In this document: in pieces, positions 1 through 64,000 of the stretch
Numbering within the stretch: position 1 is the stretch's first letter
Layout: every line of letters begins with the position of its first letter
Notes under the pieces: generated by a model
Seen by the model: the letters and a program-made list of their open reading frames with translations, nothing else
Databases searched by the model: none
What the model was told of the DNA's origin: nothing
Translations under genes and position numbers: made by a program
Assembly: GCF_011045215.1 (NCBI RefSeq)
Contig: NZ_CP049201.1
From: Escherichia coli
GTDB lineage: Bacteria; Pseudomonadota; Gammaproteobacteria; Enterobacterales; Enterobacteriaceae
DNA length: 64,000 nt
Direction: 5' to 3' (one strand)

Positions 1-237
1 GTGCTGACCCAACATTTAGGTTTATCGTTGCGCGATTGCATGGCCTTTGGTGATGCGATGAACGATCGCGAAATGTTAGGCAGCGTCGGTAGCGGATTTA
101 TTATGGGCAATGCGATGCCGCAACTGCGCGCGGAGCTCCCGCATTTACCGGTGATTGGACATTGCCGAAATCAGGCTGTCTCTCACTATTTGACGCACTG
201 GCTGGACTATCCACATCTACCTTATTCCCCCGAATAA
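1..237 (+). CDS. cof: HMP-PP phosphatase Cof, C-terminal fragment (5-prime end outside window)
   Basis: ORF runs from window edge to stop at 237; position upstream of decR-mdlAB matches the cof locus; identity by recollection. Confidence 0.65.
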
Positions 238-389
238 CGAGATCCCTTCCAGCACCGGGCAATTGCCCGGTTTTTTTTGCGTTGAATTTGTCATTTTGTG
301 CCGTGGTGTTTAAACCGCACAGAATAAATTGTCGTGATTTCACCTTTAAAATAAAATTAAAAGAGAAAAAAATTCTCTGTGGAAGGGCT

Positions 390-848
390 ATGTTAGATAA
401 AATTGACCGTAAGCTGCTGGCCTTACTGCAGCAGGATTGCACCCTCTCTTTGCAGGCACTGGCTGAAGCCGTTAATCTGACAACCACCCCTTGCTGGAAG
501 CGCCTGAAACGGCTGGAGGACGACGGTATCCTTATCGGCAAAGTCGCCCTGCTGGATCCGGAAAAAATAGGCCTCGGCCTGACCGCCTTTGTGCTGATAA
601 AAACGCAACATCACAGCAGCGAATGGTATTGCCGCTTTGTCACGGTGGTTACCGAAATGCCAGAAGTGCTGGGGTTCTGGCGCATGGCTGGTGAATACGA
701 TTATCTGATGCGCGTCCAGGTTGCCGACATGAAACGCTACGACGAGTTTTATAAGCGTCTGGTAAACAGCGTGCCGGGGCTGTCGGACGTCACTTCCAGC
801 TTCGCGATGGAACAGATTAAATACACCACTTCTTTACCCATCGAATAA
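390..848 (+). CDS. decR: Lrp/AsnC-family transcriptional regulator DecR (YbaO)
   Basis: Track ORF 162-848; internal ATG at 390 gives the Lrp-like protein [16 protein letters not shown]... with HTH and RAM-domain sequence; the upstream extension overlaps the cof 3-prime end and is judged spurious. Confidence 0.8.
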
Positions 849-877
849 ATATCCAGAATCAGGTCAGGACACAACGC

Positions 878-4424
<3,547 letters not shown>

Positions 4425-4535
4425 ATAGCGCAATATCTCATCGTTGGTGCAAAAATGTAACGCACTGTGCACTGTCATAGTGCGTTTTCATTTTCAATCT
4501 TCTTAACTTCCTGCTCTCTTTCTCGTTTTTCATTT

Positions 4536-4551
4536 CTGGCACACCGCTTGC
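4536..4551 (+). promoter_or_regulatory. sigma54 (-24/-12) promoter of glnK-amtB
   Basis: TGGCAC-N5-TTGCA match (tggcacaccgcttgca) about 55-70 nt upstream of the glnK start; glnK is a known NtrC/sigma54 target. Confidence 0.65.
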
Positions 4552-4604
4552 AATACCTTCTTCGTGTAGCAGAACCATTACCGAATTCTGACCGGAGGGG
4601 ATCT

Positions 4605-4943
4605 ATGAAGCTGGTGACCGTGATAATCAAACCATTCAAGCTGGAAGACGTTCGTGAAGCGTTATCTTCCATTGGTATTCAGGGCCTGACCGTCACCGAA
4701 GTGAAAGGTTTCGGGCGTCAGAAAGGGCATGCCGAGCTGTACCGGGGGGCGGAATACAGCGTCAACTTCCTGCCAAAAGTAAAAATTGATGTGGCGATTG
4801 CTGATGACCAACTCGATGAAGTGATCGATATCGTCAGTAAGGCGGCTTACACCGGAAAAATTGGCGACGGCAAAATCTTCGTCGCTGAATTGCAACGCGT
4901 CATTCGTATTCGTACCGGCGAAGCCGACGAAGCGGCGCTGTAA
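4605..4943 (+). CDS. glnK: PII nitrogen regulatory protein GlnK
   Basis: 112-aa protein MKLVTVIIKPFKLEDVREAL... with T-loop RGAEY; immediately upstream of amtB. Confidence 0.95.
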   Translation: MKLVTVIIKPFKLEDVREALSSIGIQGLTVTEVKGFGRQKGHAELYRGAEYSVNFLPKVKIDVAIADDQLDEVIDIVSKAAYTGKIGDGKIFVAELQRVIRIRTGEADEAAL

Positions 4944-4972
4944 TCTCTGGCACACAGCAACAGGAACGAAAA

Positions 4973-6259
4973 ATGAAGATAGCGACGATAAAAACTGGGC
5001 TTGCTTCACTGGCGATGCTGCCGGGACTGGTAATTGCTGCACCTGCGGTGGCCGATAAAGCCGACAATGCGTTTATGATGATTTGTACTGCACTGGTGCT
5101 GTTTATGACTATTCCGGGGATTGCCCTGTTTTACGGTGGGTTGATTCGCGGCAAAAACGTGCTGTCGATGCTGACGCAGGTGACGGTGACGTTTGCACTG
5201 GTCTGTATTCTCTGGGTGGTTTACGGTTACTCGCTGGCGTTTGGTGAGGGCAACAACTTCTTCGGCAACATTAACTGGCTGATGCTGAAAAACATCGAAC
5301 TGACGGCGGTGATGGGCAGCATTTATCAGTATATCCACGTGGCGTTTCAGGGATCGTTTGCCTGCATTACCGTCGGCTTGATAGTTGGGGCGCTGGCGGA
5401 ACGAATCCGCTTCTCAGCTGTGTTGATTTTCGTGGTGGTATGGCTGACGCTCTCTTACATTCCGATTGCGCATATGGTGTGGGGCGGTGGTTTGCTGGCT
5501 TCTCACGGTGCGCTGGATTTCGCGGGTGGCACCGTGGTGCACATTAACGCCGCAATCGCCGGTCTGGTGGGCGCGTATCTGATAGGAAAACGCGTGGGCT
5601 TCGGTAAAGAGGCGTTTAAACCGCACAACCTGCCGATGGTCTTCACCGGGACTGCCATTCTCTATATCGGTTGGTTTGGCTTTAACGCCGGGTCAGCGGG
5701 CACGGCGAATGAAATCGCGGCACTGGCATTTGTGAATACTGTGGTCGCAACGGCGGCGGCAATTCTTGGCTGGATCTTCGGTGAATGGGCGCTGCGTGGT
5801 AAGCCTTCACTGCTGGGGGCGTGTTCTGGCGCGATTGCCGGTCTGGTCGGCGTGACGCCAGCCTGTGGCTACATTGGTGTTGGCGGCGCGTTGATTATCG
5901 GCGTGGTAGCTGGTCTGGCGGGCTTGTGGGGCGTTACCATGCTCAAACGCTTGCTGCGGGTGGATGATCCCTGCGATGTCTTCGGTGTGCACGGCGTTTG
6001 TGGCATTGTCGGCTGTATCATGACCGGGATTTTTGCCGCCAGCTCGCTGGGCGGCGTGGGCTTCGCTGAAGGTGTGACGATGGGCCATCAGTTGCTGGTA
6101 CAGTTGGAAAGCATTGCCATTACGATCGTCTGGTCCGGTGTGGTGGCATTTATTGGCTACAAACTGGCGGATCTGACGGTTGGCCTGCGTGTGCCGGAAG
6201 AACAAGAGCGAGAAGGGCTGGACGTCAACAGTCACGGCGAGAATGCCTATAACGCGTAA
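4973..6259 (+). CDS. amtB: ammonium channel AmtB
   Basis: 428-aa polytopic membrane protein with signal peptide; conserved glnK-amtB operon arrangement. Confidence 0.95.
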   Translation: MKIATIKTGLASLAMLPGLVIAAPAVADKADNAFMMICTALVLFMTIPGIALFYGGLIRGKNVLSMLTQVTVTFALVCILWVVYGYSLAFGEGNNFFGNINWLMLKNIELTAVMGSIYQYIHVAFQGSFACITVGLIVGALAERIRFSAVLIFVVVWLTLSYIPIAHMVWGGGLLASHGALDFAGGTVVHINAAIAGLVGAYLIGKRVGFGKEAFKPHNLPMVFTGTAILYIGWFGFNAGSAGTANEIAALAFVNTVVATAAAILGWIFGEWALRGKPSLLGACSGAIAGLVGVTPACGYIGVGGALIIGVVAGLAGLWGVTMLKRLLRVDDPCDVFGVHGVCGIVGCIMTGIFAASSLGGVGFAEGVTMGHQLLVQLESIAITIVWSGVVAFIGYKLADLTVGLRVPEEQEREGLDVNSHGENAYNA

Positions 6260-6270
6260 CAAGCACTGCA

Positions 6271-6309
6271 AAAAACAGCCGGACGGTTTTCACCTCCGGC
6301 TATTTTTTT
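6271..6309. terminator. bidirectional rho-independent terminator between amtB and tesB
   Basis: GC hairpin gccggacggttttcacctccggc flanked by an A-run upstream and a T-run downstream. Confidence 0.7.
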
Positions 6310-7168
6310 AATTGTGATTCCGCATCACCCCTTCCTGAACGGTCGAGGCAACCAGTACGCCGTCCTGGGTATAAAACTCACCGCGCACAAAGCCACGTGC
6401 GCTGGACGCCGAGGTGCTCTCCACGCTATACAGCAGCCATTCATTCAAATTAAACGGGCGATGGAACCACATGGAATGGTCAATGGTGGCAATCTGAATC
6501 CCCGGCTCGAGAAAACCGATGCCGTGCGGCTGTAGAGCTACCGGCAGGAAGTTAAGATCAGAAGCGTAACCGAGCAGATACTGATGAACGCGCAGGTCAT
6601 CCGGCACGCTACCATTTGCGCGGATCCACACCTGACGATGTGGTTCTGCGGCGTGACCTTTCAGTGGGTTATGAAACTCCACTGGACGGACTTCCAGCGG
6701 ACGATCGCAGATGAATTTATCTTTAAGCACTGGCGGCAGCAGGTGCGCCAGCGATTGGGCGATTTGCGTTTCCGAAGGCAGGCCATCAGGCGCTGGCGCG
6801 GACGGCATTGTTTTTTGATGTTCGAAACCCGCTTCTGGTGCCTGGAAAGAGGCCGTCATATAAAAAATCGGTTTGCCGTTTTGAATAGCAGCAACCCGGC
6901 GGGCGCTGAAGCTGTTACCGTCACGCAGCGTTTCGACATCATAAATAATCGGCTTCTTACTATCGCCAGGGCGAAGAAAGTAGCTGTGAAACGAATGTAC
7001 CAGCCGCTCTTCAGGGACGGTCTCTTTTGCAGCATACAAGGCCTGACCCACGACCTGGCCGCCAAATACCTGGCGTAAACCTAAATCTTCACTCTGGCCG
7101 CGAAAGAGTCCTTCCTCAATTTTTTCCAGATTTAACAATGTCAGTAAATTTTTTAGCGCCTGACTCAT
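6308..7168 (-). CDS. tesB: acyl-CoA thioesterase II
   Basis: Track ORF 6308-7186; protein recognisable from [30 protein letters not shown]..., so start placed at the internal Met at 7168. Confidence 0.9.
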
Positions 7169-7385
7169 ATAACTCTCCAGTAACAAAGCTGCCGCAGCAA
7201 GCCAAAGTGAGTTGAGTATAACGCAAATTTGCTACTGGTCCGATGGGTGCAATGGTCTGAATTACGGGCTAATTACAGGCAGAAATGCGTGATGTGTGCC
7301 ACACTTGTTGACGTTACTATTTTGTTAACCACTCTTCCGGCGAGGAAAGTTAGCCCGCTGGTGCATTGATAATAAGGAGAAATGA

Positions 7386-7958
7386 ATGAAACTCGTGCAC
7401 ATGGCCAGTGGTTTAGCGGTTGCGATTGCGTTGGCGGCTTGCGCAGATAAAAGCGCGGATATTCAGACGCCAGCCCCGGCTGCAAATACGTCTATTTCAG
7501 CAACACAACAACCTGCTATCCAGCAACCGAATGTCTCCGGTACCGTCTGGATCCGTCAGAAAGTCGCACTGCCGCCTGATGCCGTGCTGACCGTGACACT
7601 TTCTGACGCGTCGTTAGCCGATGCGCCGTCTAAAGTGCTGGCGCAGAAAGCGGTGCGTACCGAAGGTAAACAGTCACCATTCAGTTTTGTTCTGCCATTT
7701 AACCCGGCAGATGTTCAGCCGAACGCGCGTATTCTGTTGAGTGCGGCGATTACCGTGAATGACAAACTGGTATTTATTACCGATACCGTTCAGCCGGTGA
7801 TCAACCAGGGGGGAACCAAAGCCGACCTGACATTGGTTCCGGTTCAGCAAACCGCCGTGCCGGTTCAGGCCAGCGGTGGCGCAACGACTACCGTACCTTC
7901 GACTTCACCAACTCAGGTGAATCCGTCTTCGGCAGTTCCAGCTCCTACGCAATATTAA
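7386..7958 (+). CDS. ybaY: outer-membrane lipoprotein YbaY
   Basis: 190-aa ORF with lipoprotein signal (LAVAIALAAC) and a Pro/Ala/Thr/Gln-rich C-terminal tail. Confidence 0.85.
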   Translation: MKLVHMASGLAVAIALAACADKSADIQTPAPAANTSISATQQPAIQQPNVSGTVWIRQKVALPPDAVLTVTLSDASLADAPSKVLAQKAVRTEGKQSPFSFVLPFNPADVQPNARILLSAAITVNDKLVFITDTVQPVINQGGTKADLTLVPVQQTAVPVQASGGATTTVPSTSPTQVNPSSAVPAPTQY

Positions 7959-7988
7959 GCGACGTTAACCCTCTCCGCCCGGAGAGGG

Positions 7989-8378
7989 TTAGTAGTCCCA
8001 GCGATAACGCTGCAAGTCGATTTGCCCGCTTCCCGATACCATCACACCTTCTGCCAGTAATGCCTGTCGCTGACGCTGTAAATCCGGTCCGGTTAGCGAA
8101 ATTGTGCCGTGACGATTAACCACCCGGTGCCAGGGTAAGGTGCTGCCTTCAGGGAGACGCTTTAACACACCGCCCACCTGGCGCGCGGCGCGGGGCGATC
8201 CCGCCAGTTTCGCCACATCACCGTAAGTGGTGACATAGCCTTCGGGAATAGCGGCGACGATTTGCCAGACGCGTTGGGGAAATGAATCTTCTTTTTCCAT
8301 CTTTTCTTCCTGAGGTAATTTTTCAGCATAATCTGGAAAAACGCCCGAGTGAAGCCGCATTGTGCAAGAAACCAGCAT
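7989..8378 (-). CDS. atl: alkyltransferase-like DNA base-flipping protein (YbaZ/Atl)
   Basis: Track ORF 7989-8399; Ogt-like DNA-binding domain sequence (YGDVAKLAGSPRAARQVGGVL, PWHRVVN); start placed at the internal Met giving ~129 aa, start uncertain. Confidence 0.75.
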   Translation of the reverse strand: MLVSCTMRLHSGVFPDYAEKLPQEEKMEKEDSFPQRVWQIVAAIPEGYVTTYGDVAKLAGSPRAARQVGGVLKRLPEGSTLPWHRVVNRHGTISLTGPDLQRQRQALLAEGVMVSGSGQIDLQRYRWDY

Positions 8379-8454
8379 CTGGCACGCAATGGGTTGCAAT
8401 TAGCCGGGGCAGCAGTGATAATGCGCCTGCGCGTTGGTTCTCAACGCTCTCAAT

Positions 8455-8568
8455 GGGGGCTCTGTTGGTTCTCCCGCAACGCTACTCTGTTTACCAGGTC
8501 AGGTCCGGAAGGAAGCAGCCAAGGCAGATGACGCGTGTGCCGGGATGTAGCTGGCAGGGCCCCCACCC
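8455..8568 (+). ncRNA. ffs: 4.5S RNA (SRP RNA)
   Basis: Sequence reads GGGGGCTCTGTTGGTTCTCCCGCAACGC...GGAAGGAAGCAGCCAAGGCAGA...GGGCCCCCACCC, matching the 114-nt 4.5S RNA including the conserved domain IV loop; located between atl and ybaA. Confidence 0.93.
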
Positions 8569-8678
8569 ATTTCTGCCTCCCACCATTTCGTCAAAAAATC
8601 CCAACATGGCTAAACTTTAACCACAACTGACGTCGCAAGAATTGTCTGGCTGCGCAGTACGCTTCGGAGGTATGTCTG

Positions 8679-9032
8679 ATGAAGTATGTTGATGGTTTTG
8701 TGGTTGCCGTTCCTGCCGATAAAAAGGATGCCTATCGGGAAATGGCCGCTAAGGCCGCGCCATTGTTTAAAGAGTTTGGCGCGCTTCGTATTGTCGAATG
8801 CTGGGCCAGCGATGTACCGGATGGCAAAGTGACCGATTTTCGTATGGCGGTGAAAGCGGAAGAGAATGAAGAGGTTGTCTTTAGCTGGATTGAATACCCT
8901 TCAAAAGAGGTCCGCGACGCAGCTAATCAAAAGATGATGTCGGACCCACGGATGAAAGAGTTCGGCGAGTCCATGCCGTTTGACGGCAAGCGAATGATCT
9001 ATGGTGGATTCGAGTCAATCATCGACGAGTAG
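8679..9032 (+). CDS. ybaA: DUF1428 family protein YbaA
   Basis: 117-aa ORF downstream of ffs with good RBS (ggaggt) 7 nt upstream. Confidence 0.85.
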   Translation: MKYVDGFVVAVPADKKDAYREMAAKAAPLFKEFGALRIVECWASDVPDGKVTDFRMAVKAEENEEVVFSWIEYPSKEVRDAANQKMMSDPRMKEFGESMPFDGKRMIYGGFESIIDE

Positions 9033-9073
9033 GTAGCGTGACGGGCTGTGCGGCGTGCCGTCAGCCCAAAAAT

Positions 9074-10630
9074 TCACAAATGTTGCTCGGCCCAGCGTAA
9101 GAAATCTTCTTTCGGTAATGCCTTGCTGTAGAGCCAGCCCTGACCGTAGTGCACGCCATGCTGGCGTAGCCACTCTTCTTGTTTACTGGTTTCGATTCCC
9201 TCCGCTACCATTTTCAGTTTCAGTGTTTTTGCCATTTCGATGATATGCGGCGTGACATTTTTATATTCCAGCGCATCAACGAAAGATTTATCGATCTTCA
9301 GAATGTCGACATCCAGATCCTGTAAATAACTTAAACTTGAATACCCCGTACCAAAATCATCAAGATAAATTTCATGGCCCGCCTCCCGGTAGCGAGAAAT
9401 AATCGGGGCGCTGGTTTTCGGATCGGCAAACTCGCGTTCCGTGAGTTCAAGCGCGATCTGTCTGGGATTAACCTGATAGTGATTGATCATTTCACGCAGC
9501 AATTGCGGGATTTTTTCCGAGGTGAGCACGGTGGATTCAAGATTGATCGAAATATGCTGCTGCGGATGCTGACGCAGCCAGTCGCCCATATCTTCAAAGA
9601 CGCTTCTTATAATCAGTAGCGTCAATGGCTCAGAAAGGCCCGTTTGCTGTGCCAGCGGAATAAAACTATCTGGTGACAACCAACTACCGTCTGTCTGCGG
9701 CCAGCGCGCCAGTGCCTCAGCACCGACAATTTTGCCATTGGCTAAGGAGACAATCGGCTGATAGTGCACGCAAATATCACGATTTTCGATAGCATCCTGC
9801 AGCCGATGATGCGGTGACTGGATGCGGCGCAAAATACGCAGCACAAACATCGCTGCCAGCAGGCCAATCACCAACCCGAGCGGTAACCAAATAAAGACTT
9901 GCCGATGCCAGCCTTTCTGCAACATTTTCGTTGAAGCCCAGGTGATGATCGAAATATTCATCTCCGGGAAGGGCAGGATATCGTAAATGATTCCATTATT
10001 TTCGATATGCTCACCGGGTGTTTTTTGTAGCCTGGTAATAATTCCCTGAGCAATTTCATCGCTGCTGGTTATGACAACATTATGGGCATTGCCAATAATG
10101 GCGGCATCAATTTGCCATGAGCTATAGGGAATGACATCAATAAAGGAAGCGGGGTCGATCATGACGACATAATGTGCCGTTCCCATGGCGACCATGTAAC
10201 GGATAATGCCTAAATCGTTATGCGATGTTAACCAGACACGATAACCATCTTTCGAAATTTTACCTGGCTCGGGGAAGGTATCGGGCGGACTCTCATGCTC
10301 CAGAGACGAACATTGGGGAACGTTGTTATCGATATAAACCACTTCCTGAATATAGCGATAACTGTAAGATACCCGACGCATTTCCATGAGATGGGCTTCG
10401 CTACAGGCAGCGCCTTGCCATCTTTCCAGCTCTTGCAGCGCATCTTTCCCTTGTGTCGCCACCTTATTGGCCCGAATAGCGACGCGGGAGGAATAGGTAT
10501 CCAGCTCTTCAATAAACGATGTTTCTACCTGCTGATGGGCCAGCCAGATGCTTAAGCCGACAGGCAGCAATACTGAAAGAATCAGTACTCCCGAAATAAG
10601 GCCGACCAGATGTCGTGTTCTCACCAGCAT
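9074..10630 (-). CDS. pdeB: c-di-GMP phosphodiesterase PdeB (YlaB), CSS-motif sensor plus EAL domain
   Basis: 518-aa ORF with N-terminal TM segment, periplasmic domain, second TM and a C-terminal EAL domain (EALARW, DDFGTGYSSL); the annotated start may be the GTG two codons downstream (10624). Confidence 0.85.
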   Translation of the reverse strand: MLVRTRHLVGLISGVLILSVLLPVGLSIWLAHQQVETSFIEELDTYSSRVAIRANKVATQGKDALQELERWQGAACSEAHLMEMRRVSYSYRYIQEVVYIDNNVPQCSSLEHESPPDTFPEPGKISKDGYRVWLTSHNDLGIIRYMVAMGTAHYVVMIDPASFIDVIPYSSWQIDAAIIGNAHNVVITSSDEIAQGIITRLQKTPGEHIENNGIIYDILPFPEMNISIITWASTKMLQKGWHRQVFIWLPLGLVIGLLAAMFVLRILRRIQSPHHRLQDAIENRDICVHYQPIVSLANGKIVGAEALARWPQTDGSWLSPDSFIPLAQQTGLSEPLTLLIIRSVFEDMGDWLRQHPQQHISINLESTVLTSEKIPQLLREMINHYQVNPRQIALELTEREFADPKTSAPIISRYREAGHEIYLDDFGTGYSSLSYLQDLDVDILKIDKSFVDALEYKNVTPHIIEMAKTLKLKMVAEGIETSKQEEWLRQHGVHYGQGWLYSKALPKEDFLRWAEQHL

Positions 10631-10787
10631 ATCCTTATTAACACAGTGTAGGGAAAGTATATCTGATTGTGGAAAAAGGCTGGCAGGAGATAAGGAGGTA
10701 GAGCTGGTATTTCATGAAGTGATGGGTGGAAACGATCGTTGTCATTTGACCAGGCGCAGAGCTTTACGCCTGGTATGTAATCCTAAC

Positions 10788-11258
10788 TTAAGATGTTGAT
10801 TCGGCGCGAGCGAGGGTAAAAATATCGTAAAAAGACAGTTCACCTTTACGGACGATCATTTTTTGCAGTTGTTCCTTATGAACATCCGCGACACGCGGAG
10901 AGTTCAAGATGGCTTCAACCAGCGCGGCAGGTACAAAGCGCGTGTTGTACCATTCGCCGTTATAGCAAACGCGGAAATCCAGCACGTCGATATCTTCATA
11001 GCGGTAGCGTGGGTAGACATCGAAAAAGAAGAAACCATTAAGCAGGATAAATAATACAACCAGTAGCCAGACAGAGCCTGAAAGCGTTTCGGACTGCAAC
11101 ATCACCGCCAGGGTGGCAAAAAAAGCAACGTACATACCGATAAACAGCCCCGGATGTTTACGGATAAAACTGATACTAAAGCGGGGTTTGTTGTCGCGTT
11201 TTTCGCGGGTATTCAGAGACTCAATCGTTTCGGTCAGCAGGCGTTGTATTTCGGTCAT
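10788..11258 (-). CDS. ylaC: inner membrane protein YlaC
   Basis: Track ORF 10788-11297; protein begins [16 protein letters not shown] at the internal Met (11258); two hydrophobic TM segments. Confidence 0.8.
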
Positions 11259-11373
11259 CGTTTGCCTTCGTGGTATCTGCAACTTTCCAGGGAACACCCT
11301 ATTTTAACGTGGGAATAGTAGAGGGAAAGTAACAGATTTACCACAATTTTGCATAACAGTTGCGAAAAACCGA

Positions 11374-11925
11374 TTACAATTTTTTAATTATTCTGGCTGG
11401 ATTACCGCCCACGACAACGTTGTCCGGGACATCTTTTGTGACAACTGCACCTGAGGCTACCACGACGTTATCACCAATGGTCACACCAGGGTTAATGACC
11501 GCGCGTCCGCCAATCCAGACGTTATTACCGATGGTGACGGGTTTCCCCAGTTCAGCACCGCTATTACGTGCTACAGGGTCGATGGGATGTGTTGCCGTGT
11601 AGATATGAACGCCTGGTGCCAACATACAGTTATCACCGATGCGAATAGGGCAGACATCAAGCATCACACAATCGAAGTTGGCGAAAAAATTATTACCGAG
11701 AAAAATGTTATAGCCATAGTCACAGCGAAACGTTGGCTCAATATAAGCCTCTGTCACCTGACCAAATAAATCAGCGAGAATTTGCTGGCGTAATGTGTGC
11801 TCTTCCGCCAGGGAATGATTGTATCGGTGAATAAGCTGACGAGCGCGCAGGCGATCGCGAGATAACGTCTCATCTGCCGAGCGATACAACTCACCAGCAA
11901 TCATCTTTTCTTTTTCTGTGCTCAT
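11374..11925 (-). CDS. maa: maltose O-acetyltransferase (hexapeptide-repeat acyltransferase)
   Basis: 183-aa ORF with left-handed beta-helix hexapeptide repeats ([45 protein letters not shown]). Confidence 0.9.
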
Positions 11926-12096
11926 TACTGACCTCCGGTTGCTGAAAATGCGGCAACACAGTAAGACGAAAAGTCAGTGAAGAGAACGTTCCCATTACAT
12001 CTGTGTGATAAAGATCACATAGGGTATGTCTTCATGGCGAAAAAGTATAAAATTCTTAATAAACAGCCGGTTATAGCTCCGAAAGCGAATTATTTA

Positions 12097-12315
12097 TTAG
12101 CGAATAAATTTCCATACAGAGGAAGGGATCTTGTCGTACAGTTTATTCATGGTCAATTCGGCGAGGCGGTGATCTGCGGCTGAGTAAAATACCGCCAGTT
12201 CATTATCTGATAATTCGTATTTATTTTTCTCGATAACACGCTCCAGCGTGTCAATTGTCTGGCAACGACGTAAACGCATTAAATAATCGGTTTTCGTTAA
12301 AGGTTTTTCGGACAT
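12097..12315 (-). CDS. hha: haemolysin expression-modulating protein Hha
   Basis: 72-aa product [72 protein letters not shown]; track ORF 12097-12561 is a long upstream extension. Confidence 0.93.
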
Positions 12316-12340
12316 ACTTCTACCCATGGTTGTAATAATT

Positions 12341-12715
12341 CTAACAAGATAAACTCGCAGGATTCTCTTTCGTCGCATTGACAAAACAACGGAATAGTCG
12401 ATTACCTGACTTCCGCCATTTCTGAAGATCCTGCATATTAATACCATAACTGCTGAACAACATAAAGGTGTCATCCAGATATTCGTCGATCTGCTCAATG
12501 AGCTTATTGTCTTCATTATACTTAATTTTGTAATTAAGTGCGAAGGTCGCAATATGCTCAATCAGTTCATTCAACTGGAGGTTGATCGCCGAGGTTGGGT
12601 CGTTTACCCAGCCATGATTGCTTTCTTCAAGGTTTGCAAGGCAGTCATGATACAGGGTTTCACAGAGAAACTTAAGCTGTGCGATATCATGTCTTTTGGG
12701 TGAGTATTCATCCAT
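12341..12715 (-). CDS. tomB: Hha toxicity modulator TomB (YbaJ)
   Basis: 124-aa ORF immediately upstream of hha in the same orientation. Confidence 0.9.
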
Positions 12716-13220
12716 AACGCGTCCCCTTCTTAGCGGTTGAACTAACGGACACCTTTCGGGATGGAAAAAACTTACTGACCTGGACTTGCCCTCTCGTTTG
12801 TTAGCTTAACTATAAGCCACTCTTTGCAGGTTTTCATCGCATTATTACGAAAAATTACAATTAGGAAGGAAGCGGGACAGGACTCACTTTTTCATACTAG
12901 CACTAACCCGCAGCAGGTAAAAGCAGTTTGCTCGAACTATTCATAACATTTCAGGATTATCGCCAGATGAAATTGGTGACACTAATACCAGGATTGCTCT
13001 GAATATGACGTAATAACCGAGGAATGAATAAAGAATTACCGCAAATAATTAAGAATAGCCTCTAAATGATTATGGATTATTAAATCTATTAGCGCTACTT
13101 AATATAAATTAACTAACAATCAGTATTTTTTATGAATTTTATCCGTGGTTAATACTGGTTTTCGTATGAGATCCTGAGTTGGTGGTTCAATTACTCCTTA
13201 ATGTTCGTAGGTTATGCATA

Positions 13221-13242
13221 AAAAAGGCCGCTTACGCGGCCT
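13221..13242 (-). terminator. rho-independent terminator downstream of acrB
   Basis: Hairpin aaggccgcttacgcggcctt; on the minus strand it is followed by a T-run. Confidence 0.65.
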
Positions 13243-13260
13243 TAGTGATTACACGTTGTA

Positions 13261-16413
<3,153 letters not shown>

Positions 16414-16432
16414 TTAACGGCTCCTGTTTAAG

Positions 16433-17626
16433 TTAAGACTTGGACTGTTCAGGCTGAGCACCGCTTGCGGCTTGCTGGTTATTATCAGCGGTAACTTCTT
16501 GTGCTTTTACCTGGACACCAGGACGCACTTTCTGCAGCCCACTTATTACTACGCGATCGCCTGCTTTCAGACCTTCTGTCACCAGCCACTTATCGCCAAT
16601 AGCCTGGCTTGCAACGATCGGACGGGTTTCCACTTTGTCATCCGCGCCAACTACCAGTACGGTGGCATCGCCACGCGGCGTACGGGTTACGCCCTGTTGC
16701 GGGACTAAAATAGCGTTTGGATTAAGCCCTTCTTCCAGACGTGCGCGCACGAACATACCCGGCAGCAGAGTGTGATCCGGGTTCGGGAAGATAGCGCGTA
16801 GGGTGATAGACCCAGTGGTCTGATCAACGGTAACGTCAGAGAATTCCAGCGTACCGTCCTGCGGGAACTTAATGCCGTCACTGGTGATCAGCGACACTTT
16901 GGCTTTGCCGTTCTCTTGTTTCAGCGTGCCATTCGCCAGTTCCTGTTTCAGGCGCAGGAAGTCGTTGCTGGACTGGGTCACATCAACGTAGATCGGATCA
17001 AGTTGCTGCACGGTTGCCAGCGCAGTCGCCTGACCGTTCTGTACCAATGCGCCTTCCGTCACGTTCGACTTACCAATGCGACCGCTAATCGGAGAGGTTA
17101 CTTTGGTGTAAGCCAGATTGATCCGCGCAGTTTCAACAGCAGCTTTCGCCGCAGTTACCGCAGCATTCGCCTGTTGCGCATCAGCCAGAGCCTGATCGTA
17201 CTCTTGCTTACTGATGTACTGAGTACCGAGCAGTTTCTGATAACGATTCACCGTCAATTGCGCGATATTGGCTGCAGCCTGGGCTTTCGCCAGATCACCT
17301 TTCGCACTGTCGTATGTCGCCTGATAGGTCGCAGGATCAATCTGATAGAGAGAGACACCTGCTTCGATGTCGCTACCTTCTTTGAAATTACGCTTCAGGA
17401 TAATCCCGCTAACTTGAGGACGAACTTCTGCGATCCGGTAGGCACTGGTGCGACCCGGAAGCTCGGTTGTGATCTGCAGAGGTTCAGTTTTGACTGTTAC
17501 TACGCCAACGGCGGGCATCTGCTGGCCACCTTGTTGGGCCTGTTTGTCGTCACATCCTGTTAGGGCTAAGCTGCCTGAGAGCATCAGAACGACCGCCAGA
17601 GGCGTAAACCCTCTGTTTTTGTTCAT
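16433..17626 (-). CDS. acrA: periplasmic adaptor (membrane fusion) protein AcrA
   Basis: Track ORF 16433-17662; lipoprotein start MNKNRGFTPLAVVLMLSGSLALTGC at the internal Met (17626). Confidence 0.95.
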   Translation of the reverse strand: MNKNRGFTPLAVVLMLSGSLALTGCDDKQAQQGGQQMPAVGVVTVKTEPLQITTELPGRTSAYRIAEVRPQVSGIILKRNFKEGSDIEAGVSLYQIDPATYQATYDSAKGDLAKAQAAANIAQLTVNRYQKLLGTQYISKQEYDQALADAQQANAAVTAAKAAVETARINLAYTKVTSPISGRIGKSNVTEGALVQNGQATALATVQQLDPIYVDVTQSSNDFLRLKQELANGTLKQENGKAKVSLITSDGIKFPQDGTLEFSDVTVDQTTGSITLRAIFPNPDHTLLPGMFVRARLEEGLNPNAILVPQQGVTRTPRGDATVLVVGADDKVETRPIVASQAIGDKWLVTEGLKAGDRVVISGLQKVRPGVQVKAQEVTADNNQQAASGAQPEQSKS

Positions 17627-17715
17627 ATGTAAACCTCGAGTGTCCGATTTCAAATTGGTCAATGGTCAAAAGTTAATAAACCCATTGCTGCGTTTATATT
17701 ATCGTCGTGCTATGG

Positions 17716-17739
17716 TACATACATTCACAAATGTATGTA
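17716..17739. promoter_or_regulatory. AcrR operator (24-bp palindrome) in the acrA-acrR divergent promoter region
   Basis: Inverted repeat tacatacattcacaaatgtatgta between the divergent acrA and acrR starts. Confidence 0.8.
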
Positions 17740-17767
17740 AATCTAACGCCTGTAAATTCACGAACAT

Positions 17768-18415
17768 ATGGCACGAAAAACCAAACAAGAAGCGCAAGAA
17801 ACGCGCCAACACATCCTCGATGTGGCTCTACGTCTTTTCTCACAGCAGGGGGTATCATCCACCTCGCTGGGCGAGATTGCAAAAGCAGCTGGCGTTACGC
17901 GCGGTGCAATCTACTGGCATTTTAAAGACAAGTCGGATTTGTTCAGTGAGATCTGGGAACTGTCAGAATCCAATATTGGTGAACTAGAGCTTGAGTATCA
18001 GGCAAAATTCCCTGGCGATCCACTCTCAGTATTAAGAGAGATATTAATTCATGTTCTTGAATCCACGGTGACAGAAGAACGGCGTCGATTATTGATGGAG
18101 ATTATATTCCACAAATGCGAATTTGTCGGAGAAATGGCTGTTGTGCAACAGGCACAACGTAATCTCTGTCTGGAAAGTTATGACCGTATAGAACAAACGT
18201 TAAAACATTGTATTGAAGCGAAAATGTTGCCTGCGGATTTAATGACGCGTCGCGCAGCAATTATTATGCGCGGCTATATTTCCGGCCTGATGGAAAACTG
18301 GCTCTTTGCCCCGCAATCTTTTGATCTTAAAAAAGAAGCCCGCGATTACGTCGCCATCTTACTGGAGATGTATCTCCTGTGCCCCACGCTTCGTAACCCT
18401 GCCACTAACGAATAA
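17768..18415 (+). CDS. acrR: TetR-family repressor AcrR
   Basis: 215-aa ORF with N-terminal TetR HTH ([22 protein letters not shown]). Confidence 0.95.
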
Positions 18416-18542
18416 CCCTGAATCTGACTCCAGGATTTTTCCTGGACATTTTCGTCGTTGCTATTCTGGTTCACTGCGTCGTGATATTCTTGCGGTTTGA
18501 CTTTTTCAGGTCGTTCTTCAGGTTCAGAAACCTTCATTCATC

Positions 18543-21500
18543 ATGACTATGTTCCAGTATTACAAACGATCACGGCATTTTGTTTTTTCAGCATTTATTG
18601 CTTTTGTTTTTGTCTTGTTATGCCAGAACACGGCGTTTGCGCGGGCGTCATCGAATGGTGATCTGCCGACAAAAGCGGACCTGCAGGCGCAACTTGACTC
18701 ACTAAATAAACAAAAAGATCTTTCTGCTCAGGACAAACTGGTGCAGCAGGATCTGACAGATACATTAGCCACCCTCGATAAAATCGATCGCGTAAAAGAA
18801 GAGACCGTTCAGCTACGGCAAAAAGTCGCTGAAGCGCCGGAAAAAATGCGCCAGGCGACCGCGGCGTTAACAGCACTTAGCGATGTCGATAACGACGAAG
18901 AAACGCGCAAAATTCTGAGCACGCTTTCGTTGCGCCAGCTGGAAACTCGCGTTGCCCAGGCGCTGGACGATTTGCAAAACGCACAAAACGATCTGGCGTC
19001 TTATAACAGCCAGCTGGTTTCGTTACAGACGCAGCCCGAACGCGTGCAAAATGCGATGTATAACGCTTCGCAGCAGCTGCAACAAATTCGCAGTCGTCTG
19101 GATGGGACTGATGTCGGCGAGACTGCCTTACGTCCCAGCCAGAAAGTGTTAATGCAGGCTCAGCAGGCGTTGCTGAATGCGGAGATTGACCAGCAGCGTA
19201 AAAGCCTGGAAGGGAATACCGTCTTGCAGGATACCTTGCAAAAGCAACGTGATTACGTGACGGCGAACAGCGCCCGTCTGGAGCACCAGTTGCAGCTGTT
19301 GCAAGAAGCGGTAAACAGCAAGCGCCTGACTTTAACCGAAAAAACGGCGCAGGAAGCCGTCTCCCCGGATGAAGCCGCGCGTATTCAGGCTAATCCGCTG
19401 GTGAAGCAGGAACTGGAAATTAACCAGCAGTTAAGTCAGCGTCTGATTACCGCGACTGAAAACGGTAATCAGTTGATGCAGCAAAACATTAAAGTCAAAA
19501 ACTGGCTGGAGCGGGCGCTGCAATCGGAACGCAATATTAAAGAGCAGATTGCCGTCCTGAAGGGCAGCCTGCTGTTGTCTCGTATCCTTTACCAGCAACA
19601 ACAAACGCTGCCCTCGGCGGATGAACTGGAAAACATGACCAACCGCATCGCGGATTTGCGTCTCGAACAGTTTGAAGTTAACCAGCAGCGTGATGCACTC
19701 TTCCAGAGCGATGCGTTCGTCAACAAACTGGAAGAAGGTCACACCAACGAAGTCAACAGCGAAGTTCACGATGCGTTATTGCAAGTGGTTGATATGCGTC
19801 GCGAATTGCTGGATCAACTCAACAAACAGTTGGGTAACCAGCTGATGATGGCCATTAACCTGCAAATCAACCAGCAGCAGTTAATGAGTGTGTCGAAAAA
19901 CCTGAAATCCATCCTGACTCAGCAAATCTTTTGGGTGAACAGTAACCGTCCAATGGACTGGGACTGGATCAAAGCGTTCCCGCAAAGCCTGAAAGATGAA
20001 TTTAAGTCGATGAAAATTACGGTGAACTGGGAAAAAGCCTGGCCCGCCGTTTTTATCGCTTTCCTCGCTGGTTTGCCGCTGCTGTTGATTGCCGGGCTGA
20101 TCCACTGGCGTCTGGGGTGGCTGAAAGCGTATCAACAAAAACTGGCTTCCGCTGTGGGTTCCCTGCGTAACGACAGCCAGCTCAACACACCAAAAGCGAT
20201 CCTTATCGACCTGATCCGTGCACTGCCGGTGTGCCTGATTATTCTCGCGGTTGGCCTGATTCTGTTGACCATGCAGCTCAACATCAGCGAATTGCTATGG
20301 TCGTTCAGTAAAAAACTGGCGATTTTCTGGCTGGTGTTTGGCCTGTGCTGGAAGGTACTGGAGAAGAACGGCGTTGCCGTGCGTCACTTCGGCATGCCGG
20401 AACAGCAGACCAGCCACTGGCGTCGGCAAATTGTCCGCATCAGTCTCGCGTTGCTGCCTATCCATTTCTGGTCTGTGGTGGCAGAACTTTCCCCGCTGCA
20501 TCTGATGGATGATGTGCTGGGGCAGGCGATGATTTTCTTCAACCTGCTGCTGATTGCCTTCCTGGTATGGCCAATGTGCCGCGAAAGCTGGCGTGATAAA
20601 GAGTCGCACACCATGCGACTGGTCACCATTACCGTGCTGTCGATTATCCCGATTGCATTGATGGTGCTGACTGCCACGGGTTATTTCTACACCACGCTGC
20701 GCCTCTCCGGGCGTTGGATTGAAACCGTTTATCTGGTGATCATCTGGAACTTGCTCTACCAGACGGTATTGCGCGGCTTAAGCGTAGCGGCGCGGCGTAT
20801 CGCCTGGCGTCGTGCGCTGGCGCGTCGGCAGAATCTGGTGAAAGAGGGCGCAGAAGGTGCCGAACCGCCGGAAGAACCCACCATTGCACTGGAACAGGTT
20901 AACCAGCAGACGCTGCGTATTACCATGTTGCTGATGTTTGCGCTGTTCGGTGTCATGTTCTGGGCAATTTGGTCTGATTTGATCACCGTGTTCAGCTATC
21001 TCGACAGCATTACGCTCTGGCATTACAACGGTACTGAAGCTGGTGCTGCGGTGGTGAAAAACGTCACCATGGGCAGTCTGTTGTTTGCGATTATCGCCTC
21101 AATGGTGGCCTGGGCGTTGATTCGCAACCTGCCTGGTTTGCTGGAAGTGCTGGTGCTCTCGCGACTGAATATGCGCCAGGGCGCGTCGTATGCCATTACT
21201 ACCATCCTTAACTACATCATTATTGCCGTTGGTGCGATGACGGTGTTCGGATCGCTGGGCGTCTCTTGGGATAAACTCCAGTGGCTGGCCGCAGCATTAT
21301 CCGTAGGTCTTGGTTTTGGTTTACAAGAAATTTTCGGTAACTTCGTCTCCGGTTTGATCATTCTATTCGAACGTCCGGTGCGTATTGGCGATACGGTAAC
21401 CATTGGTAGCTTCTCGGGGACGGTAAGTAAGATCCGTATTCGTGCGACAACGATTACCGATTTCGATCGCAAAGAAGTGATCATCCCGAACAAAGCGTTT

Positions 21501-21905
21501 GTTACCGAGCGTCTGATCAACTGGTCGTTGACTGACACTACTACGCGTCTGGTGATCCGTCTCGGCGTGGCCTATGGCTCCGATCTGGAAAAAGTGCGTA
21601 AAGTGTTACTGAAGGCGGCGACTGAGCACCCAAGGGTGATGCACGAACCAATGCCGGAAGTCTTCTTTACGGCGTTTGGTGCCAGCACGTTGGATCATGA
21701 GCTGCGTCTGTATGTGCGTGAACTGCGTGACCGTAGCCGTACTGTCGATGAGCTAAACCGTACTATCGATCAGCTGTGCCGTGAAAACGACATCAACATT
21801 GCCTTTAACCAGCTTGAAGTGCATTTGCACAACGAGAAGGGCGATGAAGTGACGGAAGTGAAACGCGACTACAAAGGCGACGATCCAACGCCTGCGGTAG
21901 GGTAA
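18543..21905 (+). CDS. mscK: potassium-dependent mechanosensitive channel MscK (KefA)
   Basis: 1120-aa ORF: signal peptide, long coiled-coil periplasmic region, multiple TM helices and a C-terminal MscS-like domain. Confidence 0.95.
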   Translation: MTMFQYYKRSRHFVFSAFIAFVFVLLCQNTAFARASSNGDLPTKADLQAQLDSLNKQKDLSAQDKLVQQDLTDTLATLDKIDRVKEETVQLRQKVAEAPEKMRQATAALTALSDVDNDEETRKILSTLSLRQLETRVAQALDDLQNAQNDLASYNSQLVSLQTQPERVQNAMYNASQQLQQIRSRLDGTDVGETALRPSQKVLMQAQQALLNAEIDQQRKSLEGNTVLQDTLQKQRDYVTANSARLEHQLQLLQEAVNSKRLTLTEKTAQEAVSPDEAARIQANPLVKQELEINQQLSQRLITATENGNQLMQQNIKVKNWLERALQSERNIKEQIAVLKGSLLLSRILYQQQQTLPSADELENMTNRIADLRLEQFEVNQQRDALFQSDAFVNKLEEGHTNEVNSEVHDALLQVVDMRRELLDQLNKQLGNQLMMAINLQINQQQLMSVSKNLKSILTQQIFWVNSNRPMDWDWIKAFPQSLKDEFKSMKITVNWEKAWPAVFIAFLAGLPLLLIAGLIHWRLGWLKAYQQKLASAVGSLRNDSQLNTPKAILIDLIRALPVCLIILAVGLILLTMQLNISELLWSFSKKLAIFWLVFGLCWKVLEKNGVAVRHFGMPEQQTSHWRRQIVRISLALLPIHFWSVVAELSPLHLMDDVLGQAMIFFNLLLIAFLVWPMCRESWRDKESHTMRLVTITVLSIIPIALMVLTATGYFYTTLRLSGRWIETVYLVIIWNLLYQTVLRGLSVAARRIAWRRALARRQNLVKEGAEGAEPPEEPTIALEQVNQQTLRITMLLMFALFGVMFWAIWSDLITVFSYLDSITLWHYNGTEAGAAVVKNVTMGSLLFAIIASMVAWALIRNLPGLLEVLVLSRLNMRQGASYAITTILNYIIIAVGAMTVFGSLGVSWDKLQWLAAALSVGLGFGLQEIFGNFVSGLIILFERPVRIGDTVTIGSFSGTVSKIRIRATTITDFDRKEVIIPNKAFVTERLINWSLTDTTTRLVIRLGVAYGSDLEKVRKVLLKAATEHPRVMHEPMPEVFFTAFGASTLDHELRLYVRELRDRSRTVDELNRTIDQLCRENDINIAFNQLEVHLHNEKGDEVTEVKRDYKGDDPTPAVG

Positions 21906-21965
21906 TAACGAAAGGGGGCGACATTTTGTTGCCCCGAGATTGCTAACAAAGTGCGCGTTGTTCAT

Positions 21966-22064
21966 GCCGGATGCGGCGTGACCGCCTTATCCGGCCTACG
22001 AAACCGCAAAAATTCAATATATTGCAGGAGCGGTGTAGGCCTGATAAGCGTAGCGCATCAGGCA
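21966..22064. repeat. REP (repetitive extragenic palindrome) pair downstream of mscK
   Basis: gccggatgcggcgtgaccgccttatccggcctac and gtaggcctgataagcgtagcgcatcaggc, typical E. coli REP consensus in inverted orientation. Confidence 0.8.
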
Positions 22065-22116
22065 GTTTTGCGTTTGCCCGCAACCTTAGGGGACATTTAG
22101 CCACCCCATTTATTTC

Positions 22117-22278
22117 TCACTTTTCCGCCTCATCATCGCGCGTTAATTTCTTTTCATAATCGCGTTTTACAATATCCAGCGCGCGCAGCACGGTACTGGC
22201 AGGGATCTGATTTTCCTCCAGCAGCACAATCAAATCGACAGCCAGTTTGACATCGTCAGGGGCATTTTCCAGTGACAT
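22117..22278 (-). CDS. ybaM: small protein YbaM (53 aa)
   Basis: Below the ORF-track length cut-off; manual translation of the minus strand gives [53 protein letters not shown] then TGA. Confidence 0.75.
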
Positions 22279-22291
22279 ACTCTCTCCATTG

Positions 22292-22819
22292 CTAGCGGGT
22301 TAAACGCGCTAACCTGTTTTCGATTTTTTCCAGCGCATGGCGACACCGCGCCAGGCGCGCTTCATAGGCTTCCACTTCACGATGCAGCGTTTGCTGTTCC
22401 ACGAGATCGGTCACCCGCGCCAGGCGGGCTCTACGTTCGGCAACCATCTCACGTAGCCGCCGCTCAAAATCCTGATGCTGAATACGTTTACGCTGCCAGC
22501 GGGCAATTTTGGGTGGTGCGCTATCCCACTCGCGTAGCGACCAGGCTGTGGCTTCACGCGCTATAGCCTCCAGTTGCGCCGCCAGATGTTCTGCCAGCCA
22601 GGCGACTTGCGGCAGTTGCTGTTGCTCAACTGCATGACGAAGCGCAGCCAGATTATCGCCCGCCTCGTCGAGACAAGCCTGTAGTGTTGTCGCACGAGTC
22701 TGAAAAAGATGCCTGTCGAAACGAGCACTTAGCGTGGCGAACTGTGACACCGGGGCACAACGCTGACGCAGCGTAGCGAGCTGTCCTTCCAGTTTTTCCA
22801 GCAGCAGGGCGGTTTTCAC
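22292..22819 (-). CDS. priC: primosomal replication protein N-double-prime (PriC)
   Basis: 175-aa basic helical protein; position between ybaM and ybaN. Confidence 0.9.
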
Positions 22820-22888
22820 GATAAGACCTCAATGAAAATGATAATTGTTATGCTAAAGTAGCCACTCTGTAAGCTGACAACACTCAAT

Positions 22889-23266
22889 ATGCAACGAATC
22901 ATTTTAATCATCATTGGCTGGCTGGCGGTAGTGCTGGGTACGCTGGGCGTGGTATTACCGGTATTACCGACGACGCCGTTTATCCTGCTAGCGGCCTGGT
23001 GCTTTGCCCGTTCTTCCCCGCGCTTTCACGCCTGGTTGCTGTACCGCTCATGGTTTGGCAGCTATCTACGTTTCTGGCAGAAACATCATGCGATGCCGCG
23101 CGGTGTCAAACCGCGGGCGATTTTGCTTATTTTGCTCACGTTTGCCATTTCTCTGTGGTTCGTCCAGATGCCATGGGTGCGCATCATGTTGCTGGTAATT
23201 CTCGCCTGTTTGCTTTTCTATATGTGGCGAATTCCGGTGATTGATGAAAAGCAAGAAAAGCACTGA
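22889..23266 (+). CDS. ybaN: DUF454 inner membrane protein YbaN
   Basis: 125-aa ORF with hydrophobic TM segments. Confidence 0.85.
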
Positions 23267-23418
23267 AGCACAACAATCGCAGTTGCAATTATTGCGTACA
23301 GCCAGTACATTCTGGCGTTTTCGAGCACAGGCGCAGGCGGTCAAAGGTTAAACAACTGTTACTTTTGATACGTTTAAAACGCGCCGTGAGTACCACCGTA
23401 ACAAGCAGGCATACACTT

Positions 23419-23970
23419 ATGACCGCGACTGCACAGCAGCTTGAGTATCTCAAAAATAGCATCAAAAGCATTCAGGACTACCCAAAACCCGGCATTCTTT
23501 TCCGCGATGTCACCAGCTTACTGGAAGACCCGAAAGCTTACGCTCTCAGCATCGACTTGCTGGTTGAGCGTTACAAAAATGCGGGCATTACCAAAGTTGT
23601 CGGCACCGAAGCGCGTGGCTTCTTGTTTGGCGCTCCGGTAGCTCTGGGTCTGGGCGTTGGCTTTGTGCCGGTCCGTAAACCGGGCAAACTGCCGCGTGAA
23701 ACCATCAGTGAAACTTACGATCTGGAATACGGCACCGATCAGCTGGAAATCCACGTTGATGCCATCAAACCGGGCGACAAAGTTCTGGTGGTGGACGATC
23801 TGCTGGCAACCGGCGGCACTATCGAAGCGACCGTTAAACTGATCCGTCGTCTGGGTGGTGAAGTGGCTGACGCTGCGTTCATTATCAACCTGTTCGATCT
23901 CGGCGGCGAACAGCGTCTCGAAAAACAGGGCATTACCAGCTACAGCCTTGTCCCGTTCCCGGGCCATTAA
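23419..23970 (+). CDS. apt: adenine phosphoribosyltransferase
   Basis: 183-aa product from the internal Met ([31 protein letters not shown]...); PRPP-binding motif [13 protein letters not shown]; track ORF 23365-23970 is an extension. Confidence 0.95.
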
Positions 23971-24098
23971 TTATCGCCAGTCTTGTGCTGCCCACGCTAC
24001 GGACAGCACAAGATGTGCATTCAGCCTCGCCGTTCTGACGGGGCTGTGTTAGCATTACCCCTTCGTGAATCCACCTTCCAGCGTTTCAGAGCCTGCCA

Positions 24099-26030
24099 AT
24101 GAGTTATCAGGTCTTAGCCCGAAAATGGCGCCCACAAACCTTTGCTGACGTCGTCGGCCAGGAACATGTGCTGACCGCACTGGCGAACGGCTTGTCGTTA
24201 GGGCGTATTCATCATGCTTATCTTTTTTCCGGCACCCGTGGCGTCGGAAAAACCTCTATCGCCCGACTGCTGGCGAAGGGGCTAAACTGCGAAACCGGCA
24301 TTACCGCGACGCCGTGCGGCGTGTGCGATAACTGTCGTGAAATCGAGCAGGGGCGCTTTGTCGATCTGATTGAAATCGACGCCGCCTCGCGCACCAAAGT
24401 TGAAGATACCCGCGACCTGCTGGATAACGTCCAGTACGCTCCGGCGCGTGGTCGTTTCAAAGTTTATCTCATCGACGAAGTGCATATGCTGTCGCGCCAC
24501 AGCTTTAACGCACTGTTAAAAACTCTTGAAGAGCCGCCGGAGCACGTTAAGTTTCTGCTGGCGACGACCGATCCACAGAAATTGCCGGTGACGATTTTGT
24601 CGCGCTGTTTGCAATTTCATCTCAAGGCGCTGGATGTCGAGCAAATTCGCCATCAGCTTGAGCACATCCTCAACGAAGAACATATCGCTCACGAGCCGCG
24701 GGCGCTGCAATTGCTGGCACGCGCCGCTGAAGGCAGCCTGCGAGATGCCTTAAGTCTGACCGACCAGGCGATTGCCAGCGGTGACGGCCAGGTTTCAACC
24801 CAGGCGGTCAGTGCGATGCTGGGTACGCTTGACGACGATCAGGCGCTGTCGCTGGTTGAAGCGATGGTCGAGGCCAACGGCGAGCGCGTAATGGCGCTGA
24901 TTAATGAAGCCGCTGCCCGTGGTATCGAGTGGGAAGCGTTGCTGGTGGAAATGCTCGGCCTGTTGCATCGTATTGCGATGGTACAACTTTCGCCTGCTGC
25001 ACTTGGCAACGACATGGCCGCCATCGAGCTGCGGATGCGTGAACTGGCGCGCACCATACCGCCGACGGATATTCAGCTTTACTATCAGACGCTGTTGATT
25101 GGTCGCAAAGAATTACCGTATGCGCCGGACCGCCGCATGGGCGTTGAGATGACGCTGCTGCGCACGCTGGCGTTCCATCCGCGTATGCCGCTGCCTGAGC
25201 CAGAAGTGCCACGCCAGTCCTTTGCACCCGTCGCGCCAACGGCAGTAATGACGCCAACCCAGGTGCCGCCGCAACCGCAATCAGCGCCGCAGCAGGCACC
25301 GACTGTACCGCTCCCGGAAACCACCAGCCAGGTGCTGGCGGCGCGCCAGCAGTTGCAGCGCGTGCAGGGAGCAACCAAAGCAAAAAAGAGTGAACCGGCA
25401 GCCGCTACCCGCGCGCGGCCGGTGAATAACGCTGCGCTGGAAAGACTGGCTTCGGTCACCGATCGCGTTCAGGCGCGTCCGGTGCCATCGGCGCTGGAAA
25501 AAGCGCCAGCTAAAAAAGAAGCGTATCGCTGGAAGGCTACCACTCCGGTGATGCAGCAAAAAGAAGTGGTCGCCACGCCGAAGGCGCTGAAAAAAGCGCT
25601 GGAACATGAAAAAACGCCGGAACTGGCGGCGAAGCTAGCGGCAGAAGCCATTGAGCGCGACCCGTGGGCGGCACAGGTGAGCCAACTTTCGCTACCAAAA
25701 CTGGTCGAACAGGTGGCGTTAAATGCCTGGAAAGAGGAGAGCGACAACGCAGTATGTCTGCATTTGCGCTCCTCTCAGCGGCATTTGAACAACCGAGGTG
25801 CACAGCAAAAACTGGCTGAAGCGTTGAGCACGTTAAAAGGTTCAACGGTTGAACTGACTATCGTTGAAGATGATAATCCCGCGGTGCGTACGCCGCTGGA
25901 ATGGCGTCAGGCGATATACGAAGAAAAACTTGCGCAGGCGCGCGAGTCCATTATTGCGGATAATAATATTCAGACCCTGCGTCGGTTCTTCGATGCGGAG
26001 CTGGATGAAGACAGTATCCGCCCCATTTGA
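24099..26030 (+). CDS. dnaX: DNA polymerase III subunits tau (full length) and gamma (by frameshift)
   Basis: 643-aa ORF, AAA+ clamp-loader Walker A GTRGVGKTS; the internal slippery site yields gamma. Confidence 0.97.
   Translation: MSYQVLARKWRPQTFADVVGQEHVLTALANGLSLGRIHHAYLFSGTRGVGKTSIARLLAKGLNCETGITATPCGVCDNCREIEQGRFVDLIEIDAASRTKVEDTRDLLDNVQYAPARGRFKVYLIDEVHMLSRHSFNALLKTLEEPPEHVKFLLATTDPQKLPVTILSRCLQFHLKALDVEQIRHQLEHILNEEHIAHEPRALQLLARAAEGSLRDALSLTDQAIASGDGQVSTQAVSAMLGTLDDDQALSLVEAMVEANGERVMALINEAAARGIEWEALLVEMLGLLHRIAMVQLSPAALGNDMAAIELRMRELARTIPPTDIQLYYQTLLIGRKELPYAPDRRMGVEMTLLRTLAFHPRMPLPEPEVPRQSFAPVAPTAVMTPTQVPPQPQSAPQQAPTVPLPETTSQVLAARQQLQRVQGATKAKKSEPAAATRARPVNNAALERLASVTDRVQARPVPSALEKAPAKKEAYRWKATTPVMQQKEVVATPKALKKALEHEKTPELAAKLAAEAIERDPWAAQVSQLSLPKLVEQVALNAWKEESDNAVCLHLRSSQRHLNNRGAQQKLAEALSTLKGSTVELTIVEDDNPAVRTPLEWRQAIYEEKLAQARESIIADNNIQTLRRFFDAELDEDSIRPI
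25382..25393 (+). promoter_or_regulatory. dnaX programmed -1 ribosomal frameshift site (A AAA AAG heptamer plus shifted-frame stop)
   Basis: AAAAAAG at 25382-25388 lies in the dnaX frame as A AAA AAG; the -1 frame reads AAA AAA GAG TGA; upstream SD-like AGGGAG and downstream GC stem-loop (ccggcagccgctacccgcgcgcggccgg). Confidence 0.9.
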
Positions 26031-26067
26031 TCGTAAGCACAGCTTACGTTCGTCATCCTTAACGTGA

Positions 26068-26411
<344 letters not shown>

Positions 26412-26412
<1 letters not shown>

Positions 26413-27017
26413 TGCAAACCAGCCCGCTGTTAACACAGCTTATGGAAGCACTGCGCTGTCTGCCGGGCGTGGGCCCGAAGTCGGCACAGCGTATGGCGTT
26501 CACGCTGCTTCAGCGCGATCGTAGCGGCGGGATGCGTCTGGCGCAGGCGCTCACCCGGGCGATGTCGGAAATCGGCCACTGCGCCGATTGCCGCACCTTC
26601 ACCGAACAGGAAGTCTGTAACATCTGTTCGAATCCGCGTCGTCAGGAAAACGGTCTAATCTGTGTGGTGGAGAGTCCGGCGGACATTTACGCCATTGAGC
26701 AGACGGGGCAGTTTTCAGGTCGTTATTTTGTGTTGATGGGACATCTGTCACCGCTGGACGGCATCGGTCCGGATGATATCGGGCTTGATCGTCTGGAACA
26801 GCGTCTGGCAGAGGAAAAAATCACTGAAGTGATCCTCGCCACCAATCCCACGGTTGAAGGTGAAGCTACCGCTAACTACATTGCCGAGCTTTGCGCGCAA
26901 TATGACGTGGAAGCCAGCCGAATCGCTCATGGCGTACCGGTTGGCGGCGAACTGGAAATGGTCGATGGCACCACGCTGTCACACTCCCTTGCCGGGCGTC
27001 ATAAGATTCGTTTTTAA
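26412..27017 (+). CDS. recR: recombination protein RecR
   Basis: 201-aa ORF with C4 zinc-finger ([16 protein letters not shown]) and Toprim domain; start overlaps the ybaB stop (TGATG). Confidence 0.95.
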
Positions 27018-27046
27018 GCAAACGAGAGCAGGATCACCTGCTCTCG

Positions 27047-27075
27047 CTTGAAATTATTCTCCTTTGTCCCCATCT
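27047..27075 (+). promoter_or_regulatory. sigma32 heat-shock promoter of htpG
   Basis: CTTGAAA at 27047-27053 and CCCCATCT at 27068-27075 with 14-nt spacer, matching the sigma32 consensus CTTGAAA-N13-15-CCCCATNT. Confidence 0.75.
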
Positions 27076-27126
27076 CTCCCTCATCCTGTTTTTAACCTTA
27101 AAATGGCATTATTGAGGTAGACCTAC

Positions 27127-29001
27127 ATGAAAGGACAAGAAACTCGTGGTTTTCAGTCAGAAGTGAAACAGCTTCTGCACCTGATGATCCATTCTCTCTA
27201 TTCCAATAAAGAAATCTTCCTGCGTGAGCTTATCTCTAACGCCTCCGATGCGGCGGACAAGCTGCGTTTCCGCGCGCTCTCTAACCCGGACCTGTACGAA
27301 GGTGATGGCGAACTGCGCGTTCGTGTCTCTTTCGATAAAGACAAGCGCACGCTGACCATCTCCGATAACGGCGTGGGGATGACCCGCGACGAAGTGATTG
27401 ACCATCTGGGGACTATCGCTAAATCCGGTACCAAATCATTCCTCGAATCCCTGGGTTCTGACCAGGCGAAAGACAGCCAGCTGATCGGTCAGTTTGGTGT
27501 TGGTTTCTACTCTGCGTTTATCGTGGCCGACAAAGTGACCGTGCGTACTCGCGCGGCAGGCGAAAAACCAGAAAACGGCGTCTTCTGGGAATCGGCTGGC
27601 GAAGGTGAATACACCGTTGCCGACATCACCAAAGAAGATCGTGGTACTGAAATCACCCTGCATCTGCGTGAAGGCGAAGACGAGTTCCTCGATGACTGGC
27701 GCGTGCGTTCCATCATCAGCAAATACTCCGACCATATCGCGCTGCCGGTAGAGATCGAAAAACGCGAAGAGAAAGATGGCGAAACCGTTATCTCCTGGGA
27801 AAAAATCAACAAAGCGCAGGCGCTGTGGACTCGTAACAAGTCGGAAATCACCGATGAAGAGTATAAAGAGTTCTACAAACACATCGCCCACGACTTTAAC
27901 GATCCGCTGACCTGGAGCCACAACCGCGTTGAAGGTAAGCAGGAGTACACCAGCCTGCTGTACATCCCGTCCCAGGCTCCGTGGGATATGTGGAACCGTG
28001 ATCATAAACACGGCCTGAAACTGTATGTTCAGCGTGTGTTCATCATGGACGACGCAGAACAGTTCATGCCGAACTATCTGCGCTTCGTGCGTGGTCTGAT
28101 TGACTCCAGCGATCTGCCGCTGAACGTTTCCCGTGAAATCCTCCAGGACAGCACGGTAACGCGTAACCTGCGCAATGCGCTGACCAAGCGTGTGCTGCAA
28201 ATGCTGGAAAAACTGGCGAAAGACGACGCGGAAAAATACCAGACCTTCTGGCAACAGTTTGGCCTGGTACTGAAAGAAGGTCCGGCGGAAGATTTCGCTA
28301 ACCAGGAAGCGATCGCCAAATTGCTGCGTTTTGCTTCTACCCATACCGATTCTTCTGCGCAGACCGTGTCTCTGGAAGACTACGTTTCCCGCATGAAAGA
28401 AGGGCAGGAGAAAATCTACTACATCACCGCAGACAGCTATGCGGCAGCGAAGAGCAGCCCGCACCTGGAACTGCTGCGTAAGAAAGGCATCGAAGTTCTG
28501 CTGCTTTCCGACCGCATCGATGAGTGGATGATGAACTATCTGACTGAGTTCGATGGCAAGCCGTTCCAGTCGGTGTCTAAAGTTGACGAGTCGCTGGAAA
28601 AACTGGCTGACGAAGTTGATGAGAGCGCGAAAGAAGCGGAGAAAGCACTGACTCCGTTCATCGACCGTGTGAAAGCCCTGCTCGGCGAGCGCGTGAAAGA
28701 TGTCCGTCTGACTCACCGTCTGACCGATACGCCAGCGATTGTCTCTACCGATGCGGACGAAATGAGCACTCAGATGGCGAAACTGTTTGCCGCAGCGGGC
28801 CAGAAAGTGCCGGAAGTGAAATATATCTTCGAACTGAACCCGGATCACGTACTGGTGAAACGTGCGGCAGATACTGAAGATGAAGCGAAGTTCAGCGAGT
28901 GGGTAGAACTGCTGCTGGATCAGGCGCTGCTGGCAGAACGCGGCACGCTGGAAGATCCGAACCTGTTTATTCGTCGTATGAACCAGCTGCTGGTTTCCTG
29001 A
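27127..29001 (+). CDS. htpG: Hsp90-family chaperone HtpG
   Basis: 624-aa ORF with GHKL ATPase N-terminal domain motifs ([20 protein letters not shown]). Confidence 0.97.
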
Positions 29002-29007
29002 TGTAAT

Positions 29008-29044
29008 GCCGGATGACCTTCGTGTCATCCGGCATTTTTCTTTT
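29008..29044 (+). terminator. rho-independent terminator of htpG
   Basis: Hairpin gccggatgaccttcgtgtcatccggc followed by a T-rich run. Confidence 0.8.
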
Positions 29045-29109
29045 CATTATCTGCACTTTCCGCAAATTATCTCGCCATTAACCGTTTCAGCCCCTGGTGC
29101 CTTTCTTGA

Positions 29110-29826
<717 letters not shown>

Positions 29827-29957
29827 TCAAGCCGCAGCAGATCTGCTTTCGGGCAGGTCTGCTCATCCTCCTCAGGCAATACCTCTTACAGCAATTAGTT
29901 CTTCTTCCTCACTTTTCCGCTACAATTATCAACAAGTTGAATCGATAAGAGGCGGTA

Positions 29958-30920
29958 ATGCGTCAGACTAAAACCGGTATCCTGCTGGCAAACCTGGGTA
30001 CACCCGATGCCCCCACACCTGAAGCGGTAAAACGCTATCTGAAACAATTTTTAAGCGACAGACGCGTGGTTGATACCTCACGGTTGTTATGGTGGCCGTT
30101 GCTGCGTGGCGTGATTTTGCCGCTGCGCTCGCCGCGTGTGGCGAAGCTGTATGCCTCTGTCTGGATGGAAGGTGGCTCGCCGCTGATGGTTTACAGCCGC
30201 CAGCAACAGCAGGCGCTGGCACAACGTTTACCGGAGACGCCCGTAGCGCTGGGAATGAGCTACGGCTCGCCATCACTGGAAAGCGCCGTAGATGAACTCC
30301 TGGCAGAGCATGTAGATCATATTGTGGTGCTGCCGCTTTATCCGCAATTCTCCTGTTCTACGGTCGGTGCGGTATGGGATGAACTGGCACGCATTCTGGC
30401 GCGCAAACGTAGCATTCCGGGGATATCGTTTATACGTGATTACGCCGATAACCACGATTACATTAATGCACTGGCGAACAGCGTACGCGCTTCTTTTGCC
30501 AAACATGGCGAACCGGATCTGCTGCTGCTCTCTTATCATGGCATTCCCCAGCGTTATGCAGATGAAGGCGATGATTACCCGCAACGTTGCCGCACAACGA
30601 CTCGTGAACTGGCTTCCGCATTGGGGATGGCACCGGAAAAAGTGATGATGACCTTTCAGTCGCGCTTTGGTCGGGAACCCTGGCTGATGCCTTATACCGA
30701 CGAAACGCTGAAAATGCTCGGAGAAAAAGGCGTAGGTCATATTCAGGTGATGTGCCCGGGCTTTGCTGCGGATTGTCTGGAGACGCTGGAAGAGATTGCC
30801 GAGCAAAACCGTGAGGTCTTCCTCGGTGCCGGCGGGAAAAAATATGAATATATTCCGGCGCTTAATGCCACGCCGGAACATATCGAAATGATGGCTAATC
30901 TTGTTGCCGCGTATCGCTAA
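29958..30920 (+). CDS. hemH: ferrochelatase
   Basis: 320-aa [31 protein letters not shown]... Confidence 0.95.
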
Positions 30921-31876
30921 AGCTGAGCGGTAAAGAACTGAGCGCCGTCGCGAAGAGCCTCGTCGGCGGTTTTCATCATCCGTGAATAATGCAAAAAGGC
31001 GTGCAGCGTGCCTGGGTAGAGTTTGAACTCACAGGGCTGCTGATGCGCCGCTAACGTCTGGTAAAGCAGACGGCTGTCATCCAGCAGCGGATCGAACTCC
31101 GCCCCGGCAATAAAACAGGGCGGAACTTCGCGAGTGAGATCATTATTAAACAGACAGTAATACGGCGACTCGCGGTCCGCGTCGTTGCTTAAATACGCCT
31201 CTTCATACATCTGCAAATCCTGTTGCGTTAAGCCATCCCAGACACCGCCCAACAGACGACGAGTCACGGAATCCCGTAATCCGTAAAGCCCATACCACAG
31301 CAAAACACCCGCAATTTTACCGCAATCGATCTGTTTATCACGCAACCACAACGCACTGGCGAGCGCCAGCATGGCACCTGCGGAATCACCGGCAAAGCCA
31401 ATGCGGGACATATTAATTTGATAATCCTCCGCCTGCTGGTGGAAATAACAACAAGCAGCCACAATTTCCTCTATCGCTTGCGGAAAACGCGCTTCAGGTG
31501 AAAGGGTGTAATCAATACCAATCACCGTACATTGGCTGTAGCTTGCCAGCAGGCGCATGATGCGATCGTGGGTATCGAGATTGCCGAGAATAAAACCGCC
31601 TCCATGCAAATAAAATAGCGTCGCTGGGCTATCTGGCTGCGGACAAAAGAGACGTGTTTCCACCTGCCCATATTTTGTTGGAACCATGTAAGCTCTGGTT
31701 GCCATTTCTGGAGCGCCCGCATTCCAGAATCGGCGCTCAAGCGTGTAATACTGTCGTTGCTCAGCAATCGTTCCCGTTGCGGGCCAGGGCGGTAAATCCG
31801 GCTGAAGAGTATTCACAACGGTCTTCATTTCAGCAGAAATAAGGTCCAGAACAGGTAATTTGTTTTCCGGCTTCAT
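30917..31876 (-). CDS. aes: acetyl esterase (alpha/beta hydrolase, HSL family)
   Basis: 319-aa ORF with HGGGF oxyanion motif and GDSAG nucleophile elbow; 3-prime end overlaps hemH by 4 nt (convergent). Confidence 0.93.
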
Positions 31877-32027
31877 ACAAAAACTCCTTTCAAATTACGT
31901 CATTGTAAGGAACCACTGCCATGAAAATGCGATCCCGCCTGCTGATATTGAAATTGGCTGCGTCTCGCGCGCTCCCGTCAGATTGTGTTAACATTCGCCG
32001 CTCAGTTAACCACCCGTAAAAACAACC

Positions 32028-33332
32028 ATGAAATTTCCCGGTAAACGTAAATCCAAACATTACTTCCCCGTAAATGCACGCGATCCGCTGCTTCAGCAAT
32101 TCCAGCCAGAAAACGAAACCAGCGCCGCCTGGGTAGTGGGTATCGATCAAACGCTGGTCGATATTGAAGCGAAAGTGGATGATGAATTCATTGAGCGTTA
32201 TGGATTAAGCGCCGGGCATTCACTGGTGATTGAGGATGATGTAGCCGAAGCGCTTTATCAGGAACTAAAACAGAAAAACCTGATTACCCATCAGTTTGCG
32301 GGTGGCACCATTGGTAACACCATGCATAACTACTCGGTGCTCGCGGACGACCGTTCGGTGCTGCTGGGCGTCATGTGCAGCAATATTGAAATTGGCAGCT
32401 ATGCCTATCGTTACCTGTGTAACACCTCCAGCCGTACCGATCTTAACTATCTACAAGGCGTGGATGGCCCGATTGGTCGTTGCTTTACGCTGATTGGCGA
32501 GTCCGGGGAACGTACCTTTGCTATCAGCCCTGGCCACATGAACCAGCTGCGGGCTGAAAGTATTCCGGAAGATGTGATTGCCGGAGCCTCGGCTCTGGTT
32601 CTCACCTCTTATCTGGTGCGTTGCAAGCCGGGTGAACCCATGCCGGAAGCAACCATGAAAGCCATTGAGTACGCGAAGAAATATAACGTACCGGTGGTGC
32701 TGACGCTGGGAACTAAGTTTGTCATTGCCGAGAATCCGCAGTGGTGGCAGCAATTCCTCAAAGACCACGTCTCTATCCTTGCGATGAACGAAGATGAAGC
32801 CGAAGCGTTGACCGGAGAAAGCGATCCGTTGTTGGCATCTGACAAGGCGCTGGACTGGGTAGATCTGGTGCTGTGCACCGCCGGGCCAATCGGCTTGTAT
32901 ATGGCGGGCTTTACCGAAGACGAAGCGAAACGTAAAACCCAGCATCCGTTGCTGCCGGGCGCTATAGCCGAATTCAACCAGTATGAGTTTAGCCGCGCCA
33001 TGCGCCACAAGGATTGCCAGAATCCGCTGCGTGTCTATTCGCACATTGCGCCGTACATGGGCGGGCCGGAAAAAATCATGAACACCAACGGAGCAGGGGA
33101 TGGCGCACTGGCAGCGTTGCTGCATGACATTACCGCCAACAGCTACCACCGTAGCAACGTACCAAACTCCAGCAAACATAAATTCACCTGGTTAACTTAT
33201 TCATCGTTAGCGCAGGTGTGTAAATATGCTAACCGTGTGAGCTATCAGGTACTGAACCAGCATTCACCTCGTTTAACGCGCGGCTTGCCGGAGCGTGAAG
33301 ACAGTCTGGAAGAGTCTTACTGGGATCGTTAA
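32028..33332 (+). CDS. gsk: inosine-guanosine kinase
   Basis: 434-aa ORF, PfkB/ribokinase-like carbohydrate kinase. Confidence 0.93.
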   Translation: MKFPGKRKSKHYFPVNARDPLLQQFQPENETSAAWVVGIDQTLVDIEAKVDDEFIERYGLSAGHSLVIEDDVAEALYQELKQKNLITHQFAGGTIGNTMHNYSVLADDRSVLLGVMCSNIEIGSYAYRYLCNTSSRTDLNYLQGVDGPIGRCFTLIGESGERTFAISPGHMNQLRAESIPEDVIAGASALVLTSYLVRCKPGEPMPEATMKAIEYAKKYNVPVVLTLGTKFVIAENPQWWQQFLKDHVSILAMNEDEAEALTGESDPLLASDKALDWVDLVLCTAGPIGLYMAGFTEDEAKRKTQHPLLPGAIAEFNQYEFSRAMRHKDCQNPLRVYSHIAPYMGGPEKIMNTNGAGDGALAALLHDITANSYHRSNVPNSSKHKFTWLTYSSLAQVCKYANRVSYQVLNQHSPRLTRGLPEREDSLEESYWDR

Positions 33333-33344
33333 GTTATCGTCGGT

Positions 33345-33435
33345 TCGTAGGCCAGATAAGGCGTTCACGCCGCATCTGGCATTTGGCATCTCGATGCCTG
33401 ATGCGACGCTGGCGCGTCTTATCATGCCTACATAT
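33345..33435. repeat. REP element pair downstream of gsk
   Basis: cgtaggccagataaggcgttcacgccgcatctggca ... gcctgatgcgacgctggcgcgtcttatcatgcctac, REP consensus in inverted orientation. Confidence 0.8.
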
Positions 33436-33465
33436 TTTTCATATTTTACATCCGGTAACCACCGT

Positions 33466-35142
33466 TTACTCCGTCACCACCTCACCCGCCGGTGGCGTTT
33501 CCAGCAGTTCCAGCATAGTACGGGCAATTTCACGCTCACCCATCACTACCTGATTCGCGCCACGTTCGGTGATATACGCCACTTCATCGTCATAATGGGC
33601 GCGGGCGATAATCTCAATATCCGGGTTTTTCGCGCGGGCAGACGCCACAATCTCGCCTGCTTCATAACCGTTGGGAATCGTCAGGATCAGCCATTTTGCA
33701 CATTCCAGATGCGCCAGTTGCATAATTTCTTCGTTCGCCGCATTGCCCAATACAGCGCGGACACCGCGCTCTCGCAGCTCATCAACACGGGTTCGTGACG
33801 TCTCAATCACCACCAGCGGAATATCAGAGGCGAGCAATTTCTCCCCCAGCAGGCTGCCTACACGACCGTAACCCACCAATAGCGCATGGTTGCAAATATC
33901 CACTGGGATCTGCTTCTCTTCTTCGATTGCCTCTTCCAGCGTCTGCTCTTCCAGCGTTTCGGTCTTCGCCAGATATTTCTCCAGCAGCGCAAACAGGACC
34001 GGGTTGAGCATAATCGACAAAATCGCACCTGCCAGTACCAGGTTCTGCCCGGCTTGCGGCAACAGATCCAGCGCCATGCCCAGTCCCGCCAGGATAAACG
34101 CGAACTCACCAATTTGCGCCAGGCTGGCGGCGATAGTTAATGCCGTACGTTGGGAGTGACCAAACAGTCGCACCAGGAAAAACGCGGCTAACGACTTACC
34201 AAACAGAATAATCGCCAGCGTCGCCAGCACTGCCAGCGGTTGCTGAATCAGAATTAACGGATCAAACAACATCCCGACGGAGACAAAAAACAGCACCGCA
34301 AACGCGTCGCGCAATGGCAGCGTATCGTGGGCGGCACGGTGACTCAGTTCAGACTCGTTCAGTACCATCCCGGCAAAGAACGCACCGAGTGCAAAGGAGA
34401 CATCAAACAGCTCCACCGCACCAAAGGCAATCCCTAACGCCAGTGCCAGCACCGACAGGGTAAACAGCTCGCGAGAACCGGTTGCCGCGCTGCGTGCCAT
34501 AATCCACGGCACCAGACGGCGACCTACCAGCATCATAATGGCGATAAACGCGATCACTTTGCCGATGGTGATCCCCATATCGACTGCAAGAGTGGCAAAG
34601 CCCACATCGCCCTGTTCCATCATTCCTGCCACTGCGGGCAGCAACACCAGCGTCAGAACCATTACCAGGTCTTCCACAATCAACCAACCGATGGCGATTT
34701 GCCCACGCTGACTGTCAATTAATTGCCGTTCTTCAAGTGCGCGCAGTAACACCACGGTACTGGCGGTGGAAAGACATAAACCGAACACGATACCGGTCAT
34801 TAACGACCAGCCCAGCACGGCAGAGAGCGCCATACCCAGCAGCGTCGCCACGGCTATCTGGGCGATCGCACCGGGAATGGCGATGGCCTTTACCGCCATC
34901 AAATCCTTCAGCGAAAAGTGCAGACCCACGCCAAACATCAACAGAATGACGCCCAGTTCAGCCAGTTCCGGCGCAAGCTTGGTATCGGCAACAAAGCCCG
35001 GAGTGAATGGTCCTGCCAGCACACCCGCTAACAGATATCCCACCAGAGGAGAAATACGTAGTTTATTGGCCAGCATGCCGAGGATAAAGGCGAGCACAAG
35101 GCCGCCAACAATGGTGGTGATAAGCGGGGTGGCGTGATGCAT
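33466..35142 (-). CDS. ybaL: CPA2-family cation:proton antiporter with C-terminal TrkA-N (RCK) domain, YbaL
   Basis: 558-aa ORF: N-terminal polytopic membrane domain, C-terminal Rossmann-like motif GYGRVG. Confidence 0.9.
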   Translation of the reverse strand: MHHATPLITTIVGGLVLAFILGMLANKLRISPLVGYLLAGVLAGPFTPGFVADTKLAPELAELGVILLMFGVGLHFSLKDLMAVKAIAIPGAIAQIAVATLLGMALSAVLGWSLMTGIVFGLCLSTASTVVLLRALEERQLIDSQRGQIAIGWLIVEDLVMVLTLVLLPAVAGMMEQGDVGFATLAVDMGITIGKVIAFIAIMMLVGRRLVPWIMARSAATGSRELFTLSVLALALGIAFGAVELFDVSFALGAFFAGMVLNESELSHRAAHDTLPLRDAFAVLFFVSVGMLFDPLILIQQPLAVLATLAIILFGKSLAAFFLVRLFGHSQRTALTIAASLAQIGEFAFILAGLGMALDLLPQAGQNLVLAGAILSIMLNPVLFALLEKYLAKTETLEEQTLEEAIEEEKQIPVDICNHALLVGYGRVGSLLGEKLLASDIPLVVIETSRTRVDELRERGVRAVLGNAANEEIMQLAHLECAKWLILTIPNGYEAGEIVASARAKNPDIEIIARAHYDDEVAYITERGANQVVMGEREIARTMLELLETPPAGEVVTE

Positions 35143-35379
35143 TCCGTCTCCTTTTCCTGGTGGTTATTGTCCATTTTTGGCCGGGAAAACCAAAATTACA
35201 GGTAATAGTTTATGACAATTTCATTGATGATGTTCATGAATAATTATTGAATTTTGCAGAAAAATGGAATTAGCTGCAAAAAAAGCACGGATCGGAAAAC
35301 AGAAGGCGGTTTAACAGAGGAAAGGCTTATGGCGACTGTAAAACGATGCAGCCAAAGTTTGCCTTTGGCTGCAATGAAA

Positions 35380-36600
35380 TCAGTCTTTATGCCGGTTATC
35401 AGGCAGGAATATGGTCAACATCCCCAATAGTGGCAGGAAAGCACATATTTTATAGACTAACTCGATGCTGGTGTGATCGGCGATAAGCCCCAGAACTGCC
35501 GCTCCCAGACCTCCCATGCCAAAAGCAAAACCGAAAAAGAGTCCAGAAACCATACCGATACGTCCTGGAAGCAGCTCCTGAGCGTAGACCAGAATGGCAG
35601 AGAATGCCGAAGCGAGGATAAATCCAATAATCACCGTTAAAACCCCCGTCCAGTGCAGGCTGGCGTAGGGTAAAATCAGCGTAAACGGCGCAACGCCGAG
35701 GATAGAGCCCCAAATCACATATTTCCGCCCAATTTTATCCCCTACAGGCCCGCCGATCACCGTACCTGCCGCAACGGCAAACAGGAAGGCAAACAGATGA
35801 AGCTGAGCATTCTGGATAGATAATCCGAATTTTTGCATCAGATAAAAGGTGTAATAGCTGCTGATGCTCGCCATATAGAAATATTTCGAGAAAATGAGGA
35901 TTAACAGAATGCTGACCGCCAGTACCACTTTGTTGCGCGGCAGTGGATTGATAATCGTCGCTTTGGGTTTTCCTTTATTCATTCGGTGCTGTGCCGAGTA
36001 CCAACGGCTGATTTGCGCCAACACCACGATCGCCAGCAGTGCCGCAAGCACAAACCAGGCAACGTTGCCTTTGCCATAAGGCGCGATAATCACCGCCGCC
36101 AGCAAGGGGCCCAGGGAACTGCCAAAGTTGCCGCCGACCTGAAAGATAGATTGTGCCAGGCCATGCCGCCCGCCGGAAGCCATACGGGCCACGCGAGAAG
36201 ATTCCGGATGAAAGACCGATGAACCGGTACCGACCAGCGCCGCCGCCAGCAGAACTGCGCCAAAACTGCCCGCCAGCGCAAGCAGCACCAGACCACTTAA
36301 GGTAAAGCACATGCCAATTGGCAACGACCACGGCATGGGATATTTATCGGTCCAGTAGCCGACCACTGGTTGCAGTAGCGAAGAGGCGAGCTGGAAGGTG
36401 AGGGTTATCATGCCAATCTGCATAAATGTCAGAGAAAATTCTGACTGAAGCAGAGGATAAATCGCCAGAATCAGCGATTGGATCATGTCGTTCAGCAGAT
36501 GTGAGAGGCTGATAGCACCTAAAATACCAAACGATGTTCGGGCCTTGGTCGTTGACGCAGCCGCGCCCGCCACAGGCTGGGTTTGTTCACTCATTGCCAT
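35380..36600 (-). CDS. fsr: MFS transporter, fosmidomycin resistance protein Fsr
   Basis: 406-aa 12-TM MFS-like ORF between ybaL and ushA. Confidence 0.88.
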   Translation of the reverse strand: MAMSEQTQPVAGAAASTTKARTSFGILGAISLSHLLNDMIQSLILAIYPLLQSEFSLTFMQIGMITLTFQLASSLLQPVVGYWTDKYPMPWSLPIGMCFTLSGLVLLALAGSFGAVLLAAALVGTGSSVFHPESSRVARMASGGRHGLAQSIFQVGGNFGSSLGPLLAAVIIAPYGKGNVAWFVLAALLAIVVLAQISRWYSAQHRMNKGKPKATIINPLPRNKVVLAVSILLILIFSKYFYMASISSYYTFYLMQKFGLSIQNAQLHLFAFLFAVAAGTVIGGPVGDKIGRKYVIWGSILGVAPFTLILPYASLHWTGVLTVIIGFILASAFSAILVYAQELLPGRIGMVSGLFFGFAFGMGGLGAAVLGLIADHTSIELVYKICAFLPLLGMLTIFLPDNRHKD

Positions 36601-36817
36601 AGGAAAGTCACTTTTTCAGGGTTGCGATGTAAAGAATGATCTTATTTGTGATTATTACCCGACTAACATACCTGTATGCGCCGCCTGAAGGAAGTCTCAA
36701 CGCTGAATACAGAATTTCTAATCTGGATGCAGATTTATCTTCACCGGACGCAGACTTGTCTATGATGTCGCGTCATACTATTTTTCAACACGTTGAAATC
36801 AGGTCAGGGAGAGAAGT

Positions 36818-38470
36818 ATGAAATTATTGCAGCGGGGCGTGGCGTTAGCACTGTTAACCACATTTACACTGGCGAGTGAAGCTGCTCTGGCGTATGAGCA
36901 GGATAAAACCTACAAAATTACAGTTCTGCATACCAATGATCATCATGGGCATTTTTGGCGCAATGAATATGGCGAATATGGTCTGGCGGCGCAAAAAACG
37001 CTGGTGGATGGTATCCGCAAAGAGGTTGCGGCTGAAGGCGGTAGCGTGCTGCTACTTTCCGGTGGCGACATTAACACTGGCGTGCCCGAGTCTGACTTAC
37101 AGGATGCCGAACCTGATTTTCGCGGTATGAATCTGGTGGGCTATGACGCGATGGCGATCGGTAATCATGAATTTGATAACCCGCTCACCGTATTACGCCA
37201 GCAGGAAAAGTGGGCAAAGTTCCCGTTACTTTCTGCCAATATCTACCAGAAAAGTACCGGCGAGCGCCTGTTTAAACCATGGGCGCTGTTTAAGCGTCAG
37301 GATCTGAAAATTGCCGTTATTGGTCTGACGACGGATGACACAGCGAAGTTAGGCAATCCAGAAAACTTCACCGATATTGAGTTCCGTAAGCCCGCCGATG
37401 AAGCGAAGCTGGTGATTCAGGAGCTGCAACAGACAGAAAAGCCAGACATTATTATCGCGGCGACCCATATGGGGCATTACGACAATGGTGAGCACGGCTC
37501 TAACGCACCGGGCGATGTGGAGATGGCTCGCGCGCTGCCTGCCGGATCGCTGGCGATGATCGTCGGTGGTCACTCGCAAGATCCGGTCTGCATGGCGGCA
37601 GAAAACAAAAAACAGGTCGATTACGTGCCGGGTACGCCATGCAAACCGGATCAACAAAACGGCATCTGGATTGTGCAGGCGCATGAGTGGGGCAAATACG
37701 TGGGACGGGCTGATTTTGAGTTTCGTAATGGCGAAATGAAAATGGTTAACTACCAGCTGATTCCGGTGAACCTGAAGAAGAAAGTGACCTGGGAAGACGG
37801 GAAAAGCGAGCGCGTGCTGTACACCCCTGAAATCGCTGAAAACCAGCAAATGATCTCGCTGTTATCGCCGTTCCAGAACAAAGGCAAAGCGCAGCTGGAA
37901 GTGAAAATAGGCGAAACCAATGGTCGTCTGGAAGGCGATCGTGACAAAGTGCGTTTTGTACAGACCAATATGGGGCGGTTAATTCTGGCAGCACAAATGG
38001 ATCGCACTGGTGCCGACTTTGCGGTGATGAGCGGAGGCGGAATTCGTGATTCTATCGAAGCAGGCGATATCAGCTATAAAAACGTGCTGAAAGTGCAGCC
38101 ATTCGGCAATGTGGTGGTGTATGCCGACATGACCGGTAAAGAGGTGATTGATTACCTGACCGCCGTCGCGCAGATGAAGCCAGATTCAGGTGCCTACCCG
38201 CAATTTGCCAACGTTAGCTTTGTGGCGAAAGACGGCAAACTGAACGACCTTAAAATCAAAGGCGAACCGGTCGATCCAGCGAAAACTTACCGTATGGCGA
38301 CATTAAACTTCAATGCCACCGGCGGTGATGGATATCCGCGCCTTGATAACAAACCGGGCTATGTGAATACCGGCTTTATTGATGCCGAAGTGCTGAAAGC
38401 GTATATCCAGAAAAGCTCGCCGCTGGATGTGAGTGTTTATGAACCGAAAGGTGAGGTGAGCTGGCAGTAA
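36818..38470 (+). CDS. ushA: periplasmic UDP-sugar hydrolase / 5-prime-nucleotidase
   Basis: 550-aa ORF with signal peptide and metallophosphoesterase motifs (HTNDHHGH, GNHEFD). Confidence 0.95.
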   Translation: MKLLQRGVALALLTTFTLASEAALAYEQDKTYKITVLHTNDHHGHFWRNEYGEYGLAAQKTLVDGIRKEVAAEGGSVLLLSGGDINTGVPESDLQDAEPDFRGMNLVGYDAMAIGNHEFDNPLTVLRQQEKWAKFPLLSANIYQKSTGERLFKPWALFKRQDLKIAVIGLTTDDTAKLGNPENFTDIEFRKPADEAKLVIQELQQTEKPDIIIAATHMGHYDNGEHGSNAPGDVEMARALPAGSLAMIVGGHSQDPVCMAAENKKQVDYVPGTPCKPDQQNGIWIVQAHEWGKYVGRADFEFRNGEMKMVNYQLIPVNLKKKVTWEDGKSERVLYTPEIAENQQMISLLSPFQNKGKAQLEVKIGETNGRLEGDRDKVRFVQTNMGRLILAAQMDRTGADFAVMSGGGIRDSIEAGDISYKNVLKVQPFGNVVVYADMTGKEVIDYLTAVAQMKPDSGAYPQFANVSFVAKDGKLNDLKIKGEPVDPAKTYRMATLNFNATGGDGYPRLDNKPGYVNTGFIDAEVLKAYIQKSSPLDVSVYEPKGEVSWQ

Positions 38471-38477
38471 TCCGAAA

Positions 38478-38501
38478 GTGCCGGATGTTCGCATCCGGCA
38501 C
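38478..38501. terminator. inverted repeat / probable bidirectional terminator between ushA and ybaK
   Basis: Perfect hairpin gtgccggatgttcgcatccggcac between convergent genes. Confidence 0.6.
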
Positions 38502-38506
38502 AATGC

Positions 38507-38986
38507 TTAATCGCGGCGGGCGATATCAGCAAATTTGGCATCGAGGATCTTCGCCAGGTCGCCTGCCGCCAGTTCGATATCCAGTCCGCGCTTGCCGCCG
38601 GAAACATAAATAGTGGCAAATTCTTGTGCAGGGGCGTCGATAATTGTTGGCAGACGTTTTTTCTGCCCCAGTGGGCTAATCCCCCCTACCAGATACCCCG
38701 TCGAACGCTGCGCGGCCATCGGATCAGCCATCTCAACTTTCTTGGCACCCAGCGCTTTTGCTACTTTTTTAAGATCCAGTTGACCTGCGACCGGCGTAAC
38801 GGCCACGGCAAGGTGTTTCATATCACCGTTCACTGCCACCAGCAGCGTTTTGTAGACCTGATCCGGATTCAAACCTAATTTTTTGACGACTTCATCGCCA
38901 AAATTGGTTTCAGCCGGATCGTGCTCGTAGGTATGGATTTGAAACGAAATCTTGTTTTTTTCGAGTAATTTAACTGCGGGTGTCAT
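38507..38986 (-). CDS. ybaK: Cys-tRNA(Pro)/Cys-tRNA(Cys) deacylase YbaK
   Basis: 159-aa ORF, YbaK/ProX editing-domain family. Confidence 0.92.
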
Positions 38987-39107
38987 GGTAATTTTCCTGC
39001 CTTAAACAAAAAAACGAAGCAAGCATACGCCTGATGGCGATCCAAAAAAAAGAGTCATCTTGCCTAAGAGTATTGGCAGGATGGTGAGATTGAGCGACAA
39101 TCGAGTT

Positions 39108-39191
39108 ACACCGTCGCTTAAAGTGACGGCATAATAATAAAAAAATGAAATTCCTCTTTGACGGGCCAATAGCGATATTGGCCATTTTTTT
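39108..39191 (+). ncRNA. chiX: small regulatory RNA ChiX (MicM/SroB)
   Basis: Sequence ACACCGTCGCTTAAAGTGACGGCATAATAATAAAAAAATGAAATTCCTCTTTGACGGGCCAATAGCGATATTGGCCATTTTTTT: 5-prime hairpin, A-rich seed region, terminator hairpin plus U-run; located in the ybaK-ybaP intergenic region where ChiX is encoded. Confidence 0.85.
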
Positions 39192-39984
39192 AGCGCAACA
39201 TTTGCGGCAAATTCCCTTCTCCATACAGGTGTAGTGCACCGACCGCGACCACATATCGCCCCGGCGGCATGGCGCGTAATTTATCCCGCCAGGCGAGATT
39301 TCGCTGATGCATCAGCACATCGTACAGCGACTGACTGAACGTATTGGGCAGCGTTATTTCATTATTTTGCGGCGGCGCATTCAGCCACCAGCTCATCATT
39401 TGTTGCAGCAACCGTGCGTTGGTATGCCAGTGGGTCAGCGTATCGTCCAGCAGCGCCAGTCCTTTGTCAGGGAGCTGGAGCAACATGGCAATCTGGTTTT
39501 CAGCCCCTTCCAGTTCAATCACGGGTTTATGTTGTTGCTTCGCCGCCTGCAATAGCTGGTAATCGATACCGTATTCTGCCCGCAGCCCCAGTTTTTGCGC
39601 CTGCGTCGCCTGAAGAACCATCGCGATTTGCCACAGCGGTTGGGTAGAAAAGAGCGAGGGAGAAATGCCCATCTCCTGGCTAATGTGCTGCAGGTTTTGG
39701 AGTTGCTCCTCGCTAATGCGCTCTTCCAGCGCCTCACAGGCAGGCAAATTAGCAAAAGGCGTATCGCTGGTGGAAACATCCGCCTCGACGATCAGCGCAT
39801 CGGCGTTTTTGAGCTTTTTGAGCAAACGGGTGGGCAGGGGAGCCATATCGTGGCTACCCATATGAATACTGCCAATCAGATGAAAATGGCGATTGCCGGG
39901 AAGGGTGATATCGATGGCAGGCCAGGTGTAATGATTACCGCGCAGCGCGGCCCAAAGCGTTTTTACCCGGTACAACAGATCCAT
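39190..39984 (-). CDS. ybaP: TraB-family protein YbaP
   Basis: 264-aa ORF. Confidence 0.85.
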   Translation of the reverse strand: MDLLYRVKTLWAALRGNHYTWPAIDITLPGNRHFHLIGSIHMGSHDMAPLPTRLLKKLKNADALIVEADVSTSDTPFANLPACEALEERISEEQLQNLQHISQEMGISPSLFSTQPLWQIAMVLQATQAQKLGLRAEYGIDYQLLQAAKQQHKPVIELEGAENQIAMLLQLPDKGLALLDDTLTHWHTNARLLQQMMSWWLNAPPQNNEITLPNTFSQSLYDVLMHQRNLAWRDKLRAMPPGRYVVAVGALHLYGEGNLPQMLR

Positions 39985-40121
39985 ACGACCTCCCTTTGTG
40001 AAATATCATGCTAGCGCGCGGGGAGGGATGGCGCAAATGGAGTTGGGGACTTGTTTAATGTGTTTGTATGATTCAGTATGTTCTTGTATCGCTATTCACA
40101 GGGAAGCAACAGTTAAAAAGT

Positions 40122-40463
40122 ATGAAACAGGCAACAAGAAAACCGACGACACCCGGAGATATTCTTCTCTATGAATATCTGGAACCGCTCGATTTGAAAA
40201 TCAATGAGTTAGCAGGGTTGCTGCATGTTCATCGTAATAGCGTCAGTACACTGATCAATAACAATCGTAAACTCACCACTGAGATGGCATTCCGTCTGGC
40301 GAAAGTTTTTGATACCACAGTCGATTTTTGGCTAAACCTCCAGGCGGCAGTTGATCTTTGGGAAGTTGAAAACAACATGCGCACCCAGGAAGAATTGGGA
40401 CGGATTGAAACAGTGGCTGAATATTTGGCACGCCGTGAAGAGCGTGCAAAAAAGGTCGCGTAA
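40122..40463 (+). CDS. ybaQ: HigA-like XRE-family HTH DNA-binding protein YbaQ
   Basis: 113-aa product from the internal Met (MKQATRKPTTPGDILLYEYLEPLDLKINELAGLLHVHRNSVSTLINNNRKLT...); track ORF 40068-40463 is an extension. Confidence 0.85.
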   Translation: MKQATRKPTTPGDILLYEYLEPLDLKINELAGLLHVHRNSVSTLINNNRKLTTEMAFRLAKVFDTTVDFWLNLQAAVDLWEVENNMRTQEELGRIETVAEYLARREERAKKVA

Positions 40464-40484
40464 GGCCAAAACATCGCTTCATCT

Positions 40485-41030
40485 CGTAGGCCGGATAAGG
40501 CGTTCACGCCGCATCCGGCATCCGAGCACCATTGCCTGATGCGACGCTTACGCGTCTTATCAGGCCTACAAACCTGTGCCTGAACCGTAGGCCGGAGAAG
40601 GCGTTCACGCCGCATCCGGCATCCGAGCACCATTGCCTGATGCGACGCTTACGCGTCTTATCAGGCCTACAAACCTGTGCCTGAACCGTAGGCCGGAGAA
40701 GGCGTTCACGCCGCATCCGGCATCCGAGCACCATTGCCTGATGCGACGCTTACGCGTCTTATCAGGCCTACAAACCTGTGCCTGAACCGTAGGCCGGAGA
40801 AGGCGTTCACGCCGCATCCGGCATCCGAGCACCATTGCCTGATGCGACGCTTACGCGTCTTATCAGGCCTACAAACCTGTGCCTGAACCGTAGGCCGGAG
40901 AAGGCGTTCACGCCGCATCCGGCATCCGAGCACCATTGCCTGATGCGACGCTTACGCGTCTTATCAGGCCTACAAACCTGTGCCTGAACCGTAGGCCGGA
41001 GAAGGCGTTCACACCGCATCCGGCAGTCAT
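40485..41030. repeat. tandem array of REP-containing units (BIME-like), five full 101-bp copies plus a degenerate sixth
   Basis: Unit cgtaggccggagaaggcgttcacgccgcatccggcatccgagcaccattgcctgatgcgacgcttacgcgtcttatcaggcctacaaacctgtgcctgaac recurs starting at 40485, 40586, 40687, 40788, 40889 (period exactly 101 bp); generates the identical 76-aa track ORFs on the minus strand. Confidence 0.9.
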
Positions 41031-41081
41031 GCGTCGATGCCAAATGCGCCGCCCTAAAGCAGCGCATCCGCAATGACGTAC

Positions 41082-43586
41082 TTATTCCTTCGGTTTAAAC
41101 CGCAGCAACCGGTTGGCGTTACTCACTACGGTAATCGACGAGAGCGCCATTGCCGCTCCGGCAACCACCGGGTTAAGCAGTGTTCCAGTAAACGGCCACA
41201 AAATACCGGCGGCAACCGGAATACCGATGCTGTTGTAGATAAACGCGCCGAGCAGGTTCTGCTTCATGTTGCGCAGCGTTGCGCGGGAAATAGCGAGCGC
41301 ATCCGCAACGCCCATCAGGCTATGGCGCATCAGGGTAATCGCCGCGGTTTCAATAGCAACATCACTGCCGCCACCCATCGCAATGCCGACATCCGCCTGA
41401 GCCAGCGCTGGCGCGTCGTTAATGCCGTCGCCCACCATTGCCACCTGACGTCCTTCACTTTGCAGACGTTTGATCGCTTCGGCTTTACCGTCTGGCAGCA
41501 CCCCGGCGATCACCTCATCAATCCCTGCTTCTTTGGCGATCGCATTGGCGGTGGTTGGGTTATCCCCGGTCAACATCACCAGACGATATCCCGCTTTATG
41601 CAGGCGTTGCAGCGCCGCCACGCTATCACTACGCAACGGATCGCGTACAGCCAGCAGGGCTACCGCTTTCCCGTCAACCGCCAGCAGCACTGGCGTTGCC
41701 CCTTGCGATGCCTGAGCTGAAATATCTGCTTCAATCGCTTTAGTATCAACTTGCTGGTCATTTAACAGCGCCTGATTGCCCAGCAATAACGCATGACCTT
41801 CAGCTTCACCGCTCACGCCCAGCCCGCGCAATGTGCGGAAACCGTTGACCTGCGGCAGCTGCATATCGCTTGCTTTATCGAGGATCGCCCGTGCCAGCGG
41901 ATGGCTGGAACCTTGTTCCAGTGCCGCCGCCAGACGCAGCGCCTGCGCTTCGTCAAAATCAGCAAATGTTTTCACTGCGACAACCTGCGGCTTCCCTTCG
42001 GTCAGCGTCCCGGTTTTATCGAACACGACGGTATCGAGTGTACTGGCGCGTTGCAGCGCGTCGGCGTCCCGCACCAGCACGCCAAACTCAGCCGCCCGCC
42101 CGACGCCGGAAATAATCGACATCGGCGTCGCCAGCCCCAGCGCACACGGACAGGCAATAATCAGCACCGTGGTGGCAATCACCAGGGTATAGACAATCTG
42201 CGGTGCCGGACCAAAGAAATACCAGATTGCCGCACTGACAAGCGCAATCACCACTACTACCGGCACAAATACGGCTGAGATTTTATCCGCCAGCTGACCG
42301 ATTTCTGGCTTGCTGCTCTGGGCCTGGCGCACCATACGAATAATCCTTGATAACGTGGTATGGCTGCCAACCGCACTGGCGCGAAACAGCACGCTACCGT
42401 CCTGCACCACTGTCCCGGCATGGACGCTATCGCCTTCGCCTTTTTGCTGCGGGATAGGTTCGCCCGTCAGCATCGCTTCATCCAGCCATGCTTCGCCTTG
42501 GGTAATCTCGCCATCTACCGGCACGCGATCGCCGGTCGTCAGGCGCAGCAACATACCTGGCTGCACTTCCGCCAGCGGCACGCTTTTTTCACCTTCGTCA
42601 GTAACCAGGCGCGCCGTCGGTGGGGTTAAATCGAGTAATTTCTCCAGCGCCTTAGAAGAACGCTGACGTGCGCGCGCTTCCAGCATATGACCGAGATTAA
42701 TCAGACCGATAATCATCGCACTGGCTTCATAGTAAAGATGCCGCGCTTCCATCGGGAACCACTGCGGCCACAGGTTGACGCTCATCGAATAGAGCCACGC
42801 CACACCCGTACCCAGCGCCACCAGCGTATCCATCGTCGCCGCACCGTTCAGCAGGCTTTTCCATGCACTGCGGTAAAAATGGCCGCCGGCGAAAACCATC
42901 ACTGCCAGGGTTATCAGGCCGATAACCAACCACAGGCTGCGGTTGTCAGCGGTGACCATCATGTTATCGCCGATCATCCCCCAGACCATCACCGGGATAC
43001 CCACCGCCAGTGCGACAATCGCCTGCCAGCGGAAGCGCTTCATCGTAGCGACGGCGGTTTCCTGCTGGCGCTCGCGGCGTTTAGCGTCATCTTCAATCGC
43101 TTCCGCGCCGTAGCCCGCTTTTTCCACCGCCTGCACTAAATCTTGTGGGGAGGCACTGCCCATCACCAGCGCAGTACGCTCCGCCAGGTTTACCCGTGCC
43201 TGAGTGACGCCCGGTACGCTTTGCAGCGCATTTTGTACGCGGGTGACACAGCTGGCGCAGCTCATGCCGCTCAGCAGCAACTGCTGGCTGTCATCGTCAT
43301 CGGCAGTCGCTGCCGGAAGCGCCTCAGAAACCGCTGTCAGTGCTTCCGACGGGATTGATGACTCCGCCAGCGGTTTAGCCTTTGGGTGGCTTACAGATGC
43401 GTCATAACCCGCTTGTTTGATGGTTTCGATCAGCTGTTCTGCACTGGCAGTCCCGGTAACGTGCGCTTCAGTGATAGACACATCCGCTTGTTCCACATCC
43501 GGGCGCTGTTCGAGACTTTCTTTCACGCGTTTAACGCAGTGACCGCAGGACAGGCCGTCCAGGGTCAGGTCGATAGTTTGTGACAT
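41082..43586 (-). CDS. copA: Cu(I)-translocating P1B-type ATPase CopA
   Basis: 834-aa ORF with two N-terminal CxxC metal-binding domains (GLSCGHC, GMSCASC), CPC motif in the TM region, DKTGTLT phosphorylation site. Confidence 0.97.
43375..43386 (-). promoter_or_regulatory. copA programmed -1 frameshift site producing the 70-aa chaperone CopA(Z)
   Basis: Minus-strand heptamer C CCA AAG at codons 67-69 (43380-43386); the -1 frame reads CCC AAA GGC TAA, terminating after the first metal-binding domain at 70 aa. Confidence 0.75.
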
Positions 43587-43625
43587 AAAACACTCCTTTA
43601 AGACAGTTTTGACTGGCTGTGATAA

Positions 43626-43656
43626 AGGTTAAACCTTCCAGCAAGGGGAAGGTCAA
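43626..43656 (-). promoter_or_regulatory. copA promoter with CueR (MerR-family) operator in a 19-bp spacer
   Basis: Minus strand reads TTGACC-ttccccttgctggaaggtt-TAACCT; the spacer contains the dyad ccttcc-N7-ggaagg typical of the CueR box. Confidence 0.8.
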
Positions 43657-43847
43657 GAAATTAATAACCCAGGCGAGTAAAAGTCCGTAAAGATTAAAAA
43701 ATCGGCTCGATTTGCATCAGGATTAGACATTTATCTCTTTGTTTTCCTGTAGTTAAGTTGCGGGTGCTAAGTTAAATCAGGATGCCTGAAAATCGGCACC
43801 GGGGTGAGGAATTACCTCCCGCATCTATAAAAAGGAGTTAACAAAAG

Positions 43848-44780
43848 ATGTTAGATGCAAACAAATTACAGCAGGCAGTGGATCAGGCTTACACCCAATT
43901 TCACTCACTTAACGGCGGACAAAATGCCGATTACATTCCCTTTCTGGCGAATGTACCAGGTCAACTGGCAGCAGTGGCTATCGTGACCAGCGATGGCAAC
44001 GTCTATAGTGCGGGTGACAGTGATTACCGCTTTGCGCTGGAATCCATCTCGAAAGTCTGTACGTTAGCCCTTGCGTTAGAAGATGTCGGCCCGCAGGCGG
44101 TACAGGACAAAATTGGCGCTGACCCGACCGGATTGCCCTTTAACTCAGTTATCGCCTTAGAGTTGCATGGCGGCAAACCGCTGTCGCCACTGGTAAATGC
44201 TGGCGCTATTGCCACCACCAGCCTGATTAACGCTGAAAATGCCGAACAACGCTGGCAGCGAATTTTACATATCCAACAGCAACTGGCTGGTGAGCTGGTA
44301 GCGCTCTCTGACGAAGTCAACCAGTCGGAACAAACAACCAACTTCCATAACCGGGCCATTGCCTGGCTGCTGTACTCCGCCGGATATCTCTATTGTGATG
44401 CAATGGAAGCCTGTGACGTGTACACCCGTCAGTGCTCCACGCTCATCAATACTGTTGAACTGGCAACGCTTGGCGCGACGCTGGCGGCGGGTGGTGTGAA
44501 TCCGTTGACGCATAAACGCGTTCTTCAGGCCGACAACGTGCCGTACATTCTGGCCGAAATGATGATGGAAGGGCTGTATGGTCGCTCCGGTGACTGGGCG
44601 TATCGTGTTGGTTTACCGGGCAAAAGCGGTGTAGGTGGCGGTATTCTGGCGGTCGTCCCTGGAGTGATGGGAATTGCCGCGTTCTCACCACCGCTGGACG
44701 AAGAAGGCAACAGTGTTCGCGGTCAAAAAATGGTGGCATCGGTCGCTAAGCAACTCGGCTATAACGTGTTTAAGGGCTGA
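43848..44780 (+). CDS. glsA: glutaminase 1 (serine-dependent beta-lactamase-like fold)
   Basis: 310-aa ORF MLDANKLQQAVDQAYTQFHSLNGGQNADYIPFLANVPGQ... Confidence 0.92.
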   Translation: MLDANKLQQAVDQAYTQFHSLNGGQNADYIPFLANVPGQLAAVAIVTSDGNVYSAGDSDYRFALESISKVCTLALALEDVGPQAVQDKIGADPTGLPFNSVIALELHGGKPLSPLVNAGAIATTSLINAENAEQRWQRILHIQQQLAGELVALSDEVNQSEQTTNFHNRAIAWLLYSAGYLYCDAMEACDVYTRQCSTLINTVELATLGATLAAGGVNPLTHKRVLQADNVPYILAEMMMEGLYGRSGDWAYRVGLPGKSGVGGGILAVVPGVMGIAAFSPPLDEEGNSVRGQKMVASVAKQLGYNVFKG

Positions 44781-44782
44781 TC

Positions 44783-46075
44783 ATGATGAACACGGAAGGT
44801 AATAACGGTAACAAACCTCTCGGTCTATGGAACGTCGTTTCCATCGGCATTGGGGCAATGGTGGGGGCGGGGATCTTCGCGCTGCTGGGGCAGGCTGCGT
44901 TGCTAATGGAAGCCTCGACATGGGTCGCCTTTGCTTTTGGCGGTATTGTGGCGATGTTTTCCGGTTATGCCTATGCGCGTCTGGGGGCGAGCTATCCCAG
45001 CAATGGCGGCATTATCGACTTCTTTCGTCGCGGATTAGGCAACGGCGTCTTTTCGCTGGCGCTCTCGTTACTGTACCTGTTGACGCTGGCGGTGAGCATC
45101 GCCATGGTCGCCCGTGCTTTTGGCGCTTATGCCGTGCAGTTTTTGCATGAAGGCAGCCAGGAGGAGCACCTTATTTTGCTCTACGCGTTGGGGATCATTG
45201 CGGTGATGACGCTTTTCAACTCCTTAAGCAACCATGCGGTAGGGCGGCTGGAAGTGATCCTCGTCGGCATTAAAATGATGATCCTGTTATTGCTGATTAT
45301 TGCCGGTGTCTGGTCGCTGCAACCGGCGCATATTTCCGTCTCTGCGCCCCCCAGCTCCGGTGCGTTCTTCTCCTGTATCGGGATAACCTTCCTTGCCTAT
45401 GCGGGCTTTGGCATGATGGCGAACGCGGCGGATAAAGTGAAAGATCCGCAGGTCATTATGCCACGGGCGTTTCTGGTGGCGATTGGCGTTACCACGTTGC
45501 TTTATATCTCGCTGGCGCTGGTTTTGCTTAGCGATGTATCGGCATTAGAGTTAGAAAAATATGCCGATACCGCCGTAGCGCAGGCAGCTTCTCCGCTGCT
45601 CGGGCATGTGGGTTATGTGATCGTCGTCATCGGCGCTTTACTGGCGACGGCTTCAGCCATCAACGCGAACCTGTTCGCCGTGTTTAACATCATGGACAAC
45701 ATGGGCAGCGAACGCGAACTGCCGAAGCTAATGAATAAATCCCTGTGGCGGCAGAGTACCTGGGGCAACATCATTGTCGTGGTGTTGATTATGCTGATGA
45801 CGGCGGCACTAAATTTAGGCTCACTCGCCAGCGTTGCCAGCGCCACCTTTTTGATTTGCTATCTGGCGGTGTTTGTGGTGGCGATCCGCCTGCGTCATGA
45901 TATTCACGCCTCGTTGCCGATTCTTATCGTAGGTACGTTGGTGATGTTGTTGGTGATCGTTGGCTTTATCTACAGCCTGTGGTCCCAGGGCAGCCGTGCG
46001 TTGATATGGATTATTGGTGCAATCTTACTCAGCCTTATTGTGGCAATGGTCATGAAGCGTAATAAAACCGTATAA
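44783..46075 (+). CDS. ybaT: APC-superfamily amino-acid transporter YbaT
   Basis: 430-aa polytopic membrane ORF 3 nt downstream of glsA (probable operon). Confidence 0.9.
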   Translation: MMNTEGNNGNKPLGLWNVVSIGIGAMVGAGIFALLGQAALLMEASTWVAFAFGGIVAMFSGYAYARLGASYPSNGGIIDFFRRGLGNGVFSLALSLLYLLTLAVSIAMVARAFGAYAVQFLHEGSQEEHLILLYALGIIAVMTLFNSLSNHAVGRLEVILVGIKMMILLLLIIAGVWSLQPAHISVSAPPSSGAFFSCIGITFLAYAGFGMMANAADKVKDPQVIMPRAFLVAIGVTTLLYISLALVLLSDVSALELEKYADTAVAQAASPLLGHVGYVIVVIGALLATASAINANLFAVFNIMDNMGSERELPKLMNKSLWRQSTWGNIIVVVLIMLMTAALNLGSLASVASATFLICYLAVFVVAIRLRHDIHASLPILIVGTLVMLLVIVGFIYSLWSQGSRALIWIIGAILLSLIVAMVMKRNKTV

Positions 46076-46412
46076 CACCTCTCTGTGCGCAGTACTTTCT
46101 GTACTGCGCCTTTGTCTTTAATTCAAATTACCTTTCTTATTCCTTTAATAAATAAGTCACAAAAAAATGATATATACGCGATAAATCTGTGATGCTAATC
46201 ACTTATTACCGTGGATTATTCTTAATGTGTATGATGGTAATCTAAAAGTCGTAGTGTATTCTAAATAAATAACGTATAAGCTTTTTAGCTGCATTTCTTT
46301 GCCCATATCAATGATCGACAAAAGAGATGCACAAGTTATTACCCTTCTTAATAAAATGAGACTGGTTATAAAAACCAGTTAAAATAATGACCTGGAAGGA
46401 AGTGACTTACCT

Positions 46413-47768
46413 ATGGCGCGATTCCAGTTTAAAAACCGTAAAAATAATGGACTTATTTTTTTAATAAGTTTTATGGTGATGGGAGAAGCTGCAATTGCTG
46501 CACCGCTGCCACAATGGGCGAATGCCCCAGCGGTAACGCCAGTTGCCCGATTATCTTTACAGGAAAGTATATTACGCGCCTTTGCGCGAAATCCCGACGT
46601 CACTCAACAGGCGGCGCAGATAGGCATTGGCGAAGCGCAAATTGATGAAGCCAAAAGTGCCTGGTATCCGCACGTTGGATTAACCGGCAACGCGGGGCCG
46701 TCCCGACAAACGGACTCCAGCGGCAGGCTTGATAACAACGTTTCGTATGGCATAACCCTGACACAACTGGTGTATGACTTTGGTAAAACTAACAACGATA
46801 TCAATCTGCAAACTGCCGCCCGTGACAGCTACCGCTTTAAATTGATGGCTACCTTAACCGATGTTGCAGAGAAAACGGCGACTGCCTATATGGAAGTCAG
46901 TCGTTATCAGGCTTTGTGCGATGCGGCTCAACGCAATATTCACTCGCTGGAAAACGTCTACAACATGGCGGCATTGCGCGCTAACGCTGGCCTGAACTCA
47001 TCGTCGGATGAATTACAGGCCCAGACGCGTATTGCCGGAATGCGCTCAACGCTGGAGCAATATCAGGCGCAGATGGCGAGCGCCAAAGCGCAACTGGCGG
47101 TGCTCACTGGCGTACAGCCAGAGGCGATAGCCGCGCCACCTGCTGAATTAGCCGAGCAGCCGGTATCGCTGAAGAATATTGATTACCAGTCCATCCCGCT
47201 GGTGCTGGCGGCAGAAAACTTACGCCAGTCAGCACAGTACGGCGTGGAAAAAACGAAAGCGCAATACTGGCCAACGCTCAGTATTCAGGGGGGTAAAACG
47301 CGCTACCAGACCAGCGACCGCTCGTATTGGGATGATCAGCTACAACTGAACGTTAACGCGCCGCTGTATCAAGGCGGCGCGGTTTCTGCCCAGGTGCAAC
47401 AGGCCGAAGGGCAACAAAAAATCTCTGCCTCGCAGGTCGAACAGGCAAAACTGGATGTGCTGCAACGAGCGTCTGTGGCATATGCGAACTGGACCGGCGC
47501 ACGGGGTCGCGAAGAAGCCGGTTTAGCGCAATCCGAAAGTGCGCACAAAACGCGAGATGTGTACCAAAATGAATATAAATTGGGTAAACGCAGTCTGAAT
47601 GATCTATTAACCGTCGAGCAAGATGTCTTTCAGGCGCAATCGGCTGAAATAAATGCCAATTATGATGGCTGGGTCGCCGCCGTAAATTATGCCGCTGCGG
47701 TGAATAACCTTATTCCTTTAGCGGGAATTAAACAGGGCTTATACAACGACTTACCCGACTTGAAATAA
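46413..47768 (+). CDS. TolC-family outer-membrane channel, probable type I secretion outer membrane protein
   Basis: 451-aa ORF with N-terminal signal-like hydrophobic segment (LIFLISFMVMGEAAIAAP); TolC-like composition and helical repeat pattern (LSLQESILRAFARNPDV, ...YDFGKT..., coiled-coil Q/A-rich segments); sits immediately upstream of the giant repeat protein gene; preceded by an AT-rich region. Confidence 0.7.
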   Translation: MARFQFKNRKNNGLIFLISFMVMGEAAIAAPLPQWANAPAVTPVARLSLQESILRAFARNPDVTQQAAQIGIGEAQIDEAKSAWYPHVGLTGNAGPSRQTDSSGRLDNNVSYGITLTQLVYDFGKTNNDINLQTAARDSYRFKLMATLTDVAEKTATAYMEVSRYQALCDAAQRNIHSLENVYNMAALRANAGLNSSSDELQAQTRIAGMRSTLEQYQAQMASAKAQLAVLTGVQPEAIAAPPAELAEQPVSLKNIDYQSIPLVLAAENLRQSAQYGVEKTKAQYWPTLSIQGGKTRYQTSDRSYWDDQLQLNVNAPLYQGGAVSAQVQQAEGQQKISASQVEQAKLDVLQRASVAYANWTGARGREEAGLAQSESAHKTRDVYQNEYKLGKRSLNDLLTVEQDVFQAQSAEINANYDGWVAAVNYAAAVNNLIPLAGIKQGLYNDLPDLK

Positions 47769-47870
47769 TCCTGCCATTATTAATAGTGGGCCGTTGTTAA
47801 GTGATTACCTTTGTCTTATTTAGATAAATGGACTCGCTAAGGATGTGCGCCATTTATCAGGAATGCTATT

Positions 47871-50800
47871 ATGAGCCTGATTATTGATGTTATTTCGCGT
47901 AAAACATCCGTCAAACAAACGCTGATTAATCCTGGCGACGTCACGGTTGTTATTTATGAGCCTTCCGTGGTGCAGGTTCATGCTCAGGCCTCTGCCGTTG
48001 CGCGTTACGTCCGTGAAGGAAATGACCTGCTGATCTATTTGCAGGACGGCACGGTGATCCGCTGCAACGGTTATTTCCTGCAAGCGGCGAATACAGCTGA
48101 ACAATCGGAACTGGTGTTTGCCGATGGTCAACAGCTAACCCATGTCACCTTCGCCGATACTGCTGCGGGTGGATTAGCCCCCGTAGAACTGACTGCCCAG
48201 ACCACTGCGATTGAAAGCATTGCGCCATTTCTTGATACCGTTGCTCAGACCAGCGCCTTCCCGTGGGGTTGGCTGGCGGGGGCGGCGGTAGGTGGCGGTG
48301 CGCTTGGTGCACTGCTGGCAAGCGGTGGCGATGGCGACTCGAAAACAGAAGTGATTAATAACCCTACGCCACCTGCTGAGCCTGGCAACGCCACACCATC
48401 ATTTTTAGTTACCGATAATCAGGGCGATCAGCGCGGCATTCTCGCCACCAATGACATCACCGATGACACCACGCCAACCTTTAGCGGCAGCGGGCAGGCG
48501 GGGGCGACTATTCAGATTAAAGACAGTAACGGCAATACTATTGCCAGTACTCAGGTAGACAACAACGGTCACTGGAGTGTCTCGTTACCCACGCAAAGTG
48601 CAGGTGAACATACCTGGTCAGTGGTGCAAATTGTCGGCAGTACCATCACTGACGCCGGTTCGATAACGTTAACCATCGACAATAGTCAGGCCAGCGTGCA
48701 GGTTGCCACCACCGCAGGCGATAACATTATTAACGCCAGCGAACAGGCCGCCGGGTTTACGCTTTCTGGCACCAGTAGCCATCTGGCACAGGGAACAGAA
48801 CTCACCGTCACACTTAACGGCAAAACCTACACCACCAGCGTAGGCGCTAACGGTGCCTGGAGCGTGCAGGTGCCGACCGCCGATGCACAGGCGTTAGGCG
48901 AAGGGAATCAGGCGGTACTGGTCAGTGGGAAAGACACCACAGGCAATACGGTCACCGGCGCGCAGCTGCTAACGGTCGATACCCAACCGCCAACGCTTGC
49001 CATCAACACCATCGCTCAGGACAACATCATCAGTGCTGCGGAACATAACGTCGCGCTGGTACTGAGCGGCACGTCGAATGCAGAAGCGGGGCAAACCGTA
49101 ACACTGACCGTCAACGGGAAAAGCCATACAGCAACCGTCGGTAGCGACGGAACCTGGCAAGTGACGCTGCCTGCCACGGAAGTCCAGGCACTGGCGGAGG
49201 GTAATTACGCTGTCAATGCCAGTGTCAGCGATCGGGCAGGGAACACCACCAGCCACAGCGCGAATCTCACGGTAGACACCTCAGCACCCGTGGTCAGTGT
49301 TAATACCGTGGCGGGCGACGATATTCTTAATAATGCCGAGCAGGCCGTCGCGCAGATCATCTCCGGACAAGTTAGCGGTGCTTCTCCTGGCGATACGGTA
49401 ACGGTGAAATTGGGCACTCATGTCCTGACGGGCATCGTGCTGGCAGATGGCAGCTGGAATGTGGCGTTGGACCCGGCGGTAACCCGCACGCTGGATCGCG
49501 GAGCCAATACGATTTTCGTCACCGTGACAGATGCTGCAGGAAATACTGGCGCGGCGTCTCGAGCAATCACGCTGGTCGGTGTTTCTCCGTTGATCACCAT
49601 TAACACCGTCTCCGGCGATGACATTATCAGTGGCGCAGAAAAAGGTGCGCCACTGACCCTTACCGGTAGCACTCAACAGGCTGAGACAGGACAAACCGTC
49701 ACAGTAACCCTGGCTGGACAGAGTTTTACCACTACCGTGCAGGCCGATGGCTCCTGGAGTCTGACGGTACCTGCCGCCGCGATGGGAAATCTGCCTGACG
49801 GCGCGGTGGCGATTACCGCTTCTGTGACGGATCTCAGCGGCAATACCGGCAACACCTCCCGCACCATTACCGTCGACAGCCAGGCCCCGGCCTTAAGCAT
49901 TGATCCACTGACCGCTGATAACATCATTAACGCCGCCGAAAGCGGGCAGGATCTGCCCATCACCGGCACCACCGACGCTCAGCCGGGGCAGACGGTGACC
50001 GTTACGTTAAATGGGCAGACGTATCAGGGCGTCGTGCAGCCAGACGGCACCTGGAGCGTGACTGTGCCCGCCGCCAACGTGGGCGCACTGGCTGACGGCA
50101 ACGCTACGGTCACCGCCAACGTGAACGATGTCGCCGGTAATCCGAGCAGCGTCTCACGCGTGGCGCTGGTCGATGCCACGCCGCCGGTGGTGACCATTAA
50201 TCCGGTGGCGACCGATAACGTCATTAACACGCCGGAACATACCCAGGCGCAAATCATCAGCGGTACGGTTACTGGCGCTCAGGCGGGCGATATCGTCACC
50301 GTGACGCTGAATAATGTGAATTACACCACGGTGGTGGATGGTTCCGGCAACTGGAGCCTGGGCGTTCCGGCCTCGGTGGTCAGTGGGCTGGCGGACGGCA
50401 GTTATCCTGTCAGCGTCTCGGTAACCGACAAAGCCGGAAACACGGGCAGCCAGTCACTGACTGTCACGGTCAATACCGCAGCGCCCCTTATCGGCATTAA
50501 CAGCATTGCGGGCGATGATGTGATTAATGCCAGCGAAAAAGGGGCCGATCTCCAGATTACCGGCACCAGCGATCAGCCAGTGGGTACCGCCATCACCGTG
50601 ACGCTCAACGGGCAAAACTATGCGGCGACGACCGATGCCTCCGGCAACTGGAGCGTCAACGTTCCGGCATCGGCGGTAACCGCACTGGGCCAGGCCAACT
50701 ACACGGTAACGGCGGCGGTAACCAGCGATATCGGCAACAGCACCACCGCCAGCCATAATGTGCTGGTCGACAGCGCGCTGCCCGGCGTGACCATTAACCC

Positions 50801-53800
50801 GGTGGCAACCGATGATATTATTAACGCCGCCGAAGCGGGCGTGGCGCAAACCATCAGCGGGCAGGTGACTGGAACCGCCGTTGGCGACGCGGTAACCGTG
50901 ACGCTGGGCGGTAATACCTACACCACCACCGTGCAGGCCGGCTTAAGCTGGAGCGTGGACGTTCCGGCGGACGCTATTCAGGCGCTGGGTAATGGCGATT
51001 TAACGGTTAATGCCTCGGTCACCAATCAAAACGGCAACACCGGCAGCGGCACGCGGGATATCACCATCGACGCCAATCTGCCCGGCCTGCGGGTCGATAC
51101 GGTGGCGGGCGATGATGTGGTCAATATCATCGAGCACGGGCAGGCGCTGGTGATTACCGGCAGCAGTTCGGGGCTGGCAGAAGGCACGCCGCTTACCGTT
51201 ACGATTAATAATGTGGAATACACCACTGCGGTGCAGGCCGATGGTAGCTGGAGCGTGGGCGTCACGGCGGCGCAGGTTAGCGCCTGGCCTGCGGGGACGG
51301 TTAATATTGCCGTGTCCGGGGAAAGTAGCGCCGGAAATCCGATAAGCATTACGCATCCGGTAACGGTGGATCTCACTCCGGCGGCTATCACCATCAACAC
51401 TATCGCCACGGACGATGTGATTAACGCTGCAGAAAAAGGGGCTAATTTAACTCTTTCCGGCACCACCACTAACGTAGAAGCAGGGCAAACCGTCACTGTC
51501 ACCTTTGGCGGTAAAAATTACACCGCCAGCGTGGCGGGCGATGGTAGCTGGACTGCCACCGTTCCCGCCGCCGATCTGGCGGCATTACCGGAAGGCAGCG
51601 CCTCCGCTCAGGCCAGCGTCAGCAATATCAACGGCAATAGCGCCTCGGCGGTGCATAACTACAGCGTCGACAGCAGCGCGCCAACCATCATTATCAATAC
51701 CGTCGCCAGCGACAATATCGTCAACGCCAGCGAAGCCGATGCGGGTGTGACGGTGAGCGGCAGCACCACCGCTGAAGCGGGGCAGATTGTTACGGTAACG
51801 CTCAATAGCCCGACCGTGCAGACGTATCAGGCAACGGTACAGGCGGACGGCAGCTGGAGCATCAATATTCCGGCGGCAGATCTTGAGGCATTGACCGATG
51901 GCAGCCACACCCTGACCGCGACGGTCAATGACAAAGCGGGCAACCCGGCGAGCACCACGCATAATCTGGCGGTGGATCTCACCGTCCCGGTACTCACCAT
52001 CAATACCATTGCGGGCGATGACATTATTAACGCCGCCGAGCACGGACAGGCGCTGGTGATTTCTGGTTCCAGCACAGGCGGAGAGGCGGGAGATGTCGTC
52101 ACCGTCACGCTAAACAGTAAAACCTACACCACGACGCTGGATGCCTCCGGCAACTGGAGCGTCGGTGTTCCGGCGGCGGATGTCACCGCGCTGGGTAGCG
52201 GCCCGCAAACCATCACTGCCAGCATTACCGATGCGGCAGGTAATAGCGACAGCGAAACGCACACGGTCACCGTTAACCTTACCGCGCCGACCATTGGCAT
52301 TAACACCATCGCCACCGATGACGTGATTAATGCCACCGAAAAAGGCGCAGATCTGCAAATCTCCGGCACCAGTAATCAGCCAGCGGGCACCACGATTACG
52401 CTGACGTTTAACGGGCAAAATTACACCGCCACGACGGACGCCGCAGGTAACTGGAGCACCACGGTGCCAGCCTCTGCCGTCGGTGCGCTGGGCGAAGCCA
52501 GCTACACGGTGACGGCGAACGTCACCGACAGCGCAGGCAACAGCAATTCCGCCAGCCATAACGTGCAGGTCAATACCGCGCAGCCTGGCGTCACCATTAA
52601 TCCGGTTGCGACTGACGATATTATTAACGCCGCCGAATCGGGCAATGCGCAAACCATCAGCGGTCAGGTAACGGGCGCGGCGGCGGGCGATACCGTCACC
52701 GTGACGCTTGGCGGGAAAACCTACACGGCTACCGTGCAGGGGAATCTAAGCTGGAGCGTGGATGTTCCGGCTGCGGATATTCAGGCCATCGGTAATGGCG
52801 ACCTGACTGTTAACGCCTCAGTGACCAACGGCGTTGGCAATACCGGCAGCGGTTCGCGAGATATTACTATCGACGCCAACCTGCCTGGCCTGCGCGTCGA
52901 TACCGTGGCGGGCGATGATGTGGTTAACAGCATCGAACACGGTCAGGCACTGGTGATAACTGGTAGCAGCAGCGGGCTGGCGGTGGGCGCGGCGCTGACG
53001 GTGGTGATCAATAACGTCACCTATGGCGCGACAGTATTAGCCGATGGCACATGGAGCGTTGGTGTTCCGGCGGTAGACGTGAGTAACTGGCCTGCGGGTA
53101 CGGTGAATATCACGGTAAGTGGCACTAACACAGCCGGAACAACATCCACCATTACCCATCCGGTCACCGTCGATCTGGCGGCGGTGGTGATTTCCATTAA
53201 CACCATCTCCGGCGATGATGTGATTAACGCCGCCGAAAAAGGGGCAGATTTAACCCTTTCCGGCAGCACCTCCGGCGTAGAGCCAGGGCAAACGGTCACC
53301 GTCACCTTTGGCGGCAAAACCTACACCGCCACCGTAGCAGGCGATGGTAGCTGGACAACCACCGTACCTGCCGCCGATCTCAGCGTGTTACGCGACGGCG
53401 ACGCCACGGTACAGGCCAGCGTCAGCACTATTAACGGCAACACGGCTTCGGCAACCCACGCTTACAGCGTTGATGCCACTGCCCCGACGCTTGCCATTAA
53501 TACCATCGCCACCGACGATATTCTGAACGCCGCCGAGGCGGGCAATCCGCTAACCATCAGCGGCAGTAGCACCGCTGAAGCGGGGCAGACGGTAACTGTC
53601 ACGCTTAATGGCGTGACTTACACCGGCACCGTCCTGGCGGACGGGAGCTGGAGCGTCAGCGTGCCGACGGCGGATCTCAGCAATCTGACCGCCAGCCAGT
53701 ACACCGTCAGCGCCTCGGTAAACGATAAAGCGGGTAACCCGGCATCCACCACTCACGGGCTGGCGGTGGATCTCACCGTGCCGGTGCTGACCATCAACAC

Positions 53801-56800
53801 CGTCTCCGGCGATGACATTATTAACGCCGCCGAACACGGACAGGCGCTGGTGATCTCCGGCTCCAGTACTGGCGGCGAAGCGGGCGATGTCATCACCGTC
53901 ACGTTAAACAGTAAAACCTACACCACCACGCTGGATGCCTCCGGTAACTGGAGCGTCGGCGTTCCGGCGGCAGATGTCACCGCACTTGGCAGCGGCCCGC
54001 AAACCATCACGGCCACGATTACGGATATCGCGGGTAATAGCGATGATGCTAGCCGCACGGTCACCGTAAATCTCACCGCGCCAACCATTGGCATCAACAC
54101 CATCGCCACCGATGACGTGATTAACGCCACGGAAAAAGGCGCGGATCTGCAAATTACCGGCACCAGTAATCAGCCCGCGGGCACCACCATTACGGTGACG
54201 TTGAACGGGCAAAATTACACCGCTACTACCGATAGCAACGGCAACTGGAGCGCCACGGTGCCAGCGTCAGCGGTTAGCACGCTGGGTGAAGCTAACTACA
54301 CGGTAACCGCGAACGTCACCGACAGCGCAGGTAACAGCAATTCCGCCAGTCATAACGTGCTGGTCAACAGCGCCTTGCCTGCCGTCACCATTAACGCGGT
54401 GGCGACCGACGATATTATTAACGCTGCCGAAGCGGGCAATGCGCAAACCATCAGCGGGCAGGTGACGGGTGCCGCGGCGGGCGACACGGTTACCGTTACG
54501 CTGGGCGGCAACACCTACACCGCTACCGTACAGGCTAATTTAAGCTGGAGCGTTAGCGTGCCAGCGGCGGATATTCAGGCGCTGGGCAACGGCGACCTGA
54601 CAATTAATGCCTCGGTCACTAACGTCGTCGGCAACACCGGCAGCGGCTCGCGCGATATCACGATCGACGCCAATCTGCCTGGCTTACGGGTCGATACCGT
54701 GGCGGGCGATGATGTGATTAACAGCATTGAGCACAATCAGGCGCTGGTGATCACCGGTAGCAGCACCGGGCTGACGGCGGGAACGGCGTTAACGGTCGAG
54801 ATTAACAACGTTACTTATGGCGCGACGGTGTTAGCCGACGGCACATGGAACCTCGGTGTTCCGGCGGCAGACGTCAGCAACTGGCCTGCGGGTACGGTGG
54901 ATATCACGGTAAGCGGCACCAACAGCGCCGGAACAACCTCCACCATTACCCATCCGGTTACCGTCGATCTGTCGGCAGTCGCCATCACCATTAACACTCT
55001 CTCTGGTGATGATGTGATCAACGCCGTCGAAAAAGGCGAAACGCTGGTCGTAAGCGGCAGCACCAGCGGTGTCGAAGCCGGGCAAACGGTGACCGTCACC
55101 TTTGGCGGCAAAAATTACACCACCACTGTGGAAGCTAACGGTAGCTGGACGGTGAACGTACCGCCTGCCGATCTCGCTGCGCTACCGGACGGTGCGGGCA
55201 ACGTGCAGGCGAGTGTCAGCAACATCAACGGCAATAACGCCCAGGCGGATCGTACGTACAGCGTCGATGCCACCGCGCCACTTGTGACCATCAACACCAT
55301 CGCCAGCGACGATATCCTTAACGTGAGCGAAGCTGGCGCGGGGATCACCATCAGCGGCACTACCACGGCGCAGGCCGGGCAGACGCTGACCGTCACGCTC
55401 AATAATAACACGTACCAGACCACGGTTCAGGCGGATGGCACCTGGAGCGTGAATGTTCCGGCAGCGGATTTAAGCGGATTAACCGCCAGCAGTTACACCG
55501 TGACCGCCACGGTGAGCGACAAAGCGGGTAACCCGGCAAGCGCCGACCACGCGCTGGCGGTGGACGTTACCGCACCGGATCTCACCATTAATACCGTCGC
55601 GGGCGATGACATTATTAATGCCATCGAACACGGTCAGGCGCTGGTCGTCAGCGGAACCAGCACGGGCGCGGCGGCGGGTGATGTGGTCACGGTTAACCTG
55701 AACGGTAAAAACTACACCACCACGCTGGATGCCTCCGGTAACTGGAGCGTGGGCATTCCTGCGGTGGATGTGACGGCGCTGGCAACCGGCAACCAGACCA
55801 TTACCGCCAGCCTGAGCGATCGCGCGGGCAACAGCGACAGCACGACTCACAATGTGACCGTTGATCTCAGCGGCCCGACGCTGACCATCAACACCGTCTC
55901 CGGCGATGACATTATTAATAATGCGGAGAAAACCCAGGACTTGATCATCAGCGGCGGCTCCAGCGGTCTGGCGGCAGGCACTACGGTCACCGTGATGTTG
56001 AACGGCCTGGCGTACAGCGCTACTACCGACGGCTCCGGCAACTGGAGCGTTACCGTGCCTGCTTCTTCGGTTGGCGCGCTCGGCGAGGCGGTGTATCAGA
56101 TTAGCGCCAGCGCCACCGACAGCGCGGGCAACAGTGGCAGCACCACCCATACGGTGAATGTCGAATCGCTCCTGCCTGGGGTAATCATTAATACCGTGGC
56201 GGGCGATGACATTATCAACGCCGCTGAAATCGCTGTGGCGCAGACCATCAGCGGTCAGGTCACGGGGACGGCGGTTGCGGGTAATACGGTGATTGTCACC
56301 ATTGGCGGCAATCAATATAACGCCACCGTGCAGTCAGATTTAAGCTGGAGCGTCAGCGTACCTGCGAACGTTTTGCAGGCGCTGGGCAACGGTGAACTGA
56401 CCATCAGCGCCTCGGTGACTAATTCCGCAAATAATACCGGCACCACAACGCACGACATCGTGATAGATGCCAACCTGCCAGGTCTGCGCGTCGATACCGT
56501 GGCAGGCGATGATGTGATTAACAGCATCGAGCACACTCAGGCGTTGGTGATCACCGGTAGCAGTAGCGGACTGGCGGCGGGCGCGGCGTTGACGGTGGTT
56601 ATCAATAGCGTCACCTACGGCGCAACGGTTTTAGCGGATGGTAGCTGGAGCGTTGGTGTTCCGGCGGCAGATGTCACAAACTGGCCTGCGGGGACGGTCA
56701 ATATTGCCGTCTCTGGCACCAACACCGCCGGAACGACAACCAGTATTACCCATCCGGTGACCGTCGATCTCGCAGCCGTGGCGATCACCATCAACACCCT

Positions 56801-59800
56801 TTCCACTGACGATGTGATTAACGCCGCCGAAAAAGGCAGCGATTTGCAGCTCTCCGGCACCACCTCCGATGTGGAAGCGGGGCAAACCATCACCGTTATC
56901 TTCGGCGGCAAAAGCTACACCACCACGGTTGCCGCGGATAATACCTGGGGGCTGACGATCCCTGCCGCCGATGTTGCAACCTTGCCAGACGGCGCAGCAA
57001 ACGTCCAGGCCAGCGTCAGCAATGTCGCAGGGAACAGCGCCCAGGCAACGCATGCTTACAGCGTTGATGCCACTGCGCCCTCCGTTACCATCAACACCAT
57101 CGCCACGGACGATATTCTTAACGCCGCCGAAGCGGGATCGGCGCTGACCATCAGCGGCACCAGCACGGCGGAAGCCGGGCAGACGGTGACCGTAACGCTA
57201 AACGGCGTTAATTACAGCGGCAATGTGCAGGCAGACGGGAGCTGGAGCGTCAGCGTCCCGACCGGCGATTTAGCTAACCTCACTGCCAGCCCCTATACGG
57301 TGAGCGCAGCGGTCAGCGACAAAGCCGGAAATCTGGCTTCGGCGACGCATAACCTGACGGTGGACCTTGCCGCTCCGGTCGTCACCATTAACACGGTGGC
57401 GGGCGATGACATCATCAACGCCACGGAACACGGACAGGCGCAGATTATCAGCGGCTCGGCAACGGGCGCGACGACGGGTAACACGGTTTCCGTGACGATT
57501 GGCACGACCACCTACGCCACTGTGCTGGACGCCAACGGCAACTGGAGCATCGGCGTACCTGCCAGCGTGATTTCCGCACTGGCGCAGGGTGATGTAACCA
57601 TTACTGCCACGGTTACCGACTCCGCAGGCAACAGTGGCACGGCTTCGCACATTGTCAGCGTGGCGCTCGGCGCGCCGATACTCAGCATTAACACCATTGC
57701 CGTCGACGACATCCTCAACGCCACGGAGAAAGGTGCAGATCTGGCGATTACCGGCACCAGCAACCAGCCCGCGGGTACGCAGATTACCATTACGCTCAAC
57801 GGGCAAAATTACACCACCACTGCCGATGCATCCGGGAACTGGAGCGTAACCGTTCCGGCGTCACGGGTCAGCGCCCTCGGTGAAGCCACTTATACGGTGA
57901 CTGCCGCCGCCACTGACACCGATGGCAACAGCGGTTCCGCCAGCCATAATGTGCAGGTCAATACCGCGCTGCCGGGCGTCACCATTAACGTGGTGGCGAG
58001 CGACGATATTATTAACGCCGCCGAAGCGGGCGCGGGCCAGACCATCAGTGGGCAGGTGACGGGTGCTGCGGCAGGCGATACCGTTACCATAACGCTCGGC
58101 GGAGCGACTTACACCGCTACGGTGCAGGCGAATTTAAGCTGGAGCGTCGATGTTCCGGCCTCCGCGCTACAGGCGTTGGGCAACGGTGAGCTGACCATTT
58201 CGGCCTCGGTAACGAACAGCGTGGGCAATACAGGTAACGGCACGCGCGAAATCACCATCGACGCGAATCTCCCTGGTCTGCGGGTCGACACCGTGGCGGG
58301 CGATGACGTGGTCAACATTATCGAGCACAATCAGGCGCTGGTGATTACCGGCAGCAGCTCCGATCTGGCAGCGGGCAGCAACGTCACGCTGACCATAAAC
58401 GGGCAAACGTATGTTGCGGCGGTGCTGGCGGATGGCTCATGGAGCGTCGGCGTTCCGGCGGCAGATGTCAGCGCCTGGCCTGCGGGGAAGGTCACAATTA
58501 CGGCGAGCGGCAACACCACCGCCGGAAACCCGGTGAGCGTTACGCATCCGGTGACGGTCGATCTCACTGCGGTGGCGGTCAGCATCAACGCCATTACTGC
58601 CGATGACGTGATTAACGCTGCCGAAAAAGGCGCGGCGTTAACGCTCTCTGGCAGCACTACTGGTGTGGAGGCCGGACAAACGGTCACCGTCACCTTTGGC
58701 GGCAAAACTTACAGCGCCACGGTGGCTGCGAATGGTTCCTGGAGCACCTCGGTTCCGGCGGCAGATATGGCGGCCCTGCGTGATGGCGATGCCAGCGCAC
58801 AGGCCAGCGTCAGCAATGTTAACGGCAACAGCGCCACCACTACCCACGCATACAGCGTCGATGCCAGCGCGCCAACGGTGACCATTAACACCATTGCGGG
58901 CGACGACATTCTTAACGCCGCCGAAGCCGGAGCGGCGCTAACCATCACCGGCAGCAGCACGGCGGAAGTGGGGCAGACGGTGACCGTCACGCTCAATGGC
59001 GCAAACTATACCGGCACTGTACAGACGGACGGCAGCTGGAGCGTCAGTGTGCCGCCAGCCGACTTAAGCGCTCTGACCGCCAGCAACTACACCGTTAGCG
59101 CGGCGGTGAGCGACAAAGCCGGAAACCCGGCCTCGGTTAACCACAACCTGACGGTGGATACTTCCGTTCCGGTCGTCACCATCAACACGGTGGCAGGCGA
59201 TGATGTGATCAACGCGACGGAACACGCCCAGGCGCAGATCATCAGCGGCTCCGCCACGGGAGCGGTAACCGGTAGCACCGTGACGGTGACTATCGGCACA
59301 AATACCTTTACCACGGTGCTGGATGCCAGCGGCAACTGGAGCGTCGGCGTCCCGGCAAGCGTCGTCTCGGCACTGGCGAACGGCACGGTGACCATTAACG
59401 CCAGCGTCACTGATGCCGGAGGAAACAGCGGCAGCACCACCCATCAGGTGACGGTCAATACCGGGCTGCCGACCATTACCTTTAACGCTATCAGCGGCGA
59501 TAACGTCCTGAACGCCGATGAAAAAGGCCAGCCGTTGACCATCAGCGGTAGCAGTACGGGGCTGGCGACGGGCGCGCAGGTTACCGTCTCGCTCAACGGT
59601 CACAACTACAGTGCTACCACCGACGCAGCAGGCAACTGGACCTTAACCGTGCCGGTGAGCGATCTGGCGGCTCTAGGCCAGGCCAACTATACCGTCAGCG
59701 CCAGCGCCACCAGTGCGGCGGGCAACACCGCCAGCAGCCAGGCGAATTTACTGGTCGACAGCGGCCTGCCGGGCGTCACCATCAACACCGTAGCGGGCGA

Positions 59801-62800
59801 CGATATTATCAACGCCGCCGAAGCGGGGGCCGATCAAACCATCAGCGGGGTGGTGACTCGCGCCGCCGCAGGCGATACGGTCACCGTGACGCTGGGCGGC
59901 AACACTTACACAGCGCAGGTTCAGGCCGATTTAAGCTGGAGCGTCACCGTTCCGGCAGCCGATTTCCAGGCGCTGGGCAATGGTGATTTGACCATTACCG
60001 CCTCGGTCACCAACGCGAATGGCAACACTGGCAGCGGCACGCGGGATATCACCATTGACGCCAACCTGCCTGGGCTGCGGGTGGATACCGTGGCGGGCGA
60101 TGATATCGTCAACAGTATCGAGCACGGGCAGGCGCTGGTGATCACCGGCGGCAGTAGCGGCCTGAATGCAGGTGCTGTGCTGACGGTTACCATCAACAGT
60201 GTGGCGTATTCCGCCACGGTACAGGCGGACGGGAGCTGGAGCGTCGGCATTTCGGCGGCAAGCGTCAGCGCCTGGCCTGCGGGGCCGTTAACCGTTGATG
60301 TGGCAGGACAGAGCAGCGCCGGAAATCCGGTCAGCGTCAGCCATCCGTTCACCGTCGATTTAACTTCGGTGGCTATCAGCATCAACACCGTTGCCAGCGA
60401 CGACGTAATTAACGCCGCCGAGAAAGGCACCGACCTGACCCTTTCCGGCAGCACCAGCGGGATTGAAAGTGGGCAAACCGTTACCGTCACCTTTGGCGGT
60501 AAAACCTACACCGCAAGCGTCGCCGCCAATGGAAGCTGGAGCGTAACGGTTCCGGCGGCGGATCTGGCAGCTCTGCCAGACGGCGCGGCGAACGTGCAGG
60601 CCAGCGTCAGCAGCGCGAGCGGCAATAGCGCCTCAGCGACTCATGCGTACAGCGTTGACGCCAGCGCGCCGACGCTCACCATTAACACCATCGCCAGCGA
60701 TGACATCCTTAACGCGGCAGAGGCGGGAAATCCGCTGACCATCAGCGGCACCAGCACCGCCGAAACCGGGCAGACGGTGACCGTCACCCTTAACGGCGCA
60801 ACCTACAGCGGTAATGTGCAGGCAGATGGTAGCTGGAGCGTCAGCGTTCCCACTTCAGCCCTGGGCGCGCTCACCGCAAGCAATTATACCGTCAGCGCCA
60901 CCGTCAACGACAAAGCGGGTAACCCCGGCAGCGCCAGCCATAATCTGGTGGTAGACACCACCGCGCCGGTTCTTACCATAAATACCGTGGCGGGCGATGA
61001 CATCATCAACGATGCCGAACATGCGCAGGCGCTGGTGATCTCCGGCACCAGTAGCGGCGGGGAAGCGGGCGATGTGGTGAGCGTTGTGCTCAACGGCAAA
61101 ACCTACACCACCACCCTGGATGCCTCCGGCAACTGGAGCGTCGGCGTTCCGGCGGCGGATGTTACGGCACTCGGTAGCGGTGCGCAGACCATCACCGCCA
61201 GCGTCAGCGATCGGGCAGGCAACAGCGACGACGCCAGCCGCACCGTCACCGTTAGCCTCAGCGCGCCAGTGATTAGCATCAACACCATCGCGGGCGATGA
61301 TGTGATCAACGCGACGGAAAAAGGATCCGATCTGGCGCTTTCCGGCACCAGCGATCAGCCTGCGGGTACGGCGATCACCGTCACGCTGAACGGACAAAAC
61401 TACAGCGCCACTACCGACGCCTCCGGCAACTGGAGCGTTACTGTGCCCGCCTCGGCGGTCAGTGCGCTGGGCGAAGCGACCTACAGCGTCACGGCGAGCG
61501 TCACCAATGCCCAGGGCAACAGCAGCACCGCCAGCCATAACGTGCAGATCAATACCGCGCTGCCGGGCGTCACCCTTAATCCGGTGGCGACGGACGATAT
61601 TATCAATGCCGCCGAAGCGGGCAGCGCACAAACCATCAGCGGCCAGGTAACCGGGGCGGCGGCGGGCAGTACCGTCACCGTTGAACTGGGCGGTAAAACT
61701 TACACCGCCATCGTCCAGGCTGATTTAAGCTGGAACGTGAGCGTACCAGCCGCCGACTGGCAGGCGCTGGGTAACGGTGAGTTAACCGTTAACGCCTCGG
61801 TCACCAACGCCGTTGGCAACACCGGCAGCGGCACGCGCGATATCACCATCGATGCCAGTCTGCCTGGCCTGCGGGTGGATACCGTCGCGGGTGATGATGT
61901 GGTCAATATCATCGAACACAGTCAGGCGCAGGTGATCACCGGCAGCAGCTCTGGCTTTGCGGCGGGCACGGCGCTGACGGTGGTGGTAAATAACCAAACT
62001 TACGCCGCCACGGTGCTGGCGAACGGCAGCTGGAGCGTCGGCGTTCCGGCGGCGGATGTCAGCAACTGGCCTGTGGGAACGCTGAATATTAGCGTTAGCG
62101 GCGCAAACAGTGCCGGAACGCAAACCAGCATTACCCATCCGCTGACTGTTGATCTCACGACCGTCGCCGTCAGCATGAACAGCATCACCAGCGATGATGT
62201 GATTAACGCCGCCGAAAAAGGCGCGGCGCTAACGCTCTCCGGCAGCACGTCTGGCGTCGAAGCGGGGCAAACCGTCACCGTCACCTTTGGCGGCAAAACC
62301 TACACCTCCACGGTGGCGGCTAACGGTAGCTGGAGCACCACCGTTCCGGTTGCGGATATGGCGGCGCTGCGTGACGGCGATGCCAGCGCCCAGGTGCGGG
62401 TGACTAACGTCAACGGCAACAGCGCCACGGCAACGCACGAATACAGCGTCGATAGCGCCGCGCCAACGGTCACCATCAACACCATTGCCAGCGATAACAT
62501 CATCAACGCCAGCGAAGCGGCGGCGGGCGTAACGGTGTCCGGCACCAGCACGGCGGAAACCGGGCAGACGCTCACCGTCACGCTTAACGGCACTAACTAC
62601 CAGACCACGGTGCAGGCAGACGGCAGCTGGAGTTTAACGCTGCCCGCCAGCGACTTAACCGCACTGGCTAATAACGGCTACACCCTGACCGCCACGGTCA
62701 GCGATCTGGCGGGTAACCCTGGCAGCGCCAGCAAAGGCGTGACCGTCGATACCACTGCGCCGGTGATCAGTTTTAACACCGTGGCGGGCGATGATGTGAT

Positions 62801-64000: not shown

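Follow-up and report, generated by a model that had tools for sequence, protein, structure and literature searches.

The copA gene of the window, a stretch of 64,000 nucleotides of Escherichia coli DNA, carries a site that, on the reading of its sequence, is almost certainly the one already established in E. coli copA for programmed -1 ribosomal frameshifting. Our analysis contributes the anatomy of the sequence, its identity with K-12, its conservation, the constraint at the nucleotide level and the support for an RNA structure; the occurrence and efficiency of the frameshifting and the copper protection given by its product are taken from the literature. The site is already published and annotated and is intact here, and it is not presented as new.

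In the ORF list, copA occupies positions 41082..43586 on the minus strand, with its ATG at 43586 and a zero-frame full-length product of 834 aa. This product is a Cu(+)-exporting P1B-type ATPase with two N-terminal HMA domains (Pfam HMA x2, E1-E2_ATPase, Hydrolase) and matches the NCBIfam CopA equivalog NF007952 at 1747.9 bits vs a cutoff of 1316. The gene bears the copA label in 5422 E. coli genomes; within the collection, the genome nearest to this one is that of strain PapM-32-1 and not that of K-12. Reading of the minus strand upstream places a Shine-Dalgarno sequence AAGGAG at 43598..43593 and a promoter at 43626..43656 (-35 TTGACC, 43656..43651; -10 TAACCT, 43631..43626) with a 19-nt spacer that holds the dyad ACCTTCC-N7-GGAAGGT (43653..43633). 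Sequence comparison shows the same promoter in K-12, and we take it to be the CueR (MerR-type) promoter. A sigma-70 scan limited to spacers of 16-18 nt gave no match there, as expected for a 19-nt spacer.

Codons 67 to 69 of copA read CAC (43388..43386), CCA (43385..43383) and AAG (43382..43380) on the minus strand, and the third base of His67 together with Pro68 and Lys69 forms the slippery heptamer C_CCA_AAG at 43380..43386, in the X_XXY_YYZ register (gene offset 200; 200 mod 3 = 2). From 43386 to 43375 the minus strand reads CCCAAAGGCTAA, which in the -1 frame is CCC AAA GGC TAA, and the -1 stop TAA (43375..43377, minus strand) overlaps the zero-frame codons of Ala70 (GCT) and Lys71 (AAA). 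The CopA(Z) coding span is predicted at 43375..43586 on the minus strand, with codons 1-69 read in the zero frame from 43586 to 43380 and GGC TAA read in the -1 frame, and its translation gives 70 aa (MSQTIDLT...SVSHPKG), composed of CopA residues 1-69 plus one Gly. The product holds one complete HMA domain (Pfam PF00403, residues 8-62, profile positions 3-62 of 62, E = 1.2e-13, 51.7 bits vs a cutoff of 24.8), encoded at 43401..43565 on the minus strand, and ends 8 residues beyond the domain's last residue (62). The translation further reveals the metal-binding motif GLSCGHC with Cys14 and Cys17 (C14-G-H-C17; codons 43547..43536, minus strand). A preliminary description of the window had read the heptamer C_CCA_AAG from codons CAC CCA AAG and had placed the end of the -1 product at 70 residues, after the first metal-binding domain; the former proved exact to the base (minus strand, 43386..43380), and the latter was confirmed by translation and the PF00403 boundaries.

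That description had also matched the site to the reported CopA(Z) frameshift, and the match stands, as the cassette equals that of K-12, the CDS annotated in K-12 covers the same span and the comparative tests agree. Identity to E. coli K-12 is 99% over the 411 nt from the copA promoter to the frameshift cassette and 100% over the part that begins 5' of the heptamer and runs through stem S2 of the pseudoknot modelled below. The locus is the same in both genomes, with no change in the heptamer, the -1 stop, the spacer or the ~75 nt that follow; the differences comprise five synonymous changes upstream in the HMA1 coding region, which leave the cassette unchanged, and one T/C difference at 43305, just 3' of the pseudoknot. 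K-12 (NC_000913.3) carries a two-piece CDS, 'soluble Cu(+) chaperone' YP_009518752.1 (511168..511379), whose 212 nt and 70 aa correspond to window positions 43375..43586, and in genomes annotated by PGAP, the 100%-identical PapM-32-1 among them, the long copA CDS is the only one listed. Since standard PGAP lists just the 834-aa CopA, the importance of the site for this window is one of annotation only, and the 70-aa chaperone CDS 43375..43586 should be added, as in K-12.

The programmed -1 frameshift of K-12 copA that gives CopA(Z) was reportedly described by Meydan et al. (2017, Mol Cell 65:207). Frameshifting in copA is well supported and independently confirmed in the literature, with experimental support (PMC9548414, PMC5009743, PMC7558416), and the cited papers attribute the 70-aa chaperone to efficient -1 frameshifting in E. 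coli copA. Further literature likewise favours copA frameshifting (PMC6182138, PMC6771820, PMC10861913), and frameshifting above background has been reported in the identical K-12 sequence (PMC9548414, PMC5009743, PMC7558416, PMC6771820). CopA(Z) is reported to protect cells from copper (PMC6771820), and a pseudoknot and the nascent chain are described as the stimulators.

These observations were further strengthened by comparison across the Enterobacteriaceae, in which the heptamer and the -1 stop are retained in 80/80 species, the heptamer as C_CCA_AAG in 77 and as C_CCA_AAA in 3. Pro68 is CCA and His67 is CAC in 81/81 sequences, the third base of codon 70 is always T (an invariant alignment column), and the -1 stop, TAA or TGA, lies at an identical distance in 80/80 species even where residues 70 and 71 have changed. 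Synonymous-codon entropy is ~0.17 bit at codons 66-92 vs ~1.0 bit elsewhere, and the 88-nt cassette shows mismatches in 81/5422 E. coli genomes (1.5%) vs 1663 and 1472 in the flanks (27-31%), a polymorphism 20-fold below that of the flanks. These patterns indicate that the signal is under strong selection, a confirmation drawn from sequence comparison alone and independent of earlier work. Among distant CopA representatives, L085 (49% identity) has no cassette and reads UUG CCA AAA, which does not allow slippage in the P site, and no cassette was found in L089 and L091; in L086, U_UUA_AAA is followed by a -1 stop five codons later.

Could the short MBD1 protein arise mainly by another route, such as a separate short transcript or proteolysis of CopA, with the frameshift minor or just the source of the stop codon? 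Drees et al. (2017, Mol Microbiol 106:635), who reportedly deal with K-12 CopA(Z), also invoke differential transcript formation in their title, which would favour such an origin. However, a terminator scan of the copA strand at 43000-43586 returned no intrinsic-terminator-like site, and a short transcript would still need the -1 stop to end at residue 70 because a zero-frame stop is absent. As for proteolysis, it is exactly the heptamer, the stop and the pseudoknot that are constrained at the nucleotide level, a pattern which programmed frameshifting explains and proteolysis does not. Reviews also ascribe CopA(Z) to frameshifting (PMC7558416, PMC6771820), and overall we consider a transcript or proteolytic origin very improbable.

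The programmed frameshift was further weighed against chance, under which the heptamer would be a coincidental by-product of coding His-Pro-Lys with no meaningful frameshifting. Such a coincidence is easy to come by for the motif itself, with 23 in-frame X_XXY_YYZ heptamers in the ~14,200 codons of the window (~1 per 620), or ~1.3 expected per 834-codon gene, and the fold of the single sequence is not significant; the heptamer alone is at chance level, and the weight is therefore carried by the comparative checks. In-frame heptamers of the efficient form X_XXA_AAG occur only twice in the window, in copA and dnaX, and the probability of CAC CCA AAG given His-Pro-Lys is 0.022 under the window's own codon usage. 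The rarity of this codon choice and the retention of the heptamer and -1 stop in all 80 other species place the feature as a whole far beyond chance. The suppression of synonymous variation over 27 codons, the low polymorphism within E. coli, and the K-12 annotation with its experimental support (PMC9548414, PMC5009743, PMC7558416) likewise speak against coincidence, to which we give hardly any credence.

A check for an RNA structure at ~43300-43375 had been suggested, and modelling yielded a crossing two-stem structure at 43373..43312. In this model of the minus strand, the spacer GCUAAA (6 nt, 43374..43379, from the sequence reading) leads from the heptamer to stem S1, whose 5' arm CCGCUG (43368..43373), invariant in 69 distinct sequences, would pair with the 3' arm CAGCGG (43331..43336) inside the loop of S2; S2 is an RNAalifold consensus helix of GUCGGAAGC (43342..43350) and GCUUCCGGC (43312..43320). 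The crossing stems would begin 6 nt 3' of the heptamer, within the 5-9 nt required of a stimulatory structure, and the spacer measures 5-6 nt across all eight cassette types examined. We infer that the modelled pseudoknot is the published copA pseudoknot. Its loop L1, at 17 nt, is long vs a classical H-type pseudoknot. The model gains support from pseudoknots in Pasteurellaceae, which share its layout and differ in sequence.

For the E. coli sequence alone, the evidence for structure is weak (pseudoknot score p ~0.06), and ordinary nested folding of the 90 nt that lie 3' of the heptamer gave an MFE z of -1.06 vs shuffles and was no better than synonymous recodings either. The crossing-stem score is the sole folding measure that stands out: synonymous recodings score as well in 62/1000 cases for E. 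coli, 45/1000 for L083, 36/1000 for L088 and 0/1000 for L084, and in 0/500 each for Serratia, Providencia and Pectobacterium. All cells of S2 (100%) are paired in 69 sequences, its one-sided substitutions are pairing-compatible in 16/16 cases (G-C to G-U 10, U-G to C-G 3, U-G to U-A 3), and the rare Leu90 codon CTT, which lies in its 3' arm, is used in 81/81 sequences. S1 has one compensatory change in Serratia, C-G to U-A, and is 100% paired in a mixed alignment of 14 sequences. The stems are invariant within Enterobacteriaceae and hence show no covariation there; the wider set holds only one fully compensatory pair, a level reached by 27/500 shuffles.

Several additions to the model were set aside. 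An extension of S1 by A43374-U43330 was dropped, these bases being unpaired in 42/69 sequences, so that the 9-bp S1 (AAACCGCUG/CAGCGGUUU) obtained for E. coli by itself is conserved only in its 6-bp core. A third helix suggested by the MFE, GUCAUC (43361..43356) with GAUGAC (~43300..43289), was rejected, as GAUGAC showed no compensation in 12 sequences with a changed L1 hexamer. At E <= 1, an Rfam search found no family over the cassette and matched only naRNA4 repeats 3' of copA.

A conserved RNA element of this kind might serve mainly as a pause for folding or membrane targeting, in mRNA stability or as an sRNA site, the truncated protein being a side product. Ribosome pausing by pseudoknots is known (PMC6182138), and the synonymous sites of L1 (codons 76-78) are nearly invariant, for which the pseudoknot model gives no reason. 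Against this, copper protection by CopA(Z) has been reported (PMC6771820). The -1 stop one codon past the heptamer is found in all lineages, formed as TAA or TGA from differing codon pairs, which counts against another purpose because such a stop is of consequence only to ribosomes in the -1 frame, and the product always ends directly after an intact HMA domain; we regard such a purpose as scarcely credible. A frame change at the RNA level, by slippage of RNA polymerase and not of the ribosome, is the least probable of all, as the known bacterial sites of this kind require homopolymeric runs of some 7-9 nt or longer and the site has just three C and three A in a row, the structure 5-6 nt past the heptamer is a hallmark of ribosomal -1 frameshifting, and this analysis found no evidence in support of slippage.

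Under programmed ribosomal frameshifting, a ribosome on the copA mRNA would hold Pro68 CCA in the P site and Lys69 AAG in the A site, with the pseudoknot ~6 nt downstream (S1 43373..43368/43336..43331; S2 43350..43342/43320..43312) resisting unwinding at the mRNA entry channel. A fraction of ribosomes would slip one base 5', both tRNAs re-pairing with CCC and AAA, and would then read GGC, stop at TAA and release the soluble 70-aa CopA(Z), the first heavy-metal-associated domain, which may act as a CopZ-like Cu(I) chaperone. Non-slipping ribosomes would continue to the 834-aa Cu(I) pump, and one gene under one copper-responsive promoter would thus supply pump and chaperone in a fixed ratio.

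To our knowledge, only two cellular -1 frameshift genes are known in E. coli, copA and dnaX. The latter lies in the same window, and its gamma/tau heptamer A_AAA_AAG was located at 25382..25388 on the plus strand by the in-frame heptamer scan. The two genes share an X_XXA_AAG heptamer with tRNA-Lys in the A site, a -1 stop one codon past the slip, an RNA structure ~6 nt downstream and a shorter product that is the N-terminal functional module of the longer one. They differ in that a Shine-Dalgarno-like stimulator, AGGGAG (25366..25371), precedes the dnaX heptamer and the dnaX structure is a simple hairpin, whereas copA appears to use a pseudoknot. No GGAG or AGGAG was found in the 30 nt 5' of the heptamer in E. 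coli copA (ACAAGCGGGTTATGACGCATCTGTAAGCCA); most other Enterobacteriaceae copA genes have GGAG 8 nt upstream in the consensus, and Glu64 is GAG in 67/67.

In many bacteria, stand-alone CopZ/Atx1-type chaperones are encoded by separate copZ genes beside copA. Like these, CopA(Z) is a single ~70-aa HMA (ferredoxin-like) domain with CxxC, but it has no gene of its own. Among the NCBIfam chaperone models it matches the CopZ family (NF047957) best, and it falls below the curated cut-offs of all stand-alone CopZ models (NF047957, 60.7 bits vs 85; NF033794, 39.7 vs 95; NF033795, 38.8 vs 91); among solved structures, those nearest to it are of HMA domains and of CopZ-like proteins. CopA(Z) is thus CopZ-like in its working and of the CopA N-terminal lineage by descent, the binding of Cu(I) and its hand-over to the pump being taken from the literature (PMC7558416, PMC6771820). 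Human ATP7B, a homologous copper ATPase of the P1B type, likewise carries HMA domains at its N-terminus; a -1 frameshift was proposed for it in the paper describing the copA frameshift and has since been refuted: unfused reporters gave no frameshifting, ribosome footprints showed no drop and synonymous sites were not conserved (PMC9548414). The bacterial copA site, in contrast, has strong synonymous-site conservation.

Where CopA has three or four HMA domains (Serratia, Pectobacterium, Providencia, Pasteurellaceae and two other genomes), the same cassette is located before the last domain, which predicts soluble products of two or three domains. Tentatively, the cassette may be a module always placed just before the last, pump-proximal HMA domain, so that three- and four-HMA genes would give rise to soluble chaperones that carry two metal-binding domains (136-145 aa) or three (204-213 aa), the pseudoknot layout being kept and its sequence wholly replaced between Enterobacterales and Pasteurellaceae. 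These comparative data suggest that multi-domain chaperones are made by the same frameshift in other Gammaproteobacteria.

The copA gene, encoding a Cu(+)-exporting ATPase of 834 aa, lies at 41082..43586 on the minus strand, and its product reaches 1747.9 bits for the NCBIfam CopA equivalog (cutoff 1316). Counting from the ATG at 43586, codons 67 (CAC, 43388..43386), 68 (CCA) and 69 (AAG, 43382..43380) place a slippery heptamer, C_CCA_AAG, at 43386..43380 on the minus strand in the X_XXY_YYZ register, exactly the span and reading that the preliminary description had given. From 43386, the -1 frame reads CCC AAA GGC TAA on the same strand and ends at 43375, so the 70-residue product described earlier is borne out by the sequence. 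This predicted protein (MSQ...SVSHPKG) carries the metal motif GLSCGHC and consists of one complete heavy-metal-associated (HMA) domain (Pfam PF00403, residues 8-62, E = 1.2e-13), in agreement with its description as the first metal-binding domain. Of 5426 complete E. coli genomes, 5422 had a match of 95-100% identity to a 701-nt query across the site, with copA as the gene name each time; in the other 4 the copA 5' region had no match, and two matches were on plasmids. Strain PapM-32-1 (from baboon stool, Gambia) matches the query at 100% identity, and its PGAP annotation holds the long CopA CDS only.

The frameshift cassette, comprising the heptamer, -1 stop, spacer and downstream pseudoknot, is base-for-base identical to that of E. 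coli K-12, where RefSeq annotates both an 834-aa CopA and a two-piece CDS of 212 nt, the "soluble Cu(+) chaperone" YP_009518752.1, whose span corresponds to 43375..43586. In published work, copA was flagged by ribosome profiling and follow-up revealed efficient -1 frameshifting with a 70-aa product (PMC5009743), the frameshifting has been called "well supported" with independent confirmation by Drees et al. 2017 (PMC9548414), and CopA(Z), the short chaperone product, protects cells under excess copper (PMC6771820). The K-12 identity, annotation and literature therefore indicate the standard -1 frameshift mechanism, and the site is the known copA/CopA(Z) frameshift itself rather than a mere look-alike, as had been proposed. 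The heptamer and -1 stop are thus confirmed as observations and their interpretation as a frameshift is supported, both being already known. The anatomy, K-12 identity, selection on the signal and structure support were established in this analysis; the occurrence and efficiency of frameshifting, the effect of the nascent chain on it and the function of the product are taken from the literature. Mechanistically, as the pseudoknot resists unwinding at the mRNA entrance, tRNA-Pro and tRNA-Lys slip jointly from CCA-AAG to CCC-AAA, and the shifted ribosome reads GGC and then terminates at TAA.

Taken by itself, the copA heptamer is not above chance, given 23 in-frame X_XXY_YYZ heptamers in a crude set of 42 window genes (14,213 codons), or ~1.3 per 834 codons, while its class, codons, conservation and polymorphism are beyond chance. 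The X_XXA_AAG class, which is efficient in E. coli via tRNA-Lys decoding, has only two in-frame sites in this gene set, copA and dnaX, and the probability of CAC CCA AAG given His-Pro-Lys is 0.022 under window codon usage. PMC10861913 names the same two as the cellular -1 frameshift genes of E. coli. Across 80 other Enterobacteriaceae species (one genome each, 80-99% protein identity), 77 carry C_CCA_AAG and 3 carry C_CCA_AAA with the register kept in all, and a -1 stop (TAA or TGA) falls exactly one codon past it in 80/80 despite differing residues 70/71. Synonymous codon entropy, computed among sequences with an identical amino acid at the position, drops from ~1.0 bit over the first 260 codons to 0.17-0.3 bit at codons 66-92, with rare codons fixed, such as Pro68 CCA (81/81 sequences) and Leu90 CTT (81/81; usage 0.086). 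Within E. coli, BLAST, which trims terminal mismatches, returned a mismatch in the 88-nt cassette (43305..43392) in 81 of 5422 genomes, compared with 1663 genomes in the 88 nt on its upstream side and 1472 in the 88 nt on its downstream side.

The downstream structure anticipated by the preliminary description was found as crossing helices, the nested fold of the 90 nt past the heptamer being unremarkable (z = -1.06). The invariant blocks pair on the minus strand as S1, CCGCUG (43373..43368) with CAGCGG (43336..43331), and S2, GUCGGAAGC (43350..43342) with GCUUCCGGC (43320..43312), with a heptamer-to-S1 spacer of 6 nt and pseudoknot loops of 17, 5 and 10 nt. Among 69 distinct sequences, the S1 core has zero variation, S2 is paired in 100% of alignment cells and its basal two pairs carry 16 substitutions that all keep pairing; RNAalifold returned S2 independently. 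Since the family's own stems do not vary, covariation was sought in distant relatives, using DNA of CopA 50%-identity cluster representatives and relatives of one representative. Serratia liquefaciens has S1 as CCGUUG/CAACGG, a compensatory C-G to U-A change, Pectobacterium and Providencia each have a 10-bp S1 on the same core as E. coli, and in all three 0/500 synonymous recodings scored as well. The Pasteurellaceae genome L084 has stems CUACCGUCA/UGACGGUAG and CCUGAUCCC/GGGAUCAGG of unrelated sequence in the E. coli layout (spacer 5-6, loop L1 18 nt; 0/1000 recodings), and for S1 and S2 of the E. coli window the count was 62/1000; the nested MFE was unusual in no sequence tested against recodings. 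In a mixed alignment of 14 sequences, pairing reached 100% for S1, which included one compensatory pair, and 94% for S2. These patterns argue for the predicted pseudoknot as a conserved component of the copA frameshift signal, the S1/S2 model being well supported and formal covariation thin. The E. coli copA stimulator is published as a pseudoknot (PMC6182138, PMC7558416), to which we infer that the S1/S2 model corresponds. The two-stem model does not account for the synonymous invariance of codons 76-78 in L1 (43351..43367 minus, codons 74-79), where Ser76 Ser77 Ile78 is almost always TCA TCA ATC (TCA usage 0.116). A third helix between an L1 hexamer and downstream GAUGAC was rejected, with no compensation in 12 sequences with a changed hexamer.

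Production of the short protein from a short transcript or by proteolysis would leave selection on heptamer, stop and pseudoknot unexplained, there is no zero-frame stop, and a terminator scan of the copA strand between 43000 and 43586 found nothing resembling a terminator; a transcript-level contribution in addition to frameshifting is possible, as in the title of Drees et al. An element mainly for pausing or stability, with the peptide as by-product, would give no reason for a -1 stop kept through differing codon pairs. Transcriptional slippage is implausible with runs only three bases long, and coincidence is excluded by the conservation data.

The well-known frameshift site of dnaX, A_AAA_AAG at 25382..25388 (+) inside dnaX (24099..26030, +), has the -1 frame AAA AAA GAG TGA, an upstream Shine-Dalgarno-like AGGGAG at 25366..25371 and, from ~25395, a GC-rich hairpin. 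The copA site is like it in the class of heptamer, the spacing, the -1 stop that follows at once and the modular logic of two products, but in E. coli lacks the upstream stimulator and has a pseudoknot in place of the hairpin. In most non-Escherichia Enterobacteriaceae (loci L007-L082, alignment A2 columns 1-4), GGAG precedes the heptamer by 8 nt, and Glu64 is encoded by the minor codon GAG in 67/67; 43395..43398 in the window is without GGAG, and Escherichia has Ser-Val (TCT GTA) there. This GGAG may be an extra dnaX-like Shine-Dalgarno stimulator absent in E. coli. According to the literature, CopA(Z) functions as a CopZ-like chaperone; it is CopA's own first domain and falls below the NCBIfam threshold for stand-alone CopZ families (60.7 bits vs cutoff 85), and so is a non-member. 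The refutation of a similar frameshift claim for human ATP7B (PMC9548414) has no bearing on the copA site.

Where CopA has three or four HMA domains, its gene carries a C_CCA_AAR heptamer and immediate -1 TGA after the penultimate HMA (L083:1411-1500, L084:797-890, L088:1130-1220, L092:711-800, L093:903-992, L094:699-790, L095:708-797), and the signature x-P-K-x-[D/E/K/N/Q] is present at this position in 24/27 proteins inspected. Crossing stems follow in the E. coli layout, those of Pasteurellaceae being unrelated in sequence. From this arrangement, Serratia, Pectobacterium, Pasteurella langaaensis, L083 and L084 are predicted to make soluble proteins of two domains (136-145 aa), and Providencia and L088 ones of three domains (204-213 aa). 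Locus L086 (CopA 49% identity, three HMA domains) has U_UUA_AAA past the second HMA (915-935) and, five codons on, a -1 stop (TTT AAA ATC TGG ATC TGA); no crossing stems were found there, and this candidate may be a degenerate or an alternative frameshift site. Actinobacillus succinogenes CopA is deposited at 912 aa (P0158) and at 749 or 735 aa (P0168, P0174), the short forms being without the first ~150-180 residues, which are those that precede the predicted frameshift site; the discrepancy may come from how the start site was annotated or from a genuine split.

Directly downstream of copA, between its 3' end and a ybaQ/HigA-like ORF (40068..40463 +), lies a tandem array of naRNA4/REP-type repeats (40489..41072), in which a 101-bp unit occurs five times in full and once in part. 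The repeats score 81-87 bits on the + strand against Rfam RF02564 (naRNA4/CssrE, REP-type; gathering score 59.5), and the array yields a series of spurious ORFs of 50-88 aa.

Follow-up and report, generated by a model that had tools for sequence, protein, structure and literature searches.

The 337 bases that separate ybaT from a TolC-family gene in a 64-kb stretch of Escherichia coli DNA (the window) are the promoter and 5' leader of the adhesin-secretion operon of O-island 28 (OI-28), a feature that is real and largely already known. Taken as a whole, this interval is very probably the cis-regulatory region of an old Escherichia operon, tolC28-siiEA-ABC-HlyD, and at the same time the left end of a 25.8-kb deletion. 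Its exact limits (46076–46412) are given by the ybaT stop codon at 46073–46075 and the ATG of the TolC-family gene at 46413. OI-28 comprises genes for a TolC-family channel, the giant adhesin siiEA, an ABC transporter and an HlyD-type adaptor, and these are followed by cueR. EHEC O157:H7 reportedly requires the OI-28 system for early adherence in the gut; since the region controls a giant-adhesin secretion system with this function, the positions of its promoter, activator sites and leader matter. The interval is flanked by the following genes:

44783–46075, + strand: ybaT (APC-family permease), upstream core gene (ORF; ybaT annotation in a matching genome)
46413–47768, + strand: tolC28/Z0608 homologue, TolC-family type I secretion outer-membrane channel (TIGR01844; PGAP)
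47871–64000, + strand: 5' part of siiEA, giant BapA-related Ca2+-repeat adhesin (NF047714), running past the window end

The TolC-family gene scores 416 bits against TIGR01844 (cut-off 225) and its product is 99.3% identical to the O157 protein. The part of siiEA present in the window scores 506 bits against NF047714 (cut-off 425) and specifies Ca_tandemer repeats; in strain PapM-32-1, siiEA is 20,778 bp long. Of 5426 complete E. coli genomes, 958 (17.7%) carry the leader, at 95–100% identity and always on the chromosome. All experimental evidence on the OI-28 promoter comes from O157:H7 and is carried over to this strain via a leader identity of 98–99% with E. coli O157:H7 EDL933 (98.7% over 697 bp, the leader being free of indels).

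The first-pass annotation had described some 340 bp of AT-rich DNA contrasting with the GC-rich adhesin gene. This description holds: the sequence strings that it quoted are present, and the GC content of the interval is 0.323 (32.3%), as compared with 0.608 for siiEA, 0.535 for ybaT, 0.516 for the TolC-like gene and 0.543 for the whole window. The part that is absent from K-12 (46104–46412) has a GC content of 0.307. Composition is not uniform across the region: when the 28 intergenic regions of the window that reach 50 bp are compared (mean 0.442, sd 0.063), the interval has the lowest GC content. An equally low value is seen in just 0.2% of the 337-bp segments of the window, and the minimum (0.294) belongs to the segment starting at 46137, inside the AT-rich region. 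A single other stretch of the window, the acrB-tomB/hha intergenic region (12780–13340), is comparably AT-rich. Because intergenic DNA of E. coli is generally AT-rich, the excess over the other intergenic regions amounts to about 1.9 sd; the AT-richness of the interval is extreme in this window, yet not outlandish. In Enterobacter, Lelliottia, Budvicia and Rosenbergiella, homologous loci that likewise begin with the TolC-like gene also have AT-rich upstream regions (GC 0.30–0.38).

The interval begins with a transcription terminator that was detected by a terminator scan:

46087–46119, + strand: intrinsic terminator of ybaT (9-bp stem GCGCAGTAC/GTACTGCGC, 5-nt loop, tail CTTTGTCTTT)

The stem starts 12 nt past the ybaT stop codon and includes six G-C pairs among its nine. 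RNA folding yielded −16.3 kcal/mol (z −7.6), a stability reached by 0 of 200 shuffled sequences, and every stem substitution across seven sequences keeps the pairing. The tail CUUUGUCUUU has U at seven of ten positions, the tract being interrupted. Based on its structure and conservation, this strong intrinsic terminator would stop transcription of glsA-ybaT.

Initiation of the operon can be placed further downstream:

46234–46262, + strand: core promoter (weak −35-like ATGGTA at 46234–46239, 17-bp spacer, −10 TATTCT at 46257–46262)
46269, + strand: main operon transcription start (EDL933 position 579751; Cappable-seq, PMC10469882 supplementary files 6 and 8)
46287, + strand: minor operon transcription start (EDL933 579769; Cappable-seq, PMC10469882)
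46135, − strand: minor antisense transcription start (EDL933 579617, one condition; PMC10469882 supplementary table)

The main start in EDL933 is located 144 nt upstream of the ATG (579895) and maps to 46269 via the EDL933 sequence. It was recorded by Cappable-seq in six of eight conditions, including all four in stationary phase, and the values listed beside it are 0–4 for exponential and 9–65 for stationary phase (PMC10469882). The −10 hexamer TATTCT ends 7 nt ahead of this start (−12 to −7) and was also chosen by BPROM in PMC12758282, where a lacZ fusion of the tolC28 upstream region was found to be active in EDL933. Two other Escherichia species share the core promoter (46231–46268) at 95% identity, as against about 72–77% identity at third codon positions. 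The island promoter predicted for this interval is thus borne out by a mapped start, a properly positioned −10 box and an active fusion. ECs0540 and ECs0541 go up as cells enter stationary phase. Mutation of rpoS lowers Z0608 expression 55-fold (PMC2907692), a dependence that could be partly indirect. Transferred from EDL933 to the present strain, these data suggest that the weak −35/TATTCT promoter would fire at 46269 mainly in stationary phase and that Z0608 would depend strongly on RpoS. A simple promoter scan remained at chance level (two found vs 2.3 expected). The scan promoters TGCACA-18-TAAAAT (46328–46357) and ATGAGA-18-TAAAAT (46356–46385) were discarded as they lie past the mapped start, in the part that is transcribed as UTR, and the latter was rejected as a MerR-like spacer palindrome for the same position inside the UTR.

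Alternatively, the island might lack an internal promoter and owe its transcription to read-through from glsA-ybaT, an acid-induced and RpoS-dependent operon, with the AT-rich spacer being inert. This model would account for the stationary-phase induction and RpoS dependence common to glsA-ybaT and Z0608, and the interrupted U-tract of the ybaT terminator would be compatible with it. However, it conflicts with the capped 5' end at 46269 and its correctly placed −10 box, the capacity of the isolated upstream region to drive lacZ (PMC12758282), the strength and conservation of the terminator hairpin upstream, and the cross-species conservation of the core promoter. Read-through without an internal promoter, which would have contradicted the first-pass annotation, is hence already largely refuted, and we give it hardly any credence.

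Two sites upstream of the core promoter are candidates for regulatory input into OI-28 transcription:

46119–46132, + strand: RstA box TAATTCAAATTACC (published, PMC12758282; −294 to −281 from the ATG, −150 to −137 from the start)
46188–46203, + strand: candidate CRP site TGTGA-tgctaa-TCACT (sequence match; centre at −73.5)

The box TAATTCAAATTACC in the window is identical to the RstA box of EDL933, whose removal abolished the RstA gel shift; RstA ChIP-qPCR and EMSA were likewise reported (PMC12758282). Box, −10 and start-site sequences are identical to those of EDL933, and RstA-dependent activation would be expected in this strain, too. Conservation of the box is poor in E1V33, E. whittamii and strain SCPM; this and its location far upstream of the start site were counted against our overall explanation.

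The candidate CRP site fits TGTGA-N6-TCACA at nine of ten core positions and has no second of its kind in the region, sites of equal quality being expected by chance about 1.9 times (1.89) per 64 kb or about 0.01 times per 337 bp. Its half-sites are invariant in all seven Escherichia leaders, with a variable 6-nt spacer between them, and the site is missing from homologous loci in other genera. Class I CRP sites are usually centred at −61.5, −72.5, −82.5 or −92.5; the centre at −73.5 from the mapped start is one base off this spacing. We thus envisage an AT-rich upstream region equipped with an RstA box, for which binding was shown in O157:H7, and a CRP-like site to which CRP may bind. CRP input would suit induction in stationary phase upon glucose exhaustion.

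At an AT content of 68–70% across roughly 340 bp, the region would, by composition, be a plausible target of H-NS, a protein whose occupancy follows AT content closely. H-NS-silenced AT-rich promoters are known for giant-adhesin type I secretion system (T1SS) loci such as Salmonella SPI-4 (siiA-F). It is tempting to speculate that the region is silenced by H-NS during growth and that RstA and sigma-S relieve this silencing. The AT-richness may also be devoid of any H-NS meaning, and simply reflect an activator-dependent promoter followed by an AU-rich UTR, under the control of RstA, sigma-S and perhaps CRP alone. We consider this a realistic possibility, albeit not one that we would favour. 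Promoter and UTR, that is, conserved functional sequence, make up much of the AT-rich tract, and intergenic DNA is AT-rich in any case. Moreover, the H-NS-like motif CGATAAAT at 46179–46186 (the nucleation consensus being tCGATAAATT-like) occurs at chance frequency, with three matches in the window vs 2.06 expected, and the literature searched yielded no H-NS ChIP, hns-mutant or hns transcriptome data on Z0608/OI-28. Indirect arguments for a role of H-NS are the lowest GC content of the 64-kb window over about 340–400 bp, the nearly absent expression in exponential phase, and the AT-rich leaders shared by distant homologous loci although the leader sequences are dissimilar: blastn and nhmmer detected no similarity between the OI-28 leader and upstream regions of related T1SS loci outside Escherichia.

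Transcripts starting at 46269 carry a long untranslated leader with several predicted structures:

46269–46412, + strand: 5' UTR, 144 nt, AU-rich, predicted to be structured (MFE −36.2 kcal/mol, z −3.1)
46290–46331, + strand: predicted stem-loop A (11-bp stem 46290–46300/46321–46331, 20-nt loop)
46333–46408, + strand: predicted helix B (46333–46340/46401–46408; anti-SD CCUUCU at 46343–46348 with SD GGAAGG at 46394–46399)
46360–46380, + strand: hairpin C (GACTGGTT-ATAAA-AACCAGTT; −9.4 kcal/mol, z −5.9)
46394–46402, + strand: Shine-Dalgarno (SD) region GGAAGGAAG (direct reading; invariant in seven sequences)

UTR bases 46333–46412 are 91–94% identical in E1V33 and E. whittamii, as compared with a third-codon identity of 0.71–0.77. 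The arms of stem-loop A are nearly unchanged across species (two substitutions, both leading to G.U), whereas identity in the loop is just 19–33%. All 14 pairs of helix B are invariant in seven sequences, which precludes a covariation test on this helix. The anti-SD:SD helix is present in both the MFE and the consensus fold with a pairing probability of about 0.5 that varies with the flanks included. In hairpin C, the four substitutions found in other species all create G.U pairs on the + strand, and one terminal pair is lost. Strain ECNB21-M121 harbours an IS1 element inserted at hairpin C. Over the seven-sequence alignment, 99.3% of the cells are paired, and all nine variable pairs change to G.U on one side, with no double compensatory substitution in the UTR helices of these sequences. 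The shuffle control of the structure counts was uninformative because almost no columns vary. An RNA thermometer was rejected as a function of the leader, given that the predicted probability of the SD being unpaired drops from 0.41 at 20°C to 0.24 at 42°C. Conservation well above the neutral rate, together with two predicted hairpins and an anti-SD:SD helix, suggests that the 144-nt UTR may have a post-transcriptional role.

Conservation of the UTR would also be expected if the leader encoded a product of its own, be it a small RNA or an upstream ORF whose leader peptide controls the operon, and short ORFs are indeed present (e.g., 23 codons from ATG 46312 to TAA 46383). Such a product is nevertheless highly improbable. 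There was no match to Rfam families at E ≤ 1 in 45500–48200, and the + strand starts reported are exclusively the two mRNA starts at 46269 and 46287. As for a peptide, ATG 46312 lacks an SD, ATG 46357 is replaced by ACG in O157, and the ORF goes out of frame in E1V33 and E. whittamii owing to a 1-nt indel; with neither frame nor start codon being conserved, the upstream ORF was dismissed.

The interval also contains one end of the difference between this strain and K-12, whose ends were located by aligning the K-12 junction to the intact locus with BLAST:

46103/46104: left breakpoint of the 25.8-kb deletion (K-12-type ybaT-cueR arrangement), inside the ybaT terminator

Genomes without the island align to positions 45900–46103 of the window alone (query bases 1–204). 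The first-pass annotation had correctly anticipated the K-12 boundary in or near the interval, and it had the polarity of the difference wrong: it took the region for a horizontally acquired one at the boundary of an insertion relative to K-12, and neither this polarity nor a recent acquisition is supported. Directly upstream of cueR, K-12 retains about 98 bp, frameshifted, of the 3' end of the HlyD-family gene; from this remnant, K-12 is recognized as a 25.8-kb deletion derivative, and it lacks the region because of this deletion and not because of an insertion in the present strain. On the ybaT side, the K-12 terminator has lost its 3' arm (fold −6.9 kcal/mol, z +1.0). The identical junction scar is present in 4458 of 5424 complete E. 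coli genomes (about 82%). This sharing of a single deletion scar with K-12 implies that the so-called island is ancestral and the K-12 arrangement derived. The island occupies the same ybaT site in Escherichia whittamii and Escherichia sp. E1V33, where it has diverged to the same extent as its flanks, third-codon identity being 0.77 for the island locus (tolC28) vs 0.71–0.76 for glsA and ybaT. The remnant and the presence of an equally diverged locus at the same site in two other Escherichia indicate that the locus is old and that most E. coli lost it. Also in favour of a deletion, sequence divergence is 5–8% beside both breakpoints vs 1–2% farther out on the left flank.

The opposite polarity, in which the AT-rich tract is the edge of a horizontally acquired island that this lineage gained by insertion between ybaT and cueR and K-12 represents the empty site, is very unlikely. 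It would be in line with the higher GC content of the island (0.591 overall, against 0.523 for the rest of the window), its presence in fewer than one in five complete E. coli genomes, the location of homologues in other genera away from ybaT, and the word 'acquisition' used in PMC12758282. The K-12 site is not empty, however, and no clean empty site was seen, as K-12 and the 4458 genomes hold both the HlyD-gene remnant and the truncated ybaT terminator. Neither an integrase nor a tRNA gene is present at the locus, the breakpoints share no repeat beyond GTA, and the site is filled in E. whittamii and E1V33. With deletion as the preferred explanation, acquisition of the locus before the split of E. 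coli, E. whittamii and E1V33 is possible. The literature searched contained no prior report of the K-12 remnant or of deletion polarity.

The dimorphism of island and scar at ybaT-cueR may thus be an old polymorphism that goes back to one 25.8-kb deletion. The same event may have abolished the ybaT terminator and given cueR a different promoter: transcription of cueR begins 160 nt upstream in EDL933, within the HlyD-type gene, but 19 nt upstream in K-12. If true, the deletion rewired expression of the copper regulator in most E. coli. The joint proposal that the UTR acts post-transcriptionally, controlling how well the T1SS channel mRNA is translated or how stable it is, and that cueR was rewired by the deletion is tentative, and we rate it as rather unlikely. 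The AT-rich promoter region and the K-12 boundary are already covered by published O157:H7 work. Our analysis adds a base-level map in which sequence conservation is combined with the published start site, a possible input from CRP, and a conserved, probably structured 5' UTR. It also corrects the polarity, making the 'O-island' older, with one deletion scar common to K-12 and some 82% of the sequenced E. coli; this alters the framing of gain-vs-loss arguments on the virulence-associated OI-28.

Several known systems resemble OI-28 in part. RfaH-controlled operons of the hlyCABD type likewise have a long 5' leader ahead of a very long T1SS operon; in contrast to these ops/JUMPStart leaders, that of OI-28 lacks the ops element GGCGGTAGNNTG, which was absent from 46076–46412 and 47769–47870 with up to one mismatch allowed. 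Salmonella SPI-4 also combines a T1SS with a giant BapA/SiiE-type adhesin made of Ig repeats and a strongly AT-rich upstream region with GC-richer coding sequence. It differs in that in OI-28 the TolC-like gene comes first and the activators are RstA and RpoS instead of SPI-1-linked regulators; while SPI-4 promoters are silenced by H-NS, OI-28 is a plausible H-NS target by composition. Class I CRP promoters of the lac P1 type provide a third parallel: the half-sites of TGTGA-N6-TCACT are those of the lac CRP site, and in both cases they are found upstream of a promoter with a weak −35, with conservation of the half-sites. The candidate site of OI-28, however, is centred at −73.5 and not at −61.5 or −72.5, and has no counterpart in the homologous loci of other genera.

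The closest known system is OI-28 of O157:H7 itself. The published O157:H7 work (Niu et al., Gut Microbes 2025, PMC12758282) describes the island as acquired, and mentions neither the K-12 remnant nor a CRP-like site nor structure in the UTR. EDL933 and the window have the same locus and, at 98–99% identity, the same sequence; RstA box, −10 box, start-site position and SD are identical. By contrast, the window represents a non-O157 background with the baboon isolate PapM-32-1 as the closest match, and whereas siiEA of O157 is flagged by PGAP as frameshifted with an internal stop, the 20.8-kb siiEA gene of PapM-32-1 is intact.

The spacer between ybaT and the channel gene (46076-46412, 337 bp), which extends from the ybaT stop codon (46073-46075) to an ATG at 46413, has a GC content of 0.323 (0.307 in its K-12-absent part), against 0.543 across the window, 0.535 in ybaT, 0.516 in the channel gene and 0.608 in the adhesin gene. 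The contrast between an AT-rich leader and a GC-rich adhesin gene reported in the first-pass annotation is thus confirmed. The spacer ranks lowest in GC among the 28 intergenic regions of the window (mean 0.442, sd 0.063), and just 0.2% of 337-bp windows are as GC-poor (global minimum 0.294, starting at 46137). Because intergenic DNA is generally AT-rich, its AT excess over other spacers amounts to about 1.9 sd. The sole other stretch nearing this composition is the acrB-tomB/hha intergenic region (12716-13260; 545 bp, GC 0.378).

The gene at 46413 comprises 451 codons and scores 416 bits against TIGR01844 (type I secretion channels, TolC family; cut-off 225). A second gene, which starts at 47871 and continues beyond the window end, hits the model for SiiEA BapA-related adhesins (506 bits, cut-off 425) as well as Ca2+-stabilised tandem repeats. 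A 701-base segment spanning the spacer matches E. coli PapM-32-1 perfectly (100%) and O157:H7 genomes at 98.7% identity. PapM-32-1 has the gene order glsA, ybaT, TolC-family gene, siiEA (20,778 bp), T1SS ABC permease/ATPase, HlyD-family adaptor and cueR, with the adaptor stop overlapping the cueR start (ATGA). The locus is O-island 28 of O157:H7 (Z0608 to Z0635), and 958 of 5426 complete E. coli genomes carry its island-specific leader (46104-46412) at 95-100% identity, in every case on the chromosome.

That the spacer carries the island promoter is supported by published data. The region upstream of tolC28, the channel gene, cloned from EDL933 confers RstA-dependent lacZ activity (Niu et al. 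2025, PMC12758282), RstA is enriched there about 6-fold in ChIP-qPCR, and removal of the box TAATTCAAATTACC (-294 to -280 in that paper) abolished the RstA EMSA shift (PMC12758282). This box corresponds to window 46119-46132, a region just 57-65% identical in other species. The EDL933 Cappable-seq atlas lists for RS02775 (CDS 579895-581250) a start site at 579751, detected in all four stationary-phase conditions as well as in exponential M9 and exponential salt (listed values: exponential 0, 4.1, 0 and 2.4; stationary 64.7, 53.0, 31.3 and 9.2), and a second one at 579769 in stationary M9 alone (PMC10469882, supplementary tables). Since the EDL933 leader aligns to the window with zero indels, 579751 equals window 46269, an A located 7 nt downstream of TATTCT (46257-46262), the same -10 box that BPROM chose (PMC12758282); the -35 element at 17-bp spacing, ATGGTA, is weak. 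Between species, the core promoter (46231-46268, -38 to -1) keeps 95% identity, against a neutral yardstick of about 72-77%. Z0608 is down 55-fold in an rpoS mutant (PMC2907692), and ECs0540 and ECs0541 increase as cultures in glucose minimal medium enter stationary phase (PMC2241611). The ybaT terminator hairpin (-16.3 kcal/mol, z -7.6) is followed by a U-rich tail, and its substitutions keep pairing in all of seven aligned leaders (window, EDL933, three divergent E. coli strains, Escherichia sp. E1V33 and Escherichia whittamii). Given the mapped start, the lacZ activity and this terminator, transcription of the island by read-through from ybaT with no internal promoter is very unlikely.

A conserved element at 46188-46203, TGTGA-tgctaa-TCACT, is a candidate CRP site based on its sequence. 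Its half-sites are invariant in 7/7 leaders while the internal spacer varies (tgctaa vs tttcta), it is one of two sites in the 64 kb at most one mismatch from the CRP consensus, and its centre at -73.5 lies one base away from a class I position. Homologues in other genera lack the site in their upstream regions. Elsewhere, the hha-maa intergenic region contains a perfect CRP palindrome, TGTGATAAAGATCACA (12004-12019), the window's sole exact consensus match.

The spacer tract is the window's most AT-rich DNA, the operon is almost silent in exponential phase in EDL933 (PMC10469882), and in other genera homologous loci have leaders that are unrelated in sequence and likewise AT-rich (GC 0.30-0.38). 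These indirect features would be consistent with silencing by H-NS that RstA and sigma-S lift. The sole H-NS-like motif in the tract is CGATAAAT (46179-46186), a frequency at chance level, and a literature search for H-NS ChIP or hns-mutant results at the OI-28 locus found none. We consider the predicted H-NS binding at the spacer slightly better than an even bet.

The operon 5' UTR (46269-46412) has a predicted minimum free energy of -36.2 kcal/mol (z -3.1). Three elements appear in both the single-sequence and the consensus fold:

46290-46300 with 46321-46331: stem-loop A, predicted fold
46343-46348 (CCUUCU) with 46394-46399 (SD, GGAAGG): long-range anti-SD helix, predicted fold
46360-46380: hairpin C, predicted (-9.4 kcal/mol, z -5.9)

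The arms of stem A are nearly unchanged across species (two substitutions, both to G.U), and its 20-nt loop is just 19-33% identical; the anti-SD helix shows zero variation in the seven sequences. For terminator and UTR together, 42 pairs were counted with 99.3% of cells paired; nine pairs vary, each on one side and every one to G.U, and no compensatory double changes occur in the seven sequences. The changes preserve pairing, so the predicted fold fits these data, and with 91-94% identity across species over 46333-46412 the UTR is under constraint. An RNA thermometer is unsupported because the predicted SD pairing (about 0.5) does not melt as temperature rises, and leader-peptide or small ORFs were rejected as their frame is not conserved across the seven leaders. 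An Rfam scan of the UTR region gave zero matches, and no ops element was found in the leader. Within the ushA coding sequence, 37037-37048 matches the RfaH ops consensus, GGCGGTAGCGTG, exactly; across the window, ops matches with at most one mismatch are commoner than in shuffled sequence (13 vs 4.45), probably owing to codon or composition bias.

The first-pass annotation was mostly right about function and boundary and erred on polarity, having regarded the spacer as a horizontally acquired regulatory region and the island as an insertion relative to K-12. As it had expected, the K-12 boundary falls in the spacer: in the alignment with K-12 (DH1), left homology ends at 46103, where matches of island-less genomes also stop. 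This breakpoint lies within the ybaT terminator hairpin, 28 nt past the stop codon. Right homology restarts in the final ~98 bp of the HlyD-family gene, with ~25.8 kb gone between, so that K-12 keeps a remnant of an island gene. The remnant translates as ...VVAVDIRTGKK, then loses 1 nt in an A-run and continues ...LEYLLKPFNKAQEALRER*, where the uninterrupted gene finishes in ...MVATVDIRTGKKSVLDYLLKPFNKAQEALRER*; PGAP annotates the remnant as a frameshifted partial pseudogene. The breakpoints have only GTA in common, and no integrase gene, tRNA gene or flanking direct repeat is present at the locus. A 211-bp query across the K-12 junction (coverage at least 80%) detected the scar in 4458 of 5424 genomes, with identity of at least 99% in almost all of them, and one deletion event thus explains ~82% of complete genomes. 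Identity between window and K-12 is ~98-99% over the 20-kb left flank, 94-97% in its last 200 bp and 91-98% across remnant and cueR, a drop near both breakpoints that would be expected of an old presence/absence polymorphism. The same alignment has ~300 gap columns in the ybaQ-copA spacer (618 bp, GC 0.594), which is filled by a tandem array (40485-41025) in which a 101-bp GC-rich unit is repeated 5.4 times (99% matches); the unit looks like paired REP elements, as in a BIME-like array.

Recent acquisition is also not borne out, as E. whittamii and E1V33 share the glsA-ybaT-tolC28 order. Their third-codon identity to the window is 0.77 for tolC28 and 0.71-0.76 for glsA/ybaT, so the channel gene has been at this site as long as its neighbours. 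In Enterobacter, Lelliottia, Pseudocitrobacter, Budvicia and Rosenbergiella, homologues (amino-acid identity 55-76%) do not adjoin ybaT. The locus may have been acquired ahead of the split of these Escherichia species.

Beyond the K-12-type deletion, five other lesions were found, one of them seen in ~10 genomes that have neither an intact leader nor the common scar. E. coli SCPM-O-B-8794 (L030 ~3985-4160) carries an independent deletion from ~46276, immediately past the transcription start, to about codon 168 in mid-tolC28, a second, separate route to inactivation of the locus. Strain ECNB21-M121 (L037 3769-4586) has an IS1A insertion in hairpin C (~46371), within the 5' UTR and between promoter and tolC28. 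E. whittamii tolC28 matches in just three pieces in differing reading frames. In O157:H7, siiEA (L002 21972-40697) is called a pseudogene by PGAP (frameshifted, internal stop), and its pieces are handled as two RTX genes, rtxA28 and rtxB28, in the 2025 paper (PMC12758282); PapM-32-1 (L003 22481-43258) has a single intact gene of 20,778 bp.

The right island end adjoins cueR, outside the window:

cueR/right island end: L036 20207-20304; L003 (PapM-32-1) 19143-19146; EDL933 604687

The K-12-type deletion may have rewired cueR. In island-bearing strains its Cappable-seq start lies 160 nt upstream, within the HlyD-family gene, and in K-12 a start is listed 19 nt upstream, within the remnant. As the 3' arm of the terminator is lost in K-12, read-through from ybaT into cueR is conceivable there. 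In PapM-32-1, the K-12-absent genes between cueR and ybbJ (L003 16282-18735) encode a YadA C-terminal-domain protein and three hypotheticals, placing indels on both sides of cueR.

Modest additions made by this analysis are the deletion polarity with its common scar, the conserved candidate CRP site, and a UTR that is conserved and probably structured. The promoter region itself is already described for O157:H7.

Follow-up and report, generated by a model that had tools for sequence, protein, structure and literature searches.

The DNA analysed here (the window, 64,000 nt of the E. coli chromosome) breaks off inside a giant adhesin gene. [quoted passage not shown] The system itself is already known, as it is the published O-island 28 type I secretion/RTX adhesin system. 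A first-pass annotation of the same DNA had recognized a channel gene at 46413-47768 as the sole secretion gene of this region and reported that the ABC transporter and the periplasmic adaptor were absent from the window. Both statements were borne out: the channel gene is an intact TolC-family gene, and six-frame tblastn searches with the ABC and adaptor (MFP) proteins of homologous loci found no type I ABC homologue and no adaptor in 46413-64000. Secretion genes appear to be lacking because the window stops ~4.6 kb before the end of the adhesin gene; this is very probably a consequence of where the sequence was cut and not a biological oddity.

Channel and adhesin genes in the window

Positions 44000-49000 match 5422 of 5426 complete E. 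coli genomes, with strain PapM-32-1 as the best match (99.8%). The locus follows ybaT in the window, and its features, together with the preceding backbone genes, are listed below.

41082-43586, - strand: copA, mapped from the annotated gene order of PapM-32-1
43848-44780: glsA, mapped from the annotated gene order of PapM-32-1
44783-46075: ybaT, mapped from the annotated gene order of PapM-32-1
46087-46109, + strand: ybaT terminator, a hairpin with a T-run behind it, from a terminator scan; left edge of the island
46119-46132, + strand: RstA box TAATTCAAATTACC, exact match and the sole copy in the window
46413-47768, + strand: TolC-family outer-membrane channel gene (451 aa), with TIGR01844 and two OEP domains
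47871-64000, + strand: 5' part of the giant adhesin gene siiEA, an open frame with NF047714, colinear with PapM-32-1
47883-48266, + strand: BapA prefix-like N-terminal domain (aa 5-132), a full-model match to Pfam BapA_N (E=1.3e-19) and NF033677 (69 bits)
48159-48170, + strand: TAAG di-alanine motif (aa 97-100), read from the sequence
48426-64000, + strand: Ca2+-stabilized Ig-like extender repeats of ~100 aa (aa 186-5376), 52 whole and one cut by the window end

The regulatory region (46076-46412) has a GC content of 32%, compared with 52% for the backbone and 61% for the adhesin gene. Its RstA box is located at -294 to -281 relative to the ATG of the channel gene; in O157:H7, RstA binds the same box at -294 to -280 of tolC28 (PMC12758282). 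The channel protein scores 416 bits against the type_I_sec_TolC model TIGR01844 (cutoff 225), contains two Pfam OEP domains and has a signal peptide ending in AIA/AP. It reaches only 67 bits against the model of housekeeping TolC (cutoff 495); the channel is therefore a dedicated paralogue. It is identical to WP_069913436.1 of PapM-32-1, and its gene corresponds to Z0608/tolC28 of O-island 28.

The adhesin frame is open on the + strand from 47841 to 64000, and its ATG at 47871, preceded by AGGA, is followed by 5376 codons without a stop. These represent the first part of ~6925 expected codons, leaving ~1549 codons to the stop. Residues 1-230 match the adhesin_SiiEA model NF047714, the 229-aa SiiEA N-terminal signature, with 505 bits (cutoff 425); NCBI annotates the homologous gene as "BapA-related adhesin SiiEA". 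The BapA_N-type domain (PF22783) near the N-terminus is the presumed retention plug, by analogy with related adhesins. PDB sequences gave chance-level matches only when searched with the N-terminal 300 aa. The TAAG motif stands where the LapG cleavage site is found in LapA-like adhesins, which have (T/P)AAG near residue 100, and is followed by a Gly/Ala-rich hydrophobic stretch. The reference di-alanine sites are 108AA109 in LapA and 106AA107 in DvhA (PMC10990149).

The remainder of the visible protein is built from Ig-like repeats, for which a self-built HMM delineated 53 domains at a spacing of 99-102 aa. These repeats match NF033510 (Ca_tandemer, "Ca2+-stabilized repeat") and Big_13, and among solved structures they match the MpAFP RII tetra-tandemer 4P99 (E=7e-46) and 5IRB (E=8e-34). 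They were counted at the protein level because the ~300-nt units are only ~73-76% alike as DNA; Tandem Repeats Finder reported no repeats in 47800-64000. The visible part of the protein is rich in Thr, Ala, Val, Gly and Ser and contains a single cysteine, with 8% Asp+Glu versus 2% Lys+Arg, and this composition is consistent with the GC content of the gene. RTX nonapeptides were not detected in the 5376 residues encoded in the window. Long antisense ORFs in the adhesin gene (up to 278 aa) were treated as shadows of a GC-rich repetitive gene, and they showed no similarity to the ABC or adaptor proteins in the six-frame tblastn search.

Housekeeping drug-efflux genes are located elsewhere in the window: mdlA (878-2650), mdlB (2643-4424), acrB (13261-16410) and acrA (16433-17626). 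The mdlA and mdlB genes encode ABC exporters, while acrA, which adjoins acrB, encodes an RND adaptor; neither is a type I secretion partner. When the whole window was searched, the ABC query matched only the nucleotide-binding domains of mdlA (1952-2563) and mdlB (3468-4340), at 27-29% identity, and the MFP query gave nothing at E<0.01 in all six frames by tblastn. We considered mdlAB and acrA as borrowed partners and rejected them, since they belong to other families, the ABC similarity is restricted to the nucleotide-binding domains at that low identity and the MFP query does not match acrA.

Homologous loci beyond position 64000

The missing parts of the system were read from colinear relatives. 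Positions 44000-63997 of the window align with PapM-32-1 as one gap-free block (95.7% nucleotide identity), and the two adhesin proteins remain in register over 5376 residues, with 94-100% amino acid identity per 400-aa bin. In PapM-32-1, siiEA encodes a protein of 6925 aa (689 kDa, pI 4.05) and is followed by genes for an ABC permease/ATPase and an HlyD adaptor and then by cueR. Beyond the residue at which the window ends, the PapM-32-1 adhesin carries seven further repeats and then three FG-GAP_3 domains. Its RTX block was detected by HemolysinCabind (E=2e-4) and by similarity to the RTX block of CyaA (E=1.5e-4), with 3-5 nonapeptides at aa 6768-6823, and its C-terminus matches the type I target domain TIGR03661 with 33.4 bits (cutoff 17.6). 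The first-pass annotation had suggested that the adhesin C-terminus be inspected for a type I secretion signal and RTX repeats, as opposed to an autotransporter barrel; both are present in the colinear homologue, and neither an autotransporter barrel nor a TpsA domain was found in its C-terminal 1199 aa.

The ABC gene of PapM-32-1 starts three bases after the adhesin stop and encodes 720 aa with ABC_membrane and ABC_tran domains. The protein scores 837 bits against the LssB-type model TIGR03375 (cutoff 693) and 388 bits against the HlyB-subfamily model, for which the cutoff is 726; its alignment with HlyB (7SGR/8DCK) spans the full length. Within this alignment the first ~150 residues correspond to the C39-like domain of HlyB, and they give a weak Peptidase_C39 match (E=0.029). 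A C39-like N-terminus had been anticipated for the transporter and is thus found in the homologous protein, in a form devoid of Cys in the first 160 aa, which implies that the domain is non-catalytic. The adaptor (391 aa) belongs to the HlyD family, with 328 bits against TIGR01843 (cutoff 209). Overlaps of 4 nt join the adaptor gene to the ABC gene on one side and to cueR on the other.

This arrangement of four genes ahead of cueR recurs in O55:H7 CB9615, in JX21CE8 and in eight further contigs, and the window end falls 4648 nt before the adhesin stop in all eight contigs. Two O157:H7 strains have the same order as far as it was read, with the ABC gene as the last gene covered in PV15-279 and the start of siiEA as the last part covered in F3113. 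Extending the view downstream, as the earlier annotation had proposed, therefore places an ABC gene and an HlyD-family gene directly 3' of the adhesin gene in homologous loci. On the scale of the window, the expected equivalents are an adhesin stop at ~68648, an ABC gene at ~68652-70814 and an adaptor gene at ~70811-71986. The first-pass annotation had also placed the partner genes and the C-terminal signal past position 64000. The colinear relatives support this placement, and synteny makes it highly probable that the adhesin tail, the ABC gene and the adaptor gene follow downstream in the strain from which the window comes.

Three other explanations were weighed against that of a complete locus. 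It is unlikely, though the least improbable of the three, that the locus in this strain is decaying, with a frameshift or stop in the ABC or adaptor gene or in that stretch of siiEA which lies past the window end. Such decay does occur in relatives: the ABC gene is frameshifted in JX21CE8, the adhesin gene has a stop at codon 1027 in PV15-279 and F3113, the channel gene of PV15-279 is also frameshifted, and the adhesin is split in two in a metagenome contig (L010). However, all visible parts of the locus are intact in the window, including a channel identical to that of PapM-32-1, 5376 stop-free codons and a TGG at the position of the O157:H7 stop, and no lesion is seen in the closest relative or in most of the loci examined.

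The possibility that only the channel and the adhesin are present at this site, with ABC and adaptor components borrowed from elsewhere, had been offered in the first-pass annotation as an alternative to partners beyond the window, and it appears very improbable. Nothing positive speaks for it, the mdlAB and acrA genes of the window being members of other families. The two ends of the island co-occur in complete genomes: of 5426, 958 carry the left end (channel plus adhesin start) and 959 the ABC-MFP pair. In the loci inspected, the two partner genes directly follow the adhesin gene, and the genomes without the island appear to share one deletion that removed all four genes together. Less probable still, to the point of being negligible, is export of the giant protein as an autotransporter or two-partner substrate, with the TolC-like gene unrelated to it. 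No support was found for such a route, and it is opposed by several observations: no Sec signal peptide is evident on reading the adhesin N-terminus (MSLIIDVISRK...), the homologous C-terminal region consists of FG-GAP, RTX and type I target domains, and the channel is assigned to the type I subfamily of TolC proteins by its model match. Moreover, deletion of tolC28, hlyB28 or hlyD28 lowers O-island 28-dependent adherence in O157:H7 (PMC12758282). A complete type I secretion locus, cut by the window end, thus remains the preferred reading.

Proposed export route and related systems

With the gene identities, gene order and domain content observed here, the locus would run from a promoter region with an RstA box through the dedicated TolC-like channel and the adhesin to the ABC permease/ATPase and the HlyD adaptor. 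In the route that we propose, a dimer of the ABC protein, with its C39-like and transmembrane domains, would engage the unfolded adhesin through the C-terminal signal, and the ABC protein, adaptor and channel would together thread the adhesin outward with its C-terminus leading. Extracellular Ca2+ would then fold the RTX block and stiffen the ~60 Ig-like repeats into a long stalk, which would present the FG-GAP region as the putative ligand-binding part. Finally, the BapA-type N-terminal domain may stay in or under the dedicated channel as a plug, so that the adhesin would be held on the surface as in the two-step mechanism of LapA-type proteins. We infer this retention step from the sequence-profile match and from the analogy with LapA.

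The LapA system of Pseudomonas fluorescens (with LapB, LapC and LapE) likewise pairs a giant RTX adhesin built of Ig repeats with a TolC-like channel of its own. The ABC proteins belong to the same LssB/LapB subfamily, and in both adhesins an N-terminal domain is followed by a di-alanine site near residue 100 (TAAG in siiEA). Adhesins of the LapA/LapBCE type combine an N-terminal retention module with a di-alanine site and use a dedicated TolC-like channel as their anchor (PMC10990149). The siiEA locus differs from the LapA system in its gene order and in having no gene for the LapG protease or the LapD c-di-GMP receptor in or beside it; no such genes are annotated in or beside the homologous loci. 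As a separate observation, the siiEA adhesin carries a LapG-type TAAG site, although, to our knowledge, neither LapG nor LapD is known from E. coli.

The N-terminus of the siiEA adhesin is of the BapA prefix-like type (NF033677, PF22783) and precedes tandem Ig-like repeats, as in BapA of Salmonella enterica. The bapABCD genes provide BapA with a dedicated channel, an ABC transporter and an adaptor. The adhesin gene comes first in bapABCD, whereas the channel gene comes first in the siiEA locus, and the siiEA protein, at 6925 aa, greatly exceeds BapA in size and carries an FG-GAP region ahead of its RTX block.

The gene name siiEA, borrowed from Salmonella SiiE, dates to the annotation of UMN026 (PMC3256949). 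SiiE of Salmonella SPI-4 is a giant non-fimbrial adhesin with ~53 Ig-like domains; it is stabilized by Ca2+ and has a dedicated type I system for its export (PMC8277102). The siiEA system resembles it as a giant Ca2+-stabilized Ig-like adhesin with its own type I exporter. The siiABCDEF order and the SiiA/SiiB proton-channel genes are, in contrast, not found in the siiEA loci examined, which consist of four genes only, and the NCBIfam matches of the adhesin in the window are to the SiiEA and BapA-prefix models.

Among solved structures, the repeats are most closely related to the Ca2+-rigidified extender of MpIBP/MpAFP from Marinomonas primoryensis. The overall plan is also shared, comprising an N-terminal anchor, an extender, a ligand-binding region, an RTX block and a secretion signal. 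MpIBP has other ligand-binding modules, while siiEA lacks an ice-binding domain, and the organism and the number of repeats are unrelated.

In comparison with the HlyA/HlyB/HlyD/TolC system of E. coli, the full-length alignment of the ABC protein, including the C39-like domain, and the HlyD-family adaptor constitute the main likenesses, together with the RTX nonapeptides and an uncleaved C-terminal signal in the siiEA homologue. The siiEA system differs in having its own channel instead of housekeeping TolC, and its ABC protein falls below the HlyB-subfamily cutoff and above that of LssB. In addition, its substrate is a presumably retained adhesin, whereas HlyA is a released toxin.

O-island 28 and the ybaT-cueR site

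In O157:H7 strain EDL933, the O-island 28 genes are tolC28 (Z0608), rtxA28 (Z0609), rtxB28 (Z0615), hlyB28 (Z0634) and hlyD28 (Z0635) (PMC12758282). Deletion of the island or of any single one of these genes reduces epithelial adherence and mouse colonization by O157:H7, and Ca2+ raises expression of the island via RstA (PMC12758282). The channel-then-substrate order that the first-pass annotation gave for the O157 island is correct, both in the O157:H7 loci and in the published description (PMC12758282). The locus in the window resembles O-island 28 in its position after ybaT, its gene order, its RstA box at the same distance and its 94-100% protein identity along the adhesin. It differs from the O157:H7 version in that the adhesin gene of the latter is interrupted at codon 1027, where TGG has become TAG, and is ~106 codons shorter.

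The internal stop at codon 1027 is present in the O157:H7 strains PV15-279 and F3113, in which PGAP calls the gene a pseudogene. The window has TGG at the corresponding position (50949-50951), and its frame is uninterrupted over all visible codons. The "two RTX proteins" of O157:H7 are accordingly one gene split by the TGG-to-TAG stop, and those in the published model are fragments of this single gene. As far as visible, siiEA is uninterrupted in the strain of the window but disrupted in O157:H7, the background in which the island was studied.

A further observation concerns the strains without the island. The ybaT-cueR spacer of K-12 looks like a deletion scar, in which the left half of the terminator hairpin behind ybaT abuts the final ~100 nt of the adaptor gene. 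An alignment of K-12 with the window places this junction inside the ybaT hairpin, at ~46103 on the window, and the K-12-type junction is common to 4458 of the 5426 complete genomes. Of the adaptor gene, nearly all island-free genomes keep only these ~100 terminal nt beside cueR, at ~92% identity. Outside the species, at least one genome, that of Escherichia sp. E1V33, has a near-complete adaptor gene beside cueR, more of the adaptor gene than the scar retains is found in E. whittamii, and Escherichia sp. MOD1-EC7003 has the scar. The shared junction and the adaptor remnants in other Escherichia suggest that an ancestral island was lost, not that one was gained. We therefore somewhat favour the view that O-island 28 is the ancestral state of the ybaT-cueR site and that the ~82% of E. 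coli without the island, K-12 included, derive from a single deletion of ~25.8 kb.

If this is true, the K-12 sequence upstream of cueR is a remnant of a secretion gene, and O-island 28 is not an acquisition of pathogenic lineages. The published study treats the island as acquired and makes no mention of cueR (PMC12758282). An island-free state that looks like one shared deletion would change how the distribution of the island among pathotypes is read.

Finally, the interior of the adhesin gene is much more diverged from the nearest genome than its flanks. In the best-matching complete genome, the flanks are 99.5-99.8% identical and the adhesin only ~96%; eight contigs that encode an identical ABC protein reach at most 96.5% to the last 5.3 kb of the window, and the species-representative genomes contain no exact match to its last 120 nt. 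As judged from these alignments, the divergence would fit recombination among alleles or repeats.

The ybaT-cueR interval with and without the island

The left edge of the siiEA island (O-island 28), which carries the genes for the TolC-family channel, the adhesin, an ABC transporter and an HlyD-family adaptor, was compared with the corresponding interval of K-12 (locus L006) and with the adaptor gene of an island-bearing genome (L002).

Window 46076-46110: left junction, including the ybaT terminator hairpin
L006 3370-3493: ybaT-cueR spacer of K-12
L002 8143-8243: 3' end of the HlyD adaptor gene

The K-12 spacer is a deletion scar, in which the left arm of the ybaT terminator hairpin is fused to the final ~100 nt of the adaptor gene. 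This junction is common to 4458 of the 5426 complete E. coli genomes, and the island is present in 959 of the 5426. The island looks like the ancestral state, and its loss looks like a single, widespread deletion of ~25.8 kb.

On the right side, beyond the window, the adaptor stop codon overlaps the cueR start codon (ATGA) in island-bearing genomes (L002 8143-8146 and, in a second such locus, L007 13332-13335), and the region upstream of cueR in K-12 is an adaptor-gene remnant. Given this overlap, cueR may share a transcript with the secretion operon, or be coupled to it in translation, in island-bearing genomes. The cueR-ybbJ interval was found to be a second variable segment in the island-bearing genomes examined (L002 5282-7735; L007 13740-18275), containing a YadA-anchor (trimeric autotransporter) gene of 338-594 aa, depending on the genome, along with small hypothetical genes; cueR directly adjoins ybbJ in K-12.

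Sequence features of the adhesin locus and its decay in other strains

Window 46119-46132: RstA box, TAATTCAAATTACC, upstream of the channel gene
Window 48159-48170: TAAG di-alanine motif, adhesin residues 97-100

The RstA box, an exact copy of the published one (PMC12758282), lies at -294 to -281 relative to the ATG of the channel gene, in an intergenic region of 32% GC. Within the adhesin, a hydrophobic stretch rich in Gly and Ala (aa ~128-155) comes after the TAAG motif. The protease LapG cuts LapA-like adhesins at the site equivalent to the position of this motif (PMC10990149); no genes for LapG or for the c-di-GMP receptor LapD were detected near the adhesin locus.

Compared with the closest complete genome, strain PapM-32-1, the window flanks (20000-47800) show 99.5-99.8% identity and the adhesin's N-terminal ~800 aa 99.5-100%, whereas identity in the repeat region (within window 47871-64000) falls to 94-97%. 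The best adhesin match among known alleles does not exceed ~96.5%. Allelic recombination or gene conversion inside the repeats would fit this divergence.

siiEA is annotated as a pseudogene in O157:H7 strains PV15-279 and F3113. In PV15-279 (L005 23871-44330), codon 1027 has changed from TGG to the stop TAG; the window retains TGG (50949-50951). Given this stop, the 'two RTX proteins' published for O157:H7, Z0609 and Z0615 (PMC12758282), are pieces of a single gene. Frameshifts were also observed in the channel gene of PV15-279 and in the ABC gene of JX21CE8.

Other features of the window

Window 878-4424: mdlA/mdlB, ABC exporters
Window 13261-17626: acrB/acrA, RND pump and adaptor

Both gene pairs are unrelated to the adhesin system; a search by keyword ('ABC', 'membrane fusion protein') could pick them up in error. 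Many antisense ORFs (80-278 aa, minus strand, window 47820-63800) lie within the adhesin gene and are taken to be shadows of GC-rich repetitive coding sequence; six-frame tblastn of the window revealed no ABC or adaptor similarity in them. A megablast probe spanning window 20000-44000 had hits at a median of 33 sites in each E. coli genome, which points to some short dispersed repeat, perhaps REP/BIME-like, within this region.
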